DNA of 64,000 nucleotides. It comes from Bacteroidales bacterium. Lineage in GTDB: Bacteria > Bacteroidota > Bacteroidia > Bacteroidales > UBA3663. A program made the position numbers and the translations under genes. Within the stretch, counting starts at the first letter, position 1. Each line of letters opens with the position of its first letter. Positions 1 through 64,000 of the stretch are shown here, piece by piece. The notes beneath the pieces were generated by a model. That model searched no databases and had not been told where the DNA came from. It saw only the letters and a list, made by a program, of their open reading frames with translations. The stretch is taken from positions 97,630-161,629 of the forward strand of contig JAZQOF010000036.1 in the NCBI GenBank assembly GCA_045627785.1, written 5' to 3'.

Positions 1-2517
1 AAGGATGCGTCTGCAACAGCTGTCTATGGTGTAAAGGGTGCTAACGGTGTAATCCTTATCACAACAAAGCGTGGTCAGGAAGGTCGTGCTCAGATCAATG
101 TTTCTGCCAATGCAATCATGAAGATCCCTTCAAAGTTGCCTGGTAAGTTCGATTCTTATGATGCCATGCTGATGAGAAATATCGCTGCTGAGAATGAAAT
201 GAACATCAATCCTGGTGCATGGTCTTATGTTAAGCCACAGTCGTTTATTGACATGTATCGTAACCAGACAACAGTTGAACAGCAGGAACGCTATCCTAAT
301 GTTGACTGGCAGGATGCTCTCTTCGATAAATTTGCAATGTCTTATAATGCAAATGTCAATGTTGCCGGTGGTAACAAGTTCGTGCGTTACTTCGCTTCTG
401 TCGACTTTGTAAACGAAGGTGATATCTATAAAGACTTCTCCGCTTCTCGTGGTTATGAGACAGGTTATGATTACAAGCGTTTTAATGTGCGTTCAAATCT
501 TGACTTTACTCTTACAAAGACTACACTCTTTAAGATCAATATAGCAGGTTCGAATGGTATTCGCAAGACTCCTTGGTCGAACACTGCAGAAAATGACTGG
601 CAGCAGTCTCAGAAGTGGGCAGGTATCTATAACATCGGTCCTGATGTGTTCTTGCCTCAATATAGTGATGGTTCATGGGGTTTCTTGCCTCATGGTACAA
701 ATGTATCAAACTCTGCGGAGGGCGTTGCAACTGGTGGTGTACATTATTCAACAACTACACAGATTACAACCGACTTCTCTCTCGAACAGAAACTTGACTT
801 CATCACTAAGGGTCTTAGCGCTCGTGCTTCTATCTCTTGGGATAATACATTCGTTGAAGCAAGACGCGGTATTGATGACCTTTATACTCCAATCCAGCAT
901 AAGTGGATTAATCCTGAAACTGGTGAAGAGGTTTACAAGCAGAGTTTCGAGCAATATGATAAGTTCGATTATTCTGTAGGTCTCAAGTGGCAAACTCGTA
1001 ACGGTGAAGTACAGAATTGGAACACTCAGCGCCGTCTTAACTATCAGGGACAAATCAACTGGGTTCGTTCATTTAAGAAGCACAATGTCAGCGCAATGGG
1101 TCTCTTCAAACATGAAGAGTTTGCGATGGGTTCTATGATCCCTAACTATCGTGAGGACTGGGCATTCCGTGCCACTTACGACTGGGCTTCTCGCTATTTC
1201 GTTGAGTATAATGGTGCGTATAACGGTTCAGAAAAGTTCTCGGCAGACAATCGTTTCGCATTCTTCCAGTCGGGAGCGCTTGGTTGGATGATCTCTGAAG
1301 AGAAGTTTATGAAGTATCTTAAGGATAAGCGTATCCTTGATATGATGAAGATTCGCGCTTCTTATGGTCAGATCGGTGATGATGGTATCAACGACCGTTG
1401 GTTGTATATGGATACTTGGCAGTACGGTGGTGGCGCAAATGGCGCATCTTATCTTGATGTAACTCAGGGAAAGAGCCCATATACTTGGTACAGCCAGAGC
1501 TCTGTCGGTAATCCTGATGTACATTGGGAAGTTGTGACAAAGTTCAATGTCGGCGTTGACTATTCGTTCCTCGATGGTATGTTAGCAGGTTCTGTAGAAT
1601 TCTTCAAAGACAAGCGTAAGGATATCCTTGTCAGAGGTGTAGATCGTGCAGTACCTTCTTATCTTGGTATTGTTCCTTCTACAATCAACAAAGGTAAGGT
1701 AGATTCCCAAGGTTTTGAAATTGAACTTCGTTTCAACAAGGTCCTTGCAAACCAGATGCGTATTTGGGCTAATCTCAACATGACTCATTCAGAGAATAAA
1801 GTCATAATAAAGGATGACGCTCCTATGCTTCCAGACTATCGAAAGGAAGCTGGTTATGCAATTGGACAGACTCACTCATACATTGATCGTGGTGTAATCC
1901 AGAATCAGGATGAACTCTATGCATCTCCAAAGCATGATACTAATGACAATCAGAAACTTGTCGGAGACTATTATATCGTTGACTTCAACGGTGATGGCGT
2001 AGTCGATGTCAATGATCAGGCACCTTACGGATATCAGGATGGTATTCCACAGAATACTTATAATGCCATCATTGGATGGGAATGGAAAGGCTGGTCTGTC
2101 AGCACTCAATGGTATGGTGTAACAAATGTAACACGTAACGTGACAATGACATCCCTTTCTGATGTTAACCAGGCAAATGTATATGATCAGGGAACATGGT
2201 GGGCACAGGATCACAATAATTATGATATCGTGACTCCGCGTTTGCTCTCTACTCCAACTTACTTCAATGGTACTCAGTTCCTTTGTGATGGTAGCTATAT
2301 CCGTCTCAAGAATGCTGAAATCGCATATACATTCAAGAACGAGTGGACAAAGAAACTTGGAGTTTCGAATGTTAAGCTCTTCGTAAGTGGTAATAACCTC
2401 TGGGTATGGAGCCGAATGCCGGATGACCGTGAGTCAAACTTCTCGTCACAGGGAGGCGCAACTGGTGCTTATCCAACAATGAGACGTATTAATTTCGGTC
2501 TTAAGTTCAGTCTCTAA
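1..2517 (+). CDS. susC: SusC/RagA TonB-dependent transporter (5'-truncated by window edge)
   Basis: Frame is open from base 1 and reads KDASATAVYGVKGANGVILITTKRG (SusC plug signature). Also YNGS, GNPDVHWE, YIRLKNAEIAYTF and a C-terminal beta-strand ending KFSL. Confidence 0.96.
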   Translation, partial: KDASATAVYGVKGANGVILITTKRGQEGRAQINVSANAIMKIPSKLPGKFDSYDAMLMRNIAAENEMNINPGAWSYVKPQSFIDMYRNQTTVEQQERYPNVDWQDALFDKFAMSYNANVNVAGGNKFVRYFASVDFVNEGDIYKDFSASRGYETGYDYKRFNVRSNLDFTLTKTTLFKINIAGSNGIRKTPWSNTAENDWQQSQKWAGIYNIGPDVFLPQYSDGSWGFLPHGTNVSNSAEGVATGGVHYSTTTQITTDFSLEQKLDFITKGLSARASISWDNTFVEARRGIDDLYTPIQHKWINPETGEEVYKQSFEQYDKFDYSVGLKWQTRNGEVQNWNTQRRLNYQGQINWVRSFKKHNVSAMGLFKHEEFAMGSMIPNYREDWAFRATYDWASRYFVEYNGAYNGSEKFSADNRFAFFQSGALGWMISEEKFMKYLKDKRILDMMKIRASYGQIGDDGINDRWLYMDTWQYGGGANGASYLDVTQGKSPYTWYSQSSVGNPDVHWEVVTKFNVGVDYSFLDGMLAGSVEFFKDKRKDILVRGVDRAVPSYLGIVPSTINKGKVDSQGFEIELRFNKVLANQMRIWANLNMTHSENKVIIKDDAPMLPDYRKEAGYAIGQTHSYIDRGVIQNQDELYASPKHDTNDNQKLVGDYYIVDFNGDGVVDVNDQAPYGYQDGIPQNTYNAIIGWEWKGWSVSTQWYGVTNVTRNVTMTSLSDVNQANVYDQGTWWAQDHNNYDIVTPRLLSTPTYFNGTQFLCDGSYIRLKNAEIAYTFKNEWTKKLGVSNVKLFVSGNNLWVWSRMPDDRESNFSSQGGATGAYPTMRRINFGLKFSL

Positions 2518-2537
2518 TACATTATATATATTATAGT

Positions 2538-4532
2538 ATGAAAAAATCAATCTTAAGATATCTCACAGTCGGAGCTCTTTGTCTGTTTTCTATGACATCC
2601 TGCAAAGACTATCTGGACAAGGAGGCTGATTCGAATGTAAGTCCTGATCAGGCTTTCAAGAACTTTACAAATTTCCAGGGATTCGTTGAGGAAATCTACA
2701 ATTGCATTCCTAATAAGGAAAGTAATATGTGGTGTTGCACATTCAACTGGGGTGAAGATGAGATTATGAATGTCGGTCTCGGCGACTCTCATGTCACTGC
2801 ACAGTTCGACCTCGGAAACTATCGTAACTGGTATCAGAACAATCAGAGTTTCTTGCATGGCGATAACCCGGATCCAAAGAACAGTGATAAATATGCACAT
2901 TCTCTTGAGCATGCATGGTATTGCATCAATAAGGCAAATATGGGTCTTGCCCATTTCGACGAATTGAAAGATGCAAACAACGACCAGCGCAATGCAATCA
3001 AAGGTCAGCTATATTTCTTCCGTGCTTGGTGGCATAATGAGCAGATGGTATGGTTCGGCGGTATCCCTTATATAGATGAGGCTCTCGATGCAAGCAAGGA
3101 CTATACACTTCCTCGACTTACTTTCGTAGAAGATGCAGAAAAAGCTTATGCTGACTTTATGGAGGCTGGCAAGTATCTTCCTAAGAACTGGGATACAAAT
3201 GGCGCTGGTAAGGATACAAAGGGTCATAATGATCTTCGTGTCACAAAGGCAGTTGCTTATGCTTACGCAGGTAAGGTTATGCTTTGGGCAGCTTCTCCTT
3301 TGAATAATATCGGTCACGGCGAGCTTGGCGGTAAGAATACATATAACTATAATGTGGAAAATGCCAAGAAGGCCGCAGAAGCACTCGGTCAGGCTATCAC
3401 ACTCATCGAGAGTGGTGATACTCCTTATGACCTCGCTCAATATCAGTATGCTGAAGTTGAGGATTTCCAGAAGGATCGTGGTATTTATGATCACACAGCT
3501 GCAAAGGGTTCTTCAAACAACTACTCGGATATCTTCTACACTACAGGTCAGAATTGGAAGATGCCAGGTACTGTTGAAGCTATGATGCGCGGATCTATTC
3601 CTGATCTTAATGGTTCAAACTGGAACTTTGCTAAGCTTTGGGGAACAAAGATTGCATCTATCGTTGAGCACGATGCTGTGATCCACATGCCAACTGCCAA
3701 CTATGTGAACTATGCATACGGTATGGCAAATGGTGAGCCTGCATATATCATTGAGAACGGTGAATATAAGATTAATCCAGCTTCAGGCTTTGATCCTACA
3801 CATCCTTTCAAGGATCGTGATCCACGTTTCTACCATGATATCGTATTTGACGGTTTCCGTTATTTGAATACTGCACCTGGCGCTAATGATGCAGAAGCTC
3901 CATATCAGTATTGCCAGTTGTTTACAGGCGGAAATATCCGCGATGAGCAACAGGCTTCCCGTACAGGTTATTATTGCCAGAAACTTGTTCCTCACCAGTG
4001 TAACAAACTTGATGGTATGTACAACTGGGGTGGCGCTCTTCAGACATATCTTCCATATATGCGAGTTGCTGACGTATATTTGATGTATGCTGAGGCTTGT
4101 GCTGCTGCTGGTGGTGCTGGTTATAAGGCAAGTACTTGTAGTCATACAGCAGAGGCTGCAATTAATATACTCCGTGATCGTGTAGGTGCAGGCCATGTTT
4201 CAAGTGCTTGGACATCTGACGCCAAGAAGTTCATGGATGAAGTTCGCCGTGAACGTGCATGTGAACTTGCATTTGAAGGTTTCCGTTGGAATGACCTTCA
4301 GCGTTGGTTGCTACTCACAGAGAAGCCTTATACTATCAAGACATCTGCAGAATTTTCTCGTGCTGATGTAAATTATGATTACGTTAAGAAAGATCCAAAG
4401 GATGCACCTATAGCAGGTTGGTCTGAGCGTAAGATCTTGGAGAGAGACTTCCAGGTTAAGCACTATTTGCTTCCTTTCAAGGATGAAGATGTAACTCTCT
4501 ATGCAGAGTTTGGTCAGAATCCAGGATGGTAA
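2538..4532 (+). CDS. susD: SusD/RagB glycan-binding lipoprotein
   Basis: Lipobox MTSC, GQLYFFRAW, RDPRF, ERACELAFEGFRWNDLQRW, terminal QNPGW; directly follows SusC. Confidence 0.95.
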   Translation: MKKSILRYLTVGALCLFSMTSCKDYLDKEADSNVSPDQAFKNFTNFQGFVEEIYNCIPNKESNMWCCTFNWGEDEIMNVGLGDSHVTAQFDLGNYRNWYQNNQSFLHGDNPDPKNSDKYAHSLEHAWYCINKANMGLAHFDELKDANNDQRNAIKGQLYFFRAWWHNEQMVWFGGIPYIDEALDASKDYTLPRLTFVEDAEKAYADFMEAGKYLPKNWDTNGAGKDTKGHNDLRVTKAVAYAYAGKVMLWAASPLNNIGHGELGGKNTYNYNVENAKKAAEALGQAITLIESGDTPYDLAQYQYAEVEDFQKDRGIYDHTAAKGSSNNYSDIFYTTGQNWKMPGTVEAMMRGSIPDLNGSNWNFAKLWGTKIASIVEHDAVIHMPTANYVNYAYGMANGEPAYIIENGEYKINPASGFDPTHPFKDRDPRFYHDIVFDGFRYLNTAPGANDAEAPYQYCQLFTGGNIRDEQQASRTGYYCQKLVPHQCNKLDGMYNWGGALQTYLPYMRVADVYLMYAEACAAAGGAGYKASTCSHTAEAAINILRDRVGAGHVSSAWTSDAKKFMDEVRRERACELAFEGFRWNDLQRWLLLTEKPYTIKTSAEFSRADVNYDYVKKDPKDAPIAGWSERKILERDFQVKHYLLPFKDEDVTLYAEFGQNPGW

Positions 4533-4559
4533 TATTACTAATCTTTATTGCAAATGACA

Positions 4560-7421
4560 ATGAAATCAATATATAAACCAATTCTGACAGTTGCAATTGC
4601 TGCGGTTTCTGCCTTCCCTGTGATGGCACAGACTGAGGCAGAGGAGGAGGCAGGACAGAAGGTCAATGCCGCTTTCCATCAGATTGCAACCGAAGACCTC
4701 ATGGGTGGTTACGCAACAGTCGATGTTGAAGAACTCATGAAGAAGAACAACTTCACATATTCCCTCGACAATATGCAGGGATATGTTGGAGGATGGAATG
4801 GCGCAGGTTTGTGGGGTATATCTGGAGATGATATTCTCTATCTCATTGATGGTGTACCACGCGACAGAAACAATGTGAAGCCTGATGAAATCAAGGACAT
4901 TACTTTCATGAAGGGCGCTCAGGCAGTTATCCTCTATGGTAGCCGTGCCGCTAAGGGTGCAATCCTCATTACTACAAAGCGTGGTAAGGAAGACGACTTG
5001 AGAATCAATGTGAAGGCAAATACAGGATTCCATGTGGCAAAGGTATATCCTGAGTATCTTCATTCCGCAGAATACATGACACTCTACAATGAGGCTCTTG
5101 TTAATGATGGCGGAACTCCAAAGTATTCTCAGATGGATATCTATAATCATGCTTCTGGAACAAATCCATATCGCTATCCAGATGTGAATTTCTATTCAAG
5201 CGATTACATCAAGAAGGCTTATAACCGTACTGATGTTGTTGCGGAAATCACTGGCGGTAACCGTTTGGCTCAGTTCTATTCAAATGTCAGCTACTATCGT
5301 GTAGGCGATTATATGAATTTCGGCGAATCAAAGAATAACTATACAGATCGTCTTGATGTTCGTGGTAATGTTGACTTGCATATCAGTGACTATGTGAGTG
5401 GTTATGTAAATGCAACTGCGACATACTACAACTCAAAGTCTCCGGTTAATTCTAAGGTTCCTGGTACAGACAATACTTATATCGGTAATTTCTGGGAAGA
5501 GTCTACAACATTCCGTCCAAACCGATTCAGTCCGCTTATTCCTCTTTCAATGGTCGATGCAAGTGCACTTCCTGCAATAAAGCAGCTCGGTACATCGCAG
5601 AATATTATTGATGGTCTCTATTTCCTCGGTGGTAATGAGGCAAATGTCGATCAGAAGAATGTATTTGCCGACTACTATGCAGCAGGTAACAGCACTTGGA
5701 CATCACGTCAGTTCCAGTTCGATGCCGGTGTTAACATCGATCTCGAAAAGGTTCTGAAGGGGCTCAAGTTCTCTACACAGATGTCTATCGACTATGCTAC
5801 TTCATATAGTCAGTCGTACAATAATACTTATGCTACATTCAATCCAGCATGGAGTAGTGCAAATGGCTATGGTGCAGTGATCGGTGTAACAAAGTATGAT
5901 GAAGACAAGAAGTCTGGTACTCAGAATATCAACGGTTCTACTTCTAATCAGACAATTGCATTCAATGCACATTTGGATTATAACCGTACATTCAATGATG
6001 TTCACAATGTGAATGCAATCTATCTGGTAAGTGGTTTTACACAGACTAAATCTGGCGAGTATCATAAGACTGCTAATGTAAATATGGCACTTGATGTTGC
6101 ATATAACTTTGCTCACAAGTACTATGCAGAGGCTGCTCTTTCTTTGAATCATTCTTCACGTCTTCCAGAAGGCGGTCGTAAGGGACTTTCACAGTCTTAT
6201 ACTCTTGGCTGGAATATCGCAAAGGATCTCGATAATGACAATCTTGATTATTTGAAGCTTTCTGCAAGCTATAGTGATCTGAAGACAGATCTTGGCATTG
6301 ACTACTATGAATATCTTGGTTACTACAGCACAGGTGGCTGGTGGGACTGGGGTGGATCTGGCGTTACAGGTACACAGTCTAAGAAGGGTGCTAACAGTTC
6401 GTTGACATTCATTGACCGTAAGGAGATTTCTGCAACTCTCCAGGGATCTTTCTTCAAGAAACAGCTTTGGTTTGATGCTTCATTCTTTATTAATAATATT
6501 GAAGGTCAGCTGATCGATGGTTCAAGCACTGTTCCAAGCTATTTCATGACTTATTATCCGGAGACTTCATTCATATCACGTGTTAACTTCAACAATGACC
6601 GTAGCACAGGTTTCGACCTTTCAATCAACGGTAAGAAGAAATTCGGAGAATGGGATCTTCAGGCAGGTGTAAACATGACTTACTATACAACCAAGGCTAC
6701 AAAGCGAGATGATACTACTGTCGCTGACGACTATCAGAAGCGTGAAGGAAAGTATCTTGATGGTGTATGGGGTTATGAATGTCTTGGCTTCTTCAAGGAT
6801 GAGGCAGATATTAAGGCATCTCCAGAACAGGTCCTCGGTACAACTCCACGTGTAGGTGATCTTAAGTATAAGGATCAGAATGGCGATGGTGTTATCGATA
6901 ATCGAGACCAGGTTGAACTTGCCAAGGGCGGCTGGTATGGAGCACCTTTCACATTGGGTGTAAATCTCACTGCTAAGTACAAAGGCTTTACGTTGTTCGT
7001 CCTCGGTGTTGGCGGATTCGGAGGCACCGGCGTCAAGAACAACAGCTACTGGTGGAGCGGTGCAGGCGAGAATAAATATACTGCAGCCGTTCGTGACCGT
7101 GCCATTGTTAAGGATGGTCAGATTACTAACTTGAACACAGCAAGCTATCCAGCGTTGACAACTTCAAACGGTGCTAACAACTTCCAGACTTCAGACTTCT
7201 GGACATACAGCACAAGCCGTTTCAATCTTGCAAAGGTTCAGCTTACTTATGACTTTGCAGACAGTCTCTTTGAGAATAACAAGGTTGTTAAGGGTGTGTC
7301 AGTTTATGTTAGCGGTTCAGATCTGCTAACTATCGCACCTAACAAAGACATCCTTGAAATGAATGTCGGTTCTGCACCACAGTCTCGTTTCTATAATCTC
7401 GGTGTTAAGGTACAGTTCTAA
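4560..7421 (+). CDS. susC: Second SusC/RagA TonB-dependent transporter
   Basis: Signal peptide, plug motif LYGSRAAKGAILITTKRG, GDLKYKDQNGDG, terminal F. Start taken at ATG 4560; 4554 is possible. Confidence 0.95.
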   Translation: MKSIYKPILTVAIAAVSAFPVMAQTEAEEEAGQKVNAAFHQIATEDLMGGYATVDVEELMKKNNFTYSLDNMQGYVGGWNGAGLWGISGDDILYLIDGVPRDRNNVKPDEIKDITFMKGAQAVILYGSRAAKGAILITTKRGKEDDLRINVKANTGFHVAKVYPEYLHSAEYMTLYNEALVNDGGTPKYSQMDIYNHASGTNPYRYPDVNFYSSDYIKKAYNRTDVVAEITGGNRLAQFYSNVSYYRVGDYMNFGESKNNYTDRLDVRGNVDLHISDYVSGYVNATATYYNSKSPVNSKVPGTDNTYIGNFWEESTTFRPNRFSPLIPLSMVDASALPAIKQLGTSQNIIDGLYFLGGNEANVDQKNVFADYYAAGNSTWTSRQFQFDAGVNIDLEKVLKGLKFSTQMSIDYATSYSQSYNNTYATFNPAWSSANGYGAVIGVTKYDEDKKSGTQNINGSTSNQTIAFNAHLDYNRTFNDVHNVNAIYLVSGFTQTKSGEYHKTANVNMALDVAYNFAHKYYAEAALSLNHSSRLPEGGRKGLSQSYTLGWNIAKDLDNDNLDYLKLSASYSDLKTDLGIDYYEYLGYYSTGGWWDWGGSGVTGTQSKKGANSSLTFIDRKEISATLQGSFFKKQLWFDASFFINNIEGQLIDGSSTVPSYFMTYYPETSFISRVNFNNDRSTGFDLSINGKKKFGEWDLQAGVNMTYYTTKATKRDDTTVADDYQKREGKYLDGVWGYECLGFFKDEADIKASPEQVLGTTPRVGDLKYKDQNGDGVIDNRDQVELAKGGWYGAPFTLGVNLTAKYKGFTLFVLGVGGFGGTGVKNNSYWWSGAGENKYTAAVRDRAIVKDGQITNLNTASYPALTTSNGANNFQTSDFWTYSTSRFNLAKVQLTYDFADSLFENNKVVKGVSVYVSGSDLLTIAPNKDILEMNVGSAPQSRFYNLGVKVQF

Positions 7422-7436
7422 TAAAGGATAAGCATT

Positions 7437-9221
7437 ATGAAACTTAAGAATATTTTTATTTTGTCATCTGCAATTTTGGCATTCTCTTCTTGCGACGACT
7501 TGTTCGATCCAGCAATTGAGAATCAGCAGGACATTACGCAGATGTACAAGGACAAGGAGTTTGCGCGCGGTATCATCGCCAATGCTTTTATGCTGTTGCC
7601 TTACTCTGGTACTTCCAATAGTGATGTCGCTACAGACGATGCCGTTTCAAACGATAACTCTAACAGCTATCGTCAAATGGCTACAGGCGCTTGGTCTTCA
7701 CAGAATGACCCAATGAGCCAATGGCGCGATCGTTACAATGCAATTCAGTATTGTAACCTCATGCTTGAAAATGTCGAACAGGTTGAATGGTCAACATCTG
7801 ACCCTATTCTCAACCAGATGTATATCGATCATTTCAAGGGTAATTCATATGCAATGCGCGCTCTTCAGTTCTTCTATGTGCTGCGTGCCCATGCCGGCGT
7901 TTCTGCAAGCGGAGAGTTGTTAGGTGGTCAGATCCATCTCCAGTCGGAAGATGGTGGCTCTGACTTTAATCAGGCTCGTGCTTCATTCGCAGAGTGCATT
8001 AAACAAATTTTCAACGATCTCGATGAGGCAGAAAAGCTTCTTCCATATCAGTATGGAAATGTAAGTGAGAATGATGCAGCTCTCAGCAAGTATGCAGGTG
8101 CAACAAACTCACAGTACAATCGTGCTTTCGGTGATCATGAACGTGGCAAGATCGATGGTCGTATCATTGAAGCTATCCGTGCTCAGGTAGCACTCTTCGC
8201 TGCTTCTCCAGCATACGAAAGTGCTGGTGCAAGCTCTTGGCAGCAGGCAGCTGAATTTGCAGCACAGCTTTTGGTAAAGAATCATGGACTTTCTGCAATG
8301 CAGCAAGATGGCTGGACTTGGTATAATAACAATACCGAAATCGCAAACTTAGGTACAGGTGATAATCCAGCTGAAATTATCTGGCGTGACAATGTTGAGA
8401 AGAATCATAGCCGTGAAGCAGACAACTATCCTCCTTCAATTTTTGGTAATGGTCGTATCAACCCATCGCAAAATCTTGTAGATGCGTTCCCTATGGCTAA
8501 CGGTTACCCTATCAGCAATGCTGCTTCTGGCTACAATGCAAGCAAACCATACGATGGTCGTGACCCACGTCTCGCAGCTTACATTCTTTACAATGGTCAG
8601 AAAATTGGTGTGGACAATTCAGAAATTGTCACAGGTACTTATGTAACAGATAACTCAAGCGGTATCGACTTTGAAAAGGAGCGTTCTACTCGTACAGGTT
8701 ATTATCTCCATAAGTTGCTTCGCGATGATATCAACCTTGCTACAGGTAAAGAGACAGATCAGCAGCACTATACTGCTCGTATCCGTTTCACAGAAATCTT
8801 CCTTGCATATGCTGAGGCAGCAAATGAAGCTGGCGGTCCAGATGCTAAATTCGGTGGTGCAGACTTCTCGGCTAAGGATGTTATCCGCGCAATCCGTAAG
8901 CGTGCAGGTGTAGGTGGTCAGAATGACCCATACCTCGAATCTTGTTCATCAAAGGAGGCTTTGCGTGACCTTATCCGCAATGAACGTCGTCTTGAACTTT
9001 GTTTCGAGAACCAGCGTTTCTATGATCTCCGTCGTTGGAAGGCAGACCTCAACGAGACTGTCAAGGGTATTGTGATTTCTCAGAAGAATGCAGACGGTTC
9101 TCTCGTTTATACAATGAAGGATGTTGAGTCTCGTAGTTACAAGGATTATATGTATTATGGTCCTATGCCTTACGGTGAGACAATGAAGTGGAGCAATCTT
9201 CAGCAGAATCAAGGTTGGTAA
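7437..9221 (+). CDS. susD: Second SusD/RagB lipoprotein
   Basis: Lipobox FSSC, NPSQNLVDAFPM, RDPRL, ERRLELCFENQRFYDLRRW, terminal QNQGW. Confidence 0.95.
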   Translation: MKLKNIFILSSAILAFSSCDDLFDPAIENQQDITQMYKDKEFARGIIANAFMLLPYSGTSNSDVATDDAVSNDNSNSYRQMATGAWSSQNDPMSQWRDRYNAIQYCNLMLENVEQVEWSTSDPILNQMYIDHFKGNSYAMRALQFFYVLRAHAGVSASGELLGGQIHLQSEDGGSDFNQARASFAECIKQIFNDLDEAEKLLPYQYGNVSENDAALSKYAGATNSQYNRAFGDHERGKIDGRIIEAIRAQVALFAASPAYESAGASSWQQAAEFAAQLLVKNHGLSAMQQDGWTWYNNNTEIANLGTGDNPAEIIWRDNVEKNHSREADNYPPSIFGNGRINPSQNLVDAFPMANGYPISNAASGYNASKPYDGRDPRLAAYILYNGQKIGVDNSEIVTGTYVTDNSSGIDFEKERSTRTGYYLHKLLRDDINLATGKETDQQHYTARIRFTEIFLAYAEAANEAGGPDAKFGGADFSAKDVIRAIRKRAGVGGQNDPYLESCSSKEALRDLIRNERRLELCFENQRFYDLRRWKADLNETVKGIVISQKNADGSLVYTMKDVESRSYKDYMYYGPMPYGETMKWSNLQQNQGW

Positions 9222-9248
9222 TTGCTAAATATATTTATTTGAAATAAT

Positions 9249-10304
9249 ATGAGAAAAATTAATATTTTCAAAGTACTTGCTGCAGGTGTCATTGTTTATG
9301 GAATGAGCTCTTGTAAAAGTTCCGACATTGAATTTCCTGATTATACAGAGCAGACTGTATATTTCGCATACCAGACTCCAGTCCGTACAATAGTATTGGG
9401 TATGGATGATCTTGGATCTACTGCCGACAATGATACTCGTGCCTGCAAGATTTACTCTACAATGGGTGGTACTTACAATGGCGGTAAATACAATATCAAA
9501 GTAGATATCGCTGTAGATAACTCTCTTTGTGATAATCTCTATTTTGATCAGGCATGTACAAATCCTGTATTGCCTATGCCATCTTCTCACTATCAGCTCG
9601 GCGGTTCGGTTATCGAGTATCAGGGAGAAAAGGGATATGTTGATGTGCAGCTTACAGATGCATTCTTTGCAGATCCAAAGTCTTATCAGGCACAGTATGT
9701 AATTCCTGTTGTGATGAAATCGCAGACAGGAGCTACAAGAATTTTGTCTGGAGAGTTGCAGGAAGGTGTTTCTTCTGCTAATCGTTTTGATCTTTCATCC
9801 TGGTTTGTCAAACCTCAGGATTATGTGCTTTACTGTGTACGTTACATCTCTAAGTATCACGGATATTATCTTCCACAGGGTACTGTTACAACTTCAGCAG
9901 AGGGTGGCGTAAAGATGAATAGCAAGATTTATAAGTATCCTAACTGGGAGAGCGTTCCATCGGAGAATGTCGTTTATCTCTATACTCGCGGAGAGAATAC
10001 TGTAGCTCTTGACCTTGTTGCTACTCTTGGCGCAGAGTCTTATAATATCAGTGCACTTCTTACATTTAACGGTAATACTTGTACTATTACAAGCAATGAT
10101 CCGGATTTCAAGATTACAGGTACTGGTACTTATACAGAGAAATCTCCTTCATACAATTGGGGACAGAAGGATCGTGATGGCTTGAAGATTCAGTTCAAGG
10201 CAGAAGGCAAGGGTGTTGTTGTAGATGTTGACTATGACATGGCTCTTCAGCGTCGTGGTTCAGGTAATACAGTAGAAGAGTTCAACGTAACTCTCAAGAA
10301 GTAA
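9249..10304 (+). CDS. PUL surface lipoprotein (DUF1735/DUF5627-like, XusE position)
   Basis: Lipobox MSSC, EFPDY..TVYFAYQ.PVRT, VQLTDAFFADP, YVIPV. Lies between SusD and GH10 as in conserved Bacteroidetes xylan loci. Confidence 0.8.
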   Translation: MRKINIFKVLAAGVIVYGMSSCKSSDIEFPDYTEQTVYFAYQTPVRTIVLGMDDLGSTADNDTRACKIYSTMGGTYNGGKYNIKVDIAVDNSLCDNLYFDQACTNPVLPMPSSHYQLGGSVIEYQGEKGYVDVQLTDAFFADPKSYQAQYVIPVVMKSQTGATRILSGELQEGVSSANRFDLSSWFVKPQDYVLYCVRYISKYHGYYLPQGTVTTSAEGGVKMNSKIYKYPNWESVPSENVVYLYTRGENTVALDLVATLGAESYNISALLTFNGNTCTITSNDPDFKITGTGTYTEKSPSYNWGQKDRDGLKIQFKAEGKGVVVDVDYDMALQRRGSGNTVEEFNVTLKK

Positions 10305-10321
10305 TTATTATCGTATATATT

Positions 10322-13300
10322 ATGAATATGAAATATTTCCTTCCAGGCACAATGGCCATCTTCCTGATGGCTTCATGTGCCGACGAATTCAATCCTGAAT
10401 ATGAGGTAGAACAGCCTGTCGATGTTGCGAAGATTGCAGAATTGGCAGAGTTCAAGCCTCTAAAGGAGTATATCGATCGTAGTGCTCACCCGACGATGAA
10501 GTTGGGCGCTGCACTCGACGTCAAGGAATTCAACAAGAAACTTACTGTTTATAATGTTGCAGTAACAAACTTCGACGAAGTTGTTGCAGGCAATGCAATG
10601 AAGTTCGCTTCTTGTGTGGATTCTAAGGGTAAAATGGACTTCTCTGCAGTCGAGACATTTGTTGATGATGCAAAAGAAGCAGGTCTTACAATTTTCGGTC
10701 ATACATTGGCATGGCACTCGCAACAGCAGCCTAAGTGGCTCAGCTCATTGGTTCCTGGCGGTTCCGGAGGATCTGGTGGCGGTGGCGTTGCTGAGACTAC
10801 AAAATGCGTAGTTGTAAGAGCAACCGATATGGTTGAGAATCCATGGGACAATCAGTTCTTCCTTAAGGCTACCAAGTCATTGAACGCAGGTGATGTGACA
10901 AAGATTTCTTTCCGTTATCGTGCAGATGTTGCTTGTACTTCAGCTGGTACTCAGTGTCACACTAACCCAAGTGAGTATATCCACTGGGCAGCTATCGGAA
11001 GCTTTAATTTCACAACAGAATGGCAAGAGTTTGAAGCTGACTTCACAATCCCAGCAGAATGTGATGGCAAGAACATGCAGACTATCGCATTCAACCTCAA
11101 CGATTATGCTTCGGCTAATAACTACTATTTCGACGATTTCAAGTGGACAATCAATGGAGAATCTCTTGTCGTAAATGGAGACTGTGAAGGAGACGATGTT
11201 TCTTGCTACTTCTCGACAGTTGGTAAGAATGGTCCAAATCCAGCAACAATCGAGACTTATACATCTGGTGGAGGTTCTGGTGGCGGCGGAGGTTCTGCTC
11301 CTGCTAGCAAGGTTCGTTGCTATGTTGTTCATGCGACAGACATGGTTGCAGATCCATGGGACAATCAGTTCTGGATTATGTCAAACCGCGTTCTTCAGGC
11401 AGGTGAGAAGACAAAACTCTCATTCCGTGCTAAAGCTGCAGAAGCTGCTTCTATCGGAACACAGAGCCATGCAGGTGCTGGTGAATATATTCACTGGGCA
11501 GCTATGGGTAGTGTGAACTTCTCGACAGAATGGCAGGATTTCGAGTGGGATTTCACTATTCCTGCAGAGTGCGATGGTAAGAACATGCAGTCAATTGCAT
11601 TCAACCTCAATGACTATGCTGATGCTAATGACTATTACATTGACGATGTGTCATGGACTTGCGGTGACGAACAGCTTGTAAGCAATGGCGATGCATCAAC
11701 AGACGATAAGTCTAGCTTCTTCTCTAAAGTTAGTCAGGGCGCTCCTGGTCCTTGCCCAATCGAAGAGTTTACAGAAGGCGGAGGCGGTTCAACTGTAGTT
11801 CGTGCAATTGCAGTTCATGCAACCGATATGGTTTCTGATCCATGGGATAATCAGTTCTGGATTGGTGCAAACCGTGTGCTCCAGGCTGGTGAGGTTACTA
11901 ATATCTCATTTACTTGCAAGGCGAAAAATGCTGCTTCTATCGGAACACAGAGCCATGCAGGTCCAGGCGCATACCTCCATTGGGCAGCAATCGGCAATGT
12001 GAACTTCTCTACAGAGTGGACTGATTTTGAAACAAGCTTCACTATTCCTGCAGAGTGTGATGGAAAGGATATGCAGACAATCGCATTCAACTTGAACGAT
12101 TATGCTGATGCCAACGATTATTACTTCTGCAACTTCAAGTGGACTTGTGGTGATGAGAATCTCCTTGTAAACGGCGATTTGAACTCTGATGACACTTCAA
12201 GCTTCTTCACAAAAATCAGTCAGGGTAGTGTAACTAACTCTGCAATCGAAGAGGTTGTTGAACAGCAGGGCGGCGGAAGTGTTATTGAGGTAACAAAGAC
12301 GTATCGTGTTATTGAGGTTAAGGCTGGTGCAATGGTTGAGAATCCATGGGATCACCAGTTCTTCCTTACAATCCCAGGTGAGACATTCGAGGCTGGCAAG
12401 GAGTTCACTGTCAAGATGACTATCAAGGCAGATAAGCCTGCAAGTCCTGGCACACAGGCTCACGCAGGTCCTGGTGAGTACATTCACTGGGCAGCTATCG
12501 GTAATCCTCAGTTCACAACTAAGTGGACAGACTTTGAGTGGACAGGCACAGTTCCAGCAGAGTGCGCAGGCAAGGGTATGCACACAATCGCATTCAACTT
12601 GAATGATTACGCTGATGAGAATACATATTATTTCCGTGATCTCTCATGGGTATGCGATGGTAAGGAATATGTAGTCAATGGTAACCTTGCTACCGACGAT
12701 GCCACAAACTTCGTAACTGCAACATACGGAAAGGGTCAGAGCCCATCAACAATCAAGGAAATCACTGAGACAACATATGAAGAGGAAACTCCAATGTCTC
12801 CAGAAGAGAAGAAGATGATCCTTACAAATGTTCTTGATCAGTGGATCGGTGGTATGATGGATGCTACTCAGGGTTATGTAACAGCTTGGGATGTTGTCAA
12901 TGAAGCAATCTCTGGTGGCGGTAATGTTGATGGTCGTTATGACTTGCAGCATGCTGATCCTTCAAATCCAGATGACGCTAAGAACAATTTCTACTGGCAG
13001 GATTACCTCGGTAATGAGGATTATGTCCGTATCGTAGTTGGTCTTGCTCGCAAGCACTTCGAACGTCAGGAGAACAAGGCTGGTGACTTGAAACTCTTCA
13101 TCAACGACTACAACCTTGAGTCTTGGTGGGATGACAACAAGAAACTTGAATCTCTTATCGGCTGGATCAAGGTTTGGGAGTCTGATGGTGAGACTAAGAT
13201 CGATGGTATCGGTTCTCAGATGCACGTTAGCTACTACGAGAATGCTACTACTCAGGCTGATCTTGAGAAGCATATCGTTAAGATGCTTGAAATGATGGCT

Positions 13301-13606
13301 AAGTCTGGTAAGCTCTGCCGTATCTCCGAGCTCGATATGGGTTATGTCAAGGCTGATGGTTCTTCTGCTACTCTCGCAGAAATGACTCCTGAAATGGAGA
13401 AGCAGATGGAAAGCTTCTACAAATGGATCATTGAGCAGTATATGACTATCATTCCAGAACCACAGAAGTACGGCATCACTCAGTGGTGTTTGACTGACAG
13501 CCCAGCTGGTTCAGGATGGCGTGCTGACAGCCCTGTAGGTATCTGGGATACTAACTGGTACCGTAAGTATGTTTACCGTGGTTGGACAGAAGGTTTGACA
13601 AAGTAA
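10322..13606 (+). CDS. xyn10C: GH10 endo-1,4-beta-xylanase lipoprotein (Xyn10C type) with four inserted CBM4-like modules
   Basis: Lipobox MASC. N-half of barrel (GNAMK, GHTLAWHSQ) and C-half (WDVVNE acid/base, LFINDYN, IDGIGSQMH, ISELD nucleophile) are separated by four PWD[N/H]QF repeats. Confidence 0.92.
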   Translation: MNMKYFLPGTMAIFLMASCADEFNPEYEVEQPVDVAKIAELAEFKPLKEYIDRSAHPTMKLGAALDVKEFNKKLTVYNVAVTNFDEVVAGNAMKFASCVDSKGKMDFSAVETFVDDAKEAGLTIFGHTLAWHSQQQPKWLSSLVPGGSGGSGGGGVAETTKCVVVRATDMVENPWDNQFFLKATKSLNAGDVTKISFRYRADVACTSAGTQCHTNPSEYIHWAAIGSFNFTTEWQEFEADFTIPAECDGKNMQTIAFNLNDYASANNYYFDDFKWTINGESLVVNGDCEGDDVSCYFSTVGKNGPNPATIETYTSGGGSGGGGGSAPASKVRCYVVHATDMVADPWDNQFWIMSNRVLQAGEKTKLSFRAKAAEAASIGTQSHAGAGEYIHWAAMGSVNFSTEWQDFEWDFTIPAECDGKNMQSIAFNLNDYADANDYYIDDVSWTCGDEQLVSNGDASTDDKSSFFSKVSQGAPGPCPIEEFTEGGGGSTVVRAIAVHATDMVSDPWDNQFWIGANRVLQAGEVTNISFTCKAKNAASIGTQSHAGPGAYLHWAAIGNVNFSTEWTDFETSFTIPAECDGKDMQTIAFNLNDYADANDYYFCNFKWTCGDENLLVNGDLNSDDTSSFFTKISQGSVTNSAIEEVVEQQGGGSVIEVTKTYRVIEVKAGAMVENPWDHQFFLTIPGETFEAGKEFTVKMTIKADKPASPGTQAHAGPGEYIHWAAIGNPQFTTKWTDFEWTGTVPAECAGKGMHTIAFNLNDYADENTYYFRDLSWVCDGKEYVVNGNLATDDATNFVTATYGKGQSPSTIKEITETTYEEETPMSPEEKKMILTNVLDQWIGGMMDATQGYVTAWDVVNEAISGGGNVDGRYDLQHADPSNPDDAKNNFYWQDYLGNEDYVRIVVGLARKHFERQENKAGDLKLFINDYNLESWWDDNKKLESLIGWIKVWESDGETKIDGIGSQMHVSYYENATTQADLEKHIVKMLEMMAKSGKLCRISELDMGYVKADGSSATLAEMTPEMEKQMESFYKWIIEQYMTIIPEPQKYGITQWCLTDSPAGSGWRADSPVGIWDTNWYRKYVYRGWTEGLTK
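10800..12760 (+). repeat. Four intragenic ~160-aa CBM4-like repeats joined by Gly-rich linkers (approximate bounds)
   Basis: MVxxPWD[N/H]QF...HWAA[I/M]G...PAECxGKxM..IAFNLNDYA recurs four times. A 33-nt exact DNA match lies at 11444-11476 and 11930-11962. Confidence 0.9.
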
Positions 13607-13631
13607 TCCTATTCTGTCGACGATAATAAAT

Positions 13632-13670
13632 CAAAAACGGACGTTTCTTCGGAGACGTCCGTTTTTGTTT
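13632..13670 (+). terminator. Intrinsic (probably bidirectional) terminator of the xylan locus
   Basis: CAAAAACGGACGTTTC-TTCG-GAGACGTCCGTTTTTG: 16-bp stem with one G-U, C(UUCG)G loop and U-tract, just after the GH10 stop. Confidence 0.92.
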
Positions 13671-13695
13671 CGACACTTTTCTTGCACTCGGCTAC

Positions 13696-13821
13696 GATCG
13701 TTGGCATCAACACAATGCGCAAAGTGTTGATGTTGCCGACCGTTGACATCAACATTTGTAAATATTTGTTGATGTCGCCAATCGTTTGCGTCAACATCTG
13801 TAAATAAATGTTGATGTCGTA
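13696..13821. repeat. Three tandem 42-bp units, each an inverted repeat CRTCAACA-N12-TGTTGATG
   Basis: Units at 13696-13737, 13738-13779 and 13780-13821, bracketed by GCTACGA (13691-13697) and TCGTAGC (13817-13823). Confidence 0.88.
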
Positions 13822-13954
13822 GCTCGTCGAAAACACCAAAAGATTTGTAGTGCTAATATCGACGAAAAGATATTTCAACAATAAGGTTCGTGGAGACTAA
13901 TCGGAGAGAGAAAATGGTATTTCGGCATTCCCTTTGTTCTTTCCGACGATATTA

Positions 13955-13986
13955 TTTGTAATTTTGATAAAAAAAGAGTAATTTTG
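13955..13986 (+). promoter_or_regulatory. Bacteroidetes sigmaA promoter (-33/-7)
   Basis: TTTG at 13955-13958, 20-nt spacer, TAATTTTG at 13979-13986, matching TTTG-N19-21-TAnnTTTG. Confidence 0.75.
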
Positions 13987-14027
13987 TGCGTTTGGAAATT
14001 ATCATTACTTTACTGAATACAACGAAT

Positions 14028-14987
14028 ATGAAGAACCTGTTTTTAGTTTTGGTGGCAATCTGTTCAGTTAGTCTTTCTTCTGCACAGAATCTGAAATTCG
14101 GAAAACCATCGCAGATGGATTGGACTATGGTAGGATGGAGCGAGGCTCCCGATGCAGAGGCTGTAGTGCTTTGCAAAACTCTCAAGACTACTTATGAACT
14201 TGTAGGAAGCTACTCCGCTTATGACAATTCTACTTCAGAGTTAAGCATGGATAACTATGCCAACAGCGGAATGAATAAATTTATCAATGAGGGAAACACC
14301 ACAATGACCTATGAGGTCAAGATGCGTACAAAAATCCTCAAGGATAGTGGTACTGGTTATGCCAATATCGACATCGTTTATTTTGATGACGAGAAGGTAA
14401 AGGCCGCCTATGACGAATTCAAGAACTTCAGCGTTGTGGTTTTCAAGAACGAAAATGGCAAGGTAAAGAAAATCAAGCAAGGTAAGGAAATCTTCAAGGA
14501 TGAGAGATTGAACGAGAACTACAAGGTGAGACATGTTGTTGTGCCGGATGTTAAGGCAGGTGATATCATCGAATACCAGTACGATCTCTACAGCAAGCGC
14601 GTGACATTCCTGTATGACTGGCAGGTTCAGGAAGATAAGATTCCTGTGATGTATTCATTGTGCGATATGGATATTCCATTGTTCTTGCAGTTCAATATGC
14701 AGGTTCCAAAACATCCTTTCGTAAAGTCAAAGGTAGAGGAAGGTCTGTTGTTCTTGCCACAAGAGGGCGCTGATCTGCAGGCACCAAAGCGTTGCAAGAC
14801 AAATCACTACACGATCGAAGTAAAGGATATGCTTCCACGAGAGCTTGATCTGCAGAGAAATCAGGATAAGGCTCAGGTCGCACAAGTCGAAGGAACAGGC
14901 AAGATCCAGGCACGAATCAATGTCCCATACATTGAAAAGCCTGTCGATATGCCAGCGGGCAAGTATCATATTATGGTTAATCCATAA
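14028..14987 (+). CDS. Secreted DUF3857-like domain protein (no transglutaminase domain seen)
   Basis: ATG 14028 gives signal peptide MKNLFLVLVAICSVSLSSAQ. Motifs KFGK, PDAEAVVL, RTKIL, PDVKAGDIIEYQY, WQVQ..IPV. Confidence 0.75.
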   Translation: MKNLFLVLVAICSVSLSSAQNLKFGKPSQMDWTMVGWSEAPDAEAVVLCKTLKTTYELVGSYSAYDNSTSELSMDNYANSGMNKFINEGNTTMTYEVKMRTKILKDSGTGYANIDIVYFDDEKVKAAYDEFKNFSVVVFKNENGKVKKIKQGKEIFKDERLNENYKVRHVVVPDVKAGDIIEYQYDLYSKRVTFLYDWQVQEDKIPVMYSLCDMDIPLFLQFNMQVPKHPFVKSKVEEGLLFLPQEGADLQAPKRCKTNHYTIEVKDMLPRELDLQRNQDKAQVAQVEGTGKIQARINVPYIEKPVDMPAGKYHIMVNP

Positions 14988-14989
14988 GA

Positions 14990-16777
14990 ATGAAACCGGT
15001 AAGGACTATATATTTGAGATGGTTGCCGGCAATAATCTTTTGCCTGGCAATCGCTTTGTATATCTTGGTGACATATTACCAGGATATGATCTATACAGCA
15101 CATTTGCGCACGCCGTTCATTGGAGGAAGTCTTTTCTTCAATGAATTGATGTCGTCTCCTTTCGGTATGATGCAATGGGTCGGCTGTTGGCTTACTCAAT
15201 TCTGTTACCATCCATTGCTTGCAATTGCCATCTATGTTGGAATTTGGCTTGCAACATATTTCTTTGCAGACAAAAGTTTTGCGTTGCCTGTCAAATGGGT
15301 GTCTTTGCAGATAATACCATTAGGCTGTCTGCTTCTTAGCATTGTGGATCTTGGTTACTGGATCTATTGCATGACAGAATATGGCTATTGGTTTTCTCAT
15401 TCATTAGGTTGCCTTTTGATGTTTTTATTACTATTTGTCATTAAACGTGCAATCAAGAGATATGGAAATATTGCAGGAGTAAGTTCCTTGGCATTTATCC
15501 TATTGCTTTATCCTGTTCTTGGCTGGTACTGCATTCTTCTTGCTTTGTTGATGACAATAATGGAATGGCAGACGCAGAAATATTGGTTATTGGTATGTCT
15601 GGCGCCAATGTTGTGGTCGTTTGTCGCTTATGACACGATATCGACTCGAGATCTTTGGTTGAGCGGTTTCCCGATATTCGAAGATGGCGGAAAGATATGC
15701 GACAGGGTCTCAATACCATTCTATGTATTGGCTGTTTCTTCGTTGTTGCTTGCCGTTGTTTCTTCTTTTTACAAAGACCGTCAGAAGGAAGAAGATGTAA
15801 GGAAAGTCACTATTCACAGCATTATTGCTACTTTCATAACATCCTTGCTTGTCTTTGTCGGTGTTTGGCAGATGATGTTCAAGGACTACAACTATCTTGC
15901 GGAGATGCGAATGTCGCAATGCGCGATGAATGAAGATTGGACAGGCGTGTTGCAGGAAGCCCAGAAACAGCAGTCGCCAAGTCATAGTATGGTATTGCTA
16001 AAGAATCTGGCATTGGTGAATACTGGAGGACTTGGAGAATATGGATTTAAGTTTACAAGTAACGGAACAGATATAAAGAATCCAGACGGATTGAATATCG
16101 GTCCGATACAGATTGCCGGCCCGATAGTTTATGCGAATTATGGTAAGATTAACTATGCAACACGATGGTCTCAGGAATTTGCCGTCTGCTATGGTTATTC
16201 GCCTTATTATCTGATGCATCTTGCAAGAACTGCTAAGGCAAAAGGTGAGAGATCTGTTGAAAATAAATATCTGACACTTTTGCATAGCCATAAGTACTAC
16301 GAAAATTGGTTGCCTGCAGCGTATTCTCCATTGGCAAAAGAGATAGAGAGAACTTATGGAAATGTGATAGATTCGGATAATAATAATATGGAGTATTATC
16401 TGATGGATACATTCAGCCAGTCTTACGGCTCGGACAATGAGATTGTGCTTGAATTAAGTCTGTTTAACGCAATGCTCATTAGAGATCCGGAACGATTCTG
16501 GAATGCTTTTGTCGGCTATGCTCAGACCATTCCGGGAAAGGTATTGCCTCAGCATTATCAGGAAGCTTATTTCTTGTTTATGGAAGCTGCTCCTGTTGAA
16601 TTGCCGGTACATGTCAGTGTTTCAAATGGTATGGCAGAAGCCTATACTTCGTTCCGCAGACAGTATGACTCATTAAGTCAATTAGGTTATAACAAAGAAA
16701 TGATGGCAAAAGCTCTACAGGTTAATTGGGGAGGATCATATTGGTGGCACTATTTCTTTGGAAAGAAAATGTCTTGA
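14990..16777 (+). CDS. Polytopic membrane protein, DUF6057-like (copy 1)
   Basis: About 10 N-terminal hydrophobic segments (WLTQF, DLGYWIY), then a helical soluble domain with W..VL, NLAL...G.L, YQEAY and C-terminal SYWWHYFF. Confidence 0.78.
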   Translation: MKPVRTIYLRWLPAIIFCLAIALYILVTYYQDMIYTAHLRTPFIGGSLFFNELMSSPFGMMQWVGCWLTQFCYHPLLAIAIYVGIWLATYFFADKSFALPVKWVSLQIIPLGCLLLSIVDLGYWIYCMTEYGYWFSHSLGCLLMFLLLFVIKRAIKRYGNIAGVSSLAFILLLYPVLGWYCILLALLMTIMEWQTQKYWLLVCLAPMLWSFVAYDTISTRDLWLSGFPIFEDGGKICDRVSIPFYVLAVSSLLLAVVSSFYKDRQKEEDVRKVTIHSIIATFITSLLVFVGVWQMMFKDYNYLAEMRMSQCAMNEDWTGVLQEAQKQQSPSHSMVLLKNLALVNTGGLGEYGFKFTSNGTDIKNPDGLNIGPIQIAGPIVYANYGKINYATRWSQEFAVCYGYSPYYLMHLARTAKAKGERSVENKYLTLLHSHKYYENWLPAAYSPLAKEIERTYGNVIDSDNNNMEYYLMDTFSQSYGSDNEIVLELSLFNAMLIRDPERFWNAFVGYAQTIPGKVLPQHYQEAYFLFMEAAPVELPVHVSVSNGMAEAYTSFRRQYDSLSQLGYNKEMMAKALQVNWGGSYWWHYFFGKKMS

Positions 16778-16780
16778 TAG

Positions 16781-18226
16781 ATGAAACATATTATATACAT
16801 ATTGTTGTCGATATTATTACTGTCGTGCACGACTCGTCCGGATCTGCCGAAAGAGTATGTGCAACTGGAAGCATACCCTTTTATATTCCCGGATTATACT
16901 GATGTGACAATTCCTTCAAATATTGCACCACTGAACTTTATGTCGAGCGATAGTGTTAGCGGAGGAATTGTGGCAGAATTCGTTTCAGCGAATGGCAAGC
17001 ATTATACATATGGCAAGGATAAGATTGTGCAGATTCCTCAAGATGAATGGGAAGAAATGCGGAATGCTTCGATTGGGAAGGATATTGATGTGACTGTATA
17101 TAGTATCCATAGAAAAACCGGGCAATGGGCTCAGTTCAAGACATTCAAGATTCATGTGGCTCCTGATGACATTGATCCGTATATTTCTTATCGACTGATT
17201 GCTCCTGGATATATGTTATACAATAAGATGTGTATAGCACAAAGGACGATGACTTCGTTTGAGGAGACGGAGATCTATAACAACCAGGTATCGGGCGCAG
17301 GAGGTAAAGGACAATGTATTAATTGTCACAGTTATCAGAACTATGGCACGGAAAATATGCTGTTTCATGTTCGTGTTACTGACGGCGGAACGGTTATCGT
17401 TGTTGACGGAAAACCTCGTAAGGTTGACTTGAAAAGACCAAATACAATCAGTGCAGGAGTATATCCGTCTTGGCATCCGACAGAAAAACTGATTGCATTT
17501 TCAACAGATAAGACCGCTCAGTGGTTTCATATTTCGGATGTGAATAAGGTTGAGGTTTTTGACAGTGCCAGCGATCTGATACTTTATTCTGTAGAAAAGG
17601 ATTCTGTGATGATCATTGCTAACGATCCGTCTCGTCTGGAAGTTTTTCCAACGTGGACTCCTTCTGGAGATTATCTTTATTATTGTTCTGCTGACTCTTG
17701 GGAGAACGACAGCGCAGATTTTCGTGTAGATTATGATAAATTGCGTTATAATCTGTATAGGAAAAGTTTCGATATCAAGTCTTTGACTTTTGGCGAAGAA
17801 GAACTCGTTTATGCTGCTGATAGTTTAGGTCGAAGTGTGAGTTTGCCTCGTGTTAGTCCGGATGGAAAACATATTGCTATGGCAGAAGGCGGGTATGGTT
17901 ATTTTAATATCTGGCATCATGATGCAGATATTAAGGTGCTTGGTGTAGATGCTTCTGGAATCAATAGCGTCGGATATGCGGAAAGTTATCCGTCTTGGTC
18001 GAGCAACGGCAAATGGCTGATGTGCGCAAGTCGTAGGGATGATGGAAATTATAGCCGTGTGTATATTTCCTATTTTGATGGAGATAGTGTATATAAAGCG
18101 TTTGAATTGCCTCAAGAGGATCCTCGGCATAATATGTTGCGATTGAACAGTTATAACCGGCCAGAGTTTATGAAAGAGGCTGTGAAGGTTTCTGTTAAGG
18201 AATTTGCAAATGTCGTAAAAGAGTAA
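16781..18226 (+). CDS. TolB/PD40 beta-propeller lipoprotein with CxxCH motif (copy 1)
   Basis: Lipobox LLSC, FPDYTDVTIPSNIAPLNF, CINCH at 17315-17329, PD40-type repeats (YPSWHP, FPTWTPSG, PRVSPDG, YPSWSSNG). Confidence 0.82.
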   Translation: MKHIIYILLSILLLSCTTRPDLPKEYVQLEAYPFIFPDYTDVTIPSNIAPLNFMSSDSVSGGIVAEFVSANGKHYTYGKDKIVQIPQDEWEEMRNASIGKDIDVTVYSIHRKTGQWAQFKTFKIHVAPDDIDPYISYRLIAPGYMLYNKMCIAQRTMTSFEETEIYNNQVSGAGGKGQCINCHSYQNYGTENMLFHVRVTDGGTVIVVDGKPRKVDLKRPNTISAGVYPSWHPTEKLIAFSTDKTAQWFHISDVNKVEVFDSASDLILYSVEKDSVMIIANDPSRLEVFPTWTPSGDYLYYCSADSWENDSADFRVDYDKLRYNLYRKSFDIKSLTFGEEELVYAADSLGRSVSLPRVSPDGKHIAMAEGGYGYFNIWHHDADIKVLGVDASGINSVGYAESYPSWSSNGKWLMCASRRDDGNYSRVYISYFDGDSVYKAFELPQEDPRHNMLRLNSYNRPEFMKEAVKVSVKEFANVVKE

Positions 18227-18229
18227 AAG

Positions 18230-19774
18230 ATGACTTTGGCAAAGGACCGGATATATTGGAGTGTATCTGCTGTCGTGATCGTTACAGCTTTGCTTTTGTA
18301 TTTTTTGCAAGAGTACAGGCTTTATGCAAAAGAGGCGGAACATCTCTGGTTGAATGATTGGCTTTGGATAAAACAGCAGTTGAATCGTCCTGGTACTTTT
18401 GCACAGGTTTGTACCTCTTTCCTGACGCAGTTTTTCCAGTTCGCTCTTATAGGACCTATAGTATTGAGCTTACTCTTTGGTTTTGTCTTTTTGATTTGCA
18501 GGAATATAGGGAAACAATTTGGAATAAGTGACAGTTTGATTTCATTCTGGCTGCTACCATTAGTGTTCATGTTTCTTTGCAATGAGAATTCATATTTTAA
18601 CCTGACCGGACATTTCGCTTTTGCATTGTCCTTAGCTTTTGTTTTGATATACATAAGAATACGTGTGGCAAGTGCTTTGGCATTAAAGATAAACCTGATA
18701 CTTAGTCCGATAATTATCGTTATAACTTATGTATTGTCTGGGTCTGTCGCTTTGGTCACAGCAGTTGTTGTTGGGCTATATGAATTGCTGAAGAAAAAGA
18801 ATTGGATGGGTATTATTGCTCCTGTTCTGTCATTTATTTTTTGTGCAGGAATCTCTGTGCGGATGAAATATTTCGTGGATATGGAAGAAGCGATTACACC
18901 TGCGCAGTATTATGAATGGCCTTCAACTTATTTCTTCCCATTATACGCTTGGATTTCTGTTCCACTCCTTCTGGTTTTAGGATATTTGTTGAATAAAGAT
19001 TATTCTGCCAAAGTTAGAAATTTCATATTTGTCGGAGGAATTGTTGTCTCAGCACTTTCATTTGTTAATATGTATGGCGCAGTGCATAATGAAAGAGTAT
19101 ACCAACTGCGAAAAGATGAATGGATGGCCAGGAATATGGACTGGAGAGGCATAATAGAGGCTCACAAAGGGAAGAAAGAACCTACTCCGTTTATCAGTTA
19201 TTTGAATCTTGCATTGGCTGAAGAAGGACTATTAGTGCAAAGGATGGGAGATTTCAATCCGTATATTGTGTGGTCGGAAGATGCAAATATGTTTTCTCCT
19301 GTCTTTATGACTAATGATGAGAATTCAAGAGAGTCTTTGAAGTTGCAGAGTTGTATTTTTATGCGGTGGGGCGGAAGCGCTCTAGCTAATGCTCAAAAGG
19401 CAGCGTTTGAAGCTAATTTGCTGACTCCAGGACATACGGATCCAACGGAGTTGCAGAGATTGATAGTTACAAATAGTTTGTTTGATACAGACAGAACTGC
19501 ACTGAAATATGCGAATCGGTTGGCGAGGACCACATTCTATAAAGATGCATATCCTTCTGGAGAACAATTGGAAGAACTGGAGGATGTGTTGAAACGAACA
19601 TTGCCAGCCGACGATTCTTTCTATATGAAGACACAAATTGGAAGGATGTTGCGTGATATTGCTTATCAGACACCTGATAATAAGATTGCAACGCAGTTCT
19701 ATGAAGCGTATCTGATTCAATCTCGGGATACAACAGCCTATAGGCATTGGAAAGAGTACAATCAAAGTCTGTAA
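18230..19774 (+). CDS. Polytopic membrane protein, DUF6057-like (copy 2, divergent)
   Basis: Same architecture as 14990-16777: FLTQFF, multiple TM segments, DWRGII, YLNLALAEEGLL. Confidence 0.72.
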   Translation: MTLAKDRIYWSVSAVVIVTALLLYFLQEYRLYAKEAEHLWLNDWLWIKQQLNRPGTFAQVCTSFLTQFFQFALIGPIVLSLLFGFVFLICRNIGKQFGISDSLISFWLLPLVFMFLCNENSYFNLTGHFAFALSLAFVLIYIRIRVASALALKINLILSPIIIVITYVLSGSVALVTAVVVGLYELLKKKNWMGIIAPVLSFIFCAGISVRMKYFVDMEEAITPAQYYEWPSTYFFPLYAWISVPLLLVLGYLLNKDYSAKVRNFIFVGGIVVSALSFVNMYGAVHNERVYQLRKDEWMARNMDWRGIIEAHKGKKEPTPFISYLNLALAEEGLLVQRMGDFNPYIVWSEDANMFSPVFMTNDENSRESLKLQSCIFMRWGGSALANAQKAAFEANLLTPGHTDPTELQRLIVTNSLFDTDRTALKYANRLARTTFYKDAYPSGEQLEELEDVLKRTLPADDSFYMKTQIGRMLRDIAYQTPDNKIATQFYEAYLIQSRDTTAYRHWKEYNQSL

Positions 19775-19788
19775 CATTTATATTTGCT

Positions 19789-21333
19789 ATGAGAAATCTT
19801 TTGTTAATGATAGCGTCGATATTTGTTCTTTTGTCTTCATGTATAGATAAAAGAATAGATATTGTGGAATATACAGATGAAGAGATTTCTATTTGGCCAG
19901 ATTATAAAGGTGTGACAATACCATATAATATAGCTCCATTAAGTTTTAGTGTTGACAACATAGACCAGAAAGTAGCGCTTATTATTAAGACAAATTCGGA
20001 TTCAATTATCTTTTTTGGAGATGATGGTTGTTTTAATCTGCCGCAAAAAGAATGGCGCGGCTTCTTGAATAATGCAATAAACGATTCGATACAATTTACA
20101 ATTTGTGTCGCTGCTCAGTGCGGATGGAAATCACTTAAACCATTTTGGGTGTATGTCTCGGAAGATGAGATAGACTCGCATTTAGTATATCGCAAAATCA
20201 CTCCGGGGTATGGCCTTTGGAACAGAATGAGCCTTTGTCAACGATGTTTGCAAAACTACGAAGAAAAAGAAATTTACCGTAATGAAGAGGGTAAGGGTAA
20301 TTGTATAAACTGCCATTCTTTTTGTAATGGTAATCCAGAAAAATGGCAGATGCATATAAGAACAAAGAATGGCGGAACTTATCTTTTTGAGGGACAAGAT
20401 CAGTCGTTGCTAAGTTTGAAAGATAAATCGAATGGTAATCCTGTGTATGCAAATTGGCATCCTGATGGAGAACTTGTTGCATATTCCAACAATAATACTT
20501 TCTTCCTGATACACACCGTTAAAACTAATAGATGGGAAGTTATGGATGATGGTTCTGATGTCTTTGTTGCAGATATTAAAACAGGAGAGCAATACCGCTG
20601 TGAGTTTATTTCGTCAAAAAACAATTATGAAACATTTCCATGTTTCTCGCCAAACGGAAAGTTCTTGTATTTTACTTCAGCGGAAGCGAAAAATAATTTG
20701 ATTAACGAATATGATAGTGTTCAGTATAATATCTGTCGAATAGCATTCGATGCTGAAACACGATCTTTTGGAAACGTCGTTGATACTTTGTTTAATGCAA
20801 AAAAAGATGGGGGTAGTGCATCTTTTCCTCGTATTTCGCCTGATGGTAGATGGCTTTGCTTTACTCGTTCTTCTTATGGCAATTTCAGTATTTGTCATCG
20901 TGATGCGGATCTTTGTTTGATAGATCTTTCTTTGTATCTAAATAAATTTTCTCATTCTTCGGTCCAAAACGACGAGTCTGTTGCTGGTAATCAAAGTTTA
21001 GATTCTTTTGCTTGCTATTATGAGAAGTTGGAAATTGCTAATAGTGAACAGGTAGAAAGCTATCATAGTTGGAGTCGTAATTCCCGTTGGCTGGTGTTCA
21101 GTAGTAAGCGAGATGATGCAATTTATACTAAGCCTTATTTTGTGCATATTGATGAAGAAGGAAGAGCTTCAAAACCTTTTTTGTTGCCACAATTAGATGC
21201 CAAAAACTATTACGATCTTGAAATGGTCTGTTATAATCTTCCAGAACTCGTTTCTGGCGAGGTTCCTATTAGGAAGATCAGACTTGAAAAAACGCTTCAA
21301 AGTGGCGCTCAAAACCAAATTTCGGTAAATTGA
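19789..21333 (+). CDS. TolB/PD40 beta-propeller lipoprotein with CxxCH motif (copy 2)
   Basis: ATG 19789 gives lipobox LSSC. WPDYKGVTIPYNIAPLSF, CINCH at 20302-20316, WHPDG, FSPNG, PRISPDG, WSRNS. Confidence 0.82.
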   Translation: MRNLLLMIASIFVLLSSCIDKRIDIVEYTDEEISIWPDYKGVTIPYNIAPLSFSVDNIDQKVALIIKTNSDSIIFFGDDGCFNLPQKEWRGFLNNAINDSIQFTICVAAQCGWKSLKPFWVYVSEDEIDSHLVYRKITPGYGLWNRMSLCQRCLQNYEEKEIYRNEEGKGNCINCHSFCNGNPEKWQMHIRTKNGGTYLFEGQDQSLLSLKDKSNGNPVYANWHPDGELVAYSNNNTFFLIHTVKTNRWEVMDDGSDVFVADIKTGEQYRCEFISSKNNYETFPCFSPNGKFLYFTSAEAKNNLINEYDSVQYNICRIAFDAETRSFGNVVDTLFNAKKDGGSASFPRISPDGRWLCFTRSSYGNFSICHRDADLCLIDLSLYLNKFSHSSVQNDESVAGNQSLDSFACYYEKLEIANSEQVESYHSWSRNSRWLVFSSKRDDAIYTKPYFVHIDEEGRASKPFLLPQLDAKNYYDLEMVCYNLPELVSGEVPIRKIRLEKTLQSGAQNQISVN

Positions 21334-21439
21334 TTAGTGCACTTTATGTGAATTTGGGCCTTCAAAATTTTATTTGGAGGTATCATACCCCTTTTTTTTA
21401 TAAAAAAAACTCTTGAATTTAATTTTTTTTAATCATTAA

Positions 21440-21471
21440 TTTGGAGATAGCGTAGGTATTAATTATTTTTG
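21440..21471 (+). promoter_or_regulatory. Bacteroidetes sigmaA promoter of the polysaccharide locus
   Basis: TTTG at 21440-21443, 20-nt spacer, TATTTTTG at 21464-21471. Confidence 0.75.
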
Positions 21472-21492
21472 CGCGTTTATAGGCGTATTATC

Positions 21493-21528
21493 GGATTTCA
21501 CAATGTGACATCCTATGGCGAAGCTGTG
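21493..21528 (+). promoter_or_regulatory. Candidate ops-like pause element (RNA hairpin followed by GGCGAAGCTGTG) in the locus leader
   Basis: Hairpin GGATtTCAC-AAT-GTGAcATCC, then GGCGAAGCTGTG, which fits the G-11 G-10 Y-1 G+1 pause consensus and resembles E. coli ops GGCGGTAGnnTG. Confidence 0.5.
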
Positions 21529-21552
21529 CCGTATATTTGATGATATATAATC

Positions 21553-22968
21553 ATGTCGACTAAGAAGATTGTAGCAAATACTTTATATTACGGCGTAATC
21601 CCAAAGATTACGTTGTTGATAAGTGTATTTACGCTTCCTATAACAACGAGGTATTTGTCTCCTTTTGATTATGGCATTGTTGGTATCATTACTTCATATA
21701 CTGCGATATTGTCTTCTGTTGCTCCATTGGGTATGAATGTCCACTTGACAAATTCGTTCTATGAAAATCCAAATCACTATAATTTGAATTGGGGCAGAAT
21801 ACTGTTTGTCTTCTTAGTCTCAGGATTTCTGCTTGGACTTTTGAACATTGGTATTTTATATTTGGCATTGCCGATAAAATCGTATAAAGGTATTCTTTTG
21901 GCGTTGTTCGGATCTGTTCAGGTGTTCTTGTTTGCAAATGCAATATTAGCACAACATCTATTCCCGTTACTGTCAAATCCGAAACCTCTGGTCTTTACAA
22001 ATTTGTTTGCATCTGTCGTAGGAATAATCGTATCGTTTGTGATGATCGTGTTCTTCGATATGGGTTATTGGGGACTCATTGCATCTCCTGCTATATCTGC
22101 AATTCTCGCATTTGCAATGTTTATTTATCCAATTTGGGTGCAGCGTCGAATATACCCTATTGTTGAAAAAAATAAAAAAAGACTTAGAGAGTATTTCAAA
22201 ATAGCATTGCCGATTATTCCACATACATTGGGATTCGTGCTTTTGACAAGCTCTGCTCGTATTGTGATGAATTTTTATGATGTCTCAATCAGTGAGATTG
22301 GACTTTTCAGTCATGGAAATACCATTGGCGATTATGTGATGGTGATAACAAACGCTCTCATCCTTGCGCTTGCTCCTCAAATTCAGGTTGCTTATAGAAA
22401 CAGAGATTTTTCAAAATATAGAAAATTATATGCCTTATGCCAAGGTGTTGCGTTGGCTTGCACTTTCCTCTTTTGTATTTGGTTGCCTCAGGTTTATGAC
22501 TTGCTTATAAAGAATGTGGAATTGAAACAATCTGTTGGGATTGCAAGTATGATGTGCTTCGCTAATATTGTTTTTTCATTTTATTCATTCGCATCGACTC
22601 CAGCTTTTATTCAAAAGAAAACGCTACAACTTTTATGGTTGGTTTTCTTGCCAGGTATTCTGAATGTAATTCTTTGTTTGATATTCATTCCTGTATTTGG
22701 TTATAAGGCTGCTATATATACAACAATCGTTTCTTATTGGAGCCAATTGACGGTGCCATTCTTTGTTTCATATTATTCGCAAAGCGTGAAAGAGTGGATA
22801 CAACACAAGCGGAATATTATTTATCTTACATTTATTTTGGTATCTGCCGTTGTAGCAGGAAACGTTATTATGTATATGACAGTTTGGCAAAAGATTGCAA
22901 TTTCCATTATTGTTTCTGCCGCGACATTGATGGTTTATAGAAAATATAAGTTTAATACGATTATATGA
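21553..22968 (+). CDS. wzx: Wzx oligosaccharide flippase
   Basis: MOP-family pattern: NTLYY, LPITTRYLSPFDYG, ALPIIPH, EIGLFS, LIFIPVFGYKAA; many TM segments; first gene of the locus. Confidence 0.88.
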   Translation: MSTKKIVANTLYYGVIPKITLLISVFTLPITTRYLSPFDYGIVGIITSYTAILSSVAPLGMNVHLTNSFYENPNHYNLNWGRILFVFLVSGFLLGLLNIGILYLALPIKSYKGILLALFGSVQVFLFANAILAQHLFPLLSNPKPLVFTNLFASVVGIIVSFVMIVFFDMGYWGLIASPAISAILAFAMFIYPIWVQRRIYPIVEKNKKRLREYFKIALPIIPHTLGFVLLTSSARIVMNFYDVSISEIGLFSHGNTIGDYVMVITNALILALAPQIQVAYRNRDFSKYRKLYALCQGVALACTFLFCIWLPQVYDLLIKNVELKQSVGIASMMCFANIVFSFYSFASTPAFIQKKTLQLLWLVFLPGILNVILCLIFIPVFGYKAAIYTTIVSYWSQLTVPFFVSYYSQSVKEWIQHKRNIIYLTFILVSAVVAGNVIMYMTVWQKIAISIIVSAATLMVYRKYKFNTII

Positions 22969-24476
22969 AGGTTCTGTTTCTACATACAACGGCCTTGTTG
23001 CCACTTCAATTTGGAGTGTTGATGGATGAGGCTAAGATGATGTATAAAGAAGGTCATGAGGTATTTTTTGGATATTGTAATAACACAGTCAAGTGTTGTA
23101 CAATGAATATGCATGGAAAGAAATCTTTTTGTGATTTGTGTACATGGAATACAAAACATGCTTTGGAAAACTTGCCTAAAGAAGTCAAGCGAATAAAGAT
23201 TAAAGAATTTATCCCCAATAAACGCAATGAGTTCGTTAAGGATTATTGTTCTATGGATGAGATAAAAGCTGTTGAGTATAAGGGTGTCAAAATCGGATAT
23301 GGAGTTTTGTCCACTTATTTATCTGTTACAAGAAATAACGAACCAGTTTTTGATAAAGCTTTCAATTCTTATATTAATGGTATGCTGTATAGATCTTCTT
23401 TACTTACAGATGCTATTGAATCAATTGTCGATACAATCAATCCTGATTTAGTTTGTATATTCAACGGTCGTTTATTTGAACACAGACCAATGTTGGAATT
23501 GCCTATGAGCAAAGGCATCAACGTCAAGAATTATGAAGTCTTGGGAGGATATCACGAAGAATATTATAAAGAAAGTTTCGAAAATTGCTTGCCTCATAAT
23601 ATTAAGAAATACAATGGTAAGGTTGTAGAATTGTGGAATAACCCAGATGTGCCTTTTGAAAAGAAAATCGAAATTGGTTCATCTTTCTATAAGAACAGAA
23701 GAGTCGGAATCCCTGCGGGGGATAGGGTTTATATTGGCAAGCAGGAAGCTGGTTTATTGCCAGAAGGGTGGGATGATTCAAAAAGGAACTTTGTTATTTT
23801 TAATAGTTCTGAAGACGAACATCTCGCAGTGGGAGATGAGTATAGTAGCTTGGATTTCTTCCCATCTCAGTTGGTCGGAATAAAGACAATCTTGTCAATG
23901 GTAAAAGACTGTTCTAATATCCATGTTTATCTAAGAATTCACCCAAATCTTTCAAATATCAAATATTCTTATCATACAGATTTGTATAAGTTAGAGAGAG
24001 AATTCTCTTGTGTTACGGTCATACCAGGAAGTGCTGAGATTTCTACATACGAATTAATGGAAAAGTCCGAAAAGGTTATTGTTTTTGGATCAAGTATGGG
24101 GTTAGAATCGTCGTTTTGGAAAAAGCCTGTTATTAATTTGGCTGGATGTGGTTATGCAACATCTGGCATTTGTTATATGCCAAAGAATCTTGAGGAGTTG
24201 AAAGCATTATTGCTTGATAAGATTGAACCTTTGGATAATCTATTTTCTCTTCAGTTTGGATATTTTAAGATGCATAGAGATGAAACCGCTAAATATAAGT
24301 TTATTGACTATAACTATAAACCATTTAAGCTAGGAAATAAAGATTTGACTCTTGTAAATTATCAAAAATTTATGGGATCAAGGCATCTTTTCGCAGTATT
24401 GCAACTTCTTGTCGGCCATTATTTTTCAAAAAAAGACAAGTCGGTGCCAATAACTATTCCAACCAATGGTAAATAA
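22965..24476 (+). CDS. Capsule biosynthesis protein (KpsS-like), probable ulosonic-acid glycosyltransferase
   Basis: IFNGR, YLRIHP, GSSMGLES..WKKPVI pattern typical of Capsule_synth/GT-B proteins; locus encodes NeuA/NeuB. Confidence 0.6.
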   Translation: MKVLFLHTTALLPLQFGVLMDEAKMMYKEGHEVFFGYCNNTVKCCTMNMHGKKSFCDLCTWNTKHALENLPKEVKRIKIKEFIPNKRNEFVKDYCSMDEIKAVEYKGVKIGYGVLSTYLSVTRNNEPVFDKAFNSYINGMLYRSSLLTDAIESIVDTINPDLVCIFNGRLFEHRPMLELPMSKGINVKNYEVLGGYHEEYYKESFENCLPHNIKKYNGKVVELWNNPDVPFEKKIEIGSSFYKNRRVGIPAGDRVYIGKQEAGLLPEGWDDSKRNFVIFNSSEDEHLAVGDEYSSLDFFPSQLVGIKTILSMVKDCSNIHVYLRIHPNLSNIKYSYHTDLYKLEREFSCVTVIPGSAEISTYELMEKSEKVIVFGSSMGLESSFWKKPVINLAGCGYATSGICYMPKNLEELKALLLDKIEPLDNLFSLQFGYFKMHRDETAKYKFIDYNYKPFKLGNKDLTLVNYQKFMGSRHLFAVLQLLVGHYFSKKDKSVPITIPTNGK

Positions 24477-24499
24477 AATTCCGTTGATCATATTTTGTA

Positions 24500-25495
24500 A
24501 TGCCTACAGTTTCAGTAATAATACCAGTTTTCAATAAAGCGCAATTCCTTGTTTGTTGTATAGAGAGTGTATTGTCTCAGACCTACAAGGATTTCGAACT
24601 GATATTAATTGATGACGGATCAACCGATGAATCATTATCAATTTGCCAAAAATATGCAGAACTTAATTCATCTGTTAAAGTCTATCATCAAGAAAATGCG
24701 GGCGCAAGTGCGGCAAGAAATTATGGAATTGATATTGCGCAAGGAAAATGGTGTAGTTTTATCGATGCAGATGATTTCGTAAAAAGCAATTATTTGTCAG
24801 ATTTAGTTGACCATATTACATCTGAGTCTTGTTTGGTAATGTCGAATATGGAATATGGTCAAGGTATTATTGTTCCAGATTATATAGATGCAGAATGTGT
24901 AGGAATCGATGAGATACGAGAGTATATTTGGAACAATTCAATTGCAAGTCATTTGGGACCATGTGTTAAGTTGTTCAATAGAGCAATACTAAATGAATCG
25001 CATATACGATTTCCGAAAGATGTTAGCAATGGAGAAGATACAATCTTTGTTTTTGACTATCTTTCCAAAGTCAATGTCCTCTCTGTTTTTGAATCGAGAA
25101 ACTATGTCTATAGATATGTTGCAGGTTCACTCTCGAATAAGTGCCTTTCAGAAAAAAAGTCTCAAAACAATTATTCAAGATTGAAAGATACATGGTTATC
25201 TTTCATAGGACTTCCAATTGAAGATTCCCGGGTGTGGATTAATAGCCCGCTTCCTGCCATGTTGAATTTATATGTTTTGTCTTTGTTCGCAGACAGACAA
25301 TTGAGCTTTTCTTATCGTGTGAAACAGGTTAAGACGTTCGAAAAAGAATTAATGGCAATGTATAAGCACTCTGAAATAAGTGTATCAAATATAAGCCGTC
25401 TTTCTGTATTATTCTTAGGCTTGCATCTCTATATATTATATATAATGTGTTACTTTGTTTTCGTTAGGTATCATTTAAAGTTAAATGTCGGATAA
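24500..25495 (+). CDS. Glycosyltransferase family 2
   Basis: VSVIIPVFN, DDGSTD, GASAARNYG, FIDADD, GED. Confidence 0.93.
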   Translation: MPTVSVIIPVFNKAQFLVCCIESVLSQTYKDFELILIDDGSTDESLSICQKYAELNSSVKVYHQENAGASAARNYGIDIAQGKWCSFIDADDFVKSNYLSDLVDHITSESCLVMSNMEYGQGIIVPDYIDAECVGIDEIREYIWNNSIASHLGPCVKLFNRAILNESHIRFPKDVSNGEDTIFVFDYLSKVNVLSVFESRNYVYRYVAGSLSNKCLSEKKSQNNYSRLKDTWLSFIGLPIEDSRVWINSPLPAMLNLYVLSLFADRQLSFSYRVKQVKTFEKELMAMYKHSEISVSNISRLSVLFLGLHLYILYIMCYFVFVRYHLKLNVG

Positions 25496-25496
25496 T

Positions 25497-26759
25497 ATGC
25501 GAATCCTTTGGGTAACTCAAAATGGAGGTAATTATAAGAATCCAACAGTAACAGGTACTGGTGGATGGATTGGTGCAATGCAAGAGGCTTTTTGCAAAAG
25601 AAATCCTGAAGTTGAGTTAGGAATTACCTTTTTCCATCCGTTTGATAATGAGGATGTCTCAAATGATGGTGTTTCTTATTTGCCAGTTGAATACGATTAT
25701 GGTAAGACTCTGTTGAAGAAATGGATATATAGACATTCTAGAAATGAAGAGCAATATTTGAATGAAAGAGTCTTGGCAATGCGAGATAAAGTTGTTTCAT
25801 TTCATCCGGATATTGTTCATATTTGGGGTGTAGAAGACAAGCACGCACAATTAATTAGTTATTTGATAGATATCCCTTCTGTTGTACATATTCAAGGCTT
25901 TGCTTCAGCATGTCTGTTCTCATATTTTGCGCCAGGGTTCTCTGTGGAATCGCTTAAGTCTGCAGATAAATTTGTTGATAGGGTTGTTTTAAAGCGTGGC
26001 GAAACTTTCGAATATCGAAGCTTTGTTAATAGAGCTGAGCGAGAAACCAAGTTGGCACCTAAAGTGAAAAATTGGATTGGTCGAACAGAGTGGGATAGGA
26101 CAGTTTCCCAGTTATTGAGTCCAGGTTCAAGGTATTTCCATTGTGATGAATTATTACGTTCTTCTTTTACGGAAAATAATTGGGAATATCATTACAACGG
26201 TAAAATTTTGAATATCCAATCAACAATAAGTTATGATTGGTATAAGGGAATGGATATCATACTTAAAACAGCATTAGTACTAAAGGAAATCGGAGTTAGT
26301 GTTTGCTGGAATATTTACGGATGGGAGAAAGAAAACAAAAAAATCGGAGTTTTTACAAAGACTTTAGGAATTAATCCAAATGATGTTGGCGTGTATTTGA
26401 AGGGATGTGTTGACGGCTCAGAAATAAAGAAGGGGTTATTGTCCTGTGATTGTTATGTGCACACTTCATATATAGAAAACAGCAGTAATGCAATTGCAGA
26501 AGCACAATTGCTAGGCGTACCTGTAATTGCACAAAATGTTGGAGGAACACCAACAATGTTGCGTGATAAATCCGGCATATTGGTTACACCGAATGACCCA
26601 TATGTTATGGCATCAAAAATTCTTGAAATAACAACTCAAGAAATTTCAGAATTCTACTCTTTGAATGCAAAGACATTAGCTAAAAAACGACACAGTCCAG
26701 ATGTTGTTTGTGGAGATTTAATGAACATCTATAATACAATTATAGAAACTGCAGATTGA
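25497..26759 (+). CDS. Glycosyltransferase family 4
   Basis: MRILW, PDIVHIWG, SYIENSSNAIAEA..LGVPVI (EX7E). Alternative start at 25485. Confidence 0.9.
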   Translation: MRILWVTQNGGNYKNPTVTGTGGWIGAMQEAFCKRNPEVELGITFFHPFDNEDVSNDGVSYLPVEYDYGKTLLKKWIYRHSRNEEQYLNERVLAMRDKVVSFHPDIVHIWGVEDKHAQLISYLIDIPSVVHIQGFASACLFSYFAPGFSVESLKSADKFVDRVVLKRGETFEYRSFVNRAERETKLAPKVKNWIGRTEWDRTVSQLLSPGSRYFHCDELLRSSFTENNWEYHYNGKILNIQSTISYDWYKGMDIILKTALVLKEIGVSVCWNIYGWEKENKKIGVFTKTLGINPNDVGVYLKGCVDGSEIKKGLLSCDCYVHTSYIENSSNAIAEAQLLGVPVIAQNVGGTPTMLRDKSGILVTPNDPYVMASKILEITTQEISEFYSLNAKTLAKKRHSPDVVCGDLMNIYNTIIETAD

Positions 26760-26765
26760 TTTTTT

Positions 26766-27683
26766 ATGCAAAATAGCGTTATCCGCATAGCAGTATTATT
26801 AACTTGTTTTAATCGATGTGAAAAGACTTTAGTTTGTCTTAAGTCTTTGATTAATGCAATTACTCATTATAATAAATTTCCTAACCCTAGTTTGTATTTG
26901 GAACTGTTCATTACCAATGATGGCTGTACCGATAATACTTTTGTAGAAATAGAAAAGGAGATTAAACCTGTCATGCCAGTTACTGTAATTGAAGGTAACG
27001 GAAATCTTTTTTGGGCAGGAGGTATGCGCGTTGCTTGGAAAAAAGCGCTTGAATATAATTGGGATTATTTCCTTTTGCTAAATGATGATACAGAATTAAA
27101 ACTGAATGTTTTCGATGAGTTATTCAAAGCTATAGATTATTGCAAAGCAAATTTCAATAGGGAAGGACTGTATTCGGGAATAACTTGTGCACCAAGCGAA
27201 ATAAACACGGTCACTTATGGAGGTTTTAAGTGGAGAAATCGTGCAAAAGCTACAATAGATTTGGTTCAGAACTCCGGAAAAGTCCAGGAATGTGACATGG
27301 CAAATGCCAATATATTATTGGTTCATAATAGTGTTGTAGAATCGATCGGTATTTTCTATGATAAATATGTTCATGCAAATGCGGACTTTGATTATTCTAT
27401 TGTGGCAAAGAGAAATGGATTCCCAGTTGTTGTAACGGCCAATATTTGCGGAGAATGCCCTTATGACCATTTGTCTAAGGTTGAATACCTTAAACAAATA
27501 TGCAATATGACTTTGGCAGAGCGAAAAAAGCATTTTTCTAATCCGTTGTATTCCAATAAAGATTTCGAAGTATTCCGTAAACGTACAACTCCATCTAGAG
27601 TATGGATTGTTAAGATTGGTCGATGGATCAATTTATACATGCCAAAACTTTATCTTTGGTTGCATTTGATTAGAGAATATTGA
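26766..27683 (+). CDS. Glycosyltransferase family 2 (rhamnosyltransferase-like subgroup)
   Basis: AVLLTCFNR, NDGCTD, GNGNLFWAGGM, LLNDD, ADFDY. Confidence 0.88.
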   Translation: MQNSVIRIAVLLTCFNRCEKTLVCLKSLINAITHYNKFPNPSLYLELFITNDGCTDNTFVEIEKEIKPVMPVTVIEGNGNLFWAGGMRVAWKKALEYNWDYFLLLNDDTELKLNVFDELFKAIDYCKANFNREGLYSGITCAPSEINTVTYGGFKWRNRAKATIDLVQNSGKVQECDMANANILLVHNSVVESIGIFYDKYVHANADFDYSIVAKRNGFPVVVTANICGECPYDHLSKVEYLKQICNMTLAERKKHFSNPLYSNKDFEVFRKRTTPSRVWIVKIGRWINLYMPKLYLWLHLIREY

Positions 27684-27688
27684 ACTTG

Positions 27689-28462
27689 ATGAAAATCTCA
27701 ATCATTACTTCAACTTATAATAGCGCCTTAACCCTGCGAGATACAATAGAGAGTATTCTAAGTCAGGATTATAAGGATATAGAGTATATCATTGTGGATG
27801 GTTCTTCTACTGATGACACATTATATATTATAAAAGAATATGAGCCTAAGTTCAATGGTAAGATGCGTTGGATTAGCGAACCGGACAAAGGTCTGTATTA
27901 TGCAATGAATAAAGGTATTGCTTTGGCAACGGGAGATTATATCGGAATACTAAACAGTGATGATTTCTATACAAGTACAGATATTATTTCAACTATTGTA
28001 AATACTATAGATAGATATAACGTAGATGCGGTATATGGAGATATTCATTATGTGAATGGCGATGACCTTAAGACTCCTGTAAGATACTACTCATCAAGTT
28101 CGTTTAGTAAATGGAAGATGAGATTCGGATTTATGCCTGCCCATCCATCTTTTTATTGTAAAAGATCTTGCTATGAAAAATACGGTTCTTTCGATACGGA
28201 TTTTAGAATTAGTGCAGATTTCGAACATTTATTACGATTGATTTTTGTCAATAATATTCAGACAAAGTATATACCGAAAGATTTTGTTACAATGAGAACC
28301 GGAGGTGTTTCGACATCTGGATTCTCAAGTCATAAACGAATATTCAAAGACCACATGCGTGCATACAAAAAGAATAATGTATATTCCAATTATTGTTTTG
28401 AATTATGCCGCTATATATGTAAGGTGTGGAGTCTCGCAATATTTAGAATAAAAAAGCAATAA
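27689..28462 (+). CDS. Glycosyltransferase family 2 (WcaE-like)
   Basis: MKISIITSTYN, DGSSTD, SEPDKGLYYAMNKG, LNSDD, PAHP, MRTGGVS. Confidence 0.92.
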   Translation: MKISIITSTYNSALTLRDTIESILSQDYKDIEYIIVDGSSTDDTLYIIKEYEPKFNGKMRWISEPDKGLYYAMNKGIALATGDYIGILNSDDFYTSTDIISTIVNTIDRYNVDAVYGDIHYVNGDDLKTPVRYYSSSSFSKWKMRFGFMPAHPSFYCKRSCYEKYGSFDTDFRISADFEHLLRLIFVNNIQTKYIPKDFVTMRTGGVSTSGFSSHKRIFKDHMRAYKKNNVYSNYCFELCRYICKVWSLAIFRIKKQ

Positions 28463-28463
28463 G

Positions 28464-29915
28464 ATGATTATTTTAATTGAGCTCATATTATCAGCGTTAT
28501 TTACATTATATTCGGTAAAATGGATATATCTTAAGATTTTGAAAATTGCAAAAATCAAAGATATTGTTGATAATCCCAATGTAAGGAAGCTACAGAAAAC
28601 TCCAATGCCGGTATTGGGAGGTTTAGTAGTATTTTTTGGTTTGCTGATGGGATTGATGTTGTTCTATGCATTAACATCAGGAGAATATACAATTTCGAGT
28701 ACATTGATAATTGGAGCTGGTGTGTTGCTGTTCTTTGGAGCTATGGATGACATACTCAATCTCACTCCAAAGTCAAGAATCATAATAGAAATTGTAACTA
28801 TACTTGGCTTAATATTTGGAAGTGGAATGTGTATTGATTCATTATATGGATTATGGGGAATTTATAATTTCTCTTGGTGGATCGCTGTTCCTTTGACCGT
28901 ATTTGCAGGAGTGGGCATTATTAATGCTTATAATATGATAGATGGCGTTAATGGATTGTCTTCTGGTATATGTATATGTTGCAGTTTCTTTTATGCAATT
29001 ATCTTTTTGAACCAATCGGATTATTCTGCATGTGCTTTGGCTATATGTTTTGGCTCCGCTTTGTTCCCGTTTTTCCTTCATAATGTGTTCGGAAATCGAA
29101 GCAGAATGTATATAGGAGATAGTGGCACAATGGTTATGGGTCTCTTTGTTACATGGTTTTCTATTCAATTCTTATCATCAACCAATCGTGAATATTTAAT
29201 GGTCAACGATTCGTTAAATACGGGTGTAGGAGTTGTGGCTTTGGTACTTAGCATTGCATCTGTTCCTGTCGCCGACGCAATTCGAGTCATGTCTTTCAGA
29301 ATAATTCGTGGAAAGAGCCCGTTTGTCGGAGATAAAACGCATTTGCATCATATCTTTATTGCTTATGGTTTTAGTCATTTATTCACAACAATTAGCGAAA
29401 TCTTTATAAATATTGTAATTATTATTATCTGGTATGGCACCTACAAATTAGGTATGTCTGTCGATAATCAGTTATATATAACAATATTATCTTCAATGAT
29501 TTTTGTATGGGGTACATATTGTTGTTTATTGTATCATTCACGAAAACGAACCAGTTTTTATTTATCATTAAAAGCGATAGCACCAAGCACTCATTTCGGT
29601 CATAAAAAATGGTGGCTACGTTACCAGAGATATTTAGATCGTCATGCATTTGAAGATTATCGATTAATAATTGTCAACCGATATAATAAATCGATTGATG
29701 AATTGACTAAGATAGAGTGTTTTGAATCTTCAATTGTAAATTATTTACAAGGACGAAATTCTCTCAAATTGTCAGAATTGAGAGATGAAGGACTGATTGA
29801 AGATGAATACTTTGATATTGTAATTGAATCACTGGTAAAAAAGAATATTTTACAATGTACTCAGACTGATAAGAATGGTGAGATAGTTAAGATTGGTATT
29901 GGATCAATTTTATAG
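28464..29915 (+). CDS. wecA: Undecaprenyl-phosphate HexNAc-1-phosphate transferase (WecA/MraY family) with C-terminal extension
   Basis: DNPNVRKLQKTPMPVLGG, DD, NAYNMIDGVNGL, YIGDSG, DKTHLHH. Confidence 0.9.
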   Translation: MIILIELILSALFTLYSVKWIYLKILKIAKIKDIVDNPNVRKLQKTPMPVLGGLVVFFGLLMGLMLFYALTSGEYTISSTLIIGAGVLLFFGAMDDILNLTPKSRIIIEIVTILGLIFGSGMCIDSLYGLWGIYNFSWWIAVPLTVFAGVGIINAYNMIDGVNGLSSGICICCSFFYAIIFLNQSDYSACALAICFGSALFPFFLHNVFGNRSRMYIGDSGTMVMGLFVTWFSIQFLSSTNREYLMVNDSLNTGVGVVALVLSIASVPVADAIRVMSFRIIRGKSPFVGDKTHLHHIFIAYGFSHLFTTISEIFINIVIIIIWYGTYKLGMSVDNQLYITILSSMIFVWGTYCCLLYHSRKRTSFYLSLKAIAPSTHFGHKKWWLRYQRYLDRHAFEDYRLIIVNRYNKSIDELTKIECFESSIVNYLQGRNSLKLSELRDEGLIEDEYFDIVIESLVKKNILQCTQTDKNGEIVKIGIGSIL

Positions 29916-29924
29916 ATTTGGCAA

Positions 29925-30992
29925 ATGGCATTTTTTTGTATAAATAATGTAAAGGTAATAGGCATTTCTGCTTGCGTACCTTCAAAAATTGAAAATATTG
30001 AAGATTATCCTTTATTTAACGAGGTAGAAAAGCAACGAATGTTACCATTTTTCGGGTTGTCGAAACATCGTGTGGTTGATGAAAAAACTACACCTTCTGA
30101 TTTGTGCTATGCAGCGGCAGAAAAACTATTGGAAGAGTGTAAGTGGAGTAAAGAGTCAATTGATATTCTTGTATATGTATCTTCTACTCCAGACTATATT
30201 TTTCCTTCAACCTGCTGTGTTTTACACGACCGATTAGGATTAAAACAGGATTGTGCCGCTTTTGACATTCCATTTGGATGCTCTGGGTGGATATATGGAT
30301 TGACTGTTATTTGTAATTTGCTGTCTTCAGGAACGATAAAACGAGGACTCCTTTTAGTCGGAGATACTCCTTCAAGAGCAGCTTCAAAAGAAGATAAGTC
30401 TGTATATCCATTTTTCGGAGACGCAGGCTCAGCAACGGCAATTGAATATGAACCAGGTGCATTCGGTTTACGCGCGGAATTAGGTACGATCGGTTCTGGC
30501 TACGATAAAATAATAATGCCAGATGGGGGTATGAGAAATCCGGTGACAGAAGACAGTTTGGTTGTAAAAGAATTTGAATCTGGAGTAAAACGTTGCAATT
30601 TGAATACTCATATAGATGGCGTGGATGTTTTTGCATTATCTACAAAATTGGATCCAGTAAGCATAAGAACAGTGTTGGAAAAAGCCAATATTTCTATTGA
30701 CGATGTCGATTGTTTCGCATTTCATCAAACCAATAAATTTTTAAGTGAGAGAGTAAGGAAGATTTTGAAGTTGGCCCCAGAGAAAGTGCCGTATTCATTG
30801 GAAAATTTTTCTAATACAAGTGCAGCTTCAATTCCTTTGACCTTAGTCACCGAAAGAAGAGACCTGCTTGTGTCTACACGCATGAGAATTGTTGGATGTG
30901 CACTTGGTGTTGGACTGTCTTTGGGTGCATGTTATTTGGAAACAGATAAAATAATTGTCCCATCACTTGTAGAATATAACAATACAAAATAA
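29925..30992 (+). CDS. 3-oxoacyl-ACP synthase III (FabH-like)
   Basis: Catalytic triad motifs GCSG, FHQTN and NTSAASIP; FGDAGSA. Confidence 0.9.
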   Translation: MAFFCINNVKVIGISACVPSKIENIEDYPLFNEVEKQRMLPFFGLSKHRVVDEKTTPSDLCYAAAEKLLEECKWSKESIDILVYVSSTPDYIFPSTCCVLHDRLGLKQDCAAFDIPFGCSGWIYGLTVICNLLSSGTIKRGLLLVGDTPSRAASKEDKSVYPFFGDAGSATAIEYEPGAFGLRAELGTIGSGYDKIIMPDGGMRNPVTEDSLVVKEFESGVKRCNLNTHIDGVDVFALSTKLDPVSIRTVLEKANISIDDVDCFAFHQTNKFLSERVRKILKLAPEKVPYSLENFSNTSAASIPLTLVTERRDLLVSTRMRIVGCALGVGLSLGACYLETDKIIVPSLVEYNNTK

Positions 30993-30997
30993 TAGAT

Positions 30998-31237
30998 ATG
31001 ACAAATTTAGAAAAGTACGCAAAGGTTTTTTGTGAAACCTTGGAAATTAGTGAAGAGAAACTTGCAAACTTGCAGTATCAAGACGTTGAATTGTGGGATT
31101 CCGTGGGTCATATGACTCTCATAGCAAACTTGGAAGAGGAGTTTGATATCATGTTTGAGACAGACGATATTATTGACCTTTCTTCTTATGAGAAGGGTAT
31201 GGAGATATTGACAAAAAACTACAAGATAGCATTTTAA
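30998..31237 (+). CDS. Acyl carrier protein 1
   Basis: 79 aa, acidic, WDSVGHM phosphopantetheine site. Confidence 0.9.
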   Translation: MTNLEKYAKVFCETLEISEEKLANLQYQDVELWDSVGHMTLIANLEEEFDIMFETDDIIDLSSYEKGMEILTKNYKIAF

Positions 31238-31238
31238 G

Positions 31239-32000
31239 ATGTTGTTTCAAGGCAAGAACGCAATTATTACTGGAGCAAGAACAGGTATTGGCTTGGCTTG
31301 TGTCCGACGATTCTCTGAAGAAGGAGCAAATATTTGGGCCATTATTCATAGAGAAGATCAAGCTTTTTTGCAGGAAATTGTTGATTTAGCTTCAAAATAT
31401 AATACTTGGATTAAGCCGGTATACATTGATTTGTCAGATAGAGAAGCCATAAAAACAGGTATTCAAGCTATTGTAAAAGAAAAACTCTCAATTGATATTC
31501 TTGTTAATGCAGCTGGCGTAGTTTCGCCTAACAATCTCATTCAAATGACTAGTTTGGATGTGATGCATAAAGTAATGGACATGAATTTCTTCTCAGTTGT
31601 TCAAATATGTCAATTGGTGTCCCGAATGATGTGTAAGCAAAAGTCGGGTTCTATAGTCAATGTCGGTTCAATAGCGGGATTAGATGGAGACTTGGCCCAA
31701 ATGGAGTATGCTGCCAGTAAGGCAGCTTTGATTTGTGCCACCAAAAAGATGGCATACGAATGGGGACAATATGGCATTCGTGTTAACGCTGTTGCTCCAG
31801 GATTAACTGGAACTAAAATGCTGGATGGAATGGCTCAATCTGATGTCGAGTTTATGGTCGAGAATAATCCCCTTCGACGTCAAGCAATTCCAGCAGAGAT
31901 TGCCGATTGCATTTGTTTTTTATCAAGCGATCAGGCTTCTTATATTACCTCTCAAGTAATCCGCATTGATGGCGGAGGTTATAAATTACATTTGAAATAA
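31239..32000 (+). CDS. SDR oxidoreductase (FabG-like)
   Basis: TGARTGIG, NAAG, YAASK, IRVNAVAPG, DGG. Confidence 0.92.
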   Translation: MLFQGKNAIITGARTGIGLACVRRFSEEGANIWAIIHREDQAFLQEIVDLASKYNTWIKPVYIDLSDREAIKTGIQAIVKEKLSIDILVNAAGVVSPNNLIQMTSLDVMHKVMDMNFFSVVQICQLVSRMMCKQKSGSIVNVGSIAGLDGDLAQMEYAASKAALICATKKMAYEWGQYGIRVNAVAPGLTGTKMLDGMAQSDVEFMVENNPLRRQAIPAEIADCICFLSSDQASYITSQVIRIDGGGYKLHLK

Positions 32001-32015
32001 TAATATAAAAGCAAT

Positions 32016-32951
32016 ATGAAAAAGAAATTAAATTTAAAGAGTATCCAAAAGATGAAACAGGACAAGGTGCCTCTTTCATGGATTACTGCATATGATTTGC
32101 CATTTGCAAGTGCTGCCGAGAATGCCGGAATTGATATGATTCTGGTAGGTGATTCTGGTGGTATGGTTCAGTTGGGTTACGAAACAACGAATCCTGTTAC
32201 AATGGATGAAATGTTATTGATGGCCAAATCTGCTCGTAGAGGTGCTCCAAACACCTTCATCGTTGGCGATATGCCACAAGGATCGTATGAAATCAGCGCA
32301 GAAAAGGCTGTTGAAAATGCAATGCGATTTGTTAAAGAGGCAGGAAGTGATGCCATTAAACTCGAAGGTGGAAGGAGAGTCATTGATAAAGTTAAGGCAA
32401 TAGTCGATGCTGGTATTTTGGTTATTGGACATTTAGGACTAACTCCACAATCAACAAGTTCTTTCGGGGGATATAATGTGCAAGGTAAAACTCTTAAAAG
32501 TTTCGATGAAACAATGGAAGATGCATTAGCATTACAAGAGGCAGGAGTAATGGCATTATTGCTTGAAGCTATGCCGGCAGAACCAGCTGCACAGATTGCA
32601 CAACGGTTAGATATTCCTGTTTTTGGAATTGGTACAGGAAATATGATGGATGGTCAGTTAATTATTATGCATGATATGTTAGGGTTCTATCAGTCATTCC
32701 GTCCTTGGTTCGCAAAGTGTTATGTGCCAGAAGTTATTGATAAATTTGCAAGTCAGCTTAAAGAAGTTGATGATATGAAGCAATTTGGCCGCGAGCATCG
32801 TAAGGACGGATTGTTTGCTATAGCAGAGATGGCAATTGCCAAATATATTGAAGAGGTAAAGAGCCGTCAGTTCCCAAGTGAAGAATATACATATCCTATT
32901 AAGGAAGAACAGCTCGCTGATGTAAAACAATCTAAATATTGGATGGCATGA
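32016..32951 (+). CDS. panB: 3-methyl-2-oxobutanoate hydroxymethyltransferase (PanB family)
   Basis: ITAYD, LVGDS, GDMP, KLEGG, GHLGLTPQ, GIG.G...DGQ. Confidence 0.9.
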   Translation: MKKKLNLKSIQKMKQDKVPLSWITAYDLPFASAAENAGIDMILVGDSGGMVQLGYETTNPVTMDEMLLMAKSARRGAPNTFIVGDMPQGSYEISAEKAVENAMRFVKEAGSDAIKLEGGRRVIDKVKAIVDAGILVIGHLGLTPQSTSSFGGYNVQGKTLKSFDETMEDALALQEAGVMALLLEAMPAEPAAQIAQRLDIPVFGIGTGNMMDGQLIIMHDMLGFYQSFRPWFAKCYVPEVIDKFASQLKEVDDMKQFGREHRKDGLFAIAEMAIAKYIEEVKSRQFPSEEYTYPIKEEQLADVKQSKYWMA

Positions 32952-34738
32952 AACAAAGAATGGTAGATTTCCTGATGGATCGTTTGGCTAAGGCTGGTGT
33001 TGGACATGTGTTCTTCGTCCCAGGAACAGGTGATATGCATCTTACCGACGCTTTGGCTCGTTGCAAGGATATTGTTCCAGTTTCTGTTCACCACGAACAA
33101 TCTGCGGGTATGGCGGCTATCACTTACGCGAAATGTAATGAAGTTTTAGGCGCATGTGTTGTTACTACAGGGTGTGGTGGCACTAACGCTATAACAGCTT
33201 GTTTGCATGCTTGGCAAGATAATGTTCCTTGTGTTTTTATTTCAGGACAGGCTGCTCGTCATCAAACAATTCGTAATAGCAATGTGCCATTACGGCAGAA
33301 AGGGCGTCAAGAAGCAGATATTATTGCAATAGTATCTTCGATTACCAAATATGCGGTAATGATTAACGATCCGAATGAATCTGCCTTTGAGATTGATAAA
33401 GCTATTCATATTGCACAAACCGGAAGAAAAGGTCCAGTTTGGATAGATGTACCTATGGATGTACAAAGTGCAATAGTTGAAACAGATTTGATGCTACAAT
33501 TCAAAAAGCCAGAGATTTGTATTCCTGAAATAATGGAAGATCAAGTTAATGAGGTATGGAATGCTCTTTCGACCGCAAAACGCCCTGTGCTTTTGGTCGG
33601 CAATGGTGTCCGTCTTTCAAAAGGTATTCCTGCGCTTAAAACTTTTGTTGAAAAAGTCGGTTTACCTGTTGTATATTCTAGACTTGGTCATGACCTAATG
33701 GATTATGATAATCCTCTTTATATTGGCATGATTGGTATGTTGGGAGCTAATCGATCTGGTAATTTCGCTGTTCAGAATTCAGATTTGGTTATATGCTTGG
33801 GTTGTAGATTATCCATAAATACAACAAGCTATGAATACGAGAAATTCGCACGTGAAGCCAAATTGATAGTTATTGACATAGATAAAACAGAACATCTGAA
33901 GGACACTGTTAAGATTGATACGTTCATTGAGAGCGATGCAAAAGTGTTTTTGGAAAAAATGACTGAAGTTTCTTCATTGTTGCCAATTGATTCTTGGCGA
34001 GAAAAATGTTTGCATTGGAAACAAACATTCCCAGCTTGTGAGGAAAAGCGAAAACATGGTGAACACATTGACATGTTTTGGTTTATGGAAGCTTTGTCGC
34101 AAGTAATGCCAGATAATTGTGTTGTATTAAGCGATGCTGGAAATTCATATTTCATCACAACTTCAGCTATTCATGTAAAACCATCTAGGGGACAACGTTC
34201 AATCACATCTGGAGCACAAGCAGAAATGGGTTATTCTTTGCCAGCAACAATTGGTGCATCTTATGCTATTGAAGGAATTGTCGTTGGTATAAGTGGAGAC
34301 GGATCCGTCATGATGAATATTCAAGATATGGCGACTCTGGCTTATAACAATAGGAATATCAAGTTATTTATTATGAATAATAATGGATATTCAAGTATTC
34401 GACAGTTGCAGAACACAGCATTTAGAGGACGTTTGATTGGTTGTGATCCAGGTAGCGGTTTAGGAATGCCTGATTTCGGTAGAGTAGCAGAAGCCTTTGG
34501 ATTGCAATTCAAGCGTCTTGTAGGCTCGGAAAATTTGCCGGCAAAGATTGACGAGGTGCTCAAAATGGAAGGTTCTGTTGTTTGTGAGGTTATGTGTGAA
34601 CCAGAACAAGAGTTCCTTCAGGTTTCGACTGCTATGAATAGTAAACGAAGGATTGTTATGCGTCCTATTGAAGACCAGGCTCCATTTCTTGAGCGAGATG
34701 TATTCTTCAAAGAGATGATAATAACTCCGTTAGATTAA
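32948..34738 (+). CDS. ThDP-dependent enzyme, acetolactate-synthase-like
   Basis: HHEQSA, TTGCGGTN, GPVWIDVP.D, GDGS...NNNGY ThDP motif. ATG 32948 overlaps the panB stop. Confidence 0.9.
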   Translation: MKQRMVDFLMDRLAKAGVGHVFFVPGTGDMHLTDALARCKDIVPVSVHHEQSAGMAAITYAKCNEVLGACVVTTGCGGTNAITACLHAWQDNVPCVFISGQAARHQTIRNSNVPLRQKGRQEADIIAIVSSITKYAVMINDPNESAFEIDKAIHIAQTGRKGPVWIDVPMDVQSAIVETDLMLQFKKPEICIPEIMEDQVNEVWNALSTAKRPVLLVGNGVRLSKGIPALKTFVEKVGLPVVYSRLGHDLMDYDNPLYIGMIGMLGANRSGNFAVQNSDLVICLGCRLSINTTSYEYEKFAREAKLIVIDIDKTEHLKDTVKIDTFIESDAKVFLEKMTEVSSLLPIDSWREKCLHWKQTFPACEEKRKHGEHIDMFWFMEALSQVMPDNCVVLSDAGNSYFITTSAIHVKPSRGQRSITSGAQAEMGYSLPATIGASYAIEGIVVGISGDGSVMMNIQDMATLAYNNRNIKLFIMNNNGYSSIRQLQNTAFRGRLIGCDPGSGLGMPDFGRVAEAFGLQFKRLVGSENLPAKIDEVLKMEGSVVCEVMCEPEQEFLQVSTAMNSKRRIVMRPIEDQAPFLERDVFFKEMIITPLD

Positions 34739-34752
34739 GTTCTCTGAAGCAA

Positions 34753-36150
34753 ATGGTATTCAACCTATCCCAATTCGGCACTAATATAGCAGTTGTTACA
34801 GAGCAAGGTCAAAAACTTAGCTATAAAGAATTGCTCTCATTGGTAGACCAAATAGGTGCAGGATTGCGAAAAAATACTCTTTCTTTTTGCTTATGTCATA
34901 ATAGTATAGGTTCTCTTGTCGGATATTTGGCATTCCTCGAATTTGGCATTCCTACGGTAATGCTGGATGGTGACAAATCAAAGGATTTGATAGATTCTTT
35001 GATAAATGTTTACCATCCTCATTACATTTGGTTGCCAACCGAACGGAAACAAGATTTCTCGGGGAACGTGATTGAAGAAATTGAAGGGTATTCTATGATA
35101 GAGTGTAATTTCCCTTCTTATGATATTGAACCTTCTGTTGCCTTACTTCTTACAACATCTGGTTCGACAGGTTCTCCCAAATTAGTTAGGCTTACAACAA
35201 AGAATTTATTAAGTAACGCAGAATCCATAGCAGAATTTTTACAGATTGATGAAGATGAACGACCTATCACGTCGTTGCCGATGTATTATAGTTATGGTCT
35301 TTCTGTTATTAATAGTCATCTTTTGAAAGGAGCCACATTACTTCTTACAGATAGAACCGTTATCCAGAAGGAGTTTTGGTCATTCGCAAAAGAAGCAGAA
35401 GCGACAAGCATTTCTGGTGTTCCTTATACATATGAAATGCTGCGTCGGCTTCGGATATTCCGTATGGATCTTCCAAAGCTAAAAACAATGACACAAGCTG
35501 GAGGAAAATTGAACGCAGGTATAGTAGAAGAGTATATAAAAAATGCTAATGCGGTTGGTAAGCGGTTCATTGTGATGTATGGTCAGACCGAAGCAACTGC
35601 TCGTATGAGTTACTTGCCAGAAAAGTGGGCTATAGAGAAATATTCAAGTATTGGTATTGCAATTCCTGGTGGAAAGTTTTCTTTGATTGACGCTGATGGT
35701 CGTGTCATTACAGAGCCAAATGTCGATGGCGAGTTGATTTACGAAGGCGCAAATGTCTCGATGGGCTATGCAGAAAGCATAAATGATCTTGCCAAAGATG
35801 ACGAAAATCATGGCATATTGCATACAGGCGATATTGCTCGTATGGATGCAGATGGTTTTTACTATATTACAGGTCGCTTGAAACGATTCGTAAAAGTTTG
35901 GGGCAATCGCTGTAATCTTGATGCTACAGAACAATTGTTGAAAGGCATAACAACAAACTGTGCGTGTGTCGGCGTAGATGATAAGATAACGATCTTTGTG
36001 ACTACAGAAGGTCTTGATGGTGATATTAAAACGTTACTCGCAGAAAAGATGGGATTAAATACTCGTGCGTTTGAAGTGAGAATTATTTCTGAGATTCCTA
36101 AAAATTCAAGCGGTAAAGTGCAATATGCAGAATTGCAAAAAATGTTGTAA
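34753..36150 (+). CDS. AMP-dependent acyl ligase (ANL family)
   Basis: TTSGSTGSPK, YGQTE, TGD, GR.KR, PKNSSGK. Confidence 0.93.
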   Translation: MVFNLSQFGTNIAVVTEQGQKLSYKELLSLVDQIGAGLRKNTLSFCLCHNSIGSLVGYLAFLEFGIPTVMLDGDKSKDLIDSLINVYHPHYIWLPTERKQDFSGNVIEEIEGYSMIECNFPSYDIEPSVALLLTTSGSTGSPKLVRLTTKNLLSNAESIAEFLQIDEDERPITSLPMYYSYGLSVINSHLLKGATLLLTDRTVIQKEFWSFAKEAEATSISGVPYTYEMLRRLRIFRMDLPKLKTMTQAGGKLNAGIVEEYIKNANAVGKRFIVMYGQTEATARMSYLPEKWAIEKYSSIGIAIPGGKFSLIDADGRVITEPNVDGELIYEGANVSMGYAESINDLAKDDENHGILHTGDIARMDADGFYYITGRLKRFVKVWGNRCNLDATEQLLKGITTNCACVGVDDKITIFVTTEGLDGDIKTLLAEKMGLNTRAFEVRIISEIPKNSSGKVQYAELQKML

Positions 36151-36195
36151 CAAGAGAATAATTCATGTCTCATTTGAAGAAGATAATAGACCCCT

Positions 36196-37281
36196 ATGAC
36201 ATTAGATGAGATACTAAATATCAATCCATATTCATTGAGCAAGGAAGAGAAACAACAAATGCTCAACGAAAGATTACAGGAGTTAACTCGACATCATTAT
36301 GCAGAGTGCCCAGAATATAGGCGTATGATGGACGCTATTGGATTGGATATAGATAATTTGCTGGGATATGAAGATTTGCCTTTTTTGACAGTACGTTTAT
36401 TCAAAGAGTTTGAGTTACGTAGTTGCAAGAAAGAAGACATAGTAAAGACTCTTACTTCTTCTGGTACTACAGGTCAGCAGGTTTCACGAATCTTCCTCGA
36501 TCGCGAAGCATCATCAAATCAGACAAAGTGTTTGACTAAGATTGTTTCTCATTTTCTCGGTACAAAACGAGTGCCAATGTTGATACTTGATTCAAGTGCG
36601 GTTGTTAAGAACAGAGCAATGTTCTCTGCTCGAGGAGCTGGAATTCTGGGCTTTTCAATGTTTGGAAGTAAGAGACAGTATGCTCTGAATGAAGATATGG
36701 AGCTTGATATTGAAGGAATGAAGACTTTCCTCGATGAACATAAAGGAGAACCAATATTTATGTTTGGCTTCACTTTCATGGTATGGCAGCATTTTTATAA
36801 GAAACTGCTAGAGTGCGGCTACAAACCAGATTTGTCGAAAGGGGTGCTTATTCATGGAGGAGGCTGGAAAAAGCTCGTGTCTGAACAAGTATCGCCTTCA
36901 AAATTCAAGGATTGTTTGAACAATGTTTGTGGCATATCTCCAGAAAATGTACACGACTATTATGGTATGGTCGAACAGACTGGCACAATCTATATGGAAT
37001 GTAAGTGCGGGCATCTGCATACATCATGTTTCAGCGATGTGTTGGTTCGTAATCCAAAGGATTGGTCACTTTGCAAGGCCGGAGAAAAAGGCCTGATTGA
37101 AGTCGTGAGTGTATTGCCAAAGAGCTACCCGGGTCATATCTTACTAACTGAAGACGAAGGTATAATTCTAGGAGAGGATGACTGCCCTTGTGGGATGAGC
37201 GGCAAATATTTTAAGATTGAAGGCAGAATAAAAAATGCCGAGATTCGAGGCTGTAGCGATACATACGCCGCAAAATTTTAA
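36196..37281 (+). CDS. LuxE-like acyl-protein synthetase
   Basis: TSSGTTGQ, HGGGWK, YGMVE, YPGHILLTED, C-terminal EIRGCS. Confidence 0.88.
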   Translation: MTLDEILNINPYSLSKEEKQQMLNERLQELTRHHYAECPEYRRMMDAIGLDIDNLLGYEDLPFLTVRLFKEFELRSCKKEDIVKTLTSSGTTGQQVSRIFLDREASSNQTKCLTKIVSHFLGTKRVPMLILDSSAVVKNRAMFSARGAGILGFSMFGSKRQYALNEDMELDIEGMKTFLDEHKGEPIFMFGFTFMVWQHFYKKLLECGYKPDLSKGVLIHGGGWKKLVSEQVSPSKFKDCLNNVCGISPENVHDYYGMVEQTGTIYMECKCGHLHTSCFSDVLVRNPKDWSLCKAGEKGLIEVVSVLPKSYPGHILLTEDEGIILGEDDCPCGMSGKYFKIEGRIKNAEIRGCSDTYAAKF

Positions 37282-37286
37282 TATTT

Positions 37287-38480
37287 ATGCCAGAATATAC
37301 ATTATTATATCCAGCGAGTGTCGATTGGGATGTATTTAAGAAAGCAAAACCTAGGCAACCGTTTGCCGAAGAGGTAATTGAATATCTTAATGCCCTTTCA
37401 GGAGCATTGCTCAAGGATAGAGCATCGCGCAACTATTCAGATGTTGTGACATTCGCTTTTTTTTGTAGAAAAGCAAATCTTTTGAAGCTTAAGGAACAAT
37501 ACACAAGAGATTCTGTCATTCGTCTTGGCAGAGGAACTCTTTTCCATATTGCACCATCGAATGTGCCAATTAATTTCGCTTATTCACTAGTGGCTGGGAT
37601 GTTGGCAGGAAACTATAATGTTGTGAGAGTATCTTCGAACGTCTTCTCTCAGGTGGACATCGTCATTAAGGTTATGCACACATTAATTGTCGATTTTCCT
37701 TCTGTTGCCAATTGTTTTGCTTTGGTTCGATATGATAGAATGAGTGATGCCACAGCATTCTTTTCTTCATTTGCAGCAAGTAGGGTAATTTGGGGAGGAG
37801 ATGAAACAATCTCAACGATTCGTAAAAACGCAATTCCTCCGCGCAGTTTCGATATTTGCTTTGCGGATCGTTATTCTATAGCTGCAATAAATCCGGAGAC
37901 AATTATGGCGGCTAAAGAAGCTGATATGAAAAAAATTGCAGAAAATTTCTACAACGACACATATTTATTCGACCAGAATGCTTGTTCTGCTCCGCATCTC
38001 ATTTTTTGGTTAAATAAAAGTGATGTTGAGGCTGCAAAGAATAAGTTTTGGCATGCTGTTTATGAGTATACAGTAACAAAATACAATCTTCCAGCAGTTT
38101 TATCAGTAGATAAGCTCACTGCTTTTTATCGTCAGGCTATTTGTATGGATTCTAAGATCGAAGCAATGCCAGATAACTATATCGTTCGTGTCGATTTAAA
38201 AGATGTACCACAAAATATCGAGAATTTTCGTTGTGCTGGAGGTTATTTTTCAGAGAAAACTATTGATTCCCTTGATGAAATATCTCCAATTATCACTAAT
38301 AAGTATCAGACACTTGCGTACTATGGTATTGAAAGATCAGAACTAAAGGATTTTGTGCAAAATAATCGTCTTTTAGGTCTTGATCGTATTGTCCCATTGG
38401 GCGAAACAACCGCATTTTCACTCACATGGGATGGTTATAATTTGATTGATACAATGAGCAGAGTGTGCTCAATTATATAA
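37287..38480 (+). CDS. LuxC-like acyl-CoA/acyl-protein reductase
   Basis: FHIAPSNVP, WGGDET, F.DRYS, DQNACSAPH (catalytic Cys), DRIVPLG, WDG. Confidence 0.88.
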   Translation: MPEYTLLYPASVDWDVFKKAKPRQPFAEEVIEYLNALSGALLKDRASRNYSDVVTFAFFCRKANLLKLKEQYTRDSVIRLGRGTLFHIAPSNVPINFAYSLVAGMLAGNYNVVRVSSNVFSQVDIVIKVMHTLIVDFPSVANCFALVRYDRMSDATAFFSSFAASRVIWGGDETISTIRKNAIPPRSFDICFADRYSIAAINPETIMAAKEADMKKIAENFYNDTYLFDQNACSAPHLIFWLNKSDVEAAKNKFWHAVYEYTVTKYNLPAVLSVDKLTAFYRQAICMDSKIEAMPDNYIVRVDLKDVPQNIENFRCAGGYFSEKTIDSLDEISPIITNKYQTLAYYGIERSELKDFVQNNRLLGLDRIVPLGETTAFSLTWDGYNLIDTMSRVCSII

Positions 38481-38491
38481 TATTTGGAATT

Positions 38492-38710
38492 ATGAATATT
38501 AAGGAAAAGATTAGAGTAATAGAGGAAACGTTAGAGGTCGATTTAAATTCTCTTAATGAAGAAACATCTCTTTCTTCTTTGGAAGAATGGAATAGCATGA
38601 CAATACTTTCTGTAATGGTTATGCTTGAAGATGATTATGAGGTTTTTGTTTCTGGAACAGATTTAAAGAACTGTAAAACTGTTGCAGATTTAGCATCTTT
38701 AATCCCTTAA
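38492..38710 (+). CDS. Acyl carrier protein 2
   Basis: 72 aa from ATG 38492, acidic, WNSM phosphopantetheine-type Ser, KTVADL. Confidence 0.82.
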   Translation: MNIKEKIRVIEETLEVDLNSLNEETSLSSLEEWNSMTILSVMVMLEDDYEVFVSGTDLKNCKTVADLASLIP

Positions 38711-38716
38711 TCAGAT

Positions 38717-39991
38717 ATGTCTTCGCAAGAGATGTATAGTCTTGTCGCAGAATTGTTCCCAATCTGTAGGTCTATTACAGGAGAGGGGACAAGACAGACA
38801 TTGCTAAGGCTTCAGCAGGAATTGCCACAAATGACAATTCACTATGTCCCGTCTGGCACACAAGTATTTGATTGGACTGTGCCAAAGGAATGGTCAATAT
38901 GCGATGCTTATATTGAGACTACTGATGGTCAAAAAATAATCGATTTTAAAGAAAATAATCTTCATGTGTTAGGTTATTCTGCACCAATTGACAAAATCGT
39001 AACAAAAAAAGAACTTTTGTCGATGGTATATACTTCTCCTGAACATCCAGATTGGATTCCATACGTTACTTCTTACTATAAGGAGAGAAGTGGCTTTTGT
39101 ATGAGTGAGAATCAAAAGAATGCCTTGAATGAAGAAAAATATCATGTTGTAATTGATTCCAAACTTTTCGATGGCAACCTTACTTATGGAGAATTGATTA
39201 TTCCAGGAGACACTGATGAAGAAATCTTCTTCTCAACCTATGTTTGTCATCCGTCAATGGCTAATAATGAATTGTCAGGCCCTGCTGTTGCGGTAGCTTT
39301 GGCAAAATATGTTCAGAGCATAGAGCATAGATATACTTATCGTTTTGTTTTTATTCCGGAAACTATTGGATCTATAACATATCTTAGCAAGAATGTTGAT
39401 TATCTCAAGAATCATGTTATTGCAGGTTTTGTATTAACATGTATAGGTGACAACAGAACTTATTCTTATATAGAATCTCCTTTTGGTGACAATTTGGCAG
39501 ACAGAGTAGCTCAAAATGTGTTGTCTTTCCATTATCCGGATTATATTCGGTATTCATTCATAGAAAGAGGTTCTGACGAGCGTCAGTATTGCTCTCCTTT
39601 GGTTAATTTGCCGATGTGCACAATTTGCAGATCTAAGTATCATGTCTATCCAGAATATCACACTTCGGCAGATGATTTGTCGCTAGTGTCGCCTGAAGGG
39701 TTAGAGGGTGCATACGAGGTCCATAGGAAATGTATTGATCTGCTTGAACTCAATCATAATTATGTGGCAGTAATTACATGCGAGCCACAATTAGGAAAAC
39801 GTGGACTTTACCCGACAATTAGTAAGCATGGAATATATAATGATGTTCGCCCTCTTCAGCATTTCTTGGCTTATGTTGATGGTAAGCATGACTTGATAGA
39901 TATCAGTAATAAAATTAAAGTGGATATTGATACACTTAAGGTGATAATTAAGAAATGTATCGATAATGGATTAGTAAAAACAGAGAAATAA
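38717..39991 (+). CDS. DUF4910 family M28-aminopeptidase-like protein
   Basis: LFPICRSITG.G.R.TL, DWTVPKEW, YVTSYY, CHPSMANNELSGP, GSDERQY, YHTSADD, C-terminal winged helix. Confidence 0.88.
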   Translation: MSSQEMYSLVAELFPICRSITGEGTRQTLLRLQQELPQMTIHYVPSGTQVFDWTVPKEWSICDAYIETTDGQKIIDFKENNLHVLGYSAPIDKIVTKKELLSMVYTSPEHPDWIPYVTSYYKERSGFCMSENQKNALNEEKYHVVIDSKLFDGNLTYGELIIPGDTDEEIFFSTYVCHPSMANNELSGPAVAVALAKYVQSIEHRYTYRFVFIPETIGSITYLSKNVDYLKNHVIAGFVLTCIGDNRTYSYIESPFGDNLADRVAQNVLSFHYPDYIRYSFIERGSDERQYCSPLVNLPMCTICRSKYHVYPEYHTSADDLSLVSPEGLEGAYEVHRKCIDLLELNHNYVAVITCEPQLGKRGLYPTISKHGIYNDVRPLQHFLAYVDGKHDLIDISNKIKVDIDTLKVIIKKCIDNGLVKTEK

Positions 39992-40000
39992 TATAGAGAT

Positions 40001-41602
40001 ATGAAAGTGTTGGCAATTATTCCTGCAAGAGCAGGTTCAAAAGGTGTTCCAAATAAGAATATACGTTTGCTCGGACAACACCCTTTGGTATATTATTCTA
40101 TTAACAATGCATTGCATTCAAAATATATTACAGATGTTATTGTTTCAACAGATTCCGACTCTGTACGAATAATTGCACAACAAATGGGAGCTAAGGTACA
40201 TTGGCGAGACGCCAAACTTTGTGGCGATGAAATCACTCTGGATTCTGTAGTTTATGATGCCATCCCAAAGGAGGAAGAATGGGATTATGTAGTCACAATG
40301 CAGCCAACTTCTCCAACCCTTACAGTCAAAACTCTTGATGGCGCTATAGAATATGCCGTTGAGCATAAGATAGATACTCTTATATCTGCAATTAATGCAC
40401 CTCATCTGTCTTGGGGTGAGAAAGATGGCAGGAAAGTGCCGAACTATGAGAAACGCCTTAATCGCCAATATTTGCCGCCATGTTATATGGAAACGGGAGC
40501 TTTTGTTATTTCAAGGGCTGATATTGTAAGTGAGAATACTAGAATCGGCGAAAATGTTGACATTTATGAGATACCAGAACGTGAATCTCAAGATATTGAT
40601 ACATTCGCTGATCTTCGTAGTGCAGCTGCATTACTTGAGGCTCAAAAAGTTGCTATATATGTTAATGGAAATAATAAGAGAGGAATTGGGCATATTTATC
40701 GAGCTCTTGAAATGGCCGATGAATTTTATGTGAAGCCAGATGTCTATTATGATGTTAACCAAACGGATATTAAGGTTTTCGGACAAACAACCCATAACCT
40801 TATTCCTGTTAATGGCATTGCTGAACTTTTTGAGATATGCAAGCGTGAGCAATATTCAATTTTTATTAATGATATTCTTACAACTTCAATTGACTACATG
40901 ATTGGTTTGCGTTCTGTATTGCCAAATGCAAAACTTATCAATTTCGAGGATGATGGAGAAGGAATATTAAAAGCAGATCTTGTCTTTAATGCTTTGTACA
41001 CAGATCAGACACTTCCTTATGTGCATGGTGGTGAAAAGTATTATATCTGTGGAAAAACATTCATGTTCTACGATCCAATCCAGATTAAGAAGGATGTAAA
41101 ACGTGTATTCATATCTTTCGGAGGGGCAGATCCGCAAAATTATTCTGACAGATTGTTGAATATTGTCGCTAAGGATGAGTTTAAGAATTACGAATTTGTC
41201 TTTGCACTTGGAAGAGCAAAATACAATGTCGAGGCTCTTCTTGAGTATAACAAATATGAAAATATTGAAGTCCTTTATGACGTATCAAATATGCCTGAAT
41301 TGATGTCTTCTTGTGACATTGCTATGACTTCAAGAGGTAGAACTTGTTATGAATTAGCGTTGCTTGGCATTCCTTCAATTGCGATGGCACAGAATCATCG
41401 AGAGGAAAAACATGGATTCGTGTTTAATGATAATGGATTCGCTTATATAGGTCTTAACCCGAGTGATGAAATCATCGAAGGAACACTAAAGATGTACCTC
41501 AATCTGTCTCAAGCATCTCGTCAACAACTTCATGATAAGCTATTGTCTCACGATCTTCGAGGTGGTCGCAAGCGAGTCATGTCTCTTATTCGTGGATTAT
41601 AA
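40001..41602 (+). CDS. CMP-ulosonic acid synthetase (NeuA/PseF-like) fused to a PseG/SpsG-like domain
   Basis: N-domain IIPARAGSKG..KN, QPTSP, DID. C-domain GIGHIYR, FGGADP, MPELM, YELALLGIP. Confidence 0.85.
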   Translation: MKVLAIIPARAGSKGVPNKNIRLLGQHPLVYYSINNALHSKYITDVIVSTDSDSVRIIAQQMGAKVHWRDAKLCGDEITLDSVVYDAIPKEEEWDYVVTMQPTSPTLTVKTLDGAIEYAVEHKIDTLISAINAPHLSWGEKDGRKVPNYEKRLNRQYLPPCYMETGAFVISRADIVSENTRIGENVDIYEIPERESQDIDTFADLRSAAALLEAQKVAIYVNGNNKRGIGHIYRALEMADEFYVKPDVYYDVNQTDIKVFGQTTHNLIPVNGIAELFEICKREQYSIFINDILTTSIDYMIGLRSVLPNAKLINFEDDGEGILKADLVFNALYTDQTLPYVHGGEKYYICGKTFMFYDPIQIKKDVKRVFISFGGADPQNYSDRLLNIVAKDEFKNYEFVFALGRAKYNVEALLEYNKYENIEVLYDVSNMPELMSSCDIAMTSRGRTCYELALLGIPSIAMAQNHREEKHGFVFNDNGFAYIGLNPSDEIIEGTLKMYLNLSQASRQQLHDKLLSHDLRGGRKRVMSLIRGL

Positions 41603-41620
41603 TTTTTAATATTCATATTT

Positions 41621-42655
41621 ATGAAACCTTATGTAATTGCAGAAATGGGTGTCAATTTTTATGACACAGCAAAAAACTTGAACATTACTCCTCTTGCTGC
41701 AGCAAAGATGTATATTGATGCAGCTGCTGAAGTAGGAATTGATTGTGCAAAATTCCAGTCGTATAAAGCTGGAACTATTGTGTCAAAGAATTCTCCAGCA
41801 TATTGGGATACAACAAAAGAACCGACTAAGACTCAGTATGAACTTTTCTTGAAGCATGACCATTTCGGAGAAGTAGAATATCGTGAATTATGTGATTATA
41901 CACATGCAAAGGGAATGGATTTTACATCTACTCCATTTGATTATGCATCAGCTGATTATCTGTATGATATGGTAGATTTCTATAAGATTTCTTCCTCTGA
42001 TCTTTCTAATCTCCCATTCATCCGTCATATTGGAGCAAAAGGTAAACCTGTTTATATTTCAGTAGGTGCAGCTTATCTTTCTGAGTGTGACGAAGCTATT
42101 CGCATACTTAAAGAAGAAGGCTGTAAGGATATCGTTATCTTCCATTGTGTTCTTTCATATCCAACAAATCCGAAAGATGCAAACCTTCGTGTCATTGAGA
42201 CCCTTAAGAGGACTTTCCCAGATGTCCGTGTAGGTTTCTCTGATCATGTTGCACCAGATGATACAATGATGACACTCTCTGTCGCATATATGCTTGGTGC
42301 TGAGGTAATCGAGAAACATTTTACTCTTGATAAGACTCTTCCTGGAAATGATCACTATCACGCAGGAGATCCAGAAGATTTTAAGAAAGCTATAGCAAAC
42401 TTCAAGTGGATTGATATGGTTCTTGGTAATCCGGATAAGGTCGTTTTGGATTGTGAGCAGATTCCTCGACGTGAAGCTCGCAGATCTTTGGTACTGACTC
42501 GGGACATTAAGGCAGGAGATGTATTAGCAAAAGAAGATCTCATGCCAAAACGTCCTGGAACAGGCATTTCTCCTAGATTTGAAGATATTGTTATTGGGCG
42601 TAAGGTGGTTCGCGATTTAGCAGAAGATACAATCCTTACTTGGGATATGATCTAA
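41621..42655 (+). CDS. neuB: NeuB-family nonulosonic acid synthase with SAF domain
   Basis: IAEMGVN, KFQSY, STPFD, KISS, HCVLSYP, GFSDH, IEKHFT, RRSL, KRPGTGI. Confidence 0.92.
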   Translation: MKPYVIAEMGVNFYDTAKNLNITPLAAAKMYIDAAAEVGIDCAKFQSYKAGTIVSKNSPAYWDTTKEPTKTQYELFLKHDHFGEVEYRELCDYTHAKGMDFTSTPFDYASADYLYDMVDFYKISSSDLSNLPFIRHIGAKGKPVYISVGAAYLSECDEAIRILKEEGCKDIVIFHCVLSYPTNPKDANLRVIETLKRTFPDVRVGFSDHVAPDDTMMTLSVAYMLGAEVIEKHFTLDKTLPGNDHYHAGDPEDFKKAIANFKWIDMVLGNPDKVVLDCEQIPRREARRSLVLTRDIKAGDVLAKEDLMPKRPGTGISPRFEDIVIGRKVVRDLAEDTILTWDMI

Positions 42656-42693
42656 TAACAATAGTATTTTCAGTTCCTTTTTAAGGAATCTAT

Positions 42694-44094
42694 ATGTCGA
42701 TTAATTCAATTCCGTTTCTTATTTGCTTTTTTGTATTTCTGACGATTTACTATAGTCAGCGAAATGCAAGCTCTCAGAATTGGGCTATTGCAATAGGTTC
42801 TTTACTTTTTTATTTACATGCCAATGCTGAAATGTTGCCTGTTTTGGCAATATCTACACTTATCTTTTATTTCATAGGTTTACTTATTGAAAAGAAAAAA
42901 CGATTTGTGGGTCCATATTTGATTTATGGAATAGGTATTGTTATTTTGGGTATATTTAAGTATTTTGACTTCTTTTTTGATAGCTTTAATGGTGTCTATG
43001 AGTATATTGATGAAGATATTGTAGAGATACCACATTTCCATTTGATCTTGGCATTAGGTCTAAGTTTCTATACATTCAGAATGATGTCTTATGCTTTGGA
43101 TGTTTATAATGGAAAGACAAAAGCTTGTCACGATCTTTCCCGTTTTTTTACTTATGTGAGTTTTTTTCCAGCTGTCCTTTCGGGTCCAATAGAGCGCTTT
43201 TCCAATTTTGATTCTCAGTTAGATATTCATCGAAATGTGAACTTTACGCAGATGAGAGTTGGCTTTCAGCAGATTGTTTGGGGTATGTTCAAAAAGATGG
43301 TAATAGCAGATACAGCGGAAATGTCGGTTGAATTGGTATGGAAATCTCCTGAAACGGTTTGGTCACCAATGCTGATTCTTGCTGCTTTTTTGTATAGCAT
43401 TCAGATATATTGCGATTTTTCGGGGTATAGTGATATGGCATTGGGTGTAAGTAAAATGATGGGAATAAACTTGACACCCAATTTCAAATATCCATATTTC
43501 GCTAGGAATATTCAAGAGTTTTGGCGTCGTTGGCATATTTCTTTGACATCTTGGTTTACAGATTATGTCTATATTCCCCTTGGTGGAAACAGATGCTGTA
43601 AAGCTCGAGTTTATTTTAATATCATTGTTGTCTTTGCATTGTCAGGATTATGGCATGGACAAAATATTACATATTTATATTGGGGTGTATATAATGGATT
43701 GTTAATGGTGTTTTTTGCAATTTTTGGAGCAACAAAATATAAAGATACTATTTCAAAAATAACACCGAAATCCATTTCCCAGCTTATTCTGACATTTTTA
43801 TTAGCTTCATTTGGATGGATTTTGTTCCGTTCTCCATCAATCGACGCGTTCTTCTTGTATTGTAATGGATTGGTTTCTCCAGAGCAGTGGATGATGGAAC
43901 CTATTAATATATTTGTCCATCAGCCACGTTTATTCATTTCTCTCATCCTGTTATTCTTTTTTGAGTGGAAATACAGAACTGAAGAATTTCCATTCAGCAA
44001 GAAACTCATTAATCCGTTATTCTTAGCCATTTTTTTCTGGTTTGTAATAAGCCAGCGTGGTGGCTCAATCGACTTTATCTATTATAATTTCTGA
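42694..44094 (+). CDS. MBOAT O-acyltransferase (AlgI/DltB-like)
   Basis: FKY, GLSFYTF, FFP...GPIER, DFSGYSDMA, FWRRWHISL, SGLWHG. Confidence 0.93.
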   Translation: MSINSIPFLICFFVFLTIYYSQRNASSQNWAIAIGSLLFYLHANAEMLPVLAISTLIFYFIGLLIEKKKRFVGPYLIYGIGIVILGIFKYFDFFFDSFNGVYEYIDEDIVEIPHFHLILALGLSFYTFRMMSYALDVYNGKTKACHDLSRFFTYVSFFPAVLSGPIERFSNFDSQLDIHRNVNFTQMRVGFQQIVWGMFKKMVIADTAEMSVELVWKSPETVWSPMLILAAFLYSIQIYCDFSGYSDMALGVSKMMGINLTPNFKYPYFARNIQEFWRRWHISLTSWFTDYVYIPLGGNRCCKARVYFNIIVVFALSGLWHGQNITYLYWGVYNGLLMVFFAIFGATKYKDTISKITPKSISQLILTFLLASFGWILFRSPSIDAFFLYCNGLVSPEQWMMEPINIFVHQPRLFISLILLFFFEWKYRTEEFPFSKKLINPLFLAIFFWFVISQRGGSIDFIYYNF

Positions 44095-44098
44095 TTAT

Positions 44099-44962
44099 AT
44101 GAGTTCAATTTCAAAGTACATAATTACTTTTTTGCTTTCGTTGCTTGTATTGTGTCTTGTTGTCGGAGAAACTCATTATTATATTACATATATAAAGCCG
44201 AATAAGCATTTGTTTGATACTGATAAATCAAAGCATATCTTGTTTTTAGGCGACAGCCAGTTGGAGTGTGGTATTGATGAAGCATATTTTCCCGAAGCTT
44301 TTAACCGATGTAAATCAAGCGACAGCTATTTGTTTTGTTTTGCAAAGCTTAAGGAAATGGTAAAACACAATCCGCAAATAGATACCCTTATTGTGTCTTT
44401 CAGTCATACTTCGATGTATCCAGAAGTCGATAACAGGATGCATACTGAAGGAATGGAAAAGAGGCTTTTGCTCTATTTGCCATATCTTTCGCTTGAAGAT
44501 ATAAAATGGTTTTCTTTTACTGAGATTGGAGAGAATCTTGTAAATTTTTTGTTCCCGAGTTCTCGACCGAAAGCAGAGACACGAGGAGGGTTTAATAGAC
44601 GTCCGTCAACTGAATTTTTCAAAATCCCGACATACATAGAACTTAGCGAAGATACTAAAGAATCGTTGAAGGTAAGTGAATATAAGAACGATTGTGCTAA
44701 GTTTTACTTGAGCAAAATAGAGAATTTCTGCAAGAATAATAATATAAAGCTCATTCTTTTAACGCCTCCAGTTTATAATACTAAATATCGCTCTACCTTT
44801 TGGCAGGAAGAATTAGAGAAAAATTATTCCCACTTGCCACACGTCAATTGTGAGACGATGATTTCAGATAGTCTATTTTATGACTATTCCCATCTGAACG
44901 AAGATGGAGCAAGACAGTTTAGTATTCTATTGCGGAAGTTGGTGAATAATGAAAATGATTAA
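44099..44962 (+). CDS. SGNH-like periplasmic acyl-transfer partner (AlgJ/DltD-like)
   Basis: N-terminal TM anchor from ATG 44099, FLGDSQ, and C-terminal DYSHLN (DxxH); directly after the MBOAT gene. Confidence 0.7.
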   Translation: MSSISKYIITFLLSLLVLCLVVGETHYYITYIKPNKHLFDTDKSKHILFLGDSQLECGIDEAYFPEAFNRCKSSDSYLFCFAKLKEMVKHNPQIDTLIVSFSHTSMYPEVDNRMHTEGMEKRLLLYLPYLSLEDIKWFSFTEIGENLVNFLFPSSRPKAETRGGFNRRPSTEFFKIPTYIELSEDTKESLKVSEYKNDCAKFYLSKIENFCKNNNIKLILLTPPVYNTKYRSTFWQEELEKNYSHLPHVNCETMISDSLFYDYSHLNEDGARQFSILLRKLVNNEND

Positions 44963-45169
44963 TCAAACCACTCCTTTTCGATAATTGAAATTATATAATA
45001 GTTTCTAAAACAACAAATAAAGTAATTATACTACGTATTTTGACCTGCAAAAAAACTTATCAGAGAAGTTTTATTATAAATTTACGTTTAAGGTAGTCCA
45101 TTCGTCGCGCTTTATTGAAATTTAATAGTGATGGAATGTGTGAATTTCTTTTTGAGATAAGAGAAAAAG

Positions 45170-46951
45170 ATGAATATTTTTAAGAAAATAAATATAATAT
45201 TTGCAGACAGCTTCTATAAAGTGTTTAGCAAAGATGTATTATTATTGTTTTTCTACACAATAGTAATGTTCTTCCCTATGTTACGCCGAAATGCGTATGA
45301 AGTTACACTTTGGCTATTCAACACTTTGCCATTTTGTTTTGCATTATGTTTCTTAATCTGTTTTTTGGGGCAGATTATCCTTCATTTCTTTTCAGAAAAA
45401 TACCAGAGATTTGCGTATATTGTTTGGCATGTTATCTTTTCTGTTATTGTTTATGTTATTTCGATAATAGATTATTTCCTATCAACAACATTCGGCTTAA
45501 AGTTGAATAACACAGCAATACAACTCGCGTTTCAGACAAATGCAGCAGAAACGAATGAGTTCCTGTCAACTTATGTTTTCTCAACTCGAGCATTCGTTTG
45601 CCTTGCATTATTTGGAATCCTTTTTGTTTCAGAATTATTGATTGTTAATTTTTTGAAACGATTCAATCCAATGAGGTCCTTGCTTGTAAAAATAGTTGTT
45701 GCTATTTATCTTCTCATTGGATTTGCTGGAATAGGAGTATTCTTTTATGGCTATTCTGCACCAACGGCTATTGAGATGGAGTCACGAATCTTGAGAAACA
45801 TTCCAAGTATTCAAGAGCATAACTTAGTTTCCTCTTTGATTGCAATGAGATCAATATATGATAATAAGGATTCGGCAGATAAACTTAGGAAACATATTTC
45901 TGATACTAAAATTTCTTCTCAGAATTCATATAGTGGAAATATTGTCTTGATCATAGGAGAATCTCATATCAAAAAGCACTCGTCACTTTATGGGTATAAT
46001 AAACAAACGAATCCGCTATTGGAAACTACTAAGAATAATCTGTGCATTTTCGATGATGCGATAACCGTCATAAACAGTACAAATACTGTACTAAAATACA
46101 TATTGTCAGTATCAAGTCTTGATGGTGATAATGATTGGGACGAAACCACATTCTTCCCTGCTGTTTTTAAGGCTTCAGGTTGGGATGTCTCTTTCTGGTC
46201 AAATCAAATTAGTTCGAAGCCGGGGCACGATTCGTGGAACGCTGCTATTACGAGCTATTTGAATGATCCTGTTGTTTCATCTGCATGTTTCTCTTTTCGT
46301 AATTCTGATACTTATCAATATGATGGAATAATGGTAGATTCATTATTGTCATCAGTATCGCAACAAATGGTAGATAATCGACCGAAACTCCAGATTGTGC
46401 ATTTTTGGGGACAGCATGTGGCGTATAAGCAGAGATTCCCAAGTAGCAGGCAGTTCTTTACAACCGATGACTATAAAGAACGTACAGATCTGGCAGATTC
46501 GGAAAAGCAACTGATTGCAGATTATGATAATGCAACGCGATATAACGACGAACAGATTTTCAGAATTGTTGAGAAATATAAGGATGAGGATGCCGTCATT
46601 ATTTACTTGTCAGATCATGGAGAAGAAGTTTTTGATTATCGTAAGCATTTCGGTAGAACGCATGACTTGAAACCTTTCGCTCCAAATTCATATCATTATC
46701 AGATAGATATACCATTTGTAGTTTATATGTCAAATAAATATCTCTTTAATCATCCAGAAAAGGCAGAATTGATCGGAAACTCAACTTCTCGTCCGTTTAT
46801 GATTGACGATATTTGTCATTTATTATTCTATTTAGGAGATATTGATACAGAGTGGTTCGACCCAAAACGCTGTTTGATTCATCCGGATTATAATATTGAT
46901 CGTCAGAGGGTATTGGAGAATGGTGACAATTATGAGGTTTTGTCAAAATAA
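45170..46951 (+). CDS. Phosphoethanolamine transferase (EptA/CptA-like, sulfatase fold)
   Basis: About five TM helices, then IIGES, YGY...TNP, NST, HFWGQH, YDN, SDHGE. Confidence 0.88.
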   Translation: MNIFKKINIIFADSFYKVFSKDVLLLFFYTIVMFFPMLRRNAYEVTLWLFNTLPFCFALCFLICFLGQIILHFFSEKYQRFAYIVWHVIFSVIVYVISIIDYFLSTTFGLKLNNTAIQLAFQTNAAETNEFLSTYVFSTRAFVCLALFGILFVSELLIVNFLKRFNPMRSLLVKIVVAIYLLIGFAGIGVFFYGYSAPTAIEMESRILRNIPSIQEHNLVSSLIAMRSIYDNKDSADKLRKHISDTKISSQNSYSGNIVLIIGESHIKKHSSLYGYNKQTNPLLETTKNNLCIFDDAITVINSTNTVLKYILSVSSLDGDNDWDETTFFPAVFKASGWDVSFWSNQISSKPGHDSWNAAITSYLNDPVVSSACFSFRNSDTYQYDGIMVDSLLSSVSQQMVDNRPKLQIVHFWGQHVAYKQRFPSSRQFFTTDDYKERTDLADSEKQLIADYDNATRYNDEQIFRIVEKYKDEDAVIIYLSDHGEEVFDYRKHFGRTHDLKPFAPNSYHYQIDIPFVVYMSNKYLFNHPEKAELIGNSTSRPFMIDDICHLLFYLGDIDTEWFDPKRCLIHPDYNIDRQRVLENGDNYEVLSK

Positions 46952-46978
46952 ATATGAATTCAATCCAAGCATAATTAT

Positions 46979-47776
46979 ATGAATATTCAAGATTTAATAC
47001 ATATATTTGAAACATTAGGCATAGGCAAAGGTGATAATGTCCTTGTTTCTTCTGATGTAATGAGGCTGCTTCAATATTTGTGTGCCGACGATAGGAAGAA
47101 ACTTCGAAGCAGTAAGGCAAAGGCTGCTATACTTGATGAAATAATTGATGGATTACAAAATCTAGTAGGAGAAGAAGGAACATTGCTCTTTCCTACATAT
47201 AATTGGGGGTTCTGCCATGGTGAAACTTTTGACTATTGTAAGACTCAGGGACTTACTGGTATGTTGTCCAATCAGGCATTGTCAAGGACCGATTTTCAGC
47301 GCACAAAGCATCCTATTTATTCCTTTGCAGTGTGGGGAAAAGGAACAAGTGAATTGATAGAATTGGAGAATGTCGAGTCTTTTTCATCAGATTCACCTTT
47401 CGCATGGTTACATAGAAATAATGGCAAAAATTTAACTATTGATGCAAGCCTTTACTTCACCTTTATGCATTATGTCGAAGAATCTTGTGGCATGACATAT
47501 AGGTATGTAAAGAATTTTACCTCACAATACATAGACAAAAATGGGGTAGAAGAAACTCGTACCTATTCAATGTATGTGAGGTATTTAGATTTGGTCGTAA
47601 CTTATGATCAGGATTTGTACGAATCCTATTTGAAAAGCTTGAATGTCATGAGAAGTGTCGATGTGCAAGATATGAATTTCGGCGTTACAGAGTTGTCGAA
47701 TGCATATCCATATTTGAAGGATGACATGATAAATAATAAGTCAGGAAATATAATAAAATCTATTGAGCGAGTATAA
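46979..47776 (+). CDS. AAC(3)-family N-acyltransferase
   Basis: LGI..GD.VLV.S, GTLLFPTY, RT.HPIYSF...G, SPF, TFMHYVEE. Confidence 0.85.
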   Translation: MNIQDLIHIFETLGIGKGDNVLVSSDVMRLLQYLCADDRKKLRSSKAKAAILDEIIDGLQNLVGEEGTLLFPTYNWGFCHGETFDYCKTQGLTGMLSNQALSRTDFQRTKHPIYSFAVWGKGTSELIELENVESFSSDSPFAWLHRNNGKNLTIDASLYFTFMHYVEESCGMTYRYVKNFTSQYIDKNGVEETRTYSMYVRYLDLVVTYDQDLYESYLKSLNVMRSVDVQDMNFGVTELSNAYPYLKDDMINNKSGNIIKSIERV

Positions 47777-50232
47777 TGATACAAAGTATGAAGAAACTGG
47801 TAGCTCTTTCCTTATTGTTGTTTATAAGCAACAATAGGATTAATGCACAGCTTGTCATTAATGAGATTATGCAGTCGAATATAGATTGCATAATGGATGA
47901 CATGAATGAATTCCCAGATTCATGGGTAGAGCTCTACAATGCCGGAAGCGGAACAGTTAATTTGCGGGATTATAGTATTGGTGTCACTAATGAAGGATTA
48001 TTGGCATGGCAGTTGCCCTCTAAGCAATTGGAGCCTGGGGACCATTATGTGGTTTATTGTGACAAGGTTGCGTCAAGAAACCATACAGATTTCCGTCTTG
48101 AATCCGGAAAAGGATGTGAACTCTACTTGTTTGAACATGGTACAATAATCGATAATCTCCCAAGTGGATTGAAGAAGCAACCGGCTCCAAATATTGCCTA
48201 TGGAAGAAAAACTGATGGCTCAAGTGAATGGGGGTATCTCTTGGAACCAACTCCGGCACATTCAAACTGTGGTCAAGCCGTTTCAGAAGATAAAATCCTC
48301 GGAGATCCAGTGTTCAGTATGAAGGGTAGAGTGTATAAGGATTTTAGTTCTTTAACATTGAAATTATCTTTGCCAGAAGGCGCTCCTTCCGGAAGCGTAA
48401 TAAGATATACCACCAATTATACGGAACCGACAGAAGATAGTGAGGCTTATACTGGACCTATTACATTTTCGGGAACTACTATCATAAGAGCAAAGGTGTT
48501 TTGTCCTGGATACTTATCGCCAAGATCAGTAACTCATTCTTATATAAAACATTCAAGAAAGGTTACTTTGCCAGTAGTTTCTATAACTACTCCGAGAAAA
48601 TATTTCTATGATCCATCTGTAGGAATATACAGTGATGAGTATTATTCAGATGGACAGATGAATTATGAGCACAATTGGCGTCGTCCTGCCAATTTCGAGT
48701 ATTTCGAAAATGCAGAATCCAATAGTGAACTCAATCAACTTATCGAACTTCGAGTTTGCGGTGGCGCCAACCGAAATAAGGATTTGAAATCGTTGGCGAT
48801 ATACGCAAATAAACGATTCGGAGAAAAGAAACTAGATTATGAGTTTTTCCCTGATGAACGTCCAGGAATAACAGATTACAAATCTATTATGATGCGAAAT
48901 GCGGGAAATGACTTTAGAGATCTTTATATGCGTGATGCTATCGTGCAGCGATCTGTGTCAAAATACTTAGATGTAGATCATCAAGCTTGGAGTCCAGCTA
49001 TTCTCTATATCGATGGACAGTATAAGGGCATTTTGAATATCCGAGAACGAAGTAATGAAGATAATGTCTATTCTAATTATGATAAACTTGAGGATGTCGA
49101 CGTCATTGAATATAGCAGTAATAAGATAAGGAGCATATACGAGGTTAAACAAGGATCAATGGATAATTGGAACACCTTTAAGACTTTTTATTCAAGCCAA
49201 TCTCTTCATTCTTGGCCAGAATATGAGCAGTATTTAGATATAAAGGAATATATGAAGGTTATGATTGCAAATATTTATTTTTGTAATCAGGACTTTCCAG
49301 GTAATAATGTAATATGGTGGAGGCCTATAGCAAAAGACGGAAAATGGCGTATGATCATGAAGGATGTTGACTATGCTCTTGGCCTTTATGATGTGAAATA
49401 TAATTTCAATTACTTTAAATGGTTGCATGATCCTGACTATGATCAAGTGAATTATTGGGGAAACATCCCAGAAGCAACGCTTCTTTTCCGCCAGTTAGAA
49501 CTTGACTCAACATTTAAGCGAGAATTCATTGACCGTTTTGCTTTGTATATGGGTGATTTCTTGAATTATGAGAGAATTTGGGAAGTTTGGGAACAGATGT
49601 ATGATTTGATAAGCTACGAGTATAAGTATCATAGAGATATGTATGATACAGGTTGGTGGACACCATATTCTACAGATTTGTATAATGCTAAAATTTGGCT
49701 TCAGAAGCGAACAAATGCTGTTTATGATCAATTGAAGTCATATTATGGATTGGGGTATGCTGTTCCATTTTATATTAACAGATCTTTAACCAATAGTGAA
49801 TTGTCTAATATATCTGTGTCAGTAAATGGAATCCGCCTATCTCATAAGATATTAAGTGGAAAGTTCTTTGCAGGAAGAGATGTGTCTTTGACTGGTCAGA
49901 ATGTTAAAGGTTGGGCTATTAATAAAGTTACTAATGACGGTTATTTAGAATCCACCGTAGTTTGGGGAGATTCATATCAGTTTAAGATGCCTGATTGTTA
50001 TTCTCTAAGTATCAGTGCTGTTTTGTCAGAAGACGAAGGCAAGTCAGTTTTGACTAATGACTTGAATTATTCCGGTGTGGAAGAAATGACTGGTATTGAA
50101 GATGTGAATATCAGTGGCACAGCTAAGGTATTTGATATTTATGACATGAGTGGTAAAAAACGAGATAAGTTAGAATCTGGAATCAATATTCTGGTATTTA
50201 AGGATGGAACAAATAAAATTATACAAAAATGA
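47776..50232 (+). CDS. CotH-family kinase with lamin-tail and FN3-like domains and a T9SS-type C-terminal sorting domain
   Basis: Signal peptide, INEIMQSN...DSWVELYN (LTD), IRYT...EPT, MRNAGND, NQDFPGNN, KDVD. C-terminus TGIE...IYDMSGK...GINI...KII. Confidence 0.85.
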   Translation: MIQSMKKLVALSLLLFISNNRINAQLVINEIMQSNIDCIMDDMNEFPDSWVELYNAGSGTVNLRDYSIGVTNEGLLAWQLPSKQLEPGDHYVVYCDKVASRNHTDFRLESGKGCELYLFEHGTIIDNLPSGLKKQPAPNIAYGRKTDGSSEWGYLLEPTPAHSNCGQAVSEDKILGDPVFSMKGRVYKDFSSLTLKLSLPEGAPSGSVIRYTTNYTEPTEDSEAYTGPITFSGTTIIRAKVFCPGYLSPRSVTHSYIKHSRKVTLPVVSITTPRKYFYDPSVGIYSDEYYSDGQMNYEHNWRRPANFEYFENAESNSELNQLIELRVCGGANRNKDLKSLAIYANKRFGEKKLDYEFFPDERPGITDYKSIMMRNAGNDFRDLYMRDAIVQRSVSKYLDVDHQAWSPAILYIDGQYKGILNIRERSNEDNVYSNYDKLEDVDVIEYSSNKIRSIYEVKQGSMDNWNTFKTFYSSQSLHSWPEYEQYLDIKEYMKVMIANIYFCNQDFPGNNVIWWRPIAKDGKWRMIMKDVDYALGLYDVKYNFNYFKWLHDPDYDQVNYWGNIPEATLLFRQLELDSTFKREFIDRFALYMGDFLNYERIWEVWEQMYDLISYEYKYHRDMYDTGWWTPYSTDLYNAKIWLQKRTNAVYDQLKSYYGLGYAVPFYINRSLTNSELSNISVSVNGIRLSHKILSGKFFAGRDVSLTGQNVKGWAINKVTNDGYLESTVVWGDSYQFKMPDCYSLSISAVLSEDEGKSVLTNDLNYSGVEEMTGIEDVNISGTAKVFDIYDMSGKKRDKLESGINILVFKDGTNKIIQK

Positions 50233-51227
50233 ATATACTATTAAAAAAAGTGGGAGTAATCCTGATATTTGGTCTTTTTAGTTTTTGCGCTTGTACAGAC
50301 TTGTCTCCTATTGAGTCTGATATAGAAAGCTTGAACAATAGAGTTACTTCTTTGGAAGGTGCATTGAATCAGCTAAAGAAGGCTTATGCAGAAAATAAGA
50401 TTATCTCTACTGTTACATCAACATCGTCGAATAATGGTTGGGTAATAACTTTCACAGATCAACAGTCGATAACTGTTGTTAATGGAGCAAATGAATCATC
50501 AATTATTAAGTCTATTGTGGAGGATAAAGAACATGGAATTATTACTCTTACAATGCAGGATGGTTCTGTGTTTATTTTTAATCAGTACACAACAATCCCA
50601 ACAAGTGTCTCTTTACTTTCTAGGAAGGTTTATCTGACTAAAAAAGGAACTTGCACTTTCGATTTTGTGGTTAATCCATCAAACGCGGTCGTAAATTCAG
50701 ATGTTAATAGTGATAATTCATCGATAGTCTTAAATATTGTAGGAAAGAGCCGAGGTTCATATATTGAGACTCCAACAAATTTTAAGATAAAATCTATTTC
50801 TGCAGACAGTGAGAAAGACGGACAAAAAGGTTTATACCATGTGGTTTTGGAGGATTTGGGAAATAACAATAACTATGTGGAGAGTATTACTTTGGTTATA
50901 CGTGCAAAGAATGGAAAGGGCGAAGATATTGAGATTTCTTCTGACGTTATAACAGTCGAATGGCGTAATGGGGAGGACTTCTATGACTTTAAGATTGGAG
51001 AATGCGTTGGTATGTTCGACGGCAATAATGTAACAGTTGAATTACCTGTAGGAACTGGCGTTACGGGATTGATTCCGACTTTCAAAACAAATGGCAAGGT
51101 ATATGTCGGTGGAAAATTACAGATTAGTGGCGTTTCTGTACAGAACTTCTCTTCCCCAAAAGAATATTCTGTAACTGCCGCAAACGGATCTTCTACTAAT
51201 TATATAGTTTCAGTTAAGTTTAAGTAA
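50229..51227 (+). CDS. Surface lipoprotein (DUF4988/DUF5018-like stalk), paralogue of the N-half of the next gene
   Basis: Lipobox FCAC, coiled-coil segment after the Cys, LIPTFKTNGKVYV...QISGVS.QNF...Y.V.A.NG Ig-like module. Confidence 0.7.
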   Translation: MNILLKKVGVILIFGLFSFCACTDLSPIESDIESLNNRVTSLEGALNQLKKAYAENKIISTVTSTSSNNGWVITFTDQQSITVVNGANESSIIKSIVEDKEHGIITLTMQDGSVFIFNQYTTIPTSVSLLSRKVYLTKKGTCTFDFVVNPSNAVVNSDVNSDNSSIVLNIVGKSRGSYIETPTNFKIKSISADSEKDGQKGLYHVVLEDLGNNNNYVESITLVIRAKNGKGEDIEISSDVITVEWRNGEDFYDFKIGECVGMFDGNNVTVELPVGTGVTGLIPTFKTNGKVYVGGKLQISGVSVQNFSSPKEYSVTAANGSSTNYIVSVKFK

Positions 51228-51239
51228 TTTCATAAGACT

Positions 51240-53393
51240 ATGAGAAATAGATTTCTTTCTTTCTTTTTTACTCTTCTATTTCTTCCTGTTATTTTTGCTT
51301 GTACTGACCTTTCTGGTATAGAGTCTGATATTGATAAGTTGTCGGTTCGTGTATCAACATTAGATGATGCTATTTCTGCGTTCAAGAAAGCATGTGACGC
51401 GGGTAAATTCGTATCTAATATTCAACAGACTACCAATAAAAAAGGGTGGATTCTTACTTTTGCAGATAATAGTGTAATCACATTGTTGGATGGGTCAAAC
51501 AAAGAGTCTTTAATATCAACCGTTGTTAGAGATGATGAAAAAGGCATGATAATAATTACAATGCAGGATGGTACATCTTTCAGTTTCGATATAGATTTGC
51601 CATATCCCACAGGGGTTGTGACATTGTCCGATACGGTTTTTATTTCTCCTAAAGGAGTTGCTACTTTTTCGATAATTTTGAACCCATCGAATGCATATGT
51701 CAATACAAATTTGTCTGATGCAAAGTGCTCTTTTACTCTTAAATCTGTCGGTAATAGCAAGTCTTCCAAATCAGACAACCTGCAGTTATCAAAGATTGAA
51801 ACTGCAATAGATTCTAAGGGAACGTGCAAGGATGGAATGTATGATATCACAATTACTGATTCTGGTAAAGCAAAAGGATATTCAGAAAATATAGAACTTG
51901 TTGTGAGCTCAAAAAGTAACAACGGAGACTCGTTGATTGTTTCAACTGGAGTAATCACAGTCGTTTCTGTCGATGCTCTTCAAAATTTCTCCATCGGAGG
52001 AATTCTGGTAGATGATATGAATGGTTTGTTTTATGTTCATTTGCCGGAAGATATCGATATCAAAAAACTAAAACCGACATTTGAATCAAATGGAAAGGTA
52101 TATGTTAATGGCATTCAGCAAATAAGTGGAGTTTCAGAACAGGATTTCACATATCCGGTTCAATATACTGCAGTTGGAAACGATGGTACTGAAACAAAAT
52201 TTATTGTTGTTGTAGCTAATGGCAATTCTGCTATTATAAACATTAATTCTCCAACTCCAAGTATTGATGAGTTCAAGGATGGAGCAACAATTAATATCCT
52301 TAATACTTCAAGCGACAAAACCATCAAGAATGTAAAAATAAAAGGCTTTGACAATTTAGCATGGACTCTTCCTAAGAAAAACTATGAGATTCTTTTAGAG
52401 TCTGCTCAAGAGTTTTTGGGATTAGAACAGAATACCTCTTTCGCTTTTTATGCAAATCACTCAGATAAAACTCTATTGCGTAATTATCTTGCTTTTAAGG
52501 CAAACAGAAATATCTTCAAGAATATTAAATGGGCACCATCGTATGTCTATGCTCATGTTATAATGAATGGAGAATATATAGGATTTTATCTTGTAGCAGA
52601 AACTGTAAGGATAGGCAAGAATCGAATTAATATTCTTAATCTAAAAGATTGTAAACTACTTACATCTGCTGCAAATTTTGGATTTTTGTTGGAAGTGAAT
52701 GACAGAAAAGATAAGTCTTTTAATTTTGCTACAAAGAAGGGCGTGAATTTCTCTTTGGTGGATCCAGACGGAACTTCTCTTTCAAAAGAATATAAACAAT
52801 ATGTTGAAGACTGGATACAGAAGTGTGAAAACGCACTTTTCGCCTCAGATTTTAATTCTACATCTTCAAGTAATTATTTGTGGAATTATTTTGATATAAA
52901 TTCATTTGCAGATTGGTTTATTATTAATGAGATCAGCAAGAATTGTAATGCAAAATTCCATTTGGAATGCTACATGTATTTCGATCCGTCAGATAAGAAA
53001 ATGCATATGGGACCAGTAGGAGATTCTTCAATCGCATTTGGCAATGTCAATTTTGTGGAAACAGAACTTTATTATAATTGGTGGCTCAATCAGAACGAGT
53101 GGATTAAGCGAATGTTGTCGGATAAGACATTTATGAAAACTATCCGTACTCGTTGGATTGCAACAAAGTCATCGGTCGATAATTGGGCAAGTACGCAAAT
53201 ACAGACAAAAGCTGATGCTTTGGCTCCTGATGCGAAATTGAATTTTTCTAAGTGGCCTATTTTAGGTAAATATGTTTGGCCTAATGCGAGTGGATTTGAA
53301 AAACGTACCACATACCAATCAGAAGTCGATCATCTTAAGCAATGGATCAATAACAGAATCAGTTGGATGGATTCTGAAATTCATAGCTGGTAA
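51240..53393 (+). CDS. Lipoprotein with C-terminal CotH-like (possibly inactive) kinase domain
   Basis: Lipobox IFAC and the same stalk as the previous gene, then PKKNY, ANHSDKTLLRN, NGEYIGFYLVAE, GFLLE, MGPV, WI..R..WMD. Confidence 0.82.
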   Translation: MRNRFLSFFFTLLFLPVIFACTDLSGIESDIDKLSVRVSTLDDAISAFKKACDAGKFVSNIQQTTNKKGWILTFADNSVITLLDGSNKESLISTVVRDDEKGMIIITMQDGTSFSFDIDLPYPTGVVTLSDTVFISPKGVATFSIILNPSNAYVNTNLSDAKCSFTLKSVGNSKSSKSDNLQLSKIETAIDSKGTCKDGMYDITITDSGKAKGYSENIELVVSSKSNNGDSLIVSTGVITVVSVDALQNFSIGGILVDDMNGLFYVHLPEDIDIKKLKPTFESNGKVYVNGIQQISGVSEQDFTYPVQYTAVGNDGTETKFIVVVANGNSAIININSPTPSIDEFKDGATINILNTSSDKTIKNVKIKGFDNLAWTLPKKNYEILLESAQEFLGLEQNTSFAFYANHSDKTLLRNYLAFKANRNIFKNIKWAPSYVYAHVIMNGEYIGFYLVAETVRIGKNRINILNLKDCKLLTSAANFGFLLEVNDRKDKSFNFATKKGVNFSLVDPDGTSLSKEYKQYVEDWIQKCENALFASDFNSTSSSNYLWNYFDINSFADWFIINEISKNCNAKFHLECYMYFDPSDKKMHMGPVGDSSIAFGNVNFVETELYYNWWLNQNEWIKRMLSDKTFMKTIRTRWIATKSSVDNWASTQIQTKADALAPDAKLNFSKWPILGKYVWPNASGFEKRTTYQSEVDHLKQWINNRISWMDSEIHSW

Positions 53394-53399
53394 GTATTT

Positions 53400-54650
53400 A
53401 TGATAAGACTATTGATATATTTGGCGAACATTATTATTTTATGTTCTACTCCATTTATTACACCTTATCTGATTCCTCATTATTCTCTTGTTGTTGCAAT
53501 ATTACTCATATTGTTGTACGTCGGAGAGAAACGGAAGAATATCTGGTATGGTAAGGATTTATGGACTACGACAATAATTAATTGTATTGTTTGTGTAATA
53601 ATTCATGGTCTTTTAACTTTCTTGTTTTTTATTGATGAGGAAGGTATTATGGGCATAAGAAATGCCTTGGGTATGAGTATGAAGTATGTACTTGTATTAC
53701 TGACCATATCATTGATCAAATGCAATTACAACTTGTTTCATTCTGTTTTCTGGCGTATTCATATTGTAATCATTGTATTGGCAATCCTCCTCTTCGTTTT
53801 ATGCTTTATCGGAATTTATCCACCATACATAGAGTTCGCTCCAGATGGACGAGAACACTATTTCTTCTATATTGGTTCAACGAATCAGATGGTCGAATTC
53901 GGAGAAAAAGTCTTTATTCGAATTGGAGGATTTTGTGATGAACCAGGACGATTGGCCTTAGTCCTCACTTATTTGCTTGTCTTGAATGAGTTCACATATA
54001 AAAAAAATACTATTAGAATTCTGTTGTGTTGTGCAGGATTCTTGACTTTTTCAGCGGCATTTTTTATTACATTAGTTCCATTATGTATTTATTGGAATAT
54101 TCAAAAAATAGTTAATCTTCGTGTAATTTTTAGTAGTTTATTTATCGGAATATTTGCATCAATAATTTTTGTGAAGAGTGTCGATCCGGAAATTCAGGAA
54201 AATATAAACGACGCAGTAGATATATTTATTACCAATCGATTCCAAAAAGGCAGCGATGGAAAGTTTCACGGTGACAATAGATCGGAGGCATTGGATTTGC
54301 AATTTGAAGCATTCGCAAGATCTCCGATTGTCGGTGTATTAGGTAAAGGACCAGCCTATGAGTTGCGACAACATTTAGGAGTTCCGACATTTGTGTCAGG
54401 ATTGGCCCGTTATGGTCTTTTTGACTTATTGTTATATATGCCATTTGTGATATTATATAAAAATTTTAAGAAAACGAAATACAAATGGCTAATGATAGCA
54501 ATAGGAATTAATTTTTTGCAGAGACCAGAATTGGAACATATGTTTTTCCTTGTAAGTCTTTCTCTTGTGTACTATAGGTCACTTTTTGACCAATCGGAAA
54601 AGTTCGCAAAAAAGGATGCTTTAGTAAAGAAAAATGATTATGTTGAGTAA
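53400..54650 (+). CDS. wzy: Wzy-like O-antigen/capsule polymerase
   Basis: About 10 TM helices, R.GGFCDEPG motif, large loop with DNR; lies within a Wzx locus. Confidence 0.65.
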   Translation: MIRLLIYLANIIILCSTPFITPYLIPHYSLVVAILLILLYVGEKRKNIWYGKDLWTTTIINCIVCVIIHGLLTFLFFIDEEGIMGIRNALGMSMKYVLVLLTISLIKCNYNLFHSVFWRIHIVIIVLAILLFVLCFIGIYPPYIEFAPDGREHYFFYIGSTNQMVEFGEKVFIRIGGFCDEPGRLALVLTYLLVLNEFTYKKNTIRILLCCAGFLTFSAAFFITLVPLCIYWNIQKIVNLRVIFSSLFIGIFASIIFVKSVDPEIQENINDAVDIFITNRFQKGSDGKFHGDNRSEALDLQFEAFARSPIVGVLGKGPAYELRQHLGVPTFVSGLARYGLFDLLLYMPFVILYKNFKKTKYKWLMIAIGINFLQRPELEHMFFLVSLSLVYYRSLFDQSEKFAKKDALVKKNDYVE

Positions 54651-55479
54651 TATTAAAGTTTCAATAATCATACCGACATATAAACCTGGAGATTATCTTC
54701 TAGAATGTTTGTCTTCACTTTTTCATCAGACTTTTAGCGATTATGAAATAATCATTGTATTAAATGGACCTCGTAATCCTTATGAGTCGTATGTTCGAAC
54801 GCATATCAATGAATTGGGCTTGTCTTCTAACACTTTCTTATTATATTCTGAAAAAGCAGGTGTTTCTCAAGCCCGAAATTTAGGTATAGATAAATCTCGT
54901 GGCGAGTATATTTGTTTTATCGATGATGACGATGTCGTTTCATCCGATTATTTGGAGTCTCTATTGGCTGTAAGTAATTCTGCTTGTGTCGGTTGCTCTA
55001 ATTCATTTAGTTTTAAGAATTCCATTTCAAATAGACAAGAAAATTTCCTTACAAGGCATTATCGAAACTGTGCTTCGAAGTCTTATTCCCAGTTCACATT
55101 TAGAGGATTCCTTTCGCCGATTTTCGCAAAGATGTTTCATAGGAACATTATAGGAGATACACGGTTTAACACAAGTCTTTCATTGAGTGAGGATTCTCTA
55201 TTCTGTATGGAAGTAGCTCCTCGTATTTTAGATATGAAATTAGCGAAAGAGTCATGCTGTTATTTTTTGTGTAATAGGACGGAATCTGTTACTAGTCGGC
55301 ATATTCATAAACCATTGAAAGATCATATTTCTCAAATGTTATGTATCGAGTTCAATTATCTAAAGACATGGTTAAAACACCCTCTTGATTACAATTTGAT
55401 GTTTGTAGCGACACGTTGTCTCGGATGTTTGAGAAATTTCGTCTTATATATGAGCGGAAAGTCCCCTAATCATTGGTAA
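54634..55479 (+). CDS. Glycosyltransferase family 2
   Basis: VSIIIPTY, GVSQARNLG, FIDDDD, SED. Confidence 0.9.
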   Translation: MIMLSNIKVSIIIPTYKPGDYLLECLSSLFHQTFSDYEIIIVLNGPRNPYESYVRTHINELGLSSNTFLLYSEKAGVSQARNLGIDKSRGEYICFIDDDDVVSSDYLESLLAVSNSACVGCSNSFSFKNSISNRQENFLTRHYRNCASKSYSQFTFRGFLSPIFAKMFHRNIIGDTRFNTSLSLSEDSLFCMEVAPRILDMKLAKESCCYFLCNRTESVTSRHIHKPLKDHISQMLCIEFNYLKTWLKHPLDYNLMFVATRCLGCLRNFVLYMSGKSPNHW

Positions 55480-55481
55480 GA

Positions 55482-56456
55482 ATGTATTTGACTGAATCAC
55501 CACGCCTTAAGTGGGCTGATATAGCCAAGGGAATCGGGATTGTCTTGGTCGTTTGGGGGCATTCATCTTTGCCGTATGATTTTCGTAAATGGATTTATTC
55601 TTTCCATATGCCACTATTCTTTATGTTGAGTGGCTATTTTTATAAATCTAAAAAATATGATTTTTTTGTTTTTTTCTTGCGCAAAATACGAACGTTGATT
55701 GTCCCATATTTCTTTTTCGGTATCTTGACATGGTTTTGTCTTGCTTTAATTAAAAGCCAGGATTTCTCTCCGCATACTTTGACCGGGTTCGTGACCACAG
55801 GCGCAGCCAACGAGCCGATTTGGTTCTTATTTTCTTTGTTTCTTATTGCTATTATTCATTTCTTTCTTGATTGGTTATTATCTTTTATAAAAAATAAGAT
55901 GATAAGAACATCAGCATGGGTATTTGTTTGTGTTTGTTGTCTATTACTGTCTCATGTTTTTATTATTGAAATGAACTACTATGCACCTTATCATTTAAGT
56001 ACGGTTCCGCACTTTCTCTTCTTCTATATTTTAGGATGGCTTAAATCTGTTGAAGATAGAAATTGCAACTGGTGGTTGTTGCTGATGCTATTGATTATTG
56101 ATATTCTTTTGGAACATAATTTGCCTTATGGAATAGGTACAAGTGAAAACCTTTTTTATTGGTTATTATCTTATCTTTTGGCATTTGTCGGCTCCTTTAT
56201 GGTCATTAATGTGTCAAGGAAGTTGGCATGTATTGATTCAAAAATAGTTGATGCGGTTGCTTTTTTTGGAAAAAACTCCATTGTAGTGTTAGGATTGCAT
56301 CATCTTTTAGTCCAAATAATAAAATTAGTTTTTAATCCGTTTGTGTTACCTGATTATCTGAGTTATTCGATCCGCCAATTGATATTATGGACAATTTTGG
56401 CGCTTTTGATACCATTACTTAATAAATATACGCCATTTTTAGTTGGAAGAAAATAA
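55482..56456 (+). CDS. Acyltransferase family 3 (OafA-like)
   Basis: DIAKGIGIVLVVWGH, FHMPLFFMLSG, WFL, G.NS...L.LH; polytopic. Confidence 0.9.
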   Translation: MYLTESPRLKWADIAKGIGIVLVVWGHSSLPYDFRKWIYSFHMPLFFMLSGYFYKSKKYDFFVFFLRKIRTLIVPYFFFGILTWFCLALIKSQDFSPHTLTGFVTTGAANEPIWFLFSLFLIAIIHFFLDWLLSFIKNKMIRTSAWVFVCVCCLLLSHVFIIEMNYYAPYHLSTVPHFLFFYILGWLKSVEDRNCNWWLLLMLLIIDILLEHNLPYGIGTSENLFYWLLSYLLAFVGSFMVINVSRKLACIDSKIVDAVAFFGKNSIVVLGLHHLLVQIIKLVFNPFVLPDYLSYSIRQLILWTILALLIPLLNKYTPFLVGRK

Positions 56457-58234
56457 TGTTTAAAATATATATACGCATTTTATTGACTTCTTTATTGTTA
56501 TTTGTGGCATTACTTGCTTCGTGTAGAGAAGAAGTCATAGAACCAGATACGCCAGTTACCCCGAATCCACCTGTGCCTGTTGTACCAGTAGATACTATTC
56601 CTGATCCATCAGTCCCAGAAGATACGATACCAGAGATTCCTGATATCCCGGATCCTATTAGATATTCGTTTGTGCTTTCTGCAACGGTGGATGAGTATAT
56701 GGTATGGAATGTTGATGATTCACTCTATGTCCATTCTTCCTTGGAAGATCAGGAAATAAATTTCATAATGCATATTGATAGTATCTCGGATGACAGAAAG
56801 AGCGCATGGTTTTGTGAGATTCTTTCATTCGAACCAACAGATGATATGCAGTGGACTATTTCTCGTCCTGCAATTTGTGAAGATTTTAGCATTCAAGATG
56901 GAACAGAAGAATCATTGCATAAGTTTATAGGATTATCAGATATTTGTTATGGTAAATGTCCACAGATAAATTTCTGTAACAATATACATGTCTTGAGATT
57001 AACATTGCCTGATGGTATTGAGACTGTAGAATGTGTTGGAGGATTTGAAACTTTATTATTTTTGCCTATACCATCTTCTGTTAATGATCAAGTATATCTT
57101 GCAATGCCTGATACTTGTGCAGTTCTTCCTAATCTAGTCCTGAAAAAGGGAGATGGACGAGTTGCAAGAAGTAGAAAAATTAAAGAAGATGACTTGAATC
57201 GAGTAATAAAAGCAAGCCTTGTTGATATTTCTTTAGTTAACCATCAAAAGATTTCTGTCGAGGCAGGAACTCCATACAATGCCTTCTTGCAAGGAAACTT
57301 TAGTGGAATAACTTGGCTAGGTGGTAATAAATATGCGATAGTTGATGACAACGATATTGCTGTAGGAGAAGGTTGGTATTTGTTCGATATCGATATTTCA
57401 AAAGACGGAAAAATAACTAATATAGAAAAAAACGAATTCGTAGGTTCTGGTTTGCCAAATCGCGATCTCGAGGGGATTACATATAATCCGACATCAAAGA
57501 GGATGTTGCTTTCAGGAGAAAAGGATAATGTTATTTCGGAACACCGATTGTCTGGAGAAAGAACAGGAAAATTCCTAAATACGACAATGTTCGAAGCAGC
57601 AAACGAAAATGCAGGGTTGGAGGCGTTGACATATAATGATATTACCAAACAATATTGGACTACAACAGAAGCTGGTATGCCTGGGGATGGAGGAATGGCT
57701 CATCCTATGCGCACAAAGAGAAAATCTAACAAATTACGTTTACAATCCTACCAGGCAGATGGAACACTCGGCAATCAGTTTATTTACGAAACGGATGAAT
57801 ACCAGAAAAAAGAATATGGAGACTCTTATTCTTTTGGCGTATCTGCTTTAAGTGCACTTGATGACGGACGTCTTCTAGTATTGGAAAGAGAATGTCAATT
57901 GGCTTTTGTAGAGAATGGGGAAATTGGTTTTTGTTATGAAAAACTTTTTCTGGTAGATCCTACGAGTTATAAAAATGGTGATAAATTATCTAAAAAACTA
58001 TTGCTTGAGTTGTCAACTTCATTAACTGCATCGAAAAAAACAAATAGTATTAAGGGCGAGTTTACAAATTATGAAGGAATGTGTTTAGGACCATATTTAA
58101 GTGAAGATACGCGAATGCTGTTTTTGGTTTCTGATTCCAGGGCAAACCAAAGCATAGCATATTCGCTTGATTCTAAACCGTATTCTTTCCCAGATGTTTT
58201 CCTCCCAATAGTTCTGAAATTCGAAGATGAGTAA
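56456..58234 (+). CDS. Lipoprotein with Pro-rich linker and C-terminal phytase-like (esterase-like) beta-propeller
   Basis: Lipobox LASC, GNFSGITWLG, DLEGITY, NAGLEALT, GVSAL..LDDGRLLVLER, NYEGMCLGP, VSDS. Confidence 0.8.
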   Translation: MFKIYIRILLTSLLLFVALLASCREEVIEPDTPVTPNPPVPVVPVDTIPDPSVPEDTIPEIPDIPDPIRYSFVLSATVDEYMVWNVDDSLYVHSSLEDQEINFIMHIDSISDDRKSAWFCEILSFEPTDDMQWTISRPAICEDFSIQDGTEESLHKFIGLSDICYGKCPQINFCNNIHVLRLTLPDGIETVECVGGFETLLFLPIPSSVNDQVYLAMPDTCAVLPNLVLKKGDGRVARSRKIKEDDLNRVIKASLVDISLVNHQKISVEAGTPYNAFLQGNFSGITWLGGNKYAIVDDNDIAVGEGWYLFDIDISKDGKITNIEKNEFVGSGLPNRDLEGITYNPTSKRMLLSGEKDNVISEHRLSGERTGKFLNTTMFEAANENAGLEALTYNDITKQYWTTTEAGMPGDGGMAHPMRTKRKSNKLRLQSYQADGTLGNQFIYETDEYQKKEYGDSYSFGVSALSALDDGRLLVLERECQLAFVENGEIGFCYEKLFLVDPTSYKNGDKLSKKLLLELSTSLTASKKTNSIKGEFTNYEGMCLGPYLSEDTRMLFLVSDSRANQSIAYSLDSKPYSFPDVFLPIVLKFEDE

Positions 58235-58266
58235 GGACAAGTATTATTTATAGATTATACCACTTT

Positions 58267-60105
58267 TTACAGCGACTGCATATCGTTCAGTCGCTTGTAA
58301 TAGCCGTTCTTGCCGATGAGTTCTTCGTGTGTACCACGTTCGACTATTTGTCCTTCGTGAAGCACACAGATCTCATCGGCATTTTTTATTGTAGAGAGTC
58401 TATGAGCGATGGCGATTGTGGTGCGGGACTTCATGAGACGTTCGAGGGCTTCCTGAACAAGACGTTCGCTTTCTGTATCAAGTGCGGAAGTTGCTTCGTC
58501 AAGGATAAGAATTGGAGGATTCTTCAATATCGCGCGTGCGATTGAGATGCGCTGTCGCTGACCGCCGGAGAGTCGTCCGCCACGATCTCCAATCATTGTA
58601 TCATAGCCATTTTCTGATTCCATAATGAAGTCGTGTGCATTCGCAATTTTTGCAGCAGCAATGACTTCTTCCATCGTCGCGTTGTCCACGCCGAATGTGA
58701 TATTATTGAAGAATGTATCGTTGAAGAGGATTGCCTCCTGATTTACATTGCCGATTTGTGAACGCAGATCGGCAATTTTTATGTCTTTTACATTCTTACC
58801 ATCAATCATGATGGCGCCACTACTAACGTCATGATAGCGTGGAACGAGATCAACAAGAGTTGATTTGCCAGAACCGGACTGACCGACGAGAGCAATTGTT
58901 TTACCTTTTGGTACAGTCAAGTTGATATTCTTTAAAACCTGAATCTCGCTGTTGGCGTATGAGAAGCAAACGTCACGGAACTCAATACCCTCCTGCATTT
59001 CTCCCAATGCAACAGGAGATGCTGGATCTGTGATGTTGTTGTCGGCTTTCAGGATCATGTCAATGCGATCCATAGATGCAAGACCTTGTGGGATATTGTA
59101 GAATGCTTTCGAGAATTCCTTGAGAGGATTGATTACCGAATACAGAATCACAAGGTAGTAGATGAACATTGCCGCATCAATAGGAGAGTTGTCACTTAAG
59201 ATGAGCCAACCTCCGAAAAGGAGTACGATGACAATGATCACTGTGCCCATAAACTCGCTTGTCGGATGTGCAGAACTCTGGCGTATTGCCATTTCATTCA
59301 TTGCCTTCCGGTACACATCGTTTGTATTGGTAAAGCGTTTCAGCATCTTGTTTTCTGCCAGGAAAGCCTTAATAACGCGTAATCCGCCCAACGTCTCATC
59401 AAGTTCTGTCATAATCTGGCCCCATTGATCCTGCACAAATACAGATTGGCGTTTCAACTTACGACCCACTTCGCCCATGACCCATCCCAAAAGAGGAATT
59501 GCGATAAGTACAAAGAGTGTCATCTGCCAACTCAAAAAGAACATAGTGAAGAAACAGACGAAAATAGCAATAGGACTCTTGATCAGCATATCAACCGAAC
59601 TGGTCAATGCAGTCTCAACCACTTGAACATCCGCACTCATTCGTGCTACAATGTCGCCTTTCCGTTCCTCGCTGAAGAATGCAAGTGGTAAATGCAATAC
59701 CTTCTCATATACTTGTATGCGGATGTCTTTTACGATGCCGGTTCTGAAAGGAACCATGATAGCCGAAGATGCAAAGTAGCTGCCAGTCTTTAATAGTGTC
59801 ATTGTGATAAGAGCATTTCCCATAGCAACTAATGTCCACATCTGTCCGTGAGTAGCAATCAGATCACTAACATACCAGTATGCATTGTTGATCAATGCAT
59901 CTTTGTCGAAGTTCGCCCAATCAATTTCCTGATAAGTGTATATTTTGCGGTCAACCTGGAAAAGTATATTGAGTATTGGTACAAGTGCGGCAAAGGAAAA
60001 AACATTGAGCCACTGACTCAAGAAATTCAGCACAACCGACCAAGCCAGATATTTGCGGTATGGCTTGATGTATCTGCCCATCACTTGGAAAAACTGCTTT
60101 ATCAT
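58267..60105 (-). CDS. ABC exporter, fused TMD-NBD (MsbA-like)
   Basis: Walker A GQSGSGKST, LSGGQRQR, ILILDEATSALD, IAHRL; six-TM N-domain. Confidence 0.93.
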   Translation of the reverse strand: MIKQFFQVMGRYIKPYRKYLAWSVVLNFLSQWLNVFSFAALVPILNILFQVDRKIYTYQEIDWANFDKDALINNAYWYVSDLIATHGQMWTLVAMGNALITMTLLKTGSYFASSAIMVPFRTGIVKDIRIQVYEKVLHLPLAFFSEERKGDIVARMSADVQVVETALTSSVDMLIKSPIAIFVCFFTMFFLSWQMTLFVLIAIPLLGWVMGEVGRKLKRQSVFVQDQWGQIMTELDETLGGLRVIKAFLAENKMLKRFTNTNDVYRKAMNEMAIRQSSAHPTSEFMGTVIIVIVLLFGGWLILSDNSPIDAAMFIYYLVILYSVINPLKEFSKAFYNIPQGLASMDRIDMILKADNNITDPASPVALGEMQEGIEFRDVCFSYANSEIQVLKNINLTVPKGKTIALVGQSGSGKSTLVDLVPRYHDVSSGAIMIDGKNVKDIKIADLRSQIGNVNQEAILFNDTFFNNITFGVDNATMEEVIAAAKIANAHDFIMESENGYDTMIGDRGGRLSGGQRQRISIARAILKNPPILILDEATSALDTESERLVQEALERLMKSRTTIAIAHRLSTIKNADEICVLHEGQIVERGTHEELIGKNGYYKRLNDMQSL

Positions 60106-60108
60106 ATA

Positions 60109-61038
60109 TTATAATGTAATATCAAATTTTTTCAATCTTGCATTTATCATGTCTTCTGGCACTACGTGCTTGATCACATCTGCCACAATGTTCAACATTC
60201 TTTCTCGCATGTAGTCTTTTCTTATGACCAGCGACACTGTGCGGAAGAATTTCGGAGACATAATCATTCTGACATTTTGTTTTTGGTTTTCACTCAATGC
60301 ATTTTCAAATAGTTGAGGAATCAGTGTATAGCCACCGTTCATATCCACCAAAGATATAAGTGTGGAGATGCCTCCTGTCTCAAACATGGAAGAATGCATT
60401 GTTTCACGGTGTATCACCTCGCTAAGTTGTTGGTATCGGTCGTGAAATTCTTTTAAGGTCCATATCTCGCCATCTTGCAAGTCTTGTGGCGTCACACGTT
60501 CTCTGTTATGTAACATGTGAGACGGTGAAACATATAGCAAGAAACGTTCAGTGAAGAGCTCGATCTCCAACAGGTTGCTGTCTTGCACATCACTCGATGC
60601 CAGTAGCGCCATGTCGAGCTCAGCTTTTTGTAGTTTCTCGATTACTGAAACCGCATCAGCTTCGAAAATATGTGTTACGATATGTGGATACATAGTTCGA
60701 GCCTGCTTCGCAAAACTTGGATATAGAGCGGGAGCTAACGATGGTATCATTCCGATTCTCAATTCGCCTTTGTCTCCATCTTTTTCGTTTTGCACGAGTT
60801 CCCGAAGCATCTCAGAGTTGTGCAAAATGACATTTGCCTGAGAGATGATACGTCGCCCGAGGGTTGTCGGTTCTATCGGGTGTTTTGAACGGTCGAAGAT
60901 AATGACATCGATTTCCTGTTCCAACTTGTTTATAGTAGTGCTCAAAGTTGATTGTGTTACGCCACATGCAGTGGCGGCATTGACGAAATGTCGATATTTA
61001 TCAACTGCTACTATGTACTCTAATTGTTGGAATGTCAT
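60109..61038 (-). CDS. LysR-family regulator, OxyR-like but lacking the redox cysteines
   Basis: MTFQQLEYIVAVDKYRHF..AA..CGVTQSTLS..I.KLE HTH typical of Bacteroidetes OxyR. The usual GHC.R.Q....C segment reads FHDRYQQLSEVI. Confidence 0.85.
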   Translation of the reverse strand: MTFQQLEYIVAVDKYRHFVNAATACGVTQSTLSTTINKLEQEIDVIIFDRSKHPIEPTTLGRRIISQANVILHNSEMLRELVQNEKDGDKGELRIGMIPSLAPALYPSFAKQARTMYPHIVTHIFEADAVSVIEKLQKAELDMALLASSDVQDSNLLEIELFTERFLLYVSPSHMLHNRERVTPQDLQDGEIWTLKEFHDRYQQLSEVIHRETMHSSMFETGGISTLISLVDMNGGYTLIPQLFENALSENQKQNVRMIMSPKFFRTVSLVIRKDYMRERMLNIVADVIKHVVPEDMINARLKKFDITL

Positions 61039-61054
61039 GCCTCAATCTAACATT

Positions 61055-61091
61055 ATTGATTTTTATCAATGCAAAGATAGATAAAATCTGT
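61055..61091. promoter_or_regulatory. Candidate operator between the LysR gene and nrdD
   Basis: Palindrome ATTGAT-TTTT-ATCAAT (61055-61070) plus ATAG-N7-CTGT (61077-61091). Overlaps a minus-strand -7 box TATCTTTG (61072-61079). Confidence 0.55.
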
Positions 61092-61122
61092 TTGCTTTGT
61101 TCAAATATCTTCGTTAAATTTG
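61091..61122 (+). promoter_or_regulatory. Bacteroidetes sigmaA promoter of nrdD
   Basis: TTTG at 61091-61094, 20-nt spacer, TAAATTTG at 61115-61122. Confidence 0.75.
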
Positions 61123-61200
61123 CGACCGATTCCTCGAAAATGGAGGAAAATCAGTTTTTTGTCATATAAAATCGAAATAAACTAATAACACAATAAGAAC

Positions 61201-63405
61201 ATGATTATAAAAGTTATCAAACGAGATGGCCGTACGGTTGATTTCAACTTCAGCAAGATTGAAGACGCAATCCGTAAGGCAATGAATGCCACTGAAAGTG
61301 GTATCGATGCAATTCTGGCAGCAACTATTGCCGATAAAATTGCAAAGGAAGGTGATCCTTTGATGGGAGTCGAAGCTATTCAGGATGCTGTCGAGAACGA
61401 GCTCATGAAGGCAAATCAGGAAGTTGCTCGTAAGTATATCTCTTATCGTAATGCAAGAAGCATTGCACGTAAGGCTAAGACACGCGAAATCTTTGAGAGC
61501 ATCATCGGCGCAAAGAATAATGATATCACACGCGAGAATGCAAATATGAATGCCGACACACCAGCCGGTATGATGATGAAGTTCGCAAGCGAGAGCACAA
61601 AGCCTTTCGTAGATGATTATCTTCTCGACGATGAGGTCAAGCAGGCAGTAAAACGTGGTTATATTCACATTCATGACAAGGATTACTATCCAACAAAGTC
61701 ATTGACTTGTGTTCAGCACCCACTCAACACAATTCTTCAGCACGGTCTTAAGGCTGCCCATGCCGAAAGCCGTCCAGCAAAGCGTATTGAAACAGCAAGT
61801 GTTCAGGCTTGTATCTCTCTCGAAACAGCACAGAATGAAATGCATGGTGGACAGGCTATCCCTGCTCTTGATTTCTATTTCGCTCCTTATGTGCGTTTGA
61901 CTTATCTTGAAGAACTCCGTCGTTTGGAGGAATATGAAGGAACAACATTCCCAGAACTCTATAATGAGACAATCAAAGACTATATCAACACACCACTCGG
62001 TGAATTGAAGGGTCAGGATCGTGTACGTCAGCAGGCAATCAATCGTACTGTAGGTCGTGTACATCAGGCAATGGAAGCATTCATCCACAATATGAATACA
62101 ATCCATTCACGAGGTGGTAATCAGGTTGTATTCTCTTCTGTGAACTATGGTACAGATACTTCTGCAGAAGGTCGTTGCGTAATGCGTGAATTGCTTCACT
62201 CTACATACGAAGGTGTAGGTAACCATTCGACTGCAATTTTCCCAATCCAGATCTGGAAGAAGAAGCGTGGTGTTAACTTCCTCCCAGGTGATCCTAACTA
62301 CGATCTCTATCAGCTCGCATGTAAGGTTTCAGCACGTCGTTTCTTCCCTAACTTCGTTAACCTTGACGCTACATTCAACTATCATGAGAAGTGGGATGCT
62401 AACGATCCTAACCGTTTCAATTACGAGGTGGCAACAATGGGTTGCCGTACACGTGTGTTTGAAAACCGTTTCGGTCAGAAGACTTCTATTGGTCGCGGAA
62501 ATCTTTCTTTCACAACAATAAATATTGTGGCTCTTGCTATTGAGTCGATGTCTGAACCAAATCAGGAAAAACGTATCGAAGTGTTCATGCTTCGTCTTAA
62601 TGAGATGTGTGAACTCGTTGCAAAGCAGTTGCATCAGCGCTACGAATTCCAGAAGACCGCCCTCGCAAAGCAGTTCCCATTGGTAATGAGTTGTTTGTGG
62701 ACTGGTGCTGACAAGCTTGGACCAAACGATCGAGTTGAGTCTGTTATCAATCAAGGTACACTCGGTATCGGATTCATCGGTCTTGCTGAATGTCTTATTG
62801 CTTTGACAGGCAAGCATCATGGAGAAAGTGATGAGAGCCAGAAACTCGGCCTTAAGATTATCAGCTTCATGAAGAAGAAGGCAGATGAGTTCTCTGACCG
62901 TTATCAGCACAACTATTCTGTTCTTGCAACTCCTGCCGAAGGACTCTCAGGCCGTTTCACTCGCATCGATAAGAAGCGTTATGGTGTAATTCCAGGTGTA
63001 ACAGACAAGGAGTATTATACTAATTCTAACCATGTGCCTGTTTACTATAAGTGCAGCATCCGTCATAAGGCAGAGGTTGAGGCTCCATATCATGATCTTA
63101 CTCGTGGTGGACATATTTTCTATGTAGAGCTCGATGGCGATGCAACTCACAATCCGGATGCTATCTTCAAGGTTGTTGAGCTTATGGACGAATTGAACAT
63201 CGGTTATTGTTCAGTTAATCACAACCGAAACCGTTGTATGGATTGCGGTCACGAAGATGCAACAGAAGATCTCAAGGCTTGTCCTGAGTGCGGTAGCCTT
63301 CATATCGACCGTTTGCAGCGCATTACAGGTTACCTCGTAGGAACAACAGATCGTTGGAATTCAGGTAAGCTTGCCGAACTCAAAGACAGAGTAACACATT
63401 CGTAA
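61201..63405 (+). CDS. nrdD: Anaerobic (class III) ribonucleoside-triphosphate reductase
   Basis: ATP cone VIKRDG, HIHD, GGQ, MGCRT, YYTNS, Zn motif CMDC...CPEC, glycyl-radical motif RITGYL. Confidence 0.96.
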   Translation: MIIKVIKRDGRTVDFNFSKIEDAIRKAMNATESGIDAILAATIADKIAKEGDPLMGVEAIQDAVENELMKANQEVARKYISYRNARSIARKAKTREIFESIIGAKNNDITRENANMNADTPAGMMMKFASESTKPFVDDYLLDDEVKQAVKRGYIHIHDKDYYPTKSLTCVQHPLNTILQHGLKAAHAESRPAKRIETASVQACISLETAQNEMHGGQAIPALDFYFAPYVRLTYLEELRRLEEYEGTTFPELYNETIKDYINTPLGELKGQDRVRQQAINRTVGRVHQAMEAFIHNMNTIHSRGGNQVVFSSVNYGTDTSAEGRCVMRELLHSTYEGVGNHSTAIFPIQIWKKKRGVNFLPGDPNYDLYQLACKVSARRFFPNFVNLDATFNYHEKWDANDPNRFNYEVATMGCRTRVFENRFGQKTSIGRGNLSFTTINIVALAIESMSEPNQEKRIEVFMLRLNEMCELVAKQLHQRYEFQKTALAKQFPLVMSCLWTGADKLGPNDRVESVINQGTLGIGFIGLAECLIALTGKHHGESDESQKLGLKIISFMKKKADEFSDRYQHNYSVLATPAEGLSGRFTRIDKKRYGVIPGVTDKEYYTNSNHVPVYYKCSIRHKAEVEAPYHDLTRGGHIFYVELDGDATHNPDAIFKVVELMDELNIGYCSVNHNRNRCMDCGHEDATEDLKACPECGSLHIDRLQRITGYLVGTTDRWNSGKLAELKDRVTHS

Positions 63406-63430
63406 ACTATTATCTATTAAGATACTTGTT

Positions 63431-63476
63431 GCATAGCCGGTTTGTCATAAGATAAACCGGCTATGCTTGTTTATTT
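63431..63476 (+). terminator. Intrinsic terminator after nrdD
   Basis: GCATAGCCGGTTTGTC-ATAA-GATAAACCGGCTATGC stem followed by TTGTTTATTT. Confidence 0.9.
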
Positions 63477-63517
63477 ACTTTTTTGTTGCAAACGGCACGT
63501 TTCTCGATTATTATTTA

Positions 63518-63525
63518 TATCTTTG
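63518..63525 (+). promoter_or_regulatory. -7 promoter box for ftsY
   Basis: TATCTTTG followed by CA, 22 nt before the ATG; no clear -33 TTTG at normal spacing. Confidence 0.5.
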
Positions 63526-63547
63526 CACAAAAATAATCAAAACGAAT

Positions 63548-64000
63548 ATGGGATTTTTTGATTTTTTCAAGAAGAAAGAGAAAGAAACATTAGATAACGG
63601 TCTCAACAAGACAAAAGAGGGTATTTTTTCAAAGATTGCACATGCTGTTGCAGGTCGTAGCTCAATCGACGAAGAAGTACTCGACAATCTTGAAGAGATC
63701 CTTGTGACAAGTGACGTAGGTGTTGAGACAACACTCCGAATCATTGACAGAGTTCAGGAGCGTGTCAAGAAAGATAAATATGTAGGTACTGACGAACTCA
63801 ACGAATTGCTTCGCGAAGAGATAACCAACCTTCTGGTGGAGAATCAACGAGAGGAACTCGATGGTTTCAATGTGCGAGACGGTATCAAACGTCCGTATGT
63901 GATTCTGGTAGTAGGCGTAAACGGTGTAGGCAAGACTACCACAATCGGAAAACTCGCTTATCAGTTCAAGAAAGCTGGCAATAAGGTTGTGCTTGGTGCT
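63548..64000 (+). CDS. ftsY: Signal recognition particle receptor FtsY (3'-truncated by window edge)
   Basis: Not in the ORF track because it has no stop. ATG 63548 reads MGFFDFFKKKEKETLD.GL.KTKE...LEEILVTSDVGVETT...VGVNGVGKTTTIGKLA. Confidence 0.95.
   Translation, partial: MGFFDFFKKKEKETLDNGLNKTKEGIFSKIAHAVAGRSSIDEEVLDNLEEILVTSDVGVETTLRIIDRVQERVKKDKYVGTDELNELLREEITNLLVENQREELDGFNVRDGIKRPYVILVVGVNGVGKTTTIGKLAYQFKKAGNKVVLGA

Follow-up and report, generated by a model that had tools for sequence, protein, structure and literature searches.

Gut and rumen Bacteroidales carry a widespread, undescribed envelope module that consists of two obligate subunits: a DUF6057 membrane protein, here called M, and a PD40 lipoprotein, here called L. 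The M and L genes are linked, the two proteins have diversified together, and in some organisms M and L exist as one fused chain. Positions 14990–21333 of the window, i.e., of the whole 64,000-nucleotide stretch that was analysed, hold two M–L pairs in tandem, all on the + strand. The features of this region are as follows.

13629..13670, + strand: hairpin right after the GH10 stop codon (19-nt arms, 89% complementary)
13986..14987, + strand: gene for a DUF3857-domain secreted protein or lipoprotein (PF12969, E = 1.3e-08)
14990..16777, + strand: M1, DUF6057 membrane protein of the "long" subfamily (595 aa)
16781..18226, + strand: L1, lipoprotein (Cys16) with a predicted N-terminal beta domain and six-bladed PD40 propeller (481 aa)
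17315..17329, + strand: CINCH codons of L1 (residues 179–183), in the first strand of the blade 1 beta-hairpin of the model
18230..19774, + strand: M2, DUF6057 membrane protein of the "short" subfamily (514 aa)
18308..18436, + strand: putative first periplasmic loop of M2 (residues 27–69), with two short helices, at the position of the GT-C catalytic loop
19088..19771, + strand: TPR-like, probably periplasmic domain of M2 (residues 287–514), from the predicted structure
19789..21333, + strand: L2, second lipoprotein (Cys18), paralog of L1 (514 aa from the ATG)
20302..20316, + strand: CINCH codons of L2 (residues 172–176 from ATG 19789)

The genes are tightly packed, with spacers of 3 nt (M1/L1), 3 nt (L1/M2), and 14 nt (M2/L2). 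The operon begins one gene before M1, with the DUF3857 gene, whose stop lies 2 nt from M1. The L2 reading frame is open from a TTG at 19747 (19747–21333); its likely start is the ATG at 19789, because the signal peptide is normal from that ATG. The upstream flank is a xylan locus comprising two SusC/SusD pairs, a DUF5627 gene, and a GH10 gene with CBM4_9. The downstream flank, from 21553, is a capsule-type flippase and glycosyltransferase locus. The hairpin at 13629..13670 is likely a terminator that parts the xylan operon from the module operon; the evidence for it is the inverted repeat, and it was absent from the output of a simple terminator scan. A sequence-only reading of this DNA had described two M–L pairs in one tight operon between xylan and polysaccharide loci, and coordinates, families, and flanks agree with that description. 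The two pairs are divergent: L1 and L2 share 32% identity across 509 columns (E = 7e-82), and for M1 and M2 the figure is 22% across 345 columns (E = 5e-05).

The pairing of M with L holds throughout the loci surveyed. In the source genome, M lies directly upstream of L in all nine copies. Among 80 external loci, five are cut by contig ends and were left out of the count; in each of the other 75, where the upstream flank spans 1 kb or more, M lies directly upstream on the same strand. The linkage in other genomes on which the sequence-only reading had staked its proposal is thus borne out. Across 88 pairs, distances among the M proteins track those among the L proteins (matrix correlation r = 0.93, a value reached by none of 999 permutations), and for 58 of the 88 the nearest M and the nearest L come from one and the same pair. 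Such co-diversification is expected from the co-inheritance of adjacent genes alone. Among 150 L representatives, 4 are natural M–L fusions. A cluster of such fusions comprises 35 members, of which the 15 listed are 968–1067 aa long, each on separate ENA or Logan contigs.

The family is large. A search of a 1.84-billion-protein library returned 2,276 cluster representatives of L at E ≤ 1e-3, and a pattern scan of reference genomes returned at least 601 related stretches, mostly from rumen and gut Bacteroidales. Genomes carry up to nine copies. The only labels that we found were "PD40 domain-containing" and "hypothetical", and we came across no publication on the module, consistent with the earlier statement that the pair has no characterised function.

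Both L proteins match PD40, and they carry the lipoprotein signals LLSC and LSSC. Acidic residues that follow the lipobox serve as a surface-export signal. Such residues are few in L: of 111 sequences, 62 have none and 44 have one, a pattern compatible with a location in the periplasm and not on the surface. The predicted structure of L1 (pLDDT 94.4) resembles TolB: residues 43–466 align with TolB 1c5k, and the model shows the same two-domain architecture of an N-terminal domain followed by a six-bladed PD40 propeller. TolB is the best fold match (Z 25.7, rmsd 3.2 over 262 residues; next non-TolB propeller, 19.5), Foldseek also returns TolB (E = 4.4e-13), and the L profile matches TolB-family chains weakly (E = 6e-08 to 1e-04). 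L nevertheless differs from TolB. The two are 12–17% identical, and L1 and L2 score 28.4 and 30.5 bits against the TolB equivalog TIGR02800, whose cut-off is 343.15 bits. L sits beside DUF6057 genes, in up to nine copies per genome, rather than in a tolQRA/pal context; the window and the three other M–L clusters of the source genome contain no tol or pal genes. Finally, L is a lipoprotein with an invariant set of CxNCH, His, and Arg residues that sets it apart from TolB.

That residue set is the most striking property of L. PDYxxVTIPxNIAPLxF and CINCH occur in both L1 and L2, as the sequence-only reading reported of these divergent lipoproteins, and the conservation that it anticipated for CxxCH extends to the family: of 150 cluster representatives, 146 have CxxCH and 144 have CxNCH, and three of the four lacking CxxCH are fragments or partial matches. 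In 121 aligned sequences, C179 is kept in 120, N181 in 118, C182 in 120, and H183 in 121, together with R138 (121/121), R198 (121/121), and H196 (108/121). The sole full-length member that lacks the cysteines also lacks H196. This joint loss suggests that the residues belong to one functional centre, which is retained or given up as a unit.

M1 and M2 belong to DUF6057 (PF19529), with E values of 1.1e-52 (180.2 bits) and 4.9e-62 (211 bits), respectively, above the cut-off of 29.8 bits, and all 60 sequences in an M2-type alignment match this family. By sequence, the trail ends there. At E ≤ 1, 60 M proteins matched DUF6057 only, bar one GtrII match (E = 0.025); a profile search of solved structures with M returned nothing relevant; and Foldseek returned zero matches to M at E ≤ 1e-3. 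The fold is more informative. Specifically, residues 1 to ~290 of the M2 model (pLDDT 95.2) form a predicted membrane domain with the features of the GT-C fold: TM1, a long first outer loop with short helices, and a multi-helix core. When M2 was compared with 48,161 chains, the top ten were all GT-C enzymes (~250–286 residues aligned), at modest scores (Z 8.0–11.8) below the ~13 that the fold-search tool advises for helical bundles. The best match is the O-mannosyltransferase Pmt1/2 (Z 11.8, 260 residues aligned, rmsd 5.9), followed by its family member Pmt4 (Z 10.7) and by STT3, ALG3, AftD, ArnT, PglB, AftA, AglB, and AftB (Z 8.0–10.7). The resemblance to GT-C transferases noted in the sequence-only reading therefore holds at the level of predicted fold. 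Residues 287–455 match TPR proteins (Z ~6–8), and the TPR domain is the most conserved part of the M family. We infer that M is a polytopic inner-membrane protein with its C-terminal TPR domain facing the periplasm.

M subfamilies differ in their acidic residues. M2 keeps E35, D43, and E119, which are GT-C-type acids in the first two outer loops, and M2-type sequences keep them in 55/60, 49/60, and 54/60 cases, respectively. M1 has H, G, and V at the aligned positions. Among the M proteins of the 88 pairs, 64 keep none of the three, in subfamilies that align at only 16–22% identity; judged from these alignments, the M2 subfamily appears to be the only one to keep the acids. Among 82 M1-type sequences, no acidic or basic membrane-domain residue attains 90% conservation, and the M paralogs C8c and C23c carry internal deletions in the membrane core. 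CxNCH is kept in 88 of 88 L partners, irrespective of the M acids.

M and L are predicted to bind one another. Three runs of complex prediction gave ipSAE values of 0.78, 0.80, and 0.80, whereas the best of three controls gave 0.00. Between runs, 90% or more of the contacts recur, and the partner has a pLDDT of at least 81. This score is a model confidence and no measurement. Of 157 solved complexes, 116 attained this mark, as did 2 of 215 mismatched pairs; because our own alignments were used, these counts apply here only approximately. In the model, L is clamped by the TPR domain, the main docking surface, and by the first periplasmic loop of M, with M2 residues 41–49 contacting L2. The predicted interface comprises ~90 contacts, and its residues are conserved on M (P231 57/60, F393 54/60, D/E394 59/60, K426 59/60, and D43 47/60) and on L (P139 76/84, F241 74/84, E250 75/84, and D443 76/84). 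The sequence-only proposal of a membrane-anchored complex is thus supported by prediction (0.80 versus 0.00), by absolute gene linkage, and by natural fusions. The analysis yields a predicted heterodimer, its interface residues, a candidate active centre, and fusions expressible as a single chain.

The model that we tentatively favour, at somewhat less than an even chance, is that M–L forms a two-subunit periplasmic reaction or binding chamber whose substrate is a glycan, either lipid-linked or of the envelope. Substrate and chemistry are what we infer here. The notion is that the TPR domain and the first periplasmic loop of M would clamp one propeller face of L. The invariant Cys/Asn/Cys/His, His, and Arg residues probably lie on this M-facing side, because they are adjacent in sequence to the segments in the contact list. 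Together, M and L would enclose a chamber just over the membrane. The GT-C-type groove of M would hold the glycan, perhaps linked to a polyprenyl-phosphate-type lipid, and the His/Arg-rich centre of L would bind or process an anionic head group or an acceptor. Given that the M2 subfamily keeps its acids, M itself may catalyse transfer there. In the commoner M1 subfamily, which lacks the acids, M may be a lipid-holding scaffold and L the active part. If this model holds, GT-C-fold proteins can be half of a two-protein machine, with the conserved chemistry on a propeller lipoprotein.

A possible alternative, although an unlikely one, is that M is a canonical GT-C glycosyltransferase that moves a sugar from polyprenyl phosphate to a periplasmic protein, lipid, or glycan. 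L would then, with the same modest probability, be a non-catalytic acceptor-recruiting subunit or a dedicated acceptor, an arrangement like that of TPR-bearing protein O-mannosyltransferases. In PMT-family and TMTC-type GT-C enzymes, a TPR or accessory domain lies on the luminal or periplasmic side. M is predicted to be built similarly, with PMT-type enzymes at the top of its fold matches, a helical repeat domain after the membrane domain, acids in the M2 subfamily at the loops where GT-C enzymes have theirs, and a first periplasmic loop that contacts L in the complex model. However, most M proteins lack those acids, the M1-type membrane domain has no conserved charged residue, sequence similarity to GT-C families is undetectable, and conservation in M is centred on the TPR domain, whereas the Cys/His/Arg centre of L is universal. 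Shortened M paralogs that have lost parts of the membrane core persist beside intact L partners. The ~90 predicted contacts, moreover, suggest a stable complex over a transient enzyme–substrate encounter. We know of no GT-C enzyme whose TPR domain binds a separately encoded propeller lipoprotein, as the M TPR domain is predicted to do with its obligate partner.

Slightly less probable still is a non-enzymatic tether or sensor, in which M would be a GT-C-derived pseudoenzyme that anchors L. To the L side of this idea, a TolB-like propeller that binds a lipoprotein, peptidoglycan, or an imported glycan, we assign the same low likelihood. No other structure matches L nearly as well as TolB does, most M proteins lack the catalytic acids, a copy number that ranges from 0 to 9 within the genus is expected of an accessory function, and the module often lies beside glycan-degradation genes. 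Yet near-invariance of the Cys/Asn/Cys/His residues and of the His and Arg that accompany them would be more usual at a site of catalysis or cofactor binding than on a face that binds proteins, the joint loss of the cysteines and H196 points to one functional centre, and L stands far below the TolB family cut-off, with no adjacent tol/pal genes.

We consider improbable a novel periplasmic enzyme for lipid-linked glycans whose active site is split between the two proteins: a GT-C subunit, acid-less in most lineages, would only present a polyprenyl-phosphate-linked substrate, and L, clamped over it, would supply a Cys/His/Arg (or metal) centre. The analogy is to GPI transamidase. In that complex, the PIGU subunit is GT-C-like and binds lipid but has no catalytic residues, and the Cys/His active site resides on its luminal partners. 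M–L may likewise combine a mostly acid-less, GT-C-shaped subunit with a soluble-domain partner that has conserved Cys and His. PIGU chains match the M membrane domain at Z 6.5–7.0, low values within the chance range for helical bundles, and L is not homologous to any transamidase subunit, so the likeness is one of architecture alone. If true, the arrangement would be a bacterial architectural counterpart of GPI transamidase. Its reaction on envelope glycoconjugates could be ligation, cleavage, or remodelling, and each paralogous pair would have its own specificity.

The sequence-only reading had raised a haem- or disulfide-based redox or sensing unit, with L as a c-type cytochrome that carries haem at CxxCH and works with M. 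We judge this proposal more doubtful again. Its appeal is plain: CxxCH is nearly invariant in an exported protein; the conserved H196, H232, and H379 are possible distal ligands; and R138 and R198 could bind propionates. Furthermore, the source genome has a CcsBA-type (system II) maturation gene, and the suggested co-occurrence with CcsA is found in 32 of 38 L-bearing genomes, yet that result does not discriminate between the readings. No CcsA match was found in the other six genomes, which may be incomplete. The predicted structure speaks against haem. Specifically, in the apo model, residues 178–186 form a beta-strand of blade 1 paired with residues 189–199 (pLDDT 94.4; block means 82 and 96 near the motif), rather than a cytochrome-type helix. 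C179 and C182, as judged from this secondary structure, would project from opposite strand faces, an arrangement unfit for two thioether bonds. Cytochrome families were absent among the Pfam and NCBIfam matches of L, and cytochromes were absent among L profile matches to solved structures and among the top 50 fold matches. M1-type membrane domains, for their part, have no conserved polar residue for a quinone or a second haem. Haem c on L is unlikely, given that the modelled CxNCH cysteines lie on opposite sides of the hairpin and that these searches revealed no resemblance to cytochromes. The analysis thereby removes a tempting, probably wrong cytochrome label.

The neighbourhood of the module bears on the least probable reading, a dedicated component of polysaccharide utilization loci (PULs). 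In the source genome, all four M–L clusters lie within ~6 kb of a SusD gene, even though there are only 15 SusD matches in 3.15 Mb. In other genomes, glycoside hydrolases, esterases, CBM proteins, or SusD make up 25 of 66 immediate upstream neighbours; downstream, GH or CE genes account for 11 of 74 and hybrid two-component regulators for 2 of 74. A SusD-like gene is present in the examined flanks of only 10 of 80 external loci. Thus, the PUL linkage envisaged earlier is strong in the source genome and is not family-wide. An S9 peptidase adjoins the module in 12 of 74 cases, many copies lie among housekeeping genes (Pta, RibBA, GyrB, aminotransferases), and the heterogeneous neighbours include no donor-synthesis gene consistently linked to the module. 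These external adjacency counts have no background rate, and many of the loci are syntenic orthologs rather than independent cases. Given these sites, and the hairpin that parts the xylan operon from the module operon, a component that binds or processes imported oligosaccharides in the periplasm and is specific to its locus, here xylan, is very improbable.

Adjacency to the capsule locus looks incidental, contrary to the tie to polysaccharide genes that the sequence-only reading had implied. A relative has, in order, GH10, M–L, one ORF, M–L, and NrdD, and the capsule locus is absent. The DUF3857 gene is no general companion of the M–L module. At locus L014, a DUF3857 gene flanks the module there too.

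Two tandem pairs, each a DUF6057 membrane protein (M) followed by a PD40-propeller lipoprotein (L), occupy positions 14990 to 21333 of the window. A sequence-only reading had described this layout as a duplicated envelope module with shared motifs, and gene calls, Pfam matches, and alignments bear the description out. In pairwise alignment, identity reaches 32% between L1 and L2 (E = 7e-82) and only 22% between M1 and M2 (E = 5e-05). Common to L1 and L2 are PDYxxVTIPxNIAPLxF and CINCH, and L2, read from the ATG at 19789, has a normal lipoprotein signal. The tightly packed operon appears in fact to begin one gene before M1, with a DUF3857 gene.

13629 to 13670, between the GH10 gene and the DUF3857-first operon: strong hairpin (inverted-repeat search)
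13986 to 14987, plus strand: DUF3857 gene, first gene of the tightly packed putative operon
14990 to 16777, plus strand: M1, 595 aa, Pfam DUF6057 (E = 1.1e-52)
16781 to 18226, plus strand: L1, 481 aa, PD40 repeats
17315 to 17329, plus strand: CINCH codons of L1, motif located in the sequence
18230 to 19774, plus strand: M2, 514 aa, Pfam DUF6057 (E = 4.9e-62)
19747 to 21333 (ORF; likely start ATG 19789), plus strand: L2, 514 aa from the ATG, PD40 repeats
20302 to 20316, plus strand: CINCH codons of L2, motif located in the sequence

A sigma-70 promoter scan returned 27 sites versus a mean of 25 in shuffles, which is no excess. Besides the hairpin and a palindromic patch, no inverted repeats of the invertible-promoter type were found around the operon ends. 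The patch (13694 to 13796), in the 380-nt gap 5' of the DUF3857 gene, is made up of imperfect palindromes that overlap and are based on TGTTGATG / CATCAACA; it may serve as an operator or be a repeat associated with a promoter.

M and L are linked genes that have diversified together and, in some lineages, have fused. Specifically, the window's own genome, G000 (3.15 Mb in 50 contigs, 90% complete), contains nine DUF6057 genes in four clusters, and an L paralog directly follows each of the nine. External loci came from a pattern scan of reference genomes based on a 14-sequence alignment, which yielded at least 601 related stretches; 80 loci were kept. At all 75 of these whose upstream flank spans 1 kb or more, M lies directly upstream of L on the same strand, and CxxCH is present in 146 of 150 L-family representatives (CxNCH in 144 of these). 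Linkage in other genomes and conservation of the motif had both been raised as checks by the sequence-only reading, and both hold. Because the M and L distance matrices correlate (r = 0.93 over 88 pairs, reached in 0 of 999 permutations) and, for 58 of the 88, the nearest M and the nearest L are themselves partners, the pairs would seem to duplicate and travel as units, with the caveat that co-inheritance alone would give the same correlation. Single-chain fusions, DUF6057 followed by L domains, make up four of the 150 L-family representatives. One fusion cluster has 35 members, of which the 15 listed are 968 to 1067 aa long, each on its own contigs; the fusion representative P0157 has a linker in place of the L signal peptide, and a further M–L fusion comes from a Marinilabiliaceae MAG deposited at NCBI. 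Within the window's genus, L copies per genome number 9, 2, 4, 0, 7, 2, 2, and 0.

The cysteine motif of L is nearly invariant. In a 121-sequence alignment (L1 numbering), R138, H183, and R198 occur in all 121 sequences, C179 and C182 in 120, N181 in 118, and H196 in 108. Because the sole full-length member without the cysteines has lost H196 too, the alignment suggests that the motif and H196 form one functional center.

M and L are also predicted to interact, in line with the membrane-anchored complex that had been proposed. Full-length M2 and L2 residues 19 to 500 were modeled in three runs alongside three controls, giving ipSAE values of 0.78, 0.80, and 0.80 versus 0.00 for the best control. 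Among solved complexes, 116 of 157 attain this mark, compared with 2 of 215 mismatched pairs; the calibration is rough here because our own alignments were used. The runs have at least 90% of contacts in common, and partner pLDDT is at least 81. On M2, the predicted interface comprises the first periplasmic loop (41–49), residues 213–231, and the TPR domain (365–465); on L2, it comprises segments 138–145, 161–169, 240–250, 442–446, and 470–479. Conserved interface positions are D43, P231, F393, D/E394, and K426 of M and P139, F241, E250, and D443 of L, and the variable positions interleaved with them could set pair specificity. Since the invariant L residues R138, C179–H183, and R419 (L1 numbering) adjoin the contact segments in sequence, we infer from this adjacency that the conserved center of L probably faces M.

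The M2 model (pLDDT 95.2, pTM 0.92) gave no Foldseek match in the PDB at E <= 1e-3. In an exhaustive structural alignment against 48,161 chains, its top ten are all GT-C glycosyltransferases: Pmt1/2 is best (Z 11.8, 260 residues aligned, rmsd 5.9), followed by Pmt4, STT3, ALG3, AftD, ArnT, PglB, AftA, AglB, and AftB (Z 8.0–10.7). These Z values fall under the caution level for helical bundles, so the GT-C argument depends on how uniform the top hits are. Residues 287–455 match TPR proteins (Z about 6–8). A family scan and a profile search of solved structures gave no sequence-level link of M to any GT-C family, and L1 and M2, used as sequence queries against solved structures, gave no relevant match. 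Weak DUF6057 matches in a phylum scan were rejected as kin, being FtsW/RodA proteins and a TPR protein under the family cut-off.

M2 and its close relatives have acids where GT-C enzymes carry theirs (M2 numbering: E35 in 55, D43 in 49, and E119 in 54 of 60 sequences, an alignment built from M2 relatives and therefore biased toward the M2 subfamily). These acids would fit the reading that M is a canonical GT-C transferase and L its accessory subunit or acceptor, which we regard as rather unlikely. Against it stand M1 and its nearest paralog, in which position 35 is H or Q, position 43 is G, and position 119 is V; the M subfamilies align at only 16–22% identity. None of the three acids is present in 64 of 88 pairs; CxNCH is present in all 88 L partners. 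Across the membrane domain of 82 M1-type sequences, no charged position reaches 90% conservation; what is conserved there is Gly, Tyr, and Pro, and conserved charged residues first appear in the periplasmic domain. Two DUF6057 paralogs in G000 are shortened by internal deletions: one of 350 aa (C8:19640-20692, L009:15641-16693), at roughly Pfam-model positions 110–277, and one of 406 aa (C23:21907-23127, L010:7908-9128), at roughly 158–270. Neither has lost the N-terminal segment or the TPR domain, and an intact L gene follows each. Because the acids are absent from most M proteins, the TPR domain is kept, and CxNCH is found in every L partner, the universally conserved parts of the system are the TPR docking domain of M and the center of L.

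Tentatively, we favor a model in which M–L is a two-subunit periplasmic chamber acting on a lipid-linked or envelope glycan. We infer the topology, substrate, and chemistry of the module as follows. The GT-C-shaped domain of M would hold the glycan, the TPR domain would clamp L, and the conserved center of L would bind or process the glycan. M itself would be catalytic perhaps only in the M2 subfamily. Both folds are already known; the novelty lies in their obligate pairing, in a propeller that carries the conserved center, and in GT-C acids having been lost from most members. Literature searches at the level of titles and abstracts found no published description of the DUF6057/PF19529–L family, and database names for it are generic.

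The L1 model (pLDDT 94.4) best matches TolB (Z 25.7, rmsd 3.2 over 262 residues; Foldseek E = 4.4e-13), the next non-TolB propeller scoring 19.5. The likeness lies in the propeller fold; L differs in being a lipoprotein outside the tol-pal context, and with scores of 28.4 bits (L1) and 30.5 bits (L2), where the family cut-off is 343.15, it is not TolB itself. A protein atlas added nothing for L1 beyond generic TolB or PD40 cluster labels. With the likeness on one side and these differences on the other, a non-enzymatic TolB-like tether or sensor seems unlikely.

The notion that CxxCH marks a heme or redox unit, entertained in the sequence-only reading, fares worse. A CcsBA-type gene in G000 makes heme attachment possible in principle, and CcsA occurs in 32 of 38 L-bearing genomes, the other 6 being of unstated completeness, so co-occurrence does not discriminate. 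In the L1 model, however, residues 178–186 form a beta-strand paired with 189–199. By strand geometry, C179 would sit beside H196 on one face and C182 on the opposite face, which is not how CxxCH would hold one heme. No sequence or fold search gave a cytochrome match for L. Heme binding by L thus appears very unlikely, and we think it improbable to the same degree that L is a c-type cytochrome. The His/Arg-rich set of L would also suit a metal center, a thiol/imidazole site, or anionic head-group binding. In G000, a single 393-aa open frame (C30:49241-50236; L012, L013) matches both ResB and CcsA profiles and, on those matches, is a putative short fused CcsBA-type cytochrome c maturation protein.

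Upstream of the module is a xylan-type locus with two SusC/SusD pairs, a DUF5627 gene, and a GH10 gene with CBM4_9. Each of the four M–L clusters in G000 has a SusD gene no more than about 6 kb away (15 SusD matches in 3.15 Mb), as might a dedicated PUL component, but a SusD-like gene is found in the examined flanks of just 10 of 80 external loci, and this is the least probable of the readings. The gene immediately upstream is a glycan-degradation gene at 25 of 66 external loci; the gene immediately downstream (74 loci) encodes an S9 DPP-IV-type peptidase at 12, a GH or CE at 11, Amidase_3 at 5, a RidA-like protein at 5, and an HTCS regulator at 2. Judged by such raw adjacency counts, the module appears autonomous and often, not necessarily, embedded among glycan-use genes.

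Several features of these neighborhoods merit mention. Window positions 1 to 13606 form a complete xylan-utilization core (two tandem SusC/SusD pairs, a DUF5627/BT_3987-like gene, GH10), a layout we take to be that of the Prevotella bryantii Xus cluster. In the 1094-aa GH10 xylanase, repeated CBM4_9-type modules with Gly/Ser linkers interrupt the catalytic domain. The S9 peptidase, about 720–770 aa and on the same strand, occurs at L017, L021, L023, L024, L025, L028, L031, L041, L046, L056, L061, and L065 (12 of 74 loci in all); the recurrent trio may simply be conserved synteny. A DUF418/acyltransferase_3-like membrane protein directly adjoins M–L at two unrelated loci (G000 C41:70959-72194, that is, L011:12960-14195, and L083:5015-6145). 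The 647-aa L-family representative P0234 fuses alpha-L-rhamnosidase N-terminal domains to the C-terminal part of the propeller, which reflects either a gene chimera or faulty assembly. L023, L041, and L065, labeled Roseburia sp., Methanomethylophilaceae archaeon, and Alistipes ihumii, carry typical Bacteroidales M–L modules; at least the first two labels look like binning errors.

Downstream of the module, a flippase and glycosyltransferase locus begins at 21553. A relative (L069) has GH10, M–L, one further ORF, M–L, and then NrdD, with no capsule locus, and in the window the capsule locus brings G+C down from 0.42 to about 0.35. Because of this gene order and this drop, an insertion that L069 lacks probably explains the capsule adjacency, and the reading of the module as part of the capsule locus is rejected. 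The 37-kb glycan-biosynthesis locus (21553 to 58234; low G+C, 0.33–0.39) encodes a flippase, several GT2/GT1/GT4 proteins, NeuB with a cytidylyltransferase, an MBOAT protein, and a sulfatase-family membrane protein. It also encodes a LuxC/LuxE-type acyl-protein synthetase and reductase with KAS III and a short-chain reductase, two CotH-kinase-domain proteins, and a phytase-like protein.

Follow-up and report, generated by a model that had tools for sequence, protein, structure and literature searches.

A composite Bacteroidales polysaccharide locus that may build a branched, hydroxylated acyl group on carrier proteins

Introduction

A polysaccharide locus of a Bacteroidales bacterium carries, in one run of ten genes, two acyl carrier proteins (ACPs), a PanB-like hydroxymethyltransferase, a thiamine diphosphate (ThDP) enzyme and LuxE- and LuxC-type proteins, which raises the question of what such a combination might make. 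The window analysed here is the whole 64,000-nt stretch around this run, taken from a genome that is 90% complete in 50 contigs.

Gene content and organization of the locus

As the initial annotation had described, the genes are contiguous and closely spaced with intact motifs. Ten plus-strand ORFs fill exactly positions 29925-39991, co-directional and tightly packed (spacing -16 to +45 nt), and nine of the ten products exceed Pfam cut-offs, ACP1 (30998-31237) being the exception. The catalytic motifs, read from the translations, are intact; the residue roles in those of FabH, the short-chain dehydrogenase (SDR), the ThDP enzyme, the AMP ligase, LuxC and ACP2 are presumed here.

29925..30992, +, FabH-like KAS III, 355 aa, Cys-His-Asn triad (Pfam ACP_syn_III, ACP_syn_III_C)
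30998..31237, +, ACP1, divergent acyl carrier protein, 79 aa, WDS motif (PP-binding 18.0 bits)
31239..32000, +, FabG-like SDR, 253 aa (adh_short_C2 187.9 bits)
32016..32951, +, PanB-like 2-oxo-acid hydroxymethyltransferase, 311 aa (Pantoate_transf 314.7 bits)
32939..34738, +, YerE-like ThDP carboligase, 599 aa from TTG, with an ATG three codons in (three Pfam TPP domains)
34753..36150, +, AMP-forming ligase, 465 aa (AMP-binding 146.8 bits)
36196..37281, +, LuxE-type acyl-protein synthetase, 361 aa (Pfam LuxE 205.2 bits)
37287..38480, +, LuxC-type acyl reductase, 397 aa (Pfam LuxC 88.2 bits)
38465..38710, +, ACP2, probable start ATG at 38492, Ser in WNSM (PP-binding 31.5 bits)
38717..39991, +, CA_C2195-family protein, 424 aa (Pfam DUF4910, DUF2172 and HTH_47; 387.5 bits to PDB 3k9t)

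The gene arrangement is not an assembly artefact, because a 48.5-kb contig from another study's run spans positions 28001-48000 with 94 differing letters; the mosaic assembly considered at first is thereby set aside. RNA-library contigs, which may stem from contaminating DNA, run across ACP1-SDR-PanB and across PanB-ThDP-AMP ligase with 100% identity, and with gaps of at most 45 nt the ten genes are read as one operon. GC3 is 0.27-0.43 by gene (0.27-0.38 without the 240-nt ACP1), the same as in the flanks, so composition is uninformative on a separate origin. The flanking labels wecA and neuA given previously are approximate, as the upstream gene encodes a GT4/WecA-like transferase (137 bits against a cut-off of 326) and the downstream one a PseF/PseG-like fusion, also below cut-off.

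The ten genes had been taken as a single cassette. Judged by recurrence in other loci, they are instead composite, with a recurrent unit running from ACP1 to LuxC, and FabH, ACP2 and the DUF4910 protein look like part of a second recurrent module together with an AAC(3)-like acyltransferase, the PseF/PseG-like fusion and NeuB.

The recurrent block from ACP1 to LuxC

The seven-gene block at 30998-38480 recurs in metagenome contig L040 in the same order and at 58-89% identity, and all of its genes except that of PanB are also found together in loci L041 and L012. By family and gene order, the block is the ACP-FabG-AMP ligase-LuxE-LuxC module known from flagellin glycosylation islands of Aeromonas and enterobacteria, into which two genes, PanB and ThDP, are inserted; in the window as in L040 they lie between the SDR and AMP ligase genes. 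A second copy of the module, lacking both inserted genes, is present on contig C38 of the same genome.

ACP1 has no Pfam match at E<=0.001, and its PP-binding score is under the 20.8-bit cut-off; its WDS motif lines up with that of a genuine PF00550 ACP on C38, and counterparts 66-77% identical lie beside the same enzymes in L012, L040 and L041. The SDR carries the motifs TGxxxGIG and YAASK, scores 211 bits against TIGR01830 (cut-off 297.75), has orthologues 60-65% identical in L040 and L041, and would be a ketoreductase for an acyloin or a 3-oxoacyl intermediate. The AMP ligase (motifs TSGSTGSPK and a C-terminal GK) stays under the cut-off of each of its 25 best NCBIfam families (95 matched in all), is 51-60% identical to its orthologues in L012, L040 and L041, and is predicted to load an acid onto a carrier protein. 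LuxE orthologues in the same three loci are 61-80% identical. LuxC, with orthologues at 40-58% identity and fused to LuxE in L041 and on C38, carries a Cys in QNACSAP and may be the producer of an aldehyde.

The initial analogy with tetronate synthesis pointed in the right direction. In the model proposed for Vibrio cholerae O1, the hydroxy-acyl group of an amino sugar is supplied by products of the rfbKLMNO genes, namely a carrier protein, an adenylating enzyme and a reductase of LuxC/LuxE type; that set is said to use an iron alcohol dehydrogenase rather than an SDR and to lack FabH, PanB, a ThDP enzyme and a second ACP. As described, these genes resemble the ACP/AMP ligase/LuxE/LuxC set of the window. 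The ACP/AMP ligase/LuxE/LuxC set of the window matches the flagellin-island module, which has been described, with no ThDP or PanB genes, beside pse genes in both Aeromonas (98 strains; PMC7874193) and Enterobacteriaceae (PMC4875605); these papers assign it no function but suggest a "liposugar". The five families, their order and the adjacent pse-type genes are shared with these islands, whereas the window has PanB and ThDP genes between reductase and ligase, a FabH gene in front, and a polysaccharide locus of a non-flagellated Bacteroidales lineage as its setting.

The ThDP enzyme

The ThDP enzyme has the HEQ Glu and the GDG...NNN motif and scores below the cut-off of each of its 25 best NCBIfam families (54 matched in all), mostly acetolactate synthases. 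JanthE (PDB 8rph; PMC12188165) is its best solved relative with 386.8 bits, and other solved chains, acetolactate synthases included, reach at most 242.4 bits. In a 59-row tree, built with FastTree only, it stands on a 43-row side opposite 16 acetolactate-synthase rows (support 100), within a four-row clade (100) of the window, L040, L041 and L012, all of them ACP/LuxE/LuxC loci. The sister group (92) holds 25 rows, of which all but one adjoin a PanB or class I/II aminotransferase gene and most also have CDP-3,6-dideoxyhexose-pathway genes. By score and tree, the enzyme is YerE-like and not an acetolactate synthase; the YerE analogy drawn earlier is borne out by JanthE as closest solved chain and by the homologues from CDP-3,6-dideoxyhexose loci around it.

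To our knowledge, physiological action of YerE-like enzymes has been shown only on CDP-ketosugars. In the four loci of the small clade, the gene always occurs with ACP/LuxE/LuxC genes and never with CDP-ketosugar genes. When the genome was searched by tblastn for the CDP-ketosugar route, using E1, E3, a cytidylyltransferase and a 4,6-dehydratase as queries, no convincing orthologue turned up, and L012, L040 and L041 yielded none either. JanthE, the closest characterised relative, is itself without a known physiological substrate (PMC12188165).

The PanB-like enzyme and the supply of 2-oxo acids

The PanB-like protein, 89% identical to the L040 copy, covers positions 2-234 of the 259 in the Pantoate_transf profile, and its C-terminus is altered and extended. 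Against E. coli PanB (1m3u; 200.6 bits), the GDS, DxP, KxEGG and E-x-x-P motifs align; the window protein differs in lacking profile positions 235-259, in its long C-terminal extension, and in that PanC was not found in its 90% complete genome. Among 36 genomes from its genus, just three encode a PanB, in each case a full-length one. With IQ-TREE, 12 ThDP-adjacent PanBs (a biased sample, since every locus was fetched with the ThDP enzyme as bait) fall on one side (94/93) and 24 housekeeping PanBs, all from one order, on the other. The window protein belongs to a six-row clade (100/100) that includes an Acidobacteriota genome, groups with PanBs adjoining YerE-like genes in other phyla, and is set apart with its clade from the 24 housekeeping PanBs by 20 alignment columns.

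It is very improbable that the PanB and ThDP genes belong to ordinary pantothenate and branched-chain-amino-acid metabolism and lie in the locus by chance. The PanB-like protein does exceed the TIGR00222 and NF001452 cut-offs and is the only PanB of the genome, and acetolactate synthases are the best NCBIfam matches of the ThDP enzyme; but the PanC partner was not found, a distinct IlvB is encoded on contig C27, the ThDP enzyme stays under the cut-offs given above and is closer to JanthE, both proteins lie outside the housekeeping clades, and the pair occupies the same slot in L040. Because of its non-housekeeping clade and the lack of a detected PanC, the PanB-like protein seems to be a dedicated enzyme.

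Several of the loci fetched are near-duplicates (L048/L049, L002/L045 and L057/L058). Among 32 loci with a ThDP enzyme at least 41% identical, a PanB gene lies within 925 nt in 13 and an aspartate-aminotransferase-like gene within 42 nt in 14; none has both suppliers and five have neither, four of these being short or truncated contigs. A supplier gene beside the ThDP gene fits the unifying scheme for YerE/ErwE-type acyl-branched sugar pathways of Steitz et al. 2022, in which 2-oxo acids made by an aldolase or a transaminase are the donors for YerE-like enzymes (PMC9306805). The window shares with these pathways the ThDP subclass, a dedicated supplier of functionalised 2-oxo acid beside the carboligase and a reductase nearby. 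It differs in that the supplier is of PanB type instead of a pyruvate aldolase (ErwI/BphI or HpaI type) or a transaminase, in that no CDP-4-keto-3,6-dideoxyhexose genes were found here, and in that the ThDP enzyme lies inside an ACP/AMP ligase/LuxE/LuxC module. The initial remark that the combination could not be mapped to a described pathway needs qualification, as the scheme covers part of the logic, namely the 2-oxo-acid donors (PMC9306805). Such hydroxymethyltransferases (KPHMT) are reported to add formaldehyde to various 2-oxo acids (PMC7611260, PMC10127515), and the PanB-like enzyme may supply a gamma-hydroxy-2-oxo acid.

The flanking module and possible transfer steps

FabH, ACP2 and the DUF4910 protein are followed by genes of the nonulosonic-acid and acyl-transfer type:

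40001..41602, +, PseF-like cytidylyltransferase/PseG-like domain fusion, 533 aa (TIGR03584 103.1 and TIGR03590 87.6 bits, both under equivalog cut-offs)
41621..42655, +, NeuB-family synthase with SAF domain, 344 aa (Pfam NeuB 237.5 bits)
42694..44094, +, MBOAT, DltB-like membrane acyltransferase (Pfam MBOAT; TIGR04091 173.9 bits, cut-off 375)
44057..44962, +, SGNH-like membrane-anchored protein, GDS and DxxH motifs (weak SGNH match, E 0.011, under cut-off)
46979..47776, +, AAC(3)-like N-acyltransferase, 265 aa (Antibiotic_NAT 84.2 bits)
55473..56456, +, Acyl_transf_3 (AT3) membrane acyltransferase (Pfam)

FabH remains under all NCBIfam FabH cut-offs (204.5 against 436) and has Cys118 in GCSG, His267 in HQTN and Asn297 in SNTSAAS; relatives are 46% identical in L041 and 33-34% in the DUF4910 loci L105 and L108. 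Its role may be condensation to a 3-oxoacyl-ACP or else ACP-dependent acyl transfer. The DUF4910 protein shares all three domains with CA_C2195 (3k9t; 387.5 bits) and the kind of gene neighbourhood analysed for that family, with NeuB/SpsE, cytidylyltransferase, ACP and N-acyltransferases, although Asp195, one of the three zinc ligands of CA_C2195, aligns with an Asn (PMC4000134), and an ACP gene lies 6 nt upstream in the window. Among nine other DUF4910 loci of the order, PF00550 ACPs occur within three genes upstream in three, and AAC(3)-like homologues directly or one gene upstream in four; the AAC(3)-like protein is a candidate acyl-ACP to amino-sugar transferase. The PseF/PseG-like fusion belongs to the nonulosonic-acid part, and the NeuB-family synthase is likewise under the NeuB (271.9 against 399.65) and PseI (209.1 against 340.25) equivalog cut-offs.

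The MBOAT is a candidate exit route for a carrier-bound acyl group, with the SGNH-like protein as its possible partner. One rather improbable explanation is a Dlt-like route, in which the AMP ligase would charge ACP2 or ACP1 with a small acid or an amino acid, the MBOAT and SGNH-like protein would then esterify the polysaccharide outside the cytoplasmic membrane, and the remaining enzymes would merely tailor the acid. DltB is the sole NCBIfam match of the MBOAT and DltA is among those of the AMP ligase (104.3 bits), yet both are far under their cut-offs of 375 and 559.85. The product of the ORF after the MBOAT begins with a membrane anchor and contains GDS and DxxH motifs, but its SGNH match is weak. 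MBOATs lie within 8 kb of the DUF4910 gene in two of the nine other loci, whereas L012, L040 and L041 have, within two genes downstream of LuxC, an AT3 acyltransferase and no MBOAT, the window's AT3 being 30% identical to that of L041. Moreover, a Dlt-like route covers the transfer step only and is compatible with a branched acyl group built upstream of it.

Proposed pathway

At about even odds (roughly 50%), the region encodes a carrier-protein line for an unusual acyl group or side chain, branched and polyhydroxylated, that is destined for a nonulosonic-acid-type sugar or for the polymer itself. The PanB-like enzyme would first hydroxymethylate a 2-oxo acid (pyruvate, 2-oxobutanoate or 2-oxoisovalerate) to a gamma-hydroxy-2-oxo acid, which the YerE-like enzyme would decarboxylate, adding the acyl-anion equivalent to a carbonyl acceptor. 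Rather than a CDP-ketosugar, this acceptor would be an aldehyde from LuxE/LuxC or else a keto-acyl group on ACP1, as deduced from the genes missing in a 90% complete, 50-contig genome. The new ketone would then be reduced by the FabG-like SDR, the carboxylate end placed on a carrier protein by the AMP ligase, and the group passed on by a transferase, for which the AAC(3)-like protein, the MBOAT with its SGNH-like partner, AT3, FabH and the DUF4910 protein are candidates. What we observed are the gene families and motifs, the clades, the recurring block and the lack of a detected pantothenate partner; from these we infer every substrate, the order of the steps and the final acceptor. The donor and acceptor roles could also be reversed, with the 2-oxo acid as acceptor as in acetolactate synthases, and PanB and the SDR could suffice for a 2,4-dihydroxy acid of pantoate or tetronate type, with no part for the ThDP enzyme.

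It is less probable, though the most plausible of the alternatives, that independent modules merely share one operon: FabH, ACP1 and SDR would make a simple 3-hydroxyacyl group such as 3-hydroxybutanoyl; the AMP ligase, LuxE, LuxC and an ACP would convert a dicarboxylic acid into an omega-hydroxy acyl group resembling tetronate; and PanB and the ThDP enzyme would act like YerE and ErwE, adding a branch to a keto-sugar nucleotide whose genes lie elsewhere in the genome. The region is demonstrably composite: FabH, ACP and DUF4910 recur in L105 and L108, where the LuxE/LuxC set is missing; C38 and Aeromonas have the five-gene module with neither PanB nor ThDP (PMC7874193); and CDP-sugar loci, L006, L043 and L047 among them, have PanB-ThDP pairs but no ACP. 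The full condensing triad of FabH also agrees with separate modules. However, in L040 as well as in the window, PanB and ThDP sit inside the five-gene module, with SDR and AMP ligase on either side; the four loci with an ACP context have ThDP enzymes that make up a separate clade, which argues for a function tied to the module; and no YerE-type keto-sugar-nucleotide pathway was found in the 90% complete genome. The carrier-based line suggested initially is supported in part, as its two analogies, YerE and tetronate, lead in the right direction, and its products, a higher sugar or a hydroxymethylated acyl group, are still to be read as predictions.

The locus joins a known but uncharacterised acyl-building set, a sugar-branching type of ThDP enzyme and a seemingly repurposed vitamin-pathway enzyme in a polysaccharide operon of a gut Bacteroidales, and this gene combination predicts an unusual branched, hydroxylated decoration on a cell-surface sugar.

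Organization of the locus

Ten ORFs on the + strand fill precisely 29925-39991, with intergenic gaps of -16 to +45 nt, and they are embedded in about 30 co-directional genes (21553-58234) with a widest gap of 207 nt. The features of the locus are as follows.

Upstream: SusC/SusD pairs and a GH10 xylanase, the mark of a Bacteroidota genome
Upstream of the cassette: two DUF6057/PD40 pairs, a flippase, five glycosyltransferases and a WecA-like GT4
14990-21333: the two tandem pairs, adjoining the flippase on its upstream side; each pair combines a DUF6057 membrane protein with a PD40/WD40-like beta-propeller protein
22965-24476: 503-aa ORF after the flippase with a sub-threshold Capsule_synth match (KpsC/KpsS-type, 18.6 against 20 bits), a possible ulosonic-acid transferase
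29925-39991, + strand: FabH, ACP1, SDR, PanB-like protein, ThDP enzyme, AMP ligase, LuxE, LuxC, ACP2, DUF4910 protein
30998-38480, + strand: the seven-gene block from ACP1 to LuxC
Downstream, first group: PseF-like/PseG-like fusion, NeuB-family synthase (41621-42655), DltB-like MBOAT, ORF with SGNH-like motifs, CptA-like phosphoethanolamine transferase
Downstream, second group: AAC(3)-like acyltransferase (46979-47776), two CotH kinases, GT2, AT3 acyltransferase, phytase-like protein
47776-53393: the two CotH-kinase-family proteins with DUF4988 proteins, within the polysaccharide operon

A third CotH gene, on another contig of this genome (C47, L069 7654-9573), adjoins a DegT aminotransferase gene 67% identical to the one after LuxC in L040, the related locus in which the seven-gene block recurs.

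Nine of the ten cassette genes score above their Pfam cut-offs, the exception being ACP1 (PP-binding, 18.0 bits against 20.8). The WDS motif of ACP1 aligns with the WDS of an unambiguous ACP encoded elsewhere in this genome, and its counterparts in three related loci are 66-77% identical. As read in the translations, the catalytic motifs of the cassette proteins are all present, and we take each to serve the function usually assigned to it. The ORFs, gaps, Pfam matches and translations confirm the initial annotation, which had described ten closely spaced genes with intact motifs. Among the cassette proteins, an NCBIfam cut-off is reached by PanB alone, while FabH, SDR, ThDP enzyme, ligase, LuxE and LuxC are far under the nearest equivalog cut-offs; these six are members of their families to which no specific function has been assigned.

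A mosaic assembly, which the initial annotation had considered as a source of the gene combination, is not the explanation, as a 48.5-kb contig from another study's run spans 28001-48000 with 94 differences. In addition, 18 runs contained 50% or more of the words sampled from the block; four of these runs, all from one study (P1), may represent the source sample, and the other 14 come from seven further studies. Metatranscriptome contigs of 100% identity bridge ACP1-SDR-PanB (30980-32396) and PanB-ThDP-ligase (32375-34909), where DNA carry-over is possible. The promoter scan gave no excess (90 sites against 80.2 +/- 9.4 in shuffles) with a sigma-70 consensus that is unsuited to Bacteroidota, and the terminator scan gave 12 sites against 10.6 +/- 3.6 in shuffles, all of the terminator-like sites being intragenic. 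Base composition was considered as a sign of transfer, since GC is 0.37-0.40 in the cassette (0.35 and 0.30 in the short ACP genes) and 0.33-0.36 in the glycosyltransferase genes; however, GC3 is alike in both, and composition was therefore dropped as a transfer signal.

The ThDP enzyme

The ThDP enzyme possesses the Pfam TPP_enzyme_N, M and C domains, and its translation carries HEQ and GDGS...NNNGY, of which GDG...NN is presumably the cofactor motif and the Glu of HEQ the catalytic residue. Compared with solved chains, it scores 386.8 bits against 8rph and 242.4 bits against the next match, and lower scores were obtained with the remaining chains, most of which are acetolactate synthases or glyoxylate carboligases. 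The chain 8rph is JanthE, a YerE-like carboligase reported to have no known physiological substrates (PMC12188165). Among the best 25 of 54 matched NCBIfam families, most of which are acetolactate synthases, the enzyme is under every cut-off. The genome also encodes a separate IlvB on contig C27, which is 28-30% identical to the ThDP enzyme.

A search of 401 genomes of the order detected nothing above 40% identity. Six order genomes carry YerE-side ThDP enzymes that are 36-39% identical to this one and form a separate group (L020-L025), with no cassette gene within their 1.5-kb flanks. Scans of genome and metagenome collections recovered 17 and 29 loci, respectively. Most homologues of 43-51% identity are surrounded by genes for a sugar-1-phosphate nucleotidyltransferase, a 4,6-dehydratase, an E1-type 3-dehydrase (about 445 aa), a YerF-like reductase and sometimes an E3-type reductase. 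Such a context is where YerE and ErwE act (PMC9306805).

The FastTree phylogeny comprised 59 rows; three near-duplicates, a hit of 27% identity and every hit with an alignment shorter than 480 residues had been removed beforehand. In this tree, the ThDP enzyme and 42 other rows are opposite 16 acetolactate-synthase rows (support 100), which places it, on sequence, closer to YerE-like enzymes than to acetolactate synthases. Together with L040, L041 and L012 it forms a four-row clade (support 100), and this clade is sister (92) to 25 rows, 24 of which are beside a PanB or a class I/II aminotransferase gene; CDP-sugar-pathway genes are present near most of the 25. The four-row clade consists of exactly those loci that carry ACP1, SDR, AMP ligase, LuxE and LuxC and lack CDP-sugar genes. 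Genes for CDP-4-keto-3,6-dideoxyhexose (cytidylyltransferase, 4,6-dehydratase, E1, E3) are absent from the window and from L012, L040 and L041, and tblastn of the 90%-complete genome found no convincing orthologue. The enzyme therefore shares domains, motifs and tree side with YerE-like carboligases but differs from them in that no genes for a CDP-ketosugar acceptor accompany it.

The PanB-like gene and the supply of 2-oxo acids

The PanB-like protein scores above the cut-offs of TIGR00222 (282.4 against 207.55) and NF001452 (308.3 against 272), and alignment to 1m3u showed that its metal-binding and catalytic motifs are conserved. The cassette copy is the only PanB in the genome, and PanC (PF02569) was not found in this 90%-complete genome. 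PanB is present in 3 of 36 genomes of the same genus, each matching the full profile, and the cassette copy matches profile positions 2-234 only, followed by an unrelated extension.

In an IQ-TREE phylogeny of 36 rows, from which one partial and one duplicate row had been removed beforehand, 12 PanBs located beside YerE-like genes fall on one side (94/93) of the 24 housekeeping PanBs of the order. The cassette PanB belongs to a six-row clade (100/100) with L040 (89% identical), three metagenome loci and a Bryobacteraceae genome, and thus groups with ThDP-adjacent PanBs of other phyla rather than with the housekeeping PanBs of its own order. Because the housekeeping set came from one order and the ThDP-adjacent set was fetched with the ThDP enzyme as bait, the split is safe only for the position of the cassette PanB itself. 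Compared with pantothenate-pathway PanB, family score and motifs are alike, while the PanC partner and the housekeeping clade are not shared. Twenty alignment columns separate the six-row clade from the 24 housekeeping PanBs, and some of them adjoin metal-binding motifs. These columns were considered for a substrate call, but none is justified because E. coli PanB also departs from the Bacteroidales consensus at such positions. KPHMT is reported to add formaldehyde to various 2-oxo acids (PMC7611260, PMC10127515).

The neighbours of YerE-like genes were counted on the same strand in the 32 loci where the ThDP enzyme shows 41% identity or more across no less than 60% of its length. PanB lies within 925 nt of the YerE-like gene in 13 of the 32 loci and a class I/II aminotransferase gene within 42 nt in 14, both occur together in none, and five loci have neither (four of these being short or truncated contigs); near-duplicate loci are among the 32, so the counts overstate independence. 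The two aminotransferases that were scanned are both aspartate-aminotransferase-like. It looks like PanB and the aspartate-aminotransferase-like gene are two alternative suppliers of 2-oxo-acid donors for YerE-like enzymes. Such an either-or arrangement is consistent with the proposal of Steitz et al. that YerE-like enzymes use as donors functionalised 2-oxo acids supplied by an aldolase or by transamination (PMC9306805). No mention of a PanB-type supplier was found in the accessible portions of the YerE-donor literature, although an in-silico survey of more than 200 YerE-like clusters, cited in PMC12247030, may list PanB neighbours.

The carrier protein module

Group II flagellin glycosylation islands in 98 Aeromonas strains are reported to contain an ACP, a 3-oxoacyl-ACP reductase, an AMP-dependent synthetase, LuxE and LuxC beside pse genes (PMC7874193), and enterobacterial islands carry the same families (PMC4875605). 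For the product of this module, both papers suggest a 'liposugar' and nothing further (PMC7874193, PMC4875605). All five families are present here in the same order and on the same strand; unlike in the flagellin islands, however, they are not contiguous, as PanB and the ThDP gene are inserted between SDR and the AMP ligase, and likewise in L040. In L012 this slot is occupied by a ThDP gene and an aminotransferase gene, and in L041 by a ThDP gene and a gene for a metallo-beta-lactamase-fold protein. PseF-like, PseG-like and NeuB-family genes follow the cassette, each under its equivalog cut-off.

A second, plain module is present in another polysaccharide locus of the same genome (contig C38, L068 ~8614-13565, - strand). 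It encodes an SDR, a 76-aa ACP, an AMP-binding protein and an 825-aa LuxE-LuxC fusion, and is followed by genes for an aldo-keto reductase, a pyruvyl transferase and glycosyltransferases. As well, L041, from a rumen-type metagenome, possesses two YerE-like genes at 2392-8926, one of them inside an ACP/ligase/LuxE-LuxC module. The second, upstream, occurs with an ErwI/ErwJ-like aldolase and acetaldehyde dehydrogenase, an HpcH aldolase and a FabH-ACP-SDR trio, and CDP-sugar genes are absent within 10 kb of this locus.

For A. piscicola AH-3, which has the plain module, a pseudaminic-acid derivative of 376.14 Da has been reported together with an unknown moiety of 102 Da (PMC7874193). By our own arithmetic, a C4H6O3 acyl unit has 102.03 Da, and replacing one acetyl of Pse5Ac7Ac with it gives 376.15 Da. 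The AH-3 masses fit a dihydroxybutanoyl (tetronate-like) group and equally the isomeric O-methylglyceroyl, an assignment that PMC7874193 itself does not make. The plain five-gene module could give rise to this modification. We found no paper assigning a product to PanB together with acetolactate synthase and glycosylation islands, YerE with PanB/ACP/LuxC, LuxE/LuxC with nonulosonic acids, or tetronate/RfbN.

FabH, ACP2 and the DUF4910 protein

DUF4910 was detected in 10 of 301 genomes of the order, including the one studied here. Among the nine other loci, four (L105, L108, L109, L110) have an AAC(3)-like 'Antibiotic_NAT' gene immediately upstream of DUF4910 or one gene further away, a PF00550 ACP lies at most three genes upstream in three, and FabH, a downstream NeuB and an MBOAT within 8 kb are each found in two. 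The gene order in L105 is ACP, FabH, AAC(3)-like, DUF4910, PseG-like+GNAT and NeuB. The AAC(3)-like homologue of the window is located 7 kb downstream of DUF4910 and may be the acyl-ACP-dependent N-acyltransferase of the system.

The DUF4910 protein carries DUF4910 (344.2 bits), DUF2172 (118.4) and HTH_47 (70.7) domains and scores 387.5 bits against CA_C2195 (3k9t). In CA_C2195, the zinc ligands are His189, Asp195 and His324, and a role in modified-sugar synthesis has been proposed for the family from similar neighbourhoods, both according to PMC4000134. The two proteins have the same architecture and a similar gene neighbourhood, and both zinc-ligand His residues align, but Asp195 aligns with an Asn adjoined by a Glu. 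In FabH, the Cys, His and Asn residues that we take to be the KAS III triad are present, and its best equivalog score is 204.5 against 436.

From the neighbourhoods of the DUF4910 loci, the most likely partners of FabH, ACP2 and DUF4910 are therefore the AAC(3)-like, PseF/PseG-like and NeuB genes, and the seven-gene block is most likely nested inside this second module. The initial annotation had read all ten genes as one carrier-based acyl-building cassette; its YerE-like ThDP enzyme and carrier module stand, but the unity of the ten genes does not.

The NeuB-family synthase falls short of the equivalog cut-offs of NeuB and PseI alike. A search of the 90%-complete genome for a NeuC-type epimerase (PF02350) found none, and a PseB-type dehydratase had no convincing match there. 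Compared with Dlt-type carrier-dependent esterification (DltA, B, C, D), the DltA, DltB and DltD equivalog scores are not reached in the window: DltB gives 173.9 against 375 and DltA 104.3 against 559.85, and the sole match of the DltD-like ORF is to SGNH (E 0.011).

Proposed pathway

Starting from the observed families, clades, recurrence of the block and missing pantothenate and CDP-sugar partners, we infer the following chemistry for PanB, ThDP enzyme, SDR and ligase. The PanB-like enzyme would produce a gamma-hydroxy-2-oxo acid, and the ThDP enzyme would couple it to a carbonyl, either the LuxE/LuxC aldehyde or a keto-acyl group on ACP1. The SDR would reduce the acyloin, the ligase and carrier protein would hold the acid, and one of several candidate transferases would move it to an amino sugar or a polymer. 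A reversed polarity is equally possible: the ThDP enzyme would then use the 2-oxo acid as acceptor, like an acetolactate synthase, and the carboxylate would be kept for the ligase.

It is also conceivable, but improbable, that the line builds a sugar and not a decoration, namely a 3-deoxy-2-ulosonic acid from non-carbohydrate precursors on carrier proteins. The YerE-like carboligase would then join the LuxC aldehyde to a PanB-made C3-C5 unit, and SDR reduction would give a polyhydroxy aldehyde. Condensation of this aldehyde with phosphoenolpyruvate would fall to the divergent NeuB-family synthase, and activation of the resulting acid to the fused cytidylyltransferase. In a milder version, the physiological acceptor of the ThDP enzyme would be a carbonyl derived from an acyl group, free or carrier-bound, and not a nucleotide sugar, which would make it the first such case among YerE-type enzymes.

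Significance

The locus is a new combination assembled from known kinds, and is relevant to glycobiology and ThDP enzymology. The only known role of YerE-type enzymes is to form acyl-branched sugars on CDP-ketosugars, and the ACP-FabG-ligase-LuxE-LuxC module is widespread beside pseudaminic-acid genes without an assigned product; this locus unites the two. As a recurrent unit of six to seven genes, it makes both the YerE acceptor and the module product approachable with few purified proteins. The PanB-or-aminotransferase pattern would bring one-carbon-extended donors into the published donor-supply scheme and could aid the prediction of side chains from sequence. Finally, the predicted surface-glycan substituent would be of a type so far undescribed for gut Bacteroidales.

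Follow-up and report, generated by a model that had tools for sequence, protein, structure and literature searches.

An OxyR-derived LysR-type protein lacking the redox cysteines as a candidate regulator of the anaerobic ribonucleotide reductase gene nrdD in a gut Bacteroidales lineage

Introduction

Among thiol-based sensors of peroxide, OxyR is the textbook example. The consensus of its operator in Escherichia coli consists of ATAG-N7-CTAT boxes in tandem, and contiguous boxes are the arrangement bound by activated OxyR. The nrdD gene, which encodes the class III anaerobic ribonucleotide reductase (RNR), is regulated by FNR in E. coli and by NrdR in many bacteria, with sites at the class III RNR promoter. 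FNR, of the CRP/FNR family, and NrdR, an ATP-cone zinc-ribbon repressor, belong to protein families unrelated to the regulator described here.

According to one study, the peroxidatic cysteine (E. coli Cys199) is universally conserved in 67 OxyRs, and in the surrounding pocket Arg266 is universally conserved, position 100 is Thr (Ser in 3%), and position 198 is His (PMC6294878). In the engineered C199D OxyR of Pseudomonas aeruginosa (4x6g, 4xws), the Asp carboxylate is reported to hydrogen-bond H2O2 (PMC6294878). Deinococcus radiodurans has a one-cysteine OxyR that also departs from the two-cysteine scheme; it reportedly senses H2O2 via its one cysteine (PMC2225504).

An original prediction, made from the sequence of one stretch of DNA, had drawn attention to an OxyR-like protein that has lost these cysteines and is encoded next to nrdD. 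While the partner of OxyR is a peroxide-defense gene, the partner of this regulator is nrdD.

Organization of the locus

The window, that is, the whole 64,000-nt stretch of DNA analyzed, belongs to a genome of a gut Bacteroidales lineage (G000; 3.15 Mb, 90% complete). The following genes and elements were assigned.

58267..60105, minus strand: MsbA-like ABC exporter, fused permease and ATPase, 612 aa (ORF list, profile matches)
60109..61038, minus strand: LysR-type regulator ORF, 309 aa, HTH_1 and LysR_substrate, OxyR-derived (ORF list, profile and structure matches)
61201..63405, plus strand: nrdD, 734 aa, class III anaerobic ribonucleoside-triphosphate reductase with N-terminal ATP-cone (profile matches)
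63431..63466, plus strand: terminator-like hairpin, 16-bp stem and T-run, directly 3′ of nrdD (sequence scan)

The regulator and nrdD are divergent and share an intergenic stretch of 162 nt (61039-61200), and the regulator lies 3 nt upstream of the exporter: its stop codon TAA (60109-60111) is followed by TAT and then by the exporter ATG (60103-60105). Both arrangements had been described in the original prediction, with which the ORF coordinates agree. Probably, the exporter is co-transcribed with the regulator.

The partner gene is certainly nrdD: its product scores 977 bits against NF005497 (cut-off 764) and matches PF03477 (ATP-cone) and PF13597 (NRDD), and its translation contains RITGY and CxxC...CxxC, which we take to be the C-terminal glycyl-radical and zinc-ribbon motifs. 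nrdG does not follow nrdD and was found unlinked at G000:C47:122811-123242. In this 90% complete genome, nrdD is the sole RNR gene found. A class I/II RNR (PF02867) was not found in it, nor was NrdR, for which a Bacteroides thetaiotaomicron control likewise gave no match. Because of the 90% completeness, canonical oxyR, NrdR, and a second RNR are to be read as not found rather than absent.

OxyR ancestry of the regulator

The regulator has the composition of a LysR-type protein, about 300 aa with PF00126 (HTH_1) at residues 3-62 in the N-terminal part and PF03466 (LysR_substrate) at residues 87-284 in the C-terminal part, both above the gathering score. Its resemblance to OxyR, claimed earlier, was borne out by the best family model, the best PDB sequence match, and the best fold match, all of which are OxyR. 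The top NCBIfam model is OxyR NF008361 with 162.5 bits, while the next unrelated model, GltC, gives 122 bits. The equivalog cut-off of NF008361 is 329, a value ill-suited to this phylum because 2-Cys relatives beside peroxide-defense genes also score below it (177–228). In the PDB, the best sequence match is P. aeruginosa OxyR 4x6g (E 1.3e-32), and the eleven best are all OxyR. The AF2 model (pLDDT 89.2) also has OxyR structures as top Foldseek matches, with the engineered C199D protein (4x6g, 4xws) first (E 8e-26); its TM of 0.84 to both 3ho7 and 3uki/3t22 does not separate oxidized from reduced templates. Domain order and fold are common to the regulator and the OxyR proteins of P. aeruginosa (4x6g), Porphyromonas gingivalis (3ho7/3uki), and Corynebacterium glutamicum (6g1d).

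A maximum-likelihood tree of 102 rows, with three other LTTRs from the same genome as root, places the 33 nrdD-linked proteins in a single clade (SH-aLRT 100) nested among 2-Cys proteins, with enclosing clades of 38, 63, and 77 rows (96, 100, and 97, respectively). Nesting inside 2-Cys OxyR was also obtained in a second tree that included database representatives, so that the regulator falls within the OxyR clade in both phylogenies. The 2-Cys relatives adjoin genes for AhpC/TSA peroxiredoxin, thioredoxin, Dps/ferritin-like, AhpF-like, and rubrerythrin proteins, and the divergence of Bacteroides OxyR from dps mentioned in the original prediction matches what is seen in L094, L101, and L088, which are P. 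gingivalis-like relatives. Such linkage to peroxide defense is missing here, where the neighbors are nrdD and the ABC exporter.

The Cys-less gene is present in 35 of the 39 genomes of one single-genus family, and in every one of the 33 loci examined among these 35 it diverges from nrdD, so the proposed synteny holds throughout. A canonical 2-Cys OxyR occurs in five of the 39, all of which also carry the Cys-less gene; this coexistence makes the regulator a paralogue, as had been supposed, and no canonical OxyR was found in the 90% complete G000. Outside the family the pairing was not seen: none of 61 OxyR loci has nrdD nearby, and none of 17 nrdD loci has a LysR gene within 1.5 kb. A placement of the Cys-less clade as sister of the canonical OxyR of its own family was not rejected by an AU test (p 0.109), so the clade may stem from an in-family duplication or from an older paralogy or transfer.

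Loss of the redox cysteines and the rebuilt pocket

The regulator has exactly one Cys, residue 25, located in the HTH, and both redox cysteines are lost, as the original prediction had stated. The former redox segment is as follows.

60412..60462, minus strand: WTLKEFHDRYQQLSEVI, residues 193-209, remodeled (HMMER alignments, clade comparison)

The earlier placement of this segment, 60421-60462, was right about the segment but 9 nt off at its lower bound, which is 60412. HMMER alignments with OxyR proteins of solved structure pair FHDRYQQLSEVIH with GHCFRDQLVRFCQ of P. gingivalis, which puts Asp200 (codon 60439-60441) at the position of peroxidatic Cys199 and Ile209 (codon 60412-60414) at that of resolving Cys208. 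Compared with OxyR, Gly197 is changed to Phe and Arg201 to Tyr beside the site.

Among the 33 clade members, the Cys199 position is occupied by Asp in 30 and by Gly, Glu, and Asn in one each, and the Cys208 position by Thr, Ile, Val, Ala, or Leu but never by Cys; no Cys outside the HTH is conserved. Both cysteines are present in all 65 other OxyR-like proteins compared. Much of the pocket is kept, namely Arg266 (33/33), His199 (33/33), and Ser100 (31/33), while Thr129 is not retained (Ala, Pro, Thr, Ser, or Val), and Phe198, Tyr202, Leu205, and Phe265 are clade-specific near-invariants. The DNA-binding domain has a mean column identity of 0.92 within the clade, and omega of the regulatory domain is 0.03–0.30 in the seven pairs with computable dS, indicating purifying selection.

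Asp at the peroxidatic position is also the feature of the engineered C199D OxyR. However, the latter was made in the laboratory from a 2-Cys sensor, keeps Cys208, and is 28–30% identical to the regulator, whereas the Asp described here is natural, occurs in 30 of 33 species, and is accompanied by other pocket changes. Compared with the one-cysteine OxyR of D. radiodurans, the regulator goes further in having no Cys in the regulatory domain.

One may ask whether the regulator senses anything at all. The carboxylate could imitate an oxidized cysteine and lock the protein in one conformation, so that its activation and autorepression at the locus would be constitutive. This is possible, although we would not call it likely. 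Asp in 30 of the 33 orthologues agrees with it, and so do the contiguous boxes described below (21 nt from start to start) and the consideration that steady expression may be required of an RNR gene that is essential and the only one; for C199D P. aeruginosa OxyR, a locally unfolded state otherwise associated with activation is described (PMC6294878). On the other hand, the conserved clade-specific Phe198, Tyr202, Ser100, and Phe265 fit an effector site equally well, and one subclade of three species (L018, L019, and L050) has swapped Asp200 for Gly, Glu, or Asn and still keeps the operator. Because of this subclade, Asp is not indispensable, and any sensing role of the pocket is uncertain. 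A non-redox effector site is slightly favored over a fixed state because Ser100, Phe198, His199, Asp200, Tyr202, Phe265, and Arg266 are conserved.

It is highly improbable that the protein is a decaying, non-functional OxyR remnant. Both residues that define OxyR chemistry are gone, and the regulator diverges faster (54–76% identity) than NrdD (81–91%) across the genus, as would be expected from decay. Nevertheless, all 33 loci have an intact ORF of 308–310 aa, 35 of 39 genomes retain the gene, the operator and the DNA-binding domain hardly vary across the loci, and omega does not exceed 0.3 in any pair for which it was computable.

Presumed operator and promoters in the intergenic region

The putative promoters were assigned with the Bacteroidetes promoter consensus TTTG/TAnnTTTG. 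The intergenic elements are as follows.

61052..61095, no strand: 44-nt block, presumed operator and core promoter elements (near-invariant in 33 orthologous intergenic regions)
61056..61070, no strand: box A (TTGATTTTTATCAAT), inside dyad ATTGAT-N4-ATCAAT at 61055-61070 (sequence, conservation)
61077..61091, no strand: box B (ATAGATAAAATCTGT), OxyR-type ATAG-N7-CTAT, starting 21 nt after box A (sequence, conservation)
61073..61080, minus strand: putative -7 element of the regulator, TATCTTTG, overlapping box B (sequence, conservation, consensus)
61102-61105, minus strand: putative -33 TTTG of the regulator (sequence, conservation, consensus)
61091..61122, plus strand: putative nrdD promoter, -33 TTTG at 61091-61094 and -7 TAAATTTG at 61115-61122 (conservation, consensus)

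The DNA flanking the 44-nt block does not align across loci, and the block has one match in the 3.15-Mb genome. It contains two dyads, ATTGAT-N4-ATCAAT and AGAT-N7-ATCT, that are conserved in the 33 loci. A divergent gene and a dyad overlapping the protein's own putative promoter are what would be expected of a LysR-type regulator. The tandem arrangement of OxyR is also seen, since box B matches the E. coli consensus and box A lies 21 nt upstream, but the left half of box A matches ATAG-N7-CTAT poorly. Thus, the predicted site is of the same type as that of OxyR, which has a two-box operator at a divergent promoter overlapping its own. Furthermore, ATAGATAAAATCTAT is found upstream of the 2-Cys oxyR genes L063, L064, L071, L073, and L075, whose box equals box B. 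2-Cys oxyR genes of the order have two boxes 21–22 nt apart upstream, as here, and distal boxes comparable to box A, ending ATCAAT/ATCGAT, are located upstream of the 2-Cys relatives L076 and L078.

Counted from the ATAG of box B, the nrdD -7 box follows at 38 nt in 29 of the 33 loci and at 37–40 nt in the remaining ones. In the same loci, the distance from the boxes to the regulator ATG is 25–116 nt and that from the nrdD -7 to the nrdD ATG is 42–219 nt. Some conservation of the block needs no regulator because part of the block is promoter sequence.

The regulator might control only its own operon with the exporter, the adjacency to nrdD being an inherited gene order of no regulatory meaning. 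The exporter begins 3 nt after the regulator stop and follows it in 28 of the 33 orthologous loci, and the conserved block overlaps the regulator's putative promoter. But the five loci that have no downstream exporter keep the block, and nrdD is there in 33 of 33. The block keeps a fixed distance from the nrdD -7 while its distance from the regulator ATG varies four-fold, and box B abuts the nrdD -33 element, so this explanation is unlikely.

Searches for other targets and signals

The nrdD site was the only match in the genome for a 44-nt PWM and for a 25-nt box-B PWM. Shorter PWMs gave weak matches, most of which contain the general promoter motif TATCTTTG. The genome has a single pair of ATAG-N7-CTAT boxes at a spacing of 21–22 nt (up to one mismatch per box), where 1.2 would be expected, and this pair is not located at a stress gene. 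Together, these searches do not support further targets. Since the operator is unique in the genome, the regulator looks local, not global like OxyR.

These searches bear on the idea that the protein is still a general oxidative-stress regulator, which would respond to oxidants by chemistry other than the Cys199-Cys208 disulfide and have nrdD as one target of many. Canonical OxyR was not found in G000, yet peroxiredoxin and rubrerythrin genes are present, and several orthologues bear peroxide-inducible names at JGI. However, no Cys is conserved outside the HTH, box pairs are no more frequent than expected, and the gene coexists with canonical OxyR in five genomes. The 400 nt upstream of L134–L136, the three AhpC/TSA-family genes detected, and of L137, one of two rubrerythrin genes, contain no box with up to one mismatch. 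We regard this idea as very unlikely, even more so than control of the own operon only.

An older role of nrdD as an OxyR target was considered and rejected, as 17 nrdD loci from other families have no consistent upstream box pairs. A leader attenuator was likewise discarded: a hairpin with a T-run had been flagged at 61130-61148, but a stricter terminator search found such a feature in 0 of 32 distinct orthologous leaders (shuffled mean 0.5). Fold z-scores of the orthologous nrdD leaders are mostly weak, and there is no Rfam family match within 58000-64000 of the window.

Contigs from four metatranscriptome runs contain pieces with 90–99% similarity to portions of nrdD, of the regulator, and of the exporter, none of them running across 61095 to 60915. 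They give nothing firm because starts, strand, and level are not shown by them and DNA is possible in the libraries. Among the open-access papers searched, no report was found of a LysR/OxyR-type nrdD regulator or of an OxyR without both cysteines.

Proposed mechanism

Homology, cysteine loss, paralogy, synteny, and a unique conserved OxyR-type site with fixed promoter spacing are directly supported, and from them we infer binding to the site, the direction of regulation, and the kind of signal. The computational checks named in the original prediction all favored its reading of a repurposed OxyR paralogue. With a probability of roughly 0.65, an OxyR-derived, non-thiol regulator would activate nrdD and repress itself. 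It would be a lineage-specific OxyR offshoot in which Cys199 was replaced by Asp and Cys208 by a variable aliphatic residue or Thr. The OxyR fold is kept, as are His and Arg of the pocket and, probably, recognition of OxyR-type DNA sites. A LysR-type tetramer is predicted to bind the boxes at 61056-61070 and 61077-91 between the back-to-back promoters. Activation of nrdD is proposed because box B abuts the -33 element of its promoter, and repression of the own operon of regulator and exporter because the site covers its -7 element and start region. The geometry proposed here is that of OxyR at loci of the oxyR-oxyS type. Dedicated control of dNTP synthesis in this anaerobe is proposed because nrdD is the only RNR found and no NrdR was found. 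The input cannot be cysteine oxidation.

A more elaborate version is rather doubtful: the Cys-to-Asp change would mimic an oxidized cysteine, the protein being either permanently active or a reversible, non-covalent sensor of H2O2 or another small ligand through a rebuilt Ser-His-Asp-Tyr-Arg pocket, and the OxyR-operator module would have moved to the only RNR gene of a strict anaerobe, giving a lineage without NrdR a stand-in regulator of dNTP synthesis.

Thus, what was a stress switch appears to have become a regulator dedicated to the synthesis of DNA precursors. If so, this is a natural rewiring in which fold, DNA site, and promoter geometry were kept and the sensing chemistry is gone, with the only RNR gene found as the target, and an example of a stress-regulon regulator becoming a dedicated housekeeping regulator. 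It would also be a candidate for the factor that controls class III RNR in Bacteroidales, an order that seems to lack NrdR. A natural variant with Asp may also be useful for designing OxyR-based probes and for studying the activated conformation.

Cysteine loss elsewhere and annotation

In the tree with database representatives, cysteines were lost several times within the same OxyR subclade, so that the loss is not a one-off. Several orthologues are labeled "hydrogen peroxide-inducible transcriptional activator" by JGI. This name is probably wrong for these proteins, and the assignment of peroxide-inducible names to them by automatic pipelines is an annotation risk.

Gene organization and similarity to OxyR

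The Cys-less regulator stands between a gene for a class III ribonucleotide reductase, nrdD, from which it diverges, and an exporter gene read in its own direction:

58267..60105, minus strand: MsbA-like fused ABC exporter, 612 aa (TIGR02203, 508 bits, below the cut-off of 602)
60109..61038, minus strand: Cys-less LysR-type regulator, 309 aa (from the ORF list; HTH_1 and LysR_substrate domains)
61201..63405, plus strand: nrdD, 734 aa (NF005497, 977 bits vs. a cut-off of 764; ATP-cone and NRDD domains)
63431-63466: strong terminator-like hairpin directly after nrdD (terminator scan)

The ORF coordinates agree with the original prediction in both gaps: 162 nt (61039-61200) separate the regulator from nrdD, and three bases separate the regulator's stop codon, TAA at 60109-60111, from the exporter ATG. 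The translation likewise bears out a sole cysteine, residue 25, within the helix-turn-helix. The peptide predicted for the peroxidatic segment is real (residues 193-209), but its lower coordinate was 9 nt off, the actual span being 60412-60462.

The top NCBIfam model for the regulator is OxyR (NF008361, 162.5 bits), with the nearest unrelated models, GltC and CynR, at about 121. The best eleven sequence matches among solved structures are all OxyR proteins, led by Pseudomonas aeruginosa OxyR (4x6g, E 1.3e-32) and the regulatory domain from Porphyromonas gingivalis (3ho7, E 1.6e-22), and OxyR structures are also the best fold matches of an AlphaFold2 model built from a 36-row alignment (pLDDT 89.2). 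In structure-sequence alignments FHDRYQQLSEVIH of the regulator falls onto GHCFRDQLVRFCQ of OxyR, and therefore Asp200 occupies the position of the peroxidatic Cys199 and Ile209 that of the resolving Cys208. The regulator scores below the curated OxyR cut-off (329 bits); this cut-off is uninformative in this phylum because relatives with both cysteines (2-Cys) beside peroxide-defence genes, at only 177-228 bits, also miss it. Three orthologues (P0078, P0088, and P0092) carry the JGI name [quoted passage not shown] for which the Cys-less sequence offers no support.

Phylogeny, paralogy, and repeated loss of cysteines

A sample of 401 genomes of the order gave 101 matches outside the family at E <=1e-35, and 61 non-family OxyR-like loci were fetched (the 40 best, 20 lower-ranked including second copies, and L027). 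Both cysteines are kept in 60 of these 61 proteins; L074, from genome G385, has neither. In a maximum-likelihood tree of 102 rows, from which L028 (a duplicate) and L030 (a fragment) were dropped and in which three other LysR proteins of the same genome form the outgroup, the 33 nrdD-linked proteins are one clade (SH-aLRT 100) nested among 2-Cys proteins. Its nearest neighbor is L074 (support 87), followed by L054, L055, L056, and L061 (96), and all of these lie inside a 63-row clade (support 100) that includes the canonical OxyR of the family itself. In a second tree, which contains database representatives, the nrdD-linked clade falls in a 25-row group (97) that mixes 2-Cys, 1-Cys, and Cys-less lineages. 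The regulator is thus nested within 2-Cys OxyR proteins in both trees, as its proposed OxyR ancestry demands, and the mixture of relatives indicates that cysteine loss is recurrent in this subclade. Of the 150 closest representatives, 119 retain the two cysteines, 9 the first only, and 22 lack the first, and some of these 31 exceptions may reflect alignment or truncation; Asp at the first position is found in P0108 only. The nrdD-linked Asp form represents a single lineage. Other OxyR offshoots of the same subclade (P0124, P0126, P0127, P0128, P0141, P0157, and L074) have lost one or both cysteines and carry residues other than Asp.

The family comprises one genus of 39 genomes in the collection used, and 35 of them encode the Cys-less protein, at 54-76% identity. 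A search for a canonical oxyR elsewhere found an OxyR-like protein with both cysteines (AQCLRDSAFSFC) in 5/39 (G009, G042, G047, G052, and G053). All five also have the Cys-less gene, and the two are therefore true paralogues; a tree with the duplication inside the family is not rejected by the AU test (p 0.109). Among the seven family genomes with completeness of 90% or more and contamination of 5% or less, the canonical form is confined to G042. In the window's genome (3.15 Mb, 50 contigs, rated 90% complete; the organism is represented by metagenome assemblies alone) no canonical OxyR was found, other LysR-type matches reaching at most 87 bits on the OxyR model. The Cys-less clade is narrow, since a search of 1.84 billion 50%-identity representatives returned a single one above 50% identity to the regulator (P0108, 58%; the next 48%). 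It is well populated in metagenomes, where the best 120 of 827 matches (E <=1e-10) are all at least 54% identical to the regulator.

Gene neighborhoods and genome context

Judged from their neighboring genes, the 2-Cys relatives are genuine OxyRs. Pfam scans of the ORFs on either side place an AhpC/TSA peroxiredoxin beside L054, L055, L058, and L066 (the last also with an AhpF-like reductase), thioredoxin beside L055, L056, L058, L060, L071, L032, and L033, Dps/ferritin-like genes beside L057, L094, L101, and L088, and rubrerythrin beside L033. Instead of nrdD, the Cys-less L074 (G385:C5) has TrkH, GAF-domain, and CobW-like genes as neighbors.

The pairing with nrdD was found within the family. 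The divergent arrangement is kept in 33/33 loci examined, which come from 33 of the 35 genomes with the gene (all except G047 and G052), and so the synteny on which the prediction leaned is conserved. Outside the family, nrdD occurs in none of the fetched flanks of the 61 OxyR loci, and no LysR-like gene lies within 1.5 kb of any of 17 nrdD loci; nrdD itself turned up in 19 of the 151 genomes sampled from the order. The exporter lies downstream of the regulator in 28 of the 33 loci and is absent in L018, L019, L022, L025, and L050. In G005 the regulator-nrdD-ABC locus is found twice on one contig in opposite orientation (C36:8105-9031 and 43534-44460; L016 and L028) with an identical regulator-nrdD pairing in the second copy, which reflects either a genuine inverted duplication or an artefact of assembly in a genome that is 6% contaminated.

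In the window's genome nrdG is unlinked from nrdD, being on a different contig (C47:122811-123242, L114), and lies between a DegT-type aminotransferase gene and a GH10 gene. Neither a class I/II ribonucleotide reductase (PF02867) nor NrdR (TIGR00244) was found in this 90% complete genome, and the Bacteroides thetaiotaomicron control for NrdR likewise gave no match. Peroxiredoxin and rubrerythrin genes are present.

The remodeled redox pocket

In the 33-member clade the Cys199 position holds Asp in 30 proteins, Gly in L018, Glu in L019, and Asn in L050, and the Cys208 position Thr, Ile, Val, Ala, or Leu; the clade alignment has no conserved cysteine besides Cys25. Arg266 and His199 are kept in 33/33 and Ser100 in 31/33. 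According to one study, the peroxidatic cysteine and the pocket Arg are universally conserved among 67 OxyRs, and Thr100 is Ser in 3% (PMC6294878). Near-invariant residues specific to the clade are grouped at the old redox site: Phe198 (Gly in relatives), Tyr202 (Arg in relatives), Leu205, and Phe265. Omega of the regulatory domain is 0.03-0.30 in the seven pairs with computable dS, synonymous sites being saturated in most pairs, and the domain is therefore under maintaining selection rather than in decay. Such a conserved, rebuilt pocket argues for a function.

What Asp200 does may be read in two ways. It could hold the regulator in an activated-like state: an engineered C199D OxyR is reported to show local unfolding, with H2O2 hydrogen-bonded to Asp199 (PMC6294878). 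Or Asp200 could be part of a new effector site. The AlphaFold2 model does not discriminate a reduced-like from an oxidised-like state. The Gly, Glu, and Asn proteins (genomes G016, G002, and G049, respectively) form one subclade, which lacks the exporter, carries a few operator changes, and has intergenic regions that are the shortest of all (113-211 nt); it shows that Asp is not strictly required. L050 also has Cys at pocket position 100.

Putative operator, promoters, and proposed function

The regulator's most conserved part is its DNA-binding domain (mean column identity 0.92). When the 33 intergenic regions (113-350 nt) are aligned, a block of 44 nt is almost invariant and its flanks do not align. 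The Bacteroidetes promoter consensus has TTTG at -33 and TAnnTTTG at -7, and matches to it lie in and next to the block:

61052-61095: conserved 44-nt block, putative operator (alignment of 33 intergenic regions)
61055-61070: dyad ATTGAT-N4-ATCAAT, holding box A (61056-61070), inside the block
61077-61091: box B, ATAGATAAAATCTGT, of the form ATAG-N7-CTAT, inside the block
61091-61094 (TTTG) and 61115-61122 (TAAATTTG), plus strand: putative nrdD promoter
61105-61102 (TTTG) and 61080-61073 (TATCTTTG), minus strand: putative regulator promoter

Box B fits ATAG-N7-CTAT, the OxyR-box consensus, and ATAGATAAAATCTAT also precedes 2-Cys oxyR genes in this order. At L063, L064, L071, L073, L075, and L076 two boxes 21-22 nt apart, ACAGAT...TCTAT and then ATAGATAAAATCTAT, lie just 5' of the oxyR start, which gives an empirical OxyR operator for the order; boxes A and B of the window start 21 nt apart. 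From the promoter positions, box B thus abuts the putative nrdD -33 and covers the regulator's own putative -7. Transcript starts are predicted near 61125-61130 on the plus strand and near 61066 on the minus strand. Box B lies 38 nt from the nrdD -7 box in 29 of the 33 loci and 37-40 nt from it in the rest, whereas the spacing to the regulator ATG (25-116 nt) and from the nrdD -7 box to the nrdD ATG (42-219 nt) is variable. A site just 5' of the nrdD -33 and over the regulator's own promoter would have the geometry expected of a divergent-gene activator and autorepressor. On the simplest account, an OxyR paralogue probably retained its DNA-binding module and the layout of its operator, gave up the thiol chemistry, and now serves as a local regulator of nrdD and its own operon. 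Deinococcus OxyR, a known departure from the two-cysteine pattern, is reported to have one cysteine and still to sense peroxide (PMC2225504), whereas the regulator here has lost both redox cysteines. In the open-access full texts searched, neither a LysR/OxyR-type regulator of nrdD nor an OxyR devoid of both cysteines is described, and the Cys-less, nrdD-linked regulator should interest specialists of both OxyR and ribonucleotide reductase.

Scanned across the 3.15-Mb genome, a PWM of the 44-nt block and a 25-nt box-B PWM each match a single site. Paired OxyR boxes are not enriched there (1 found vs. 1.2 expected), and the 400-nt upstream regions of the three AhpC/TSA-family genes and one rubrerythrin gene checked have no OxyR box with up to one mismatch. 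An attenuator-like hairpin with a T-run in the nrdD leader (61130-61148), picked up by the terminator scan, was set aside, as stricter criteria gave no comparable feature in 32 orthologous leaders. Elsewhere in the genome, GCAAAGATATAGAAATATTCTAT (C17:69461), intergenic and upstream of a 344-aa minus-strand ORF, combines a single box resembling box B with a promoter motif, and GATTGATTTTTGTCAA at window position 28236 (C36:125865) is the genome's second-best match to the box-A dyad PWM, at 19.8 of a maximum of 23.4.
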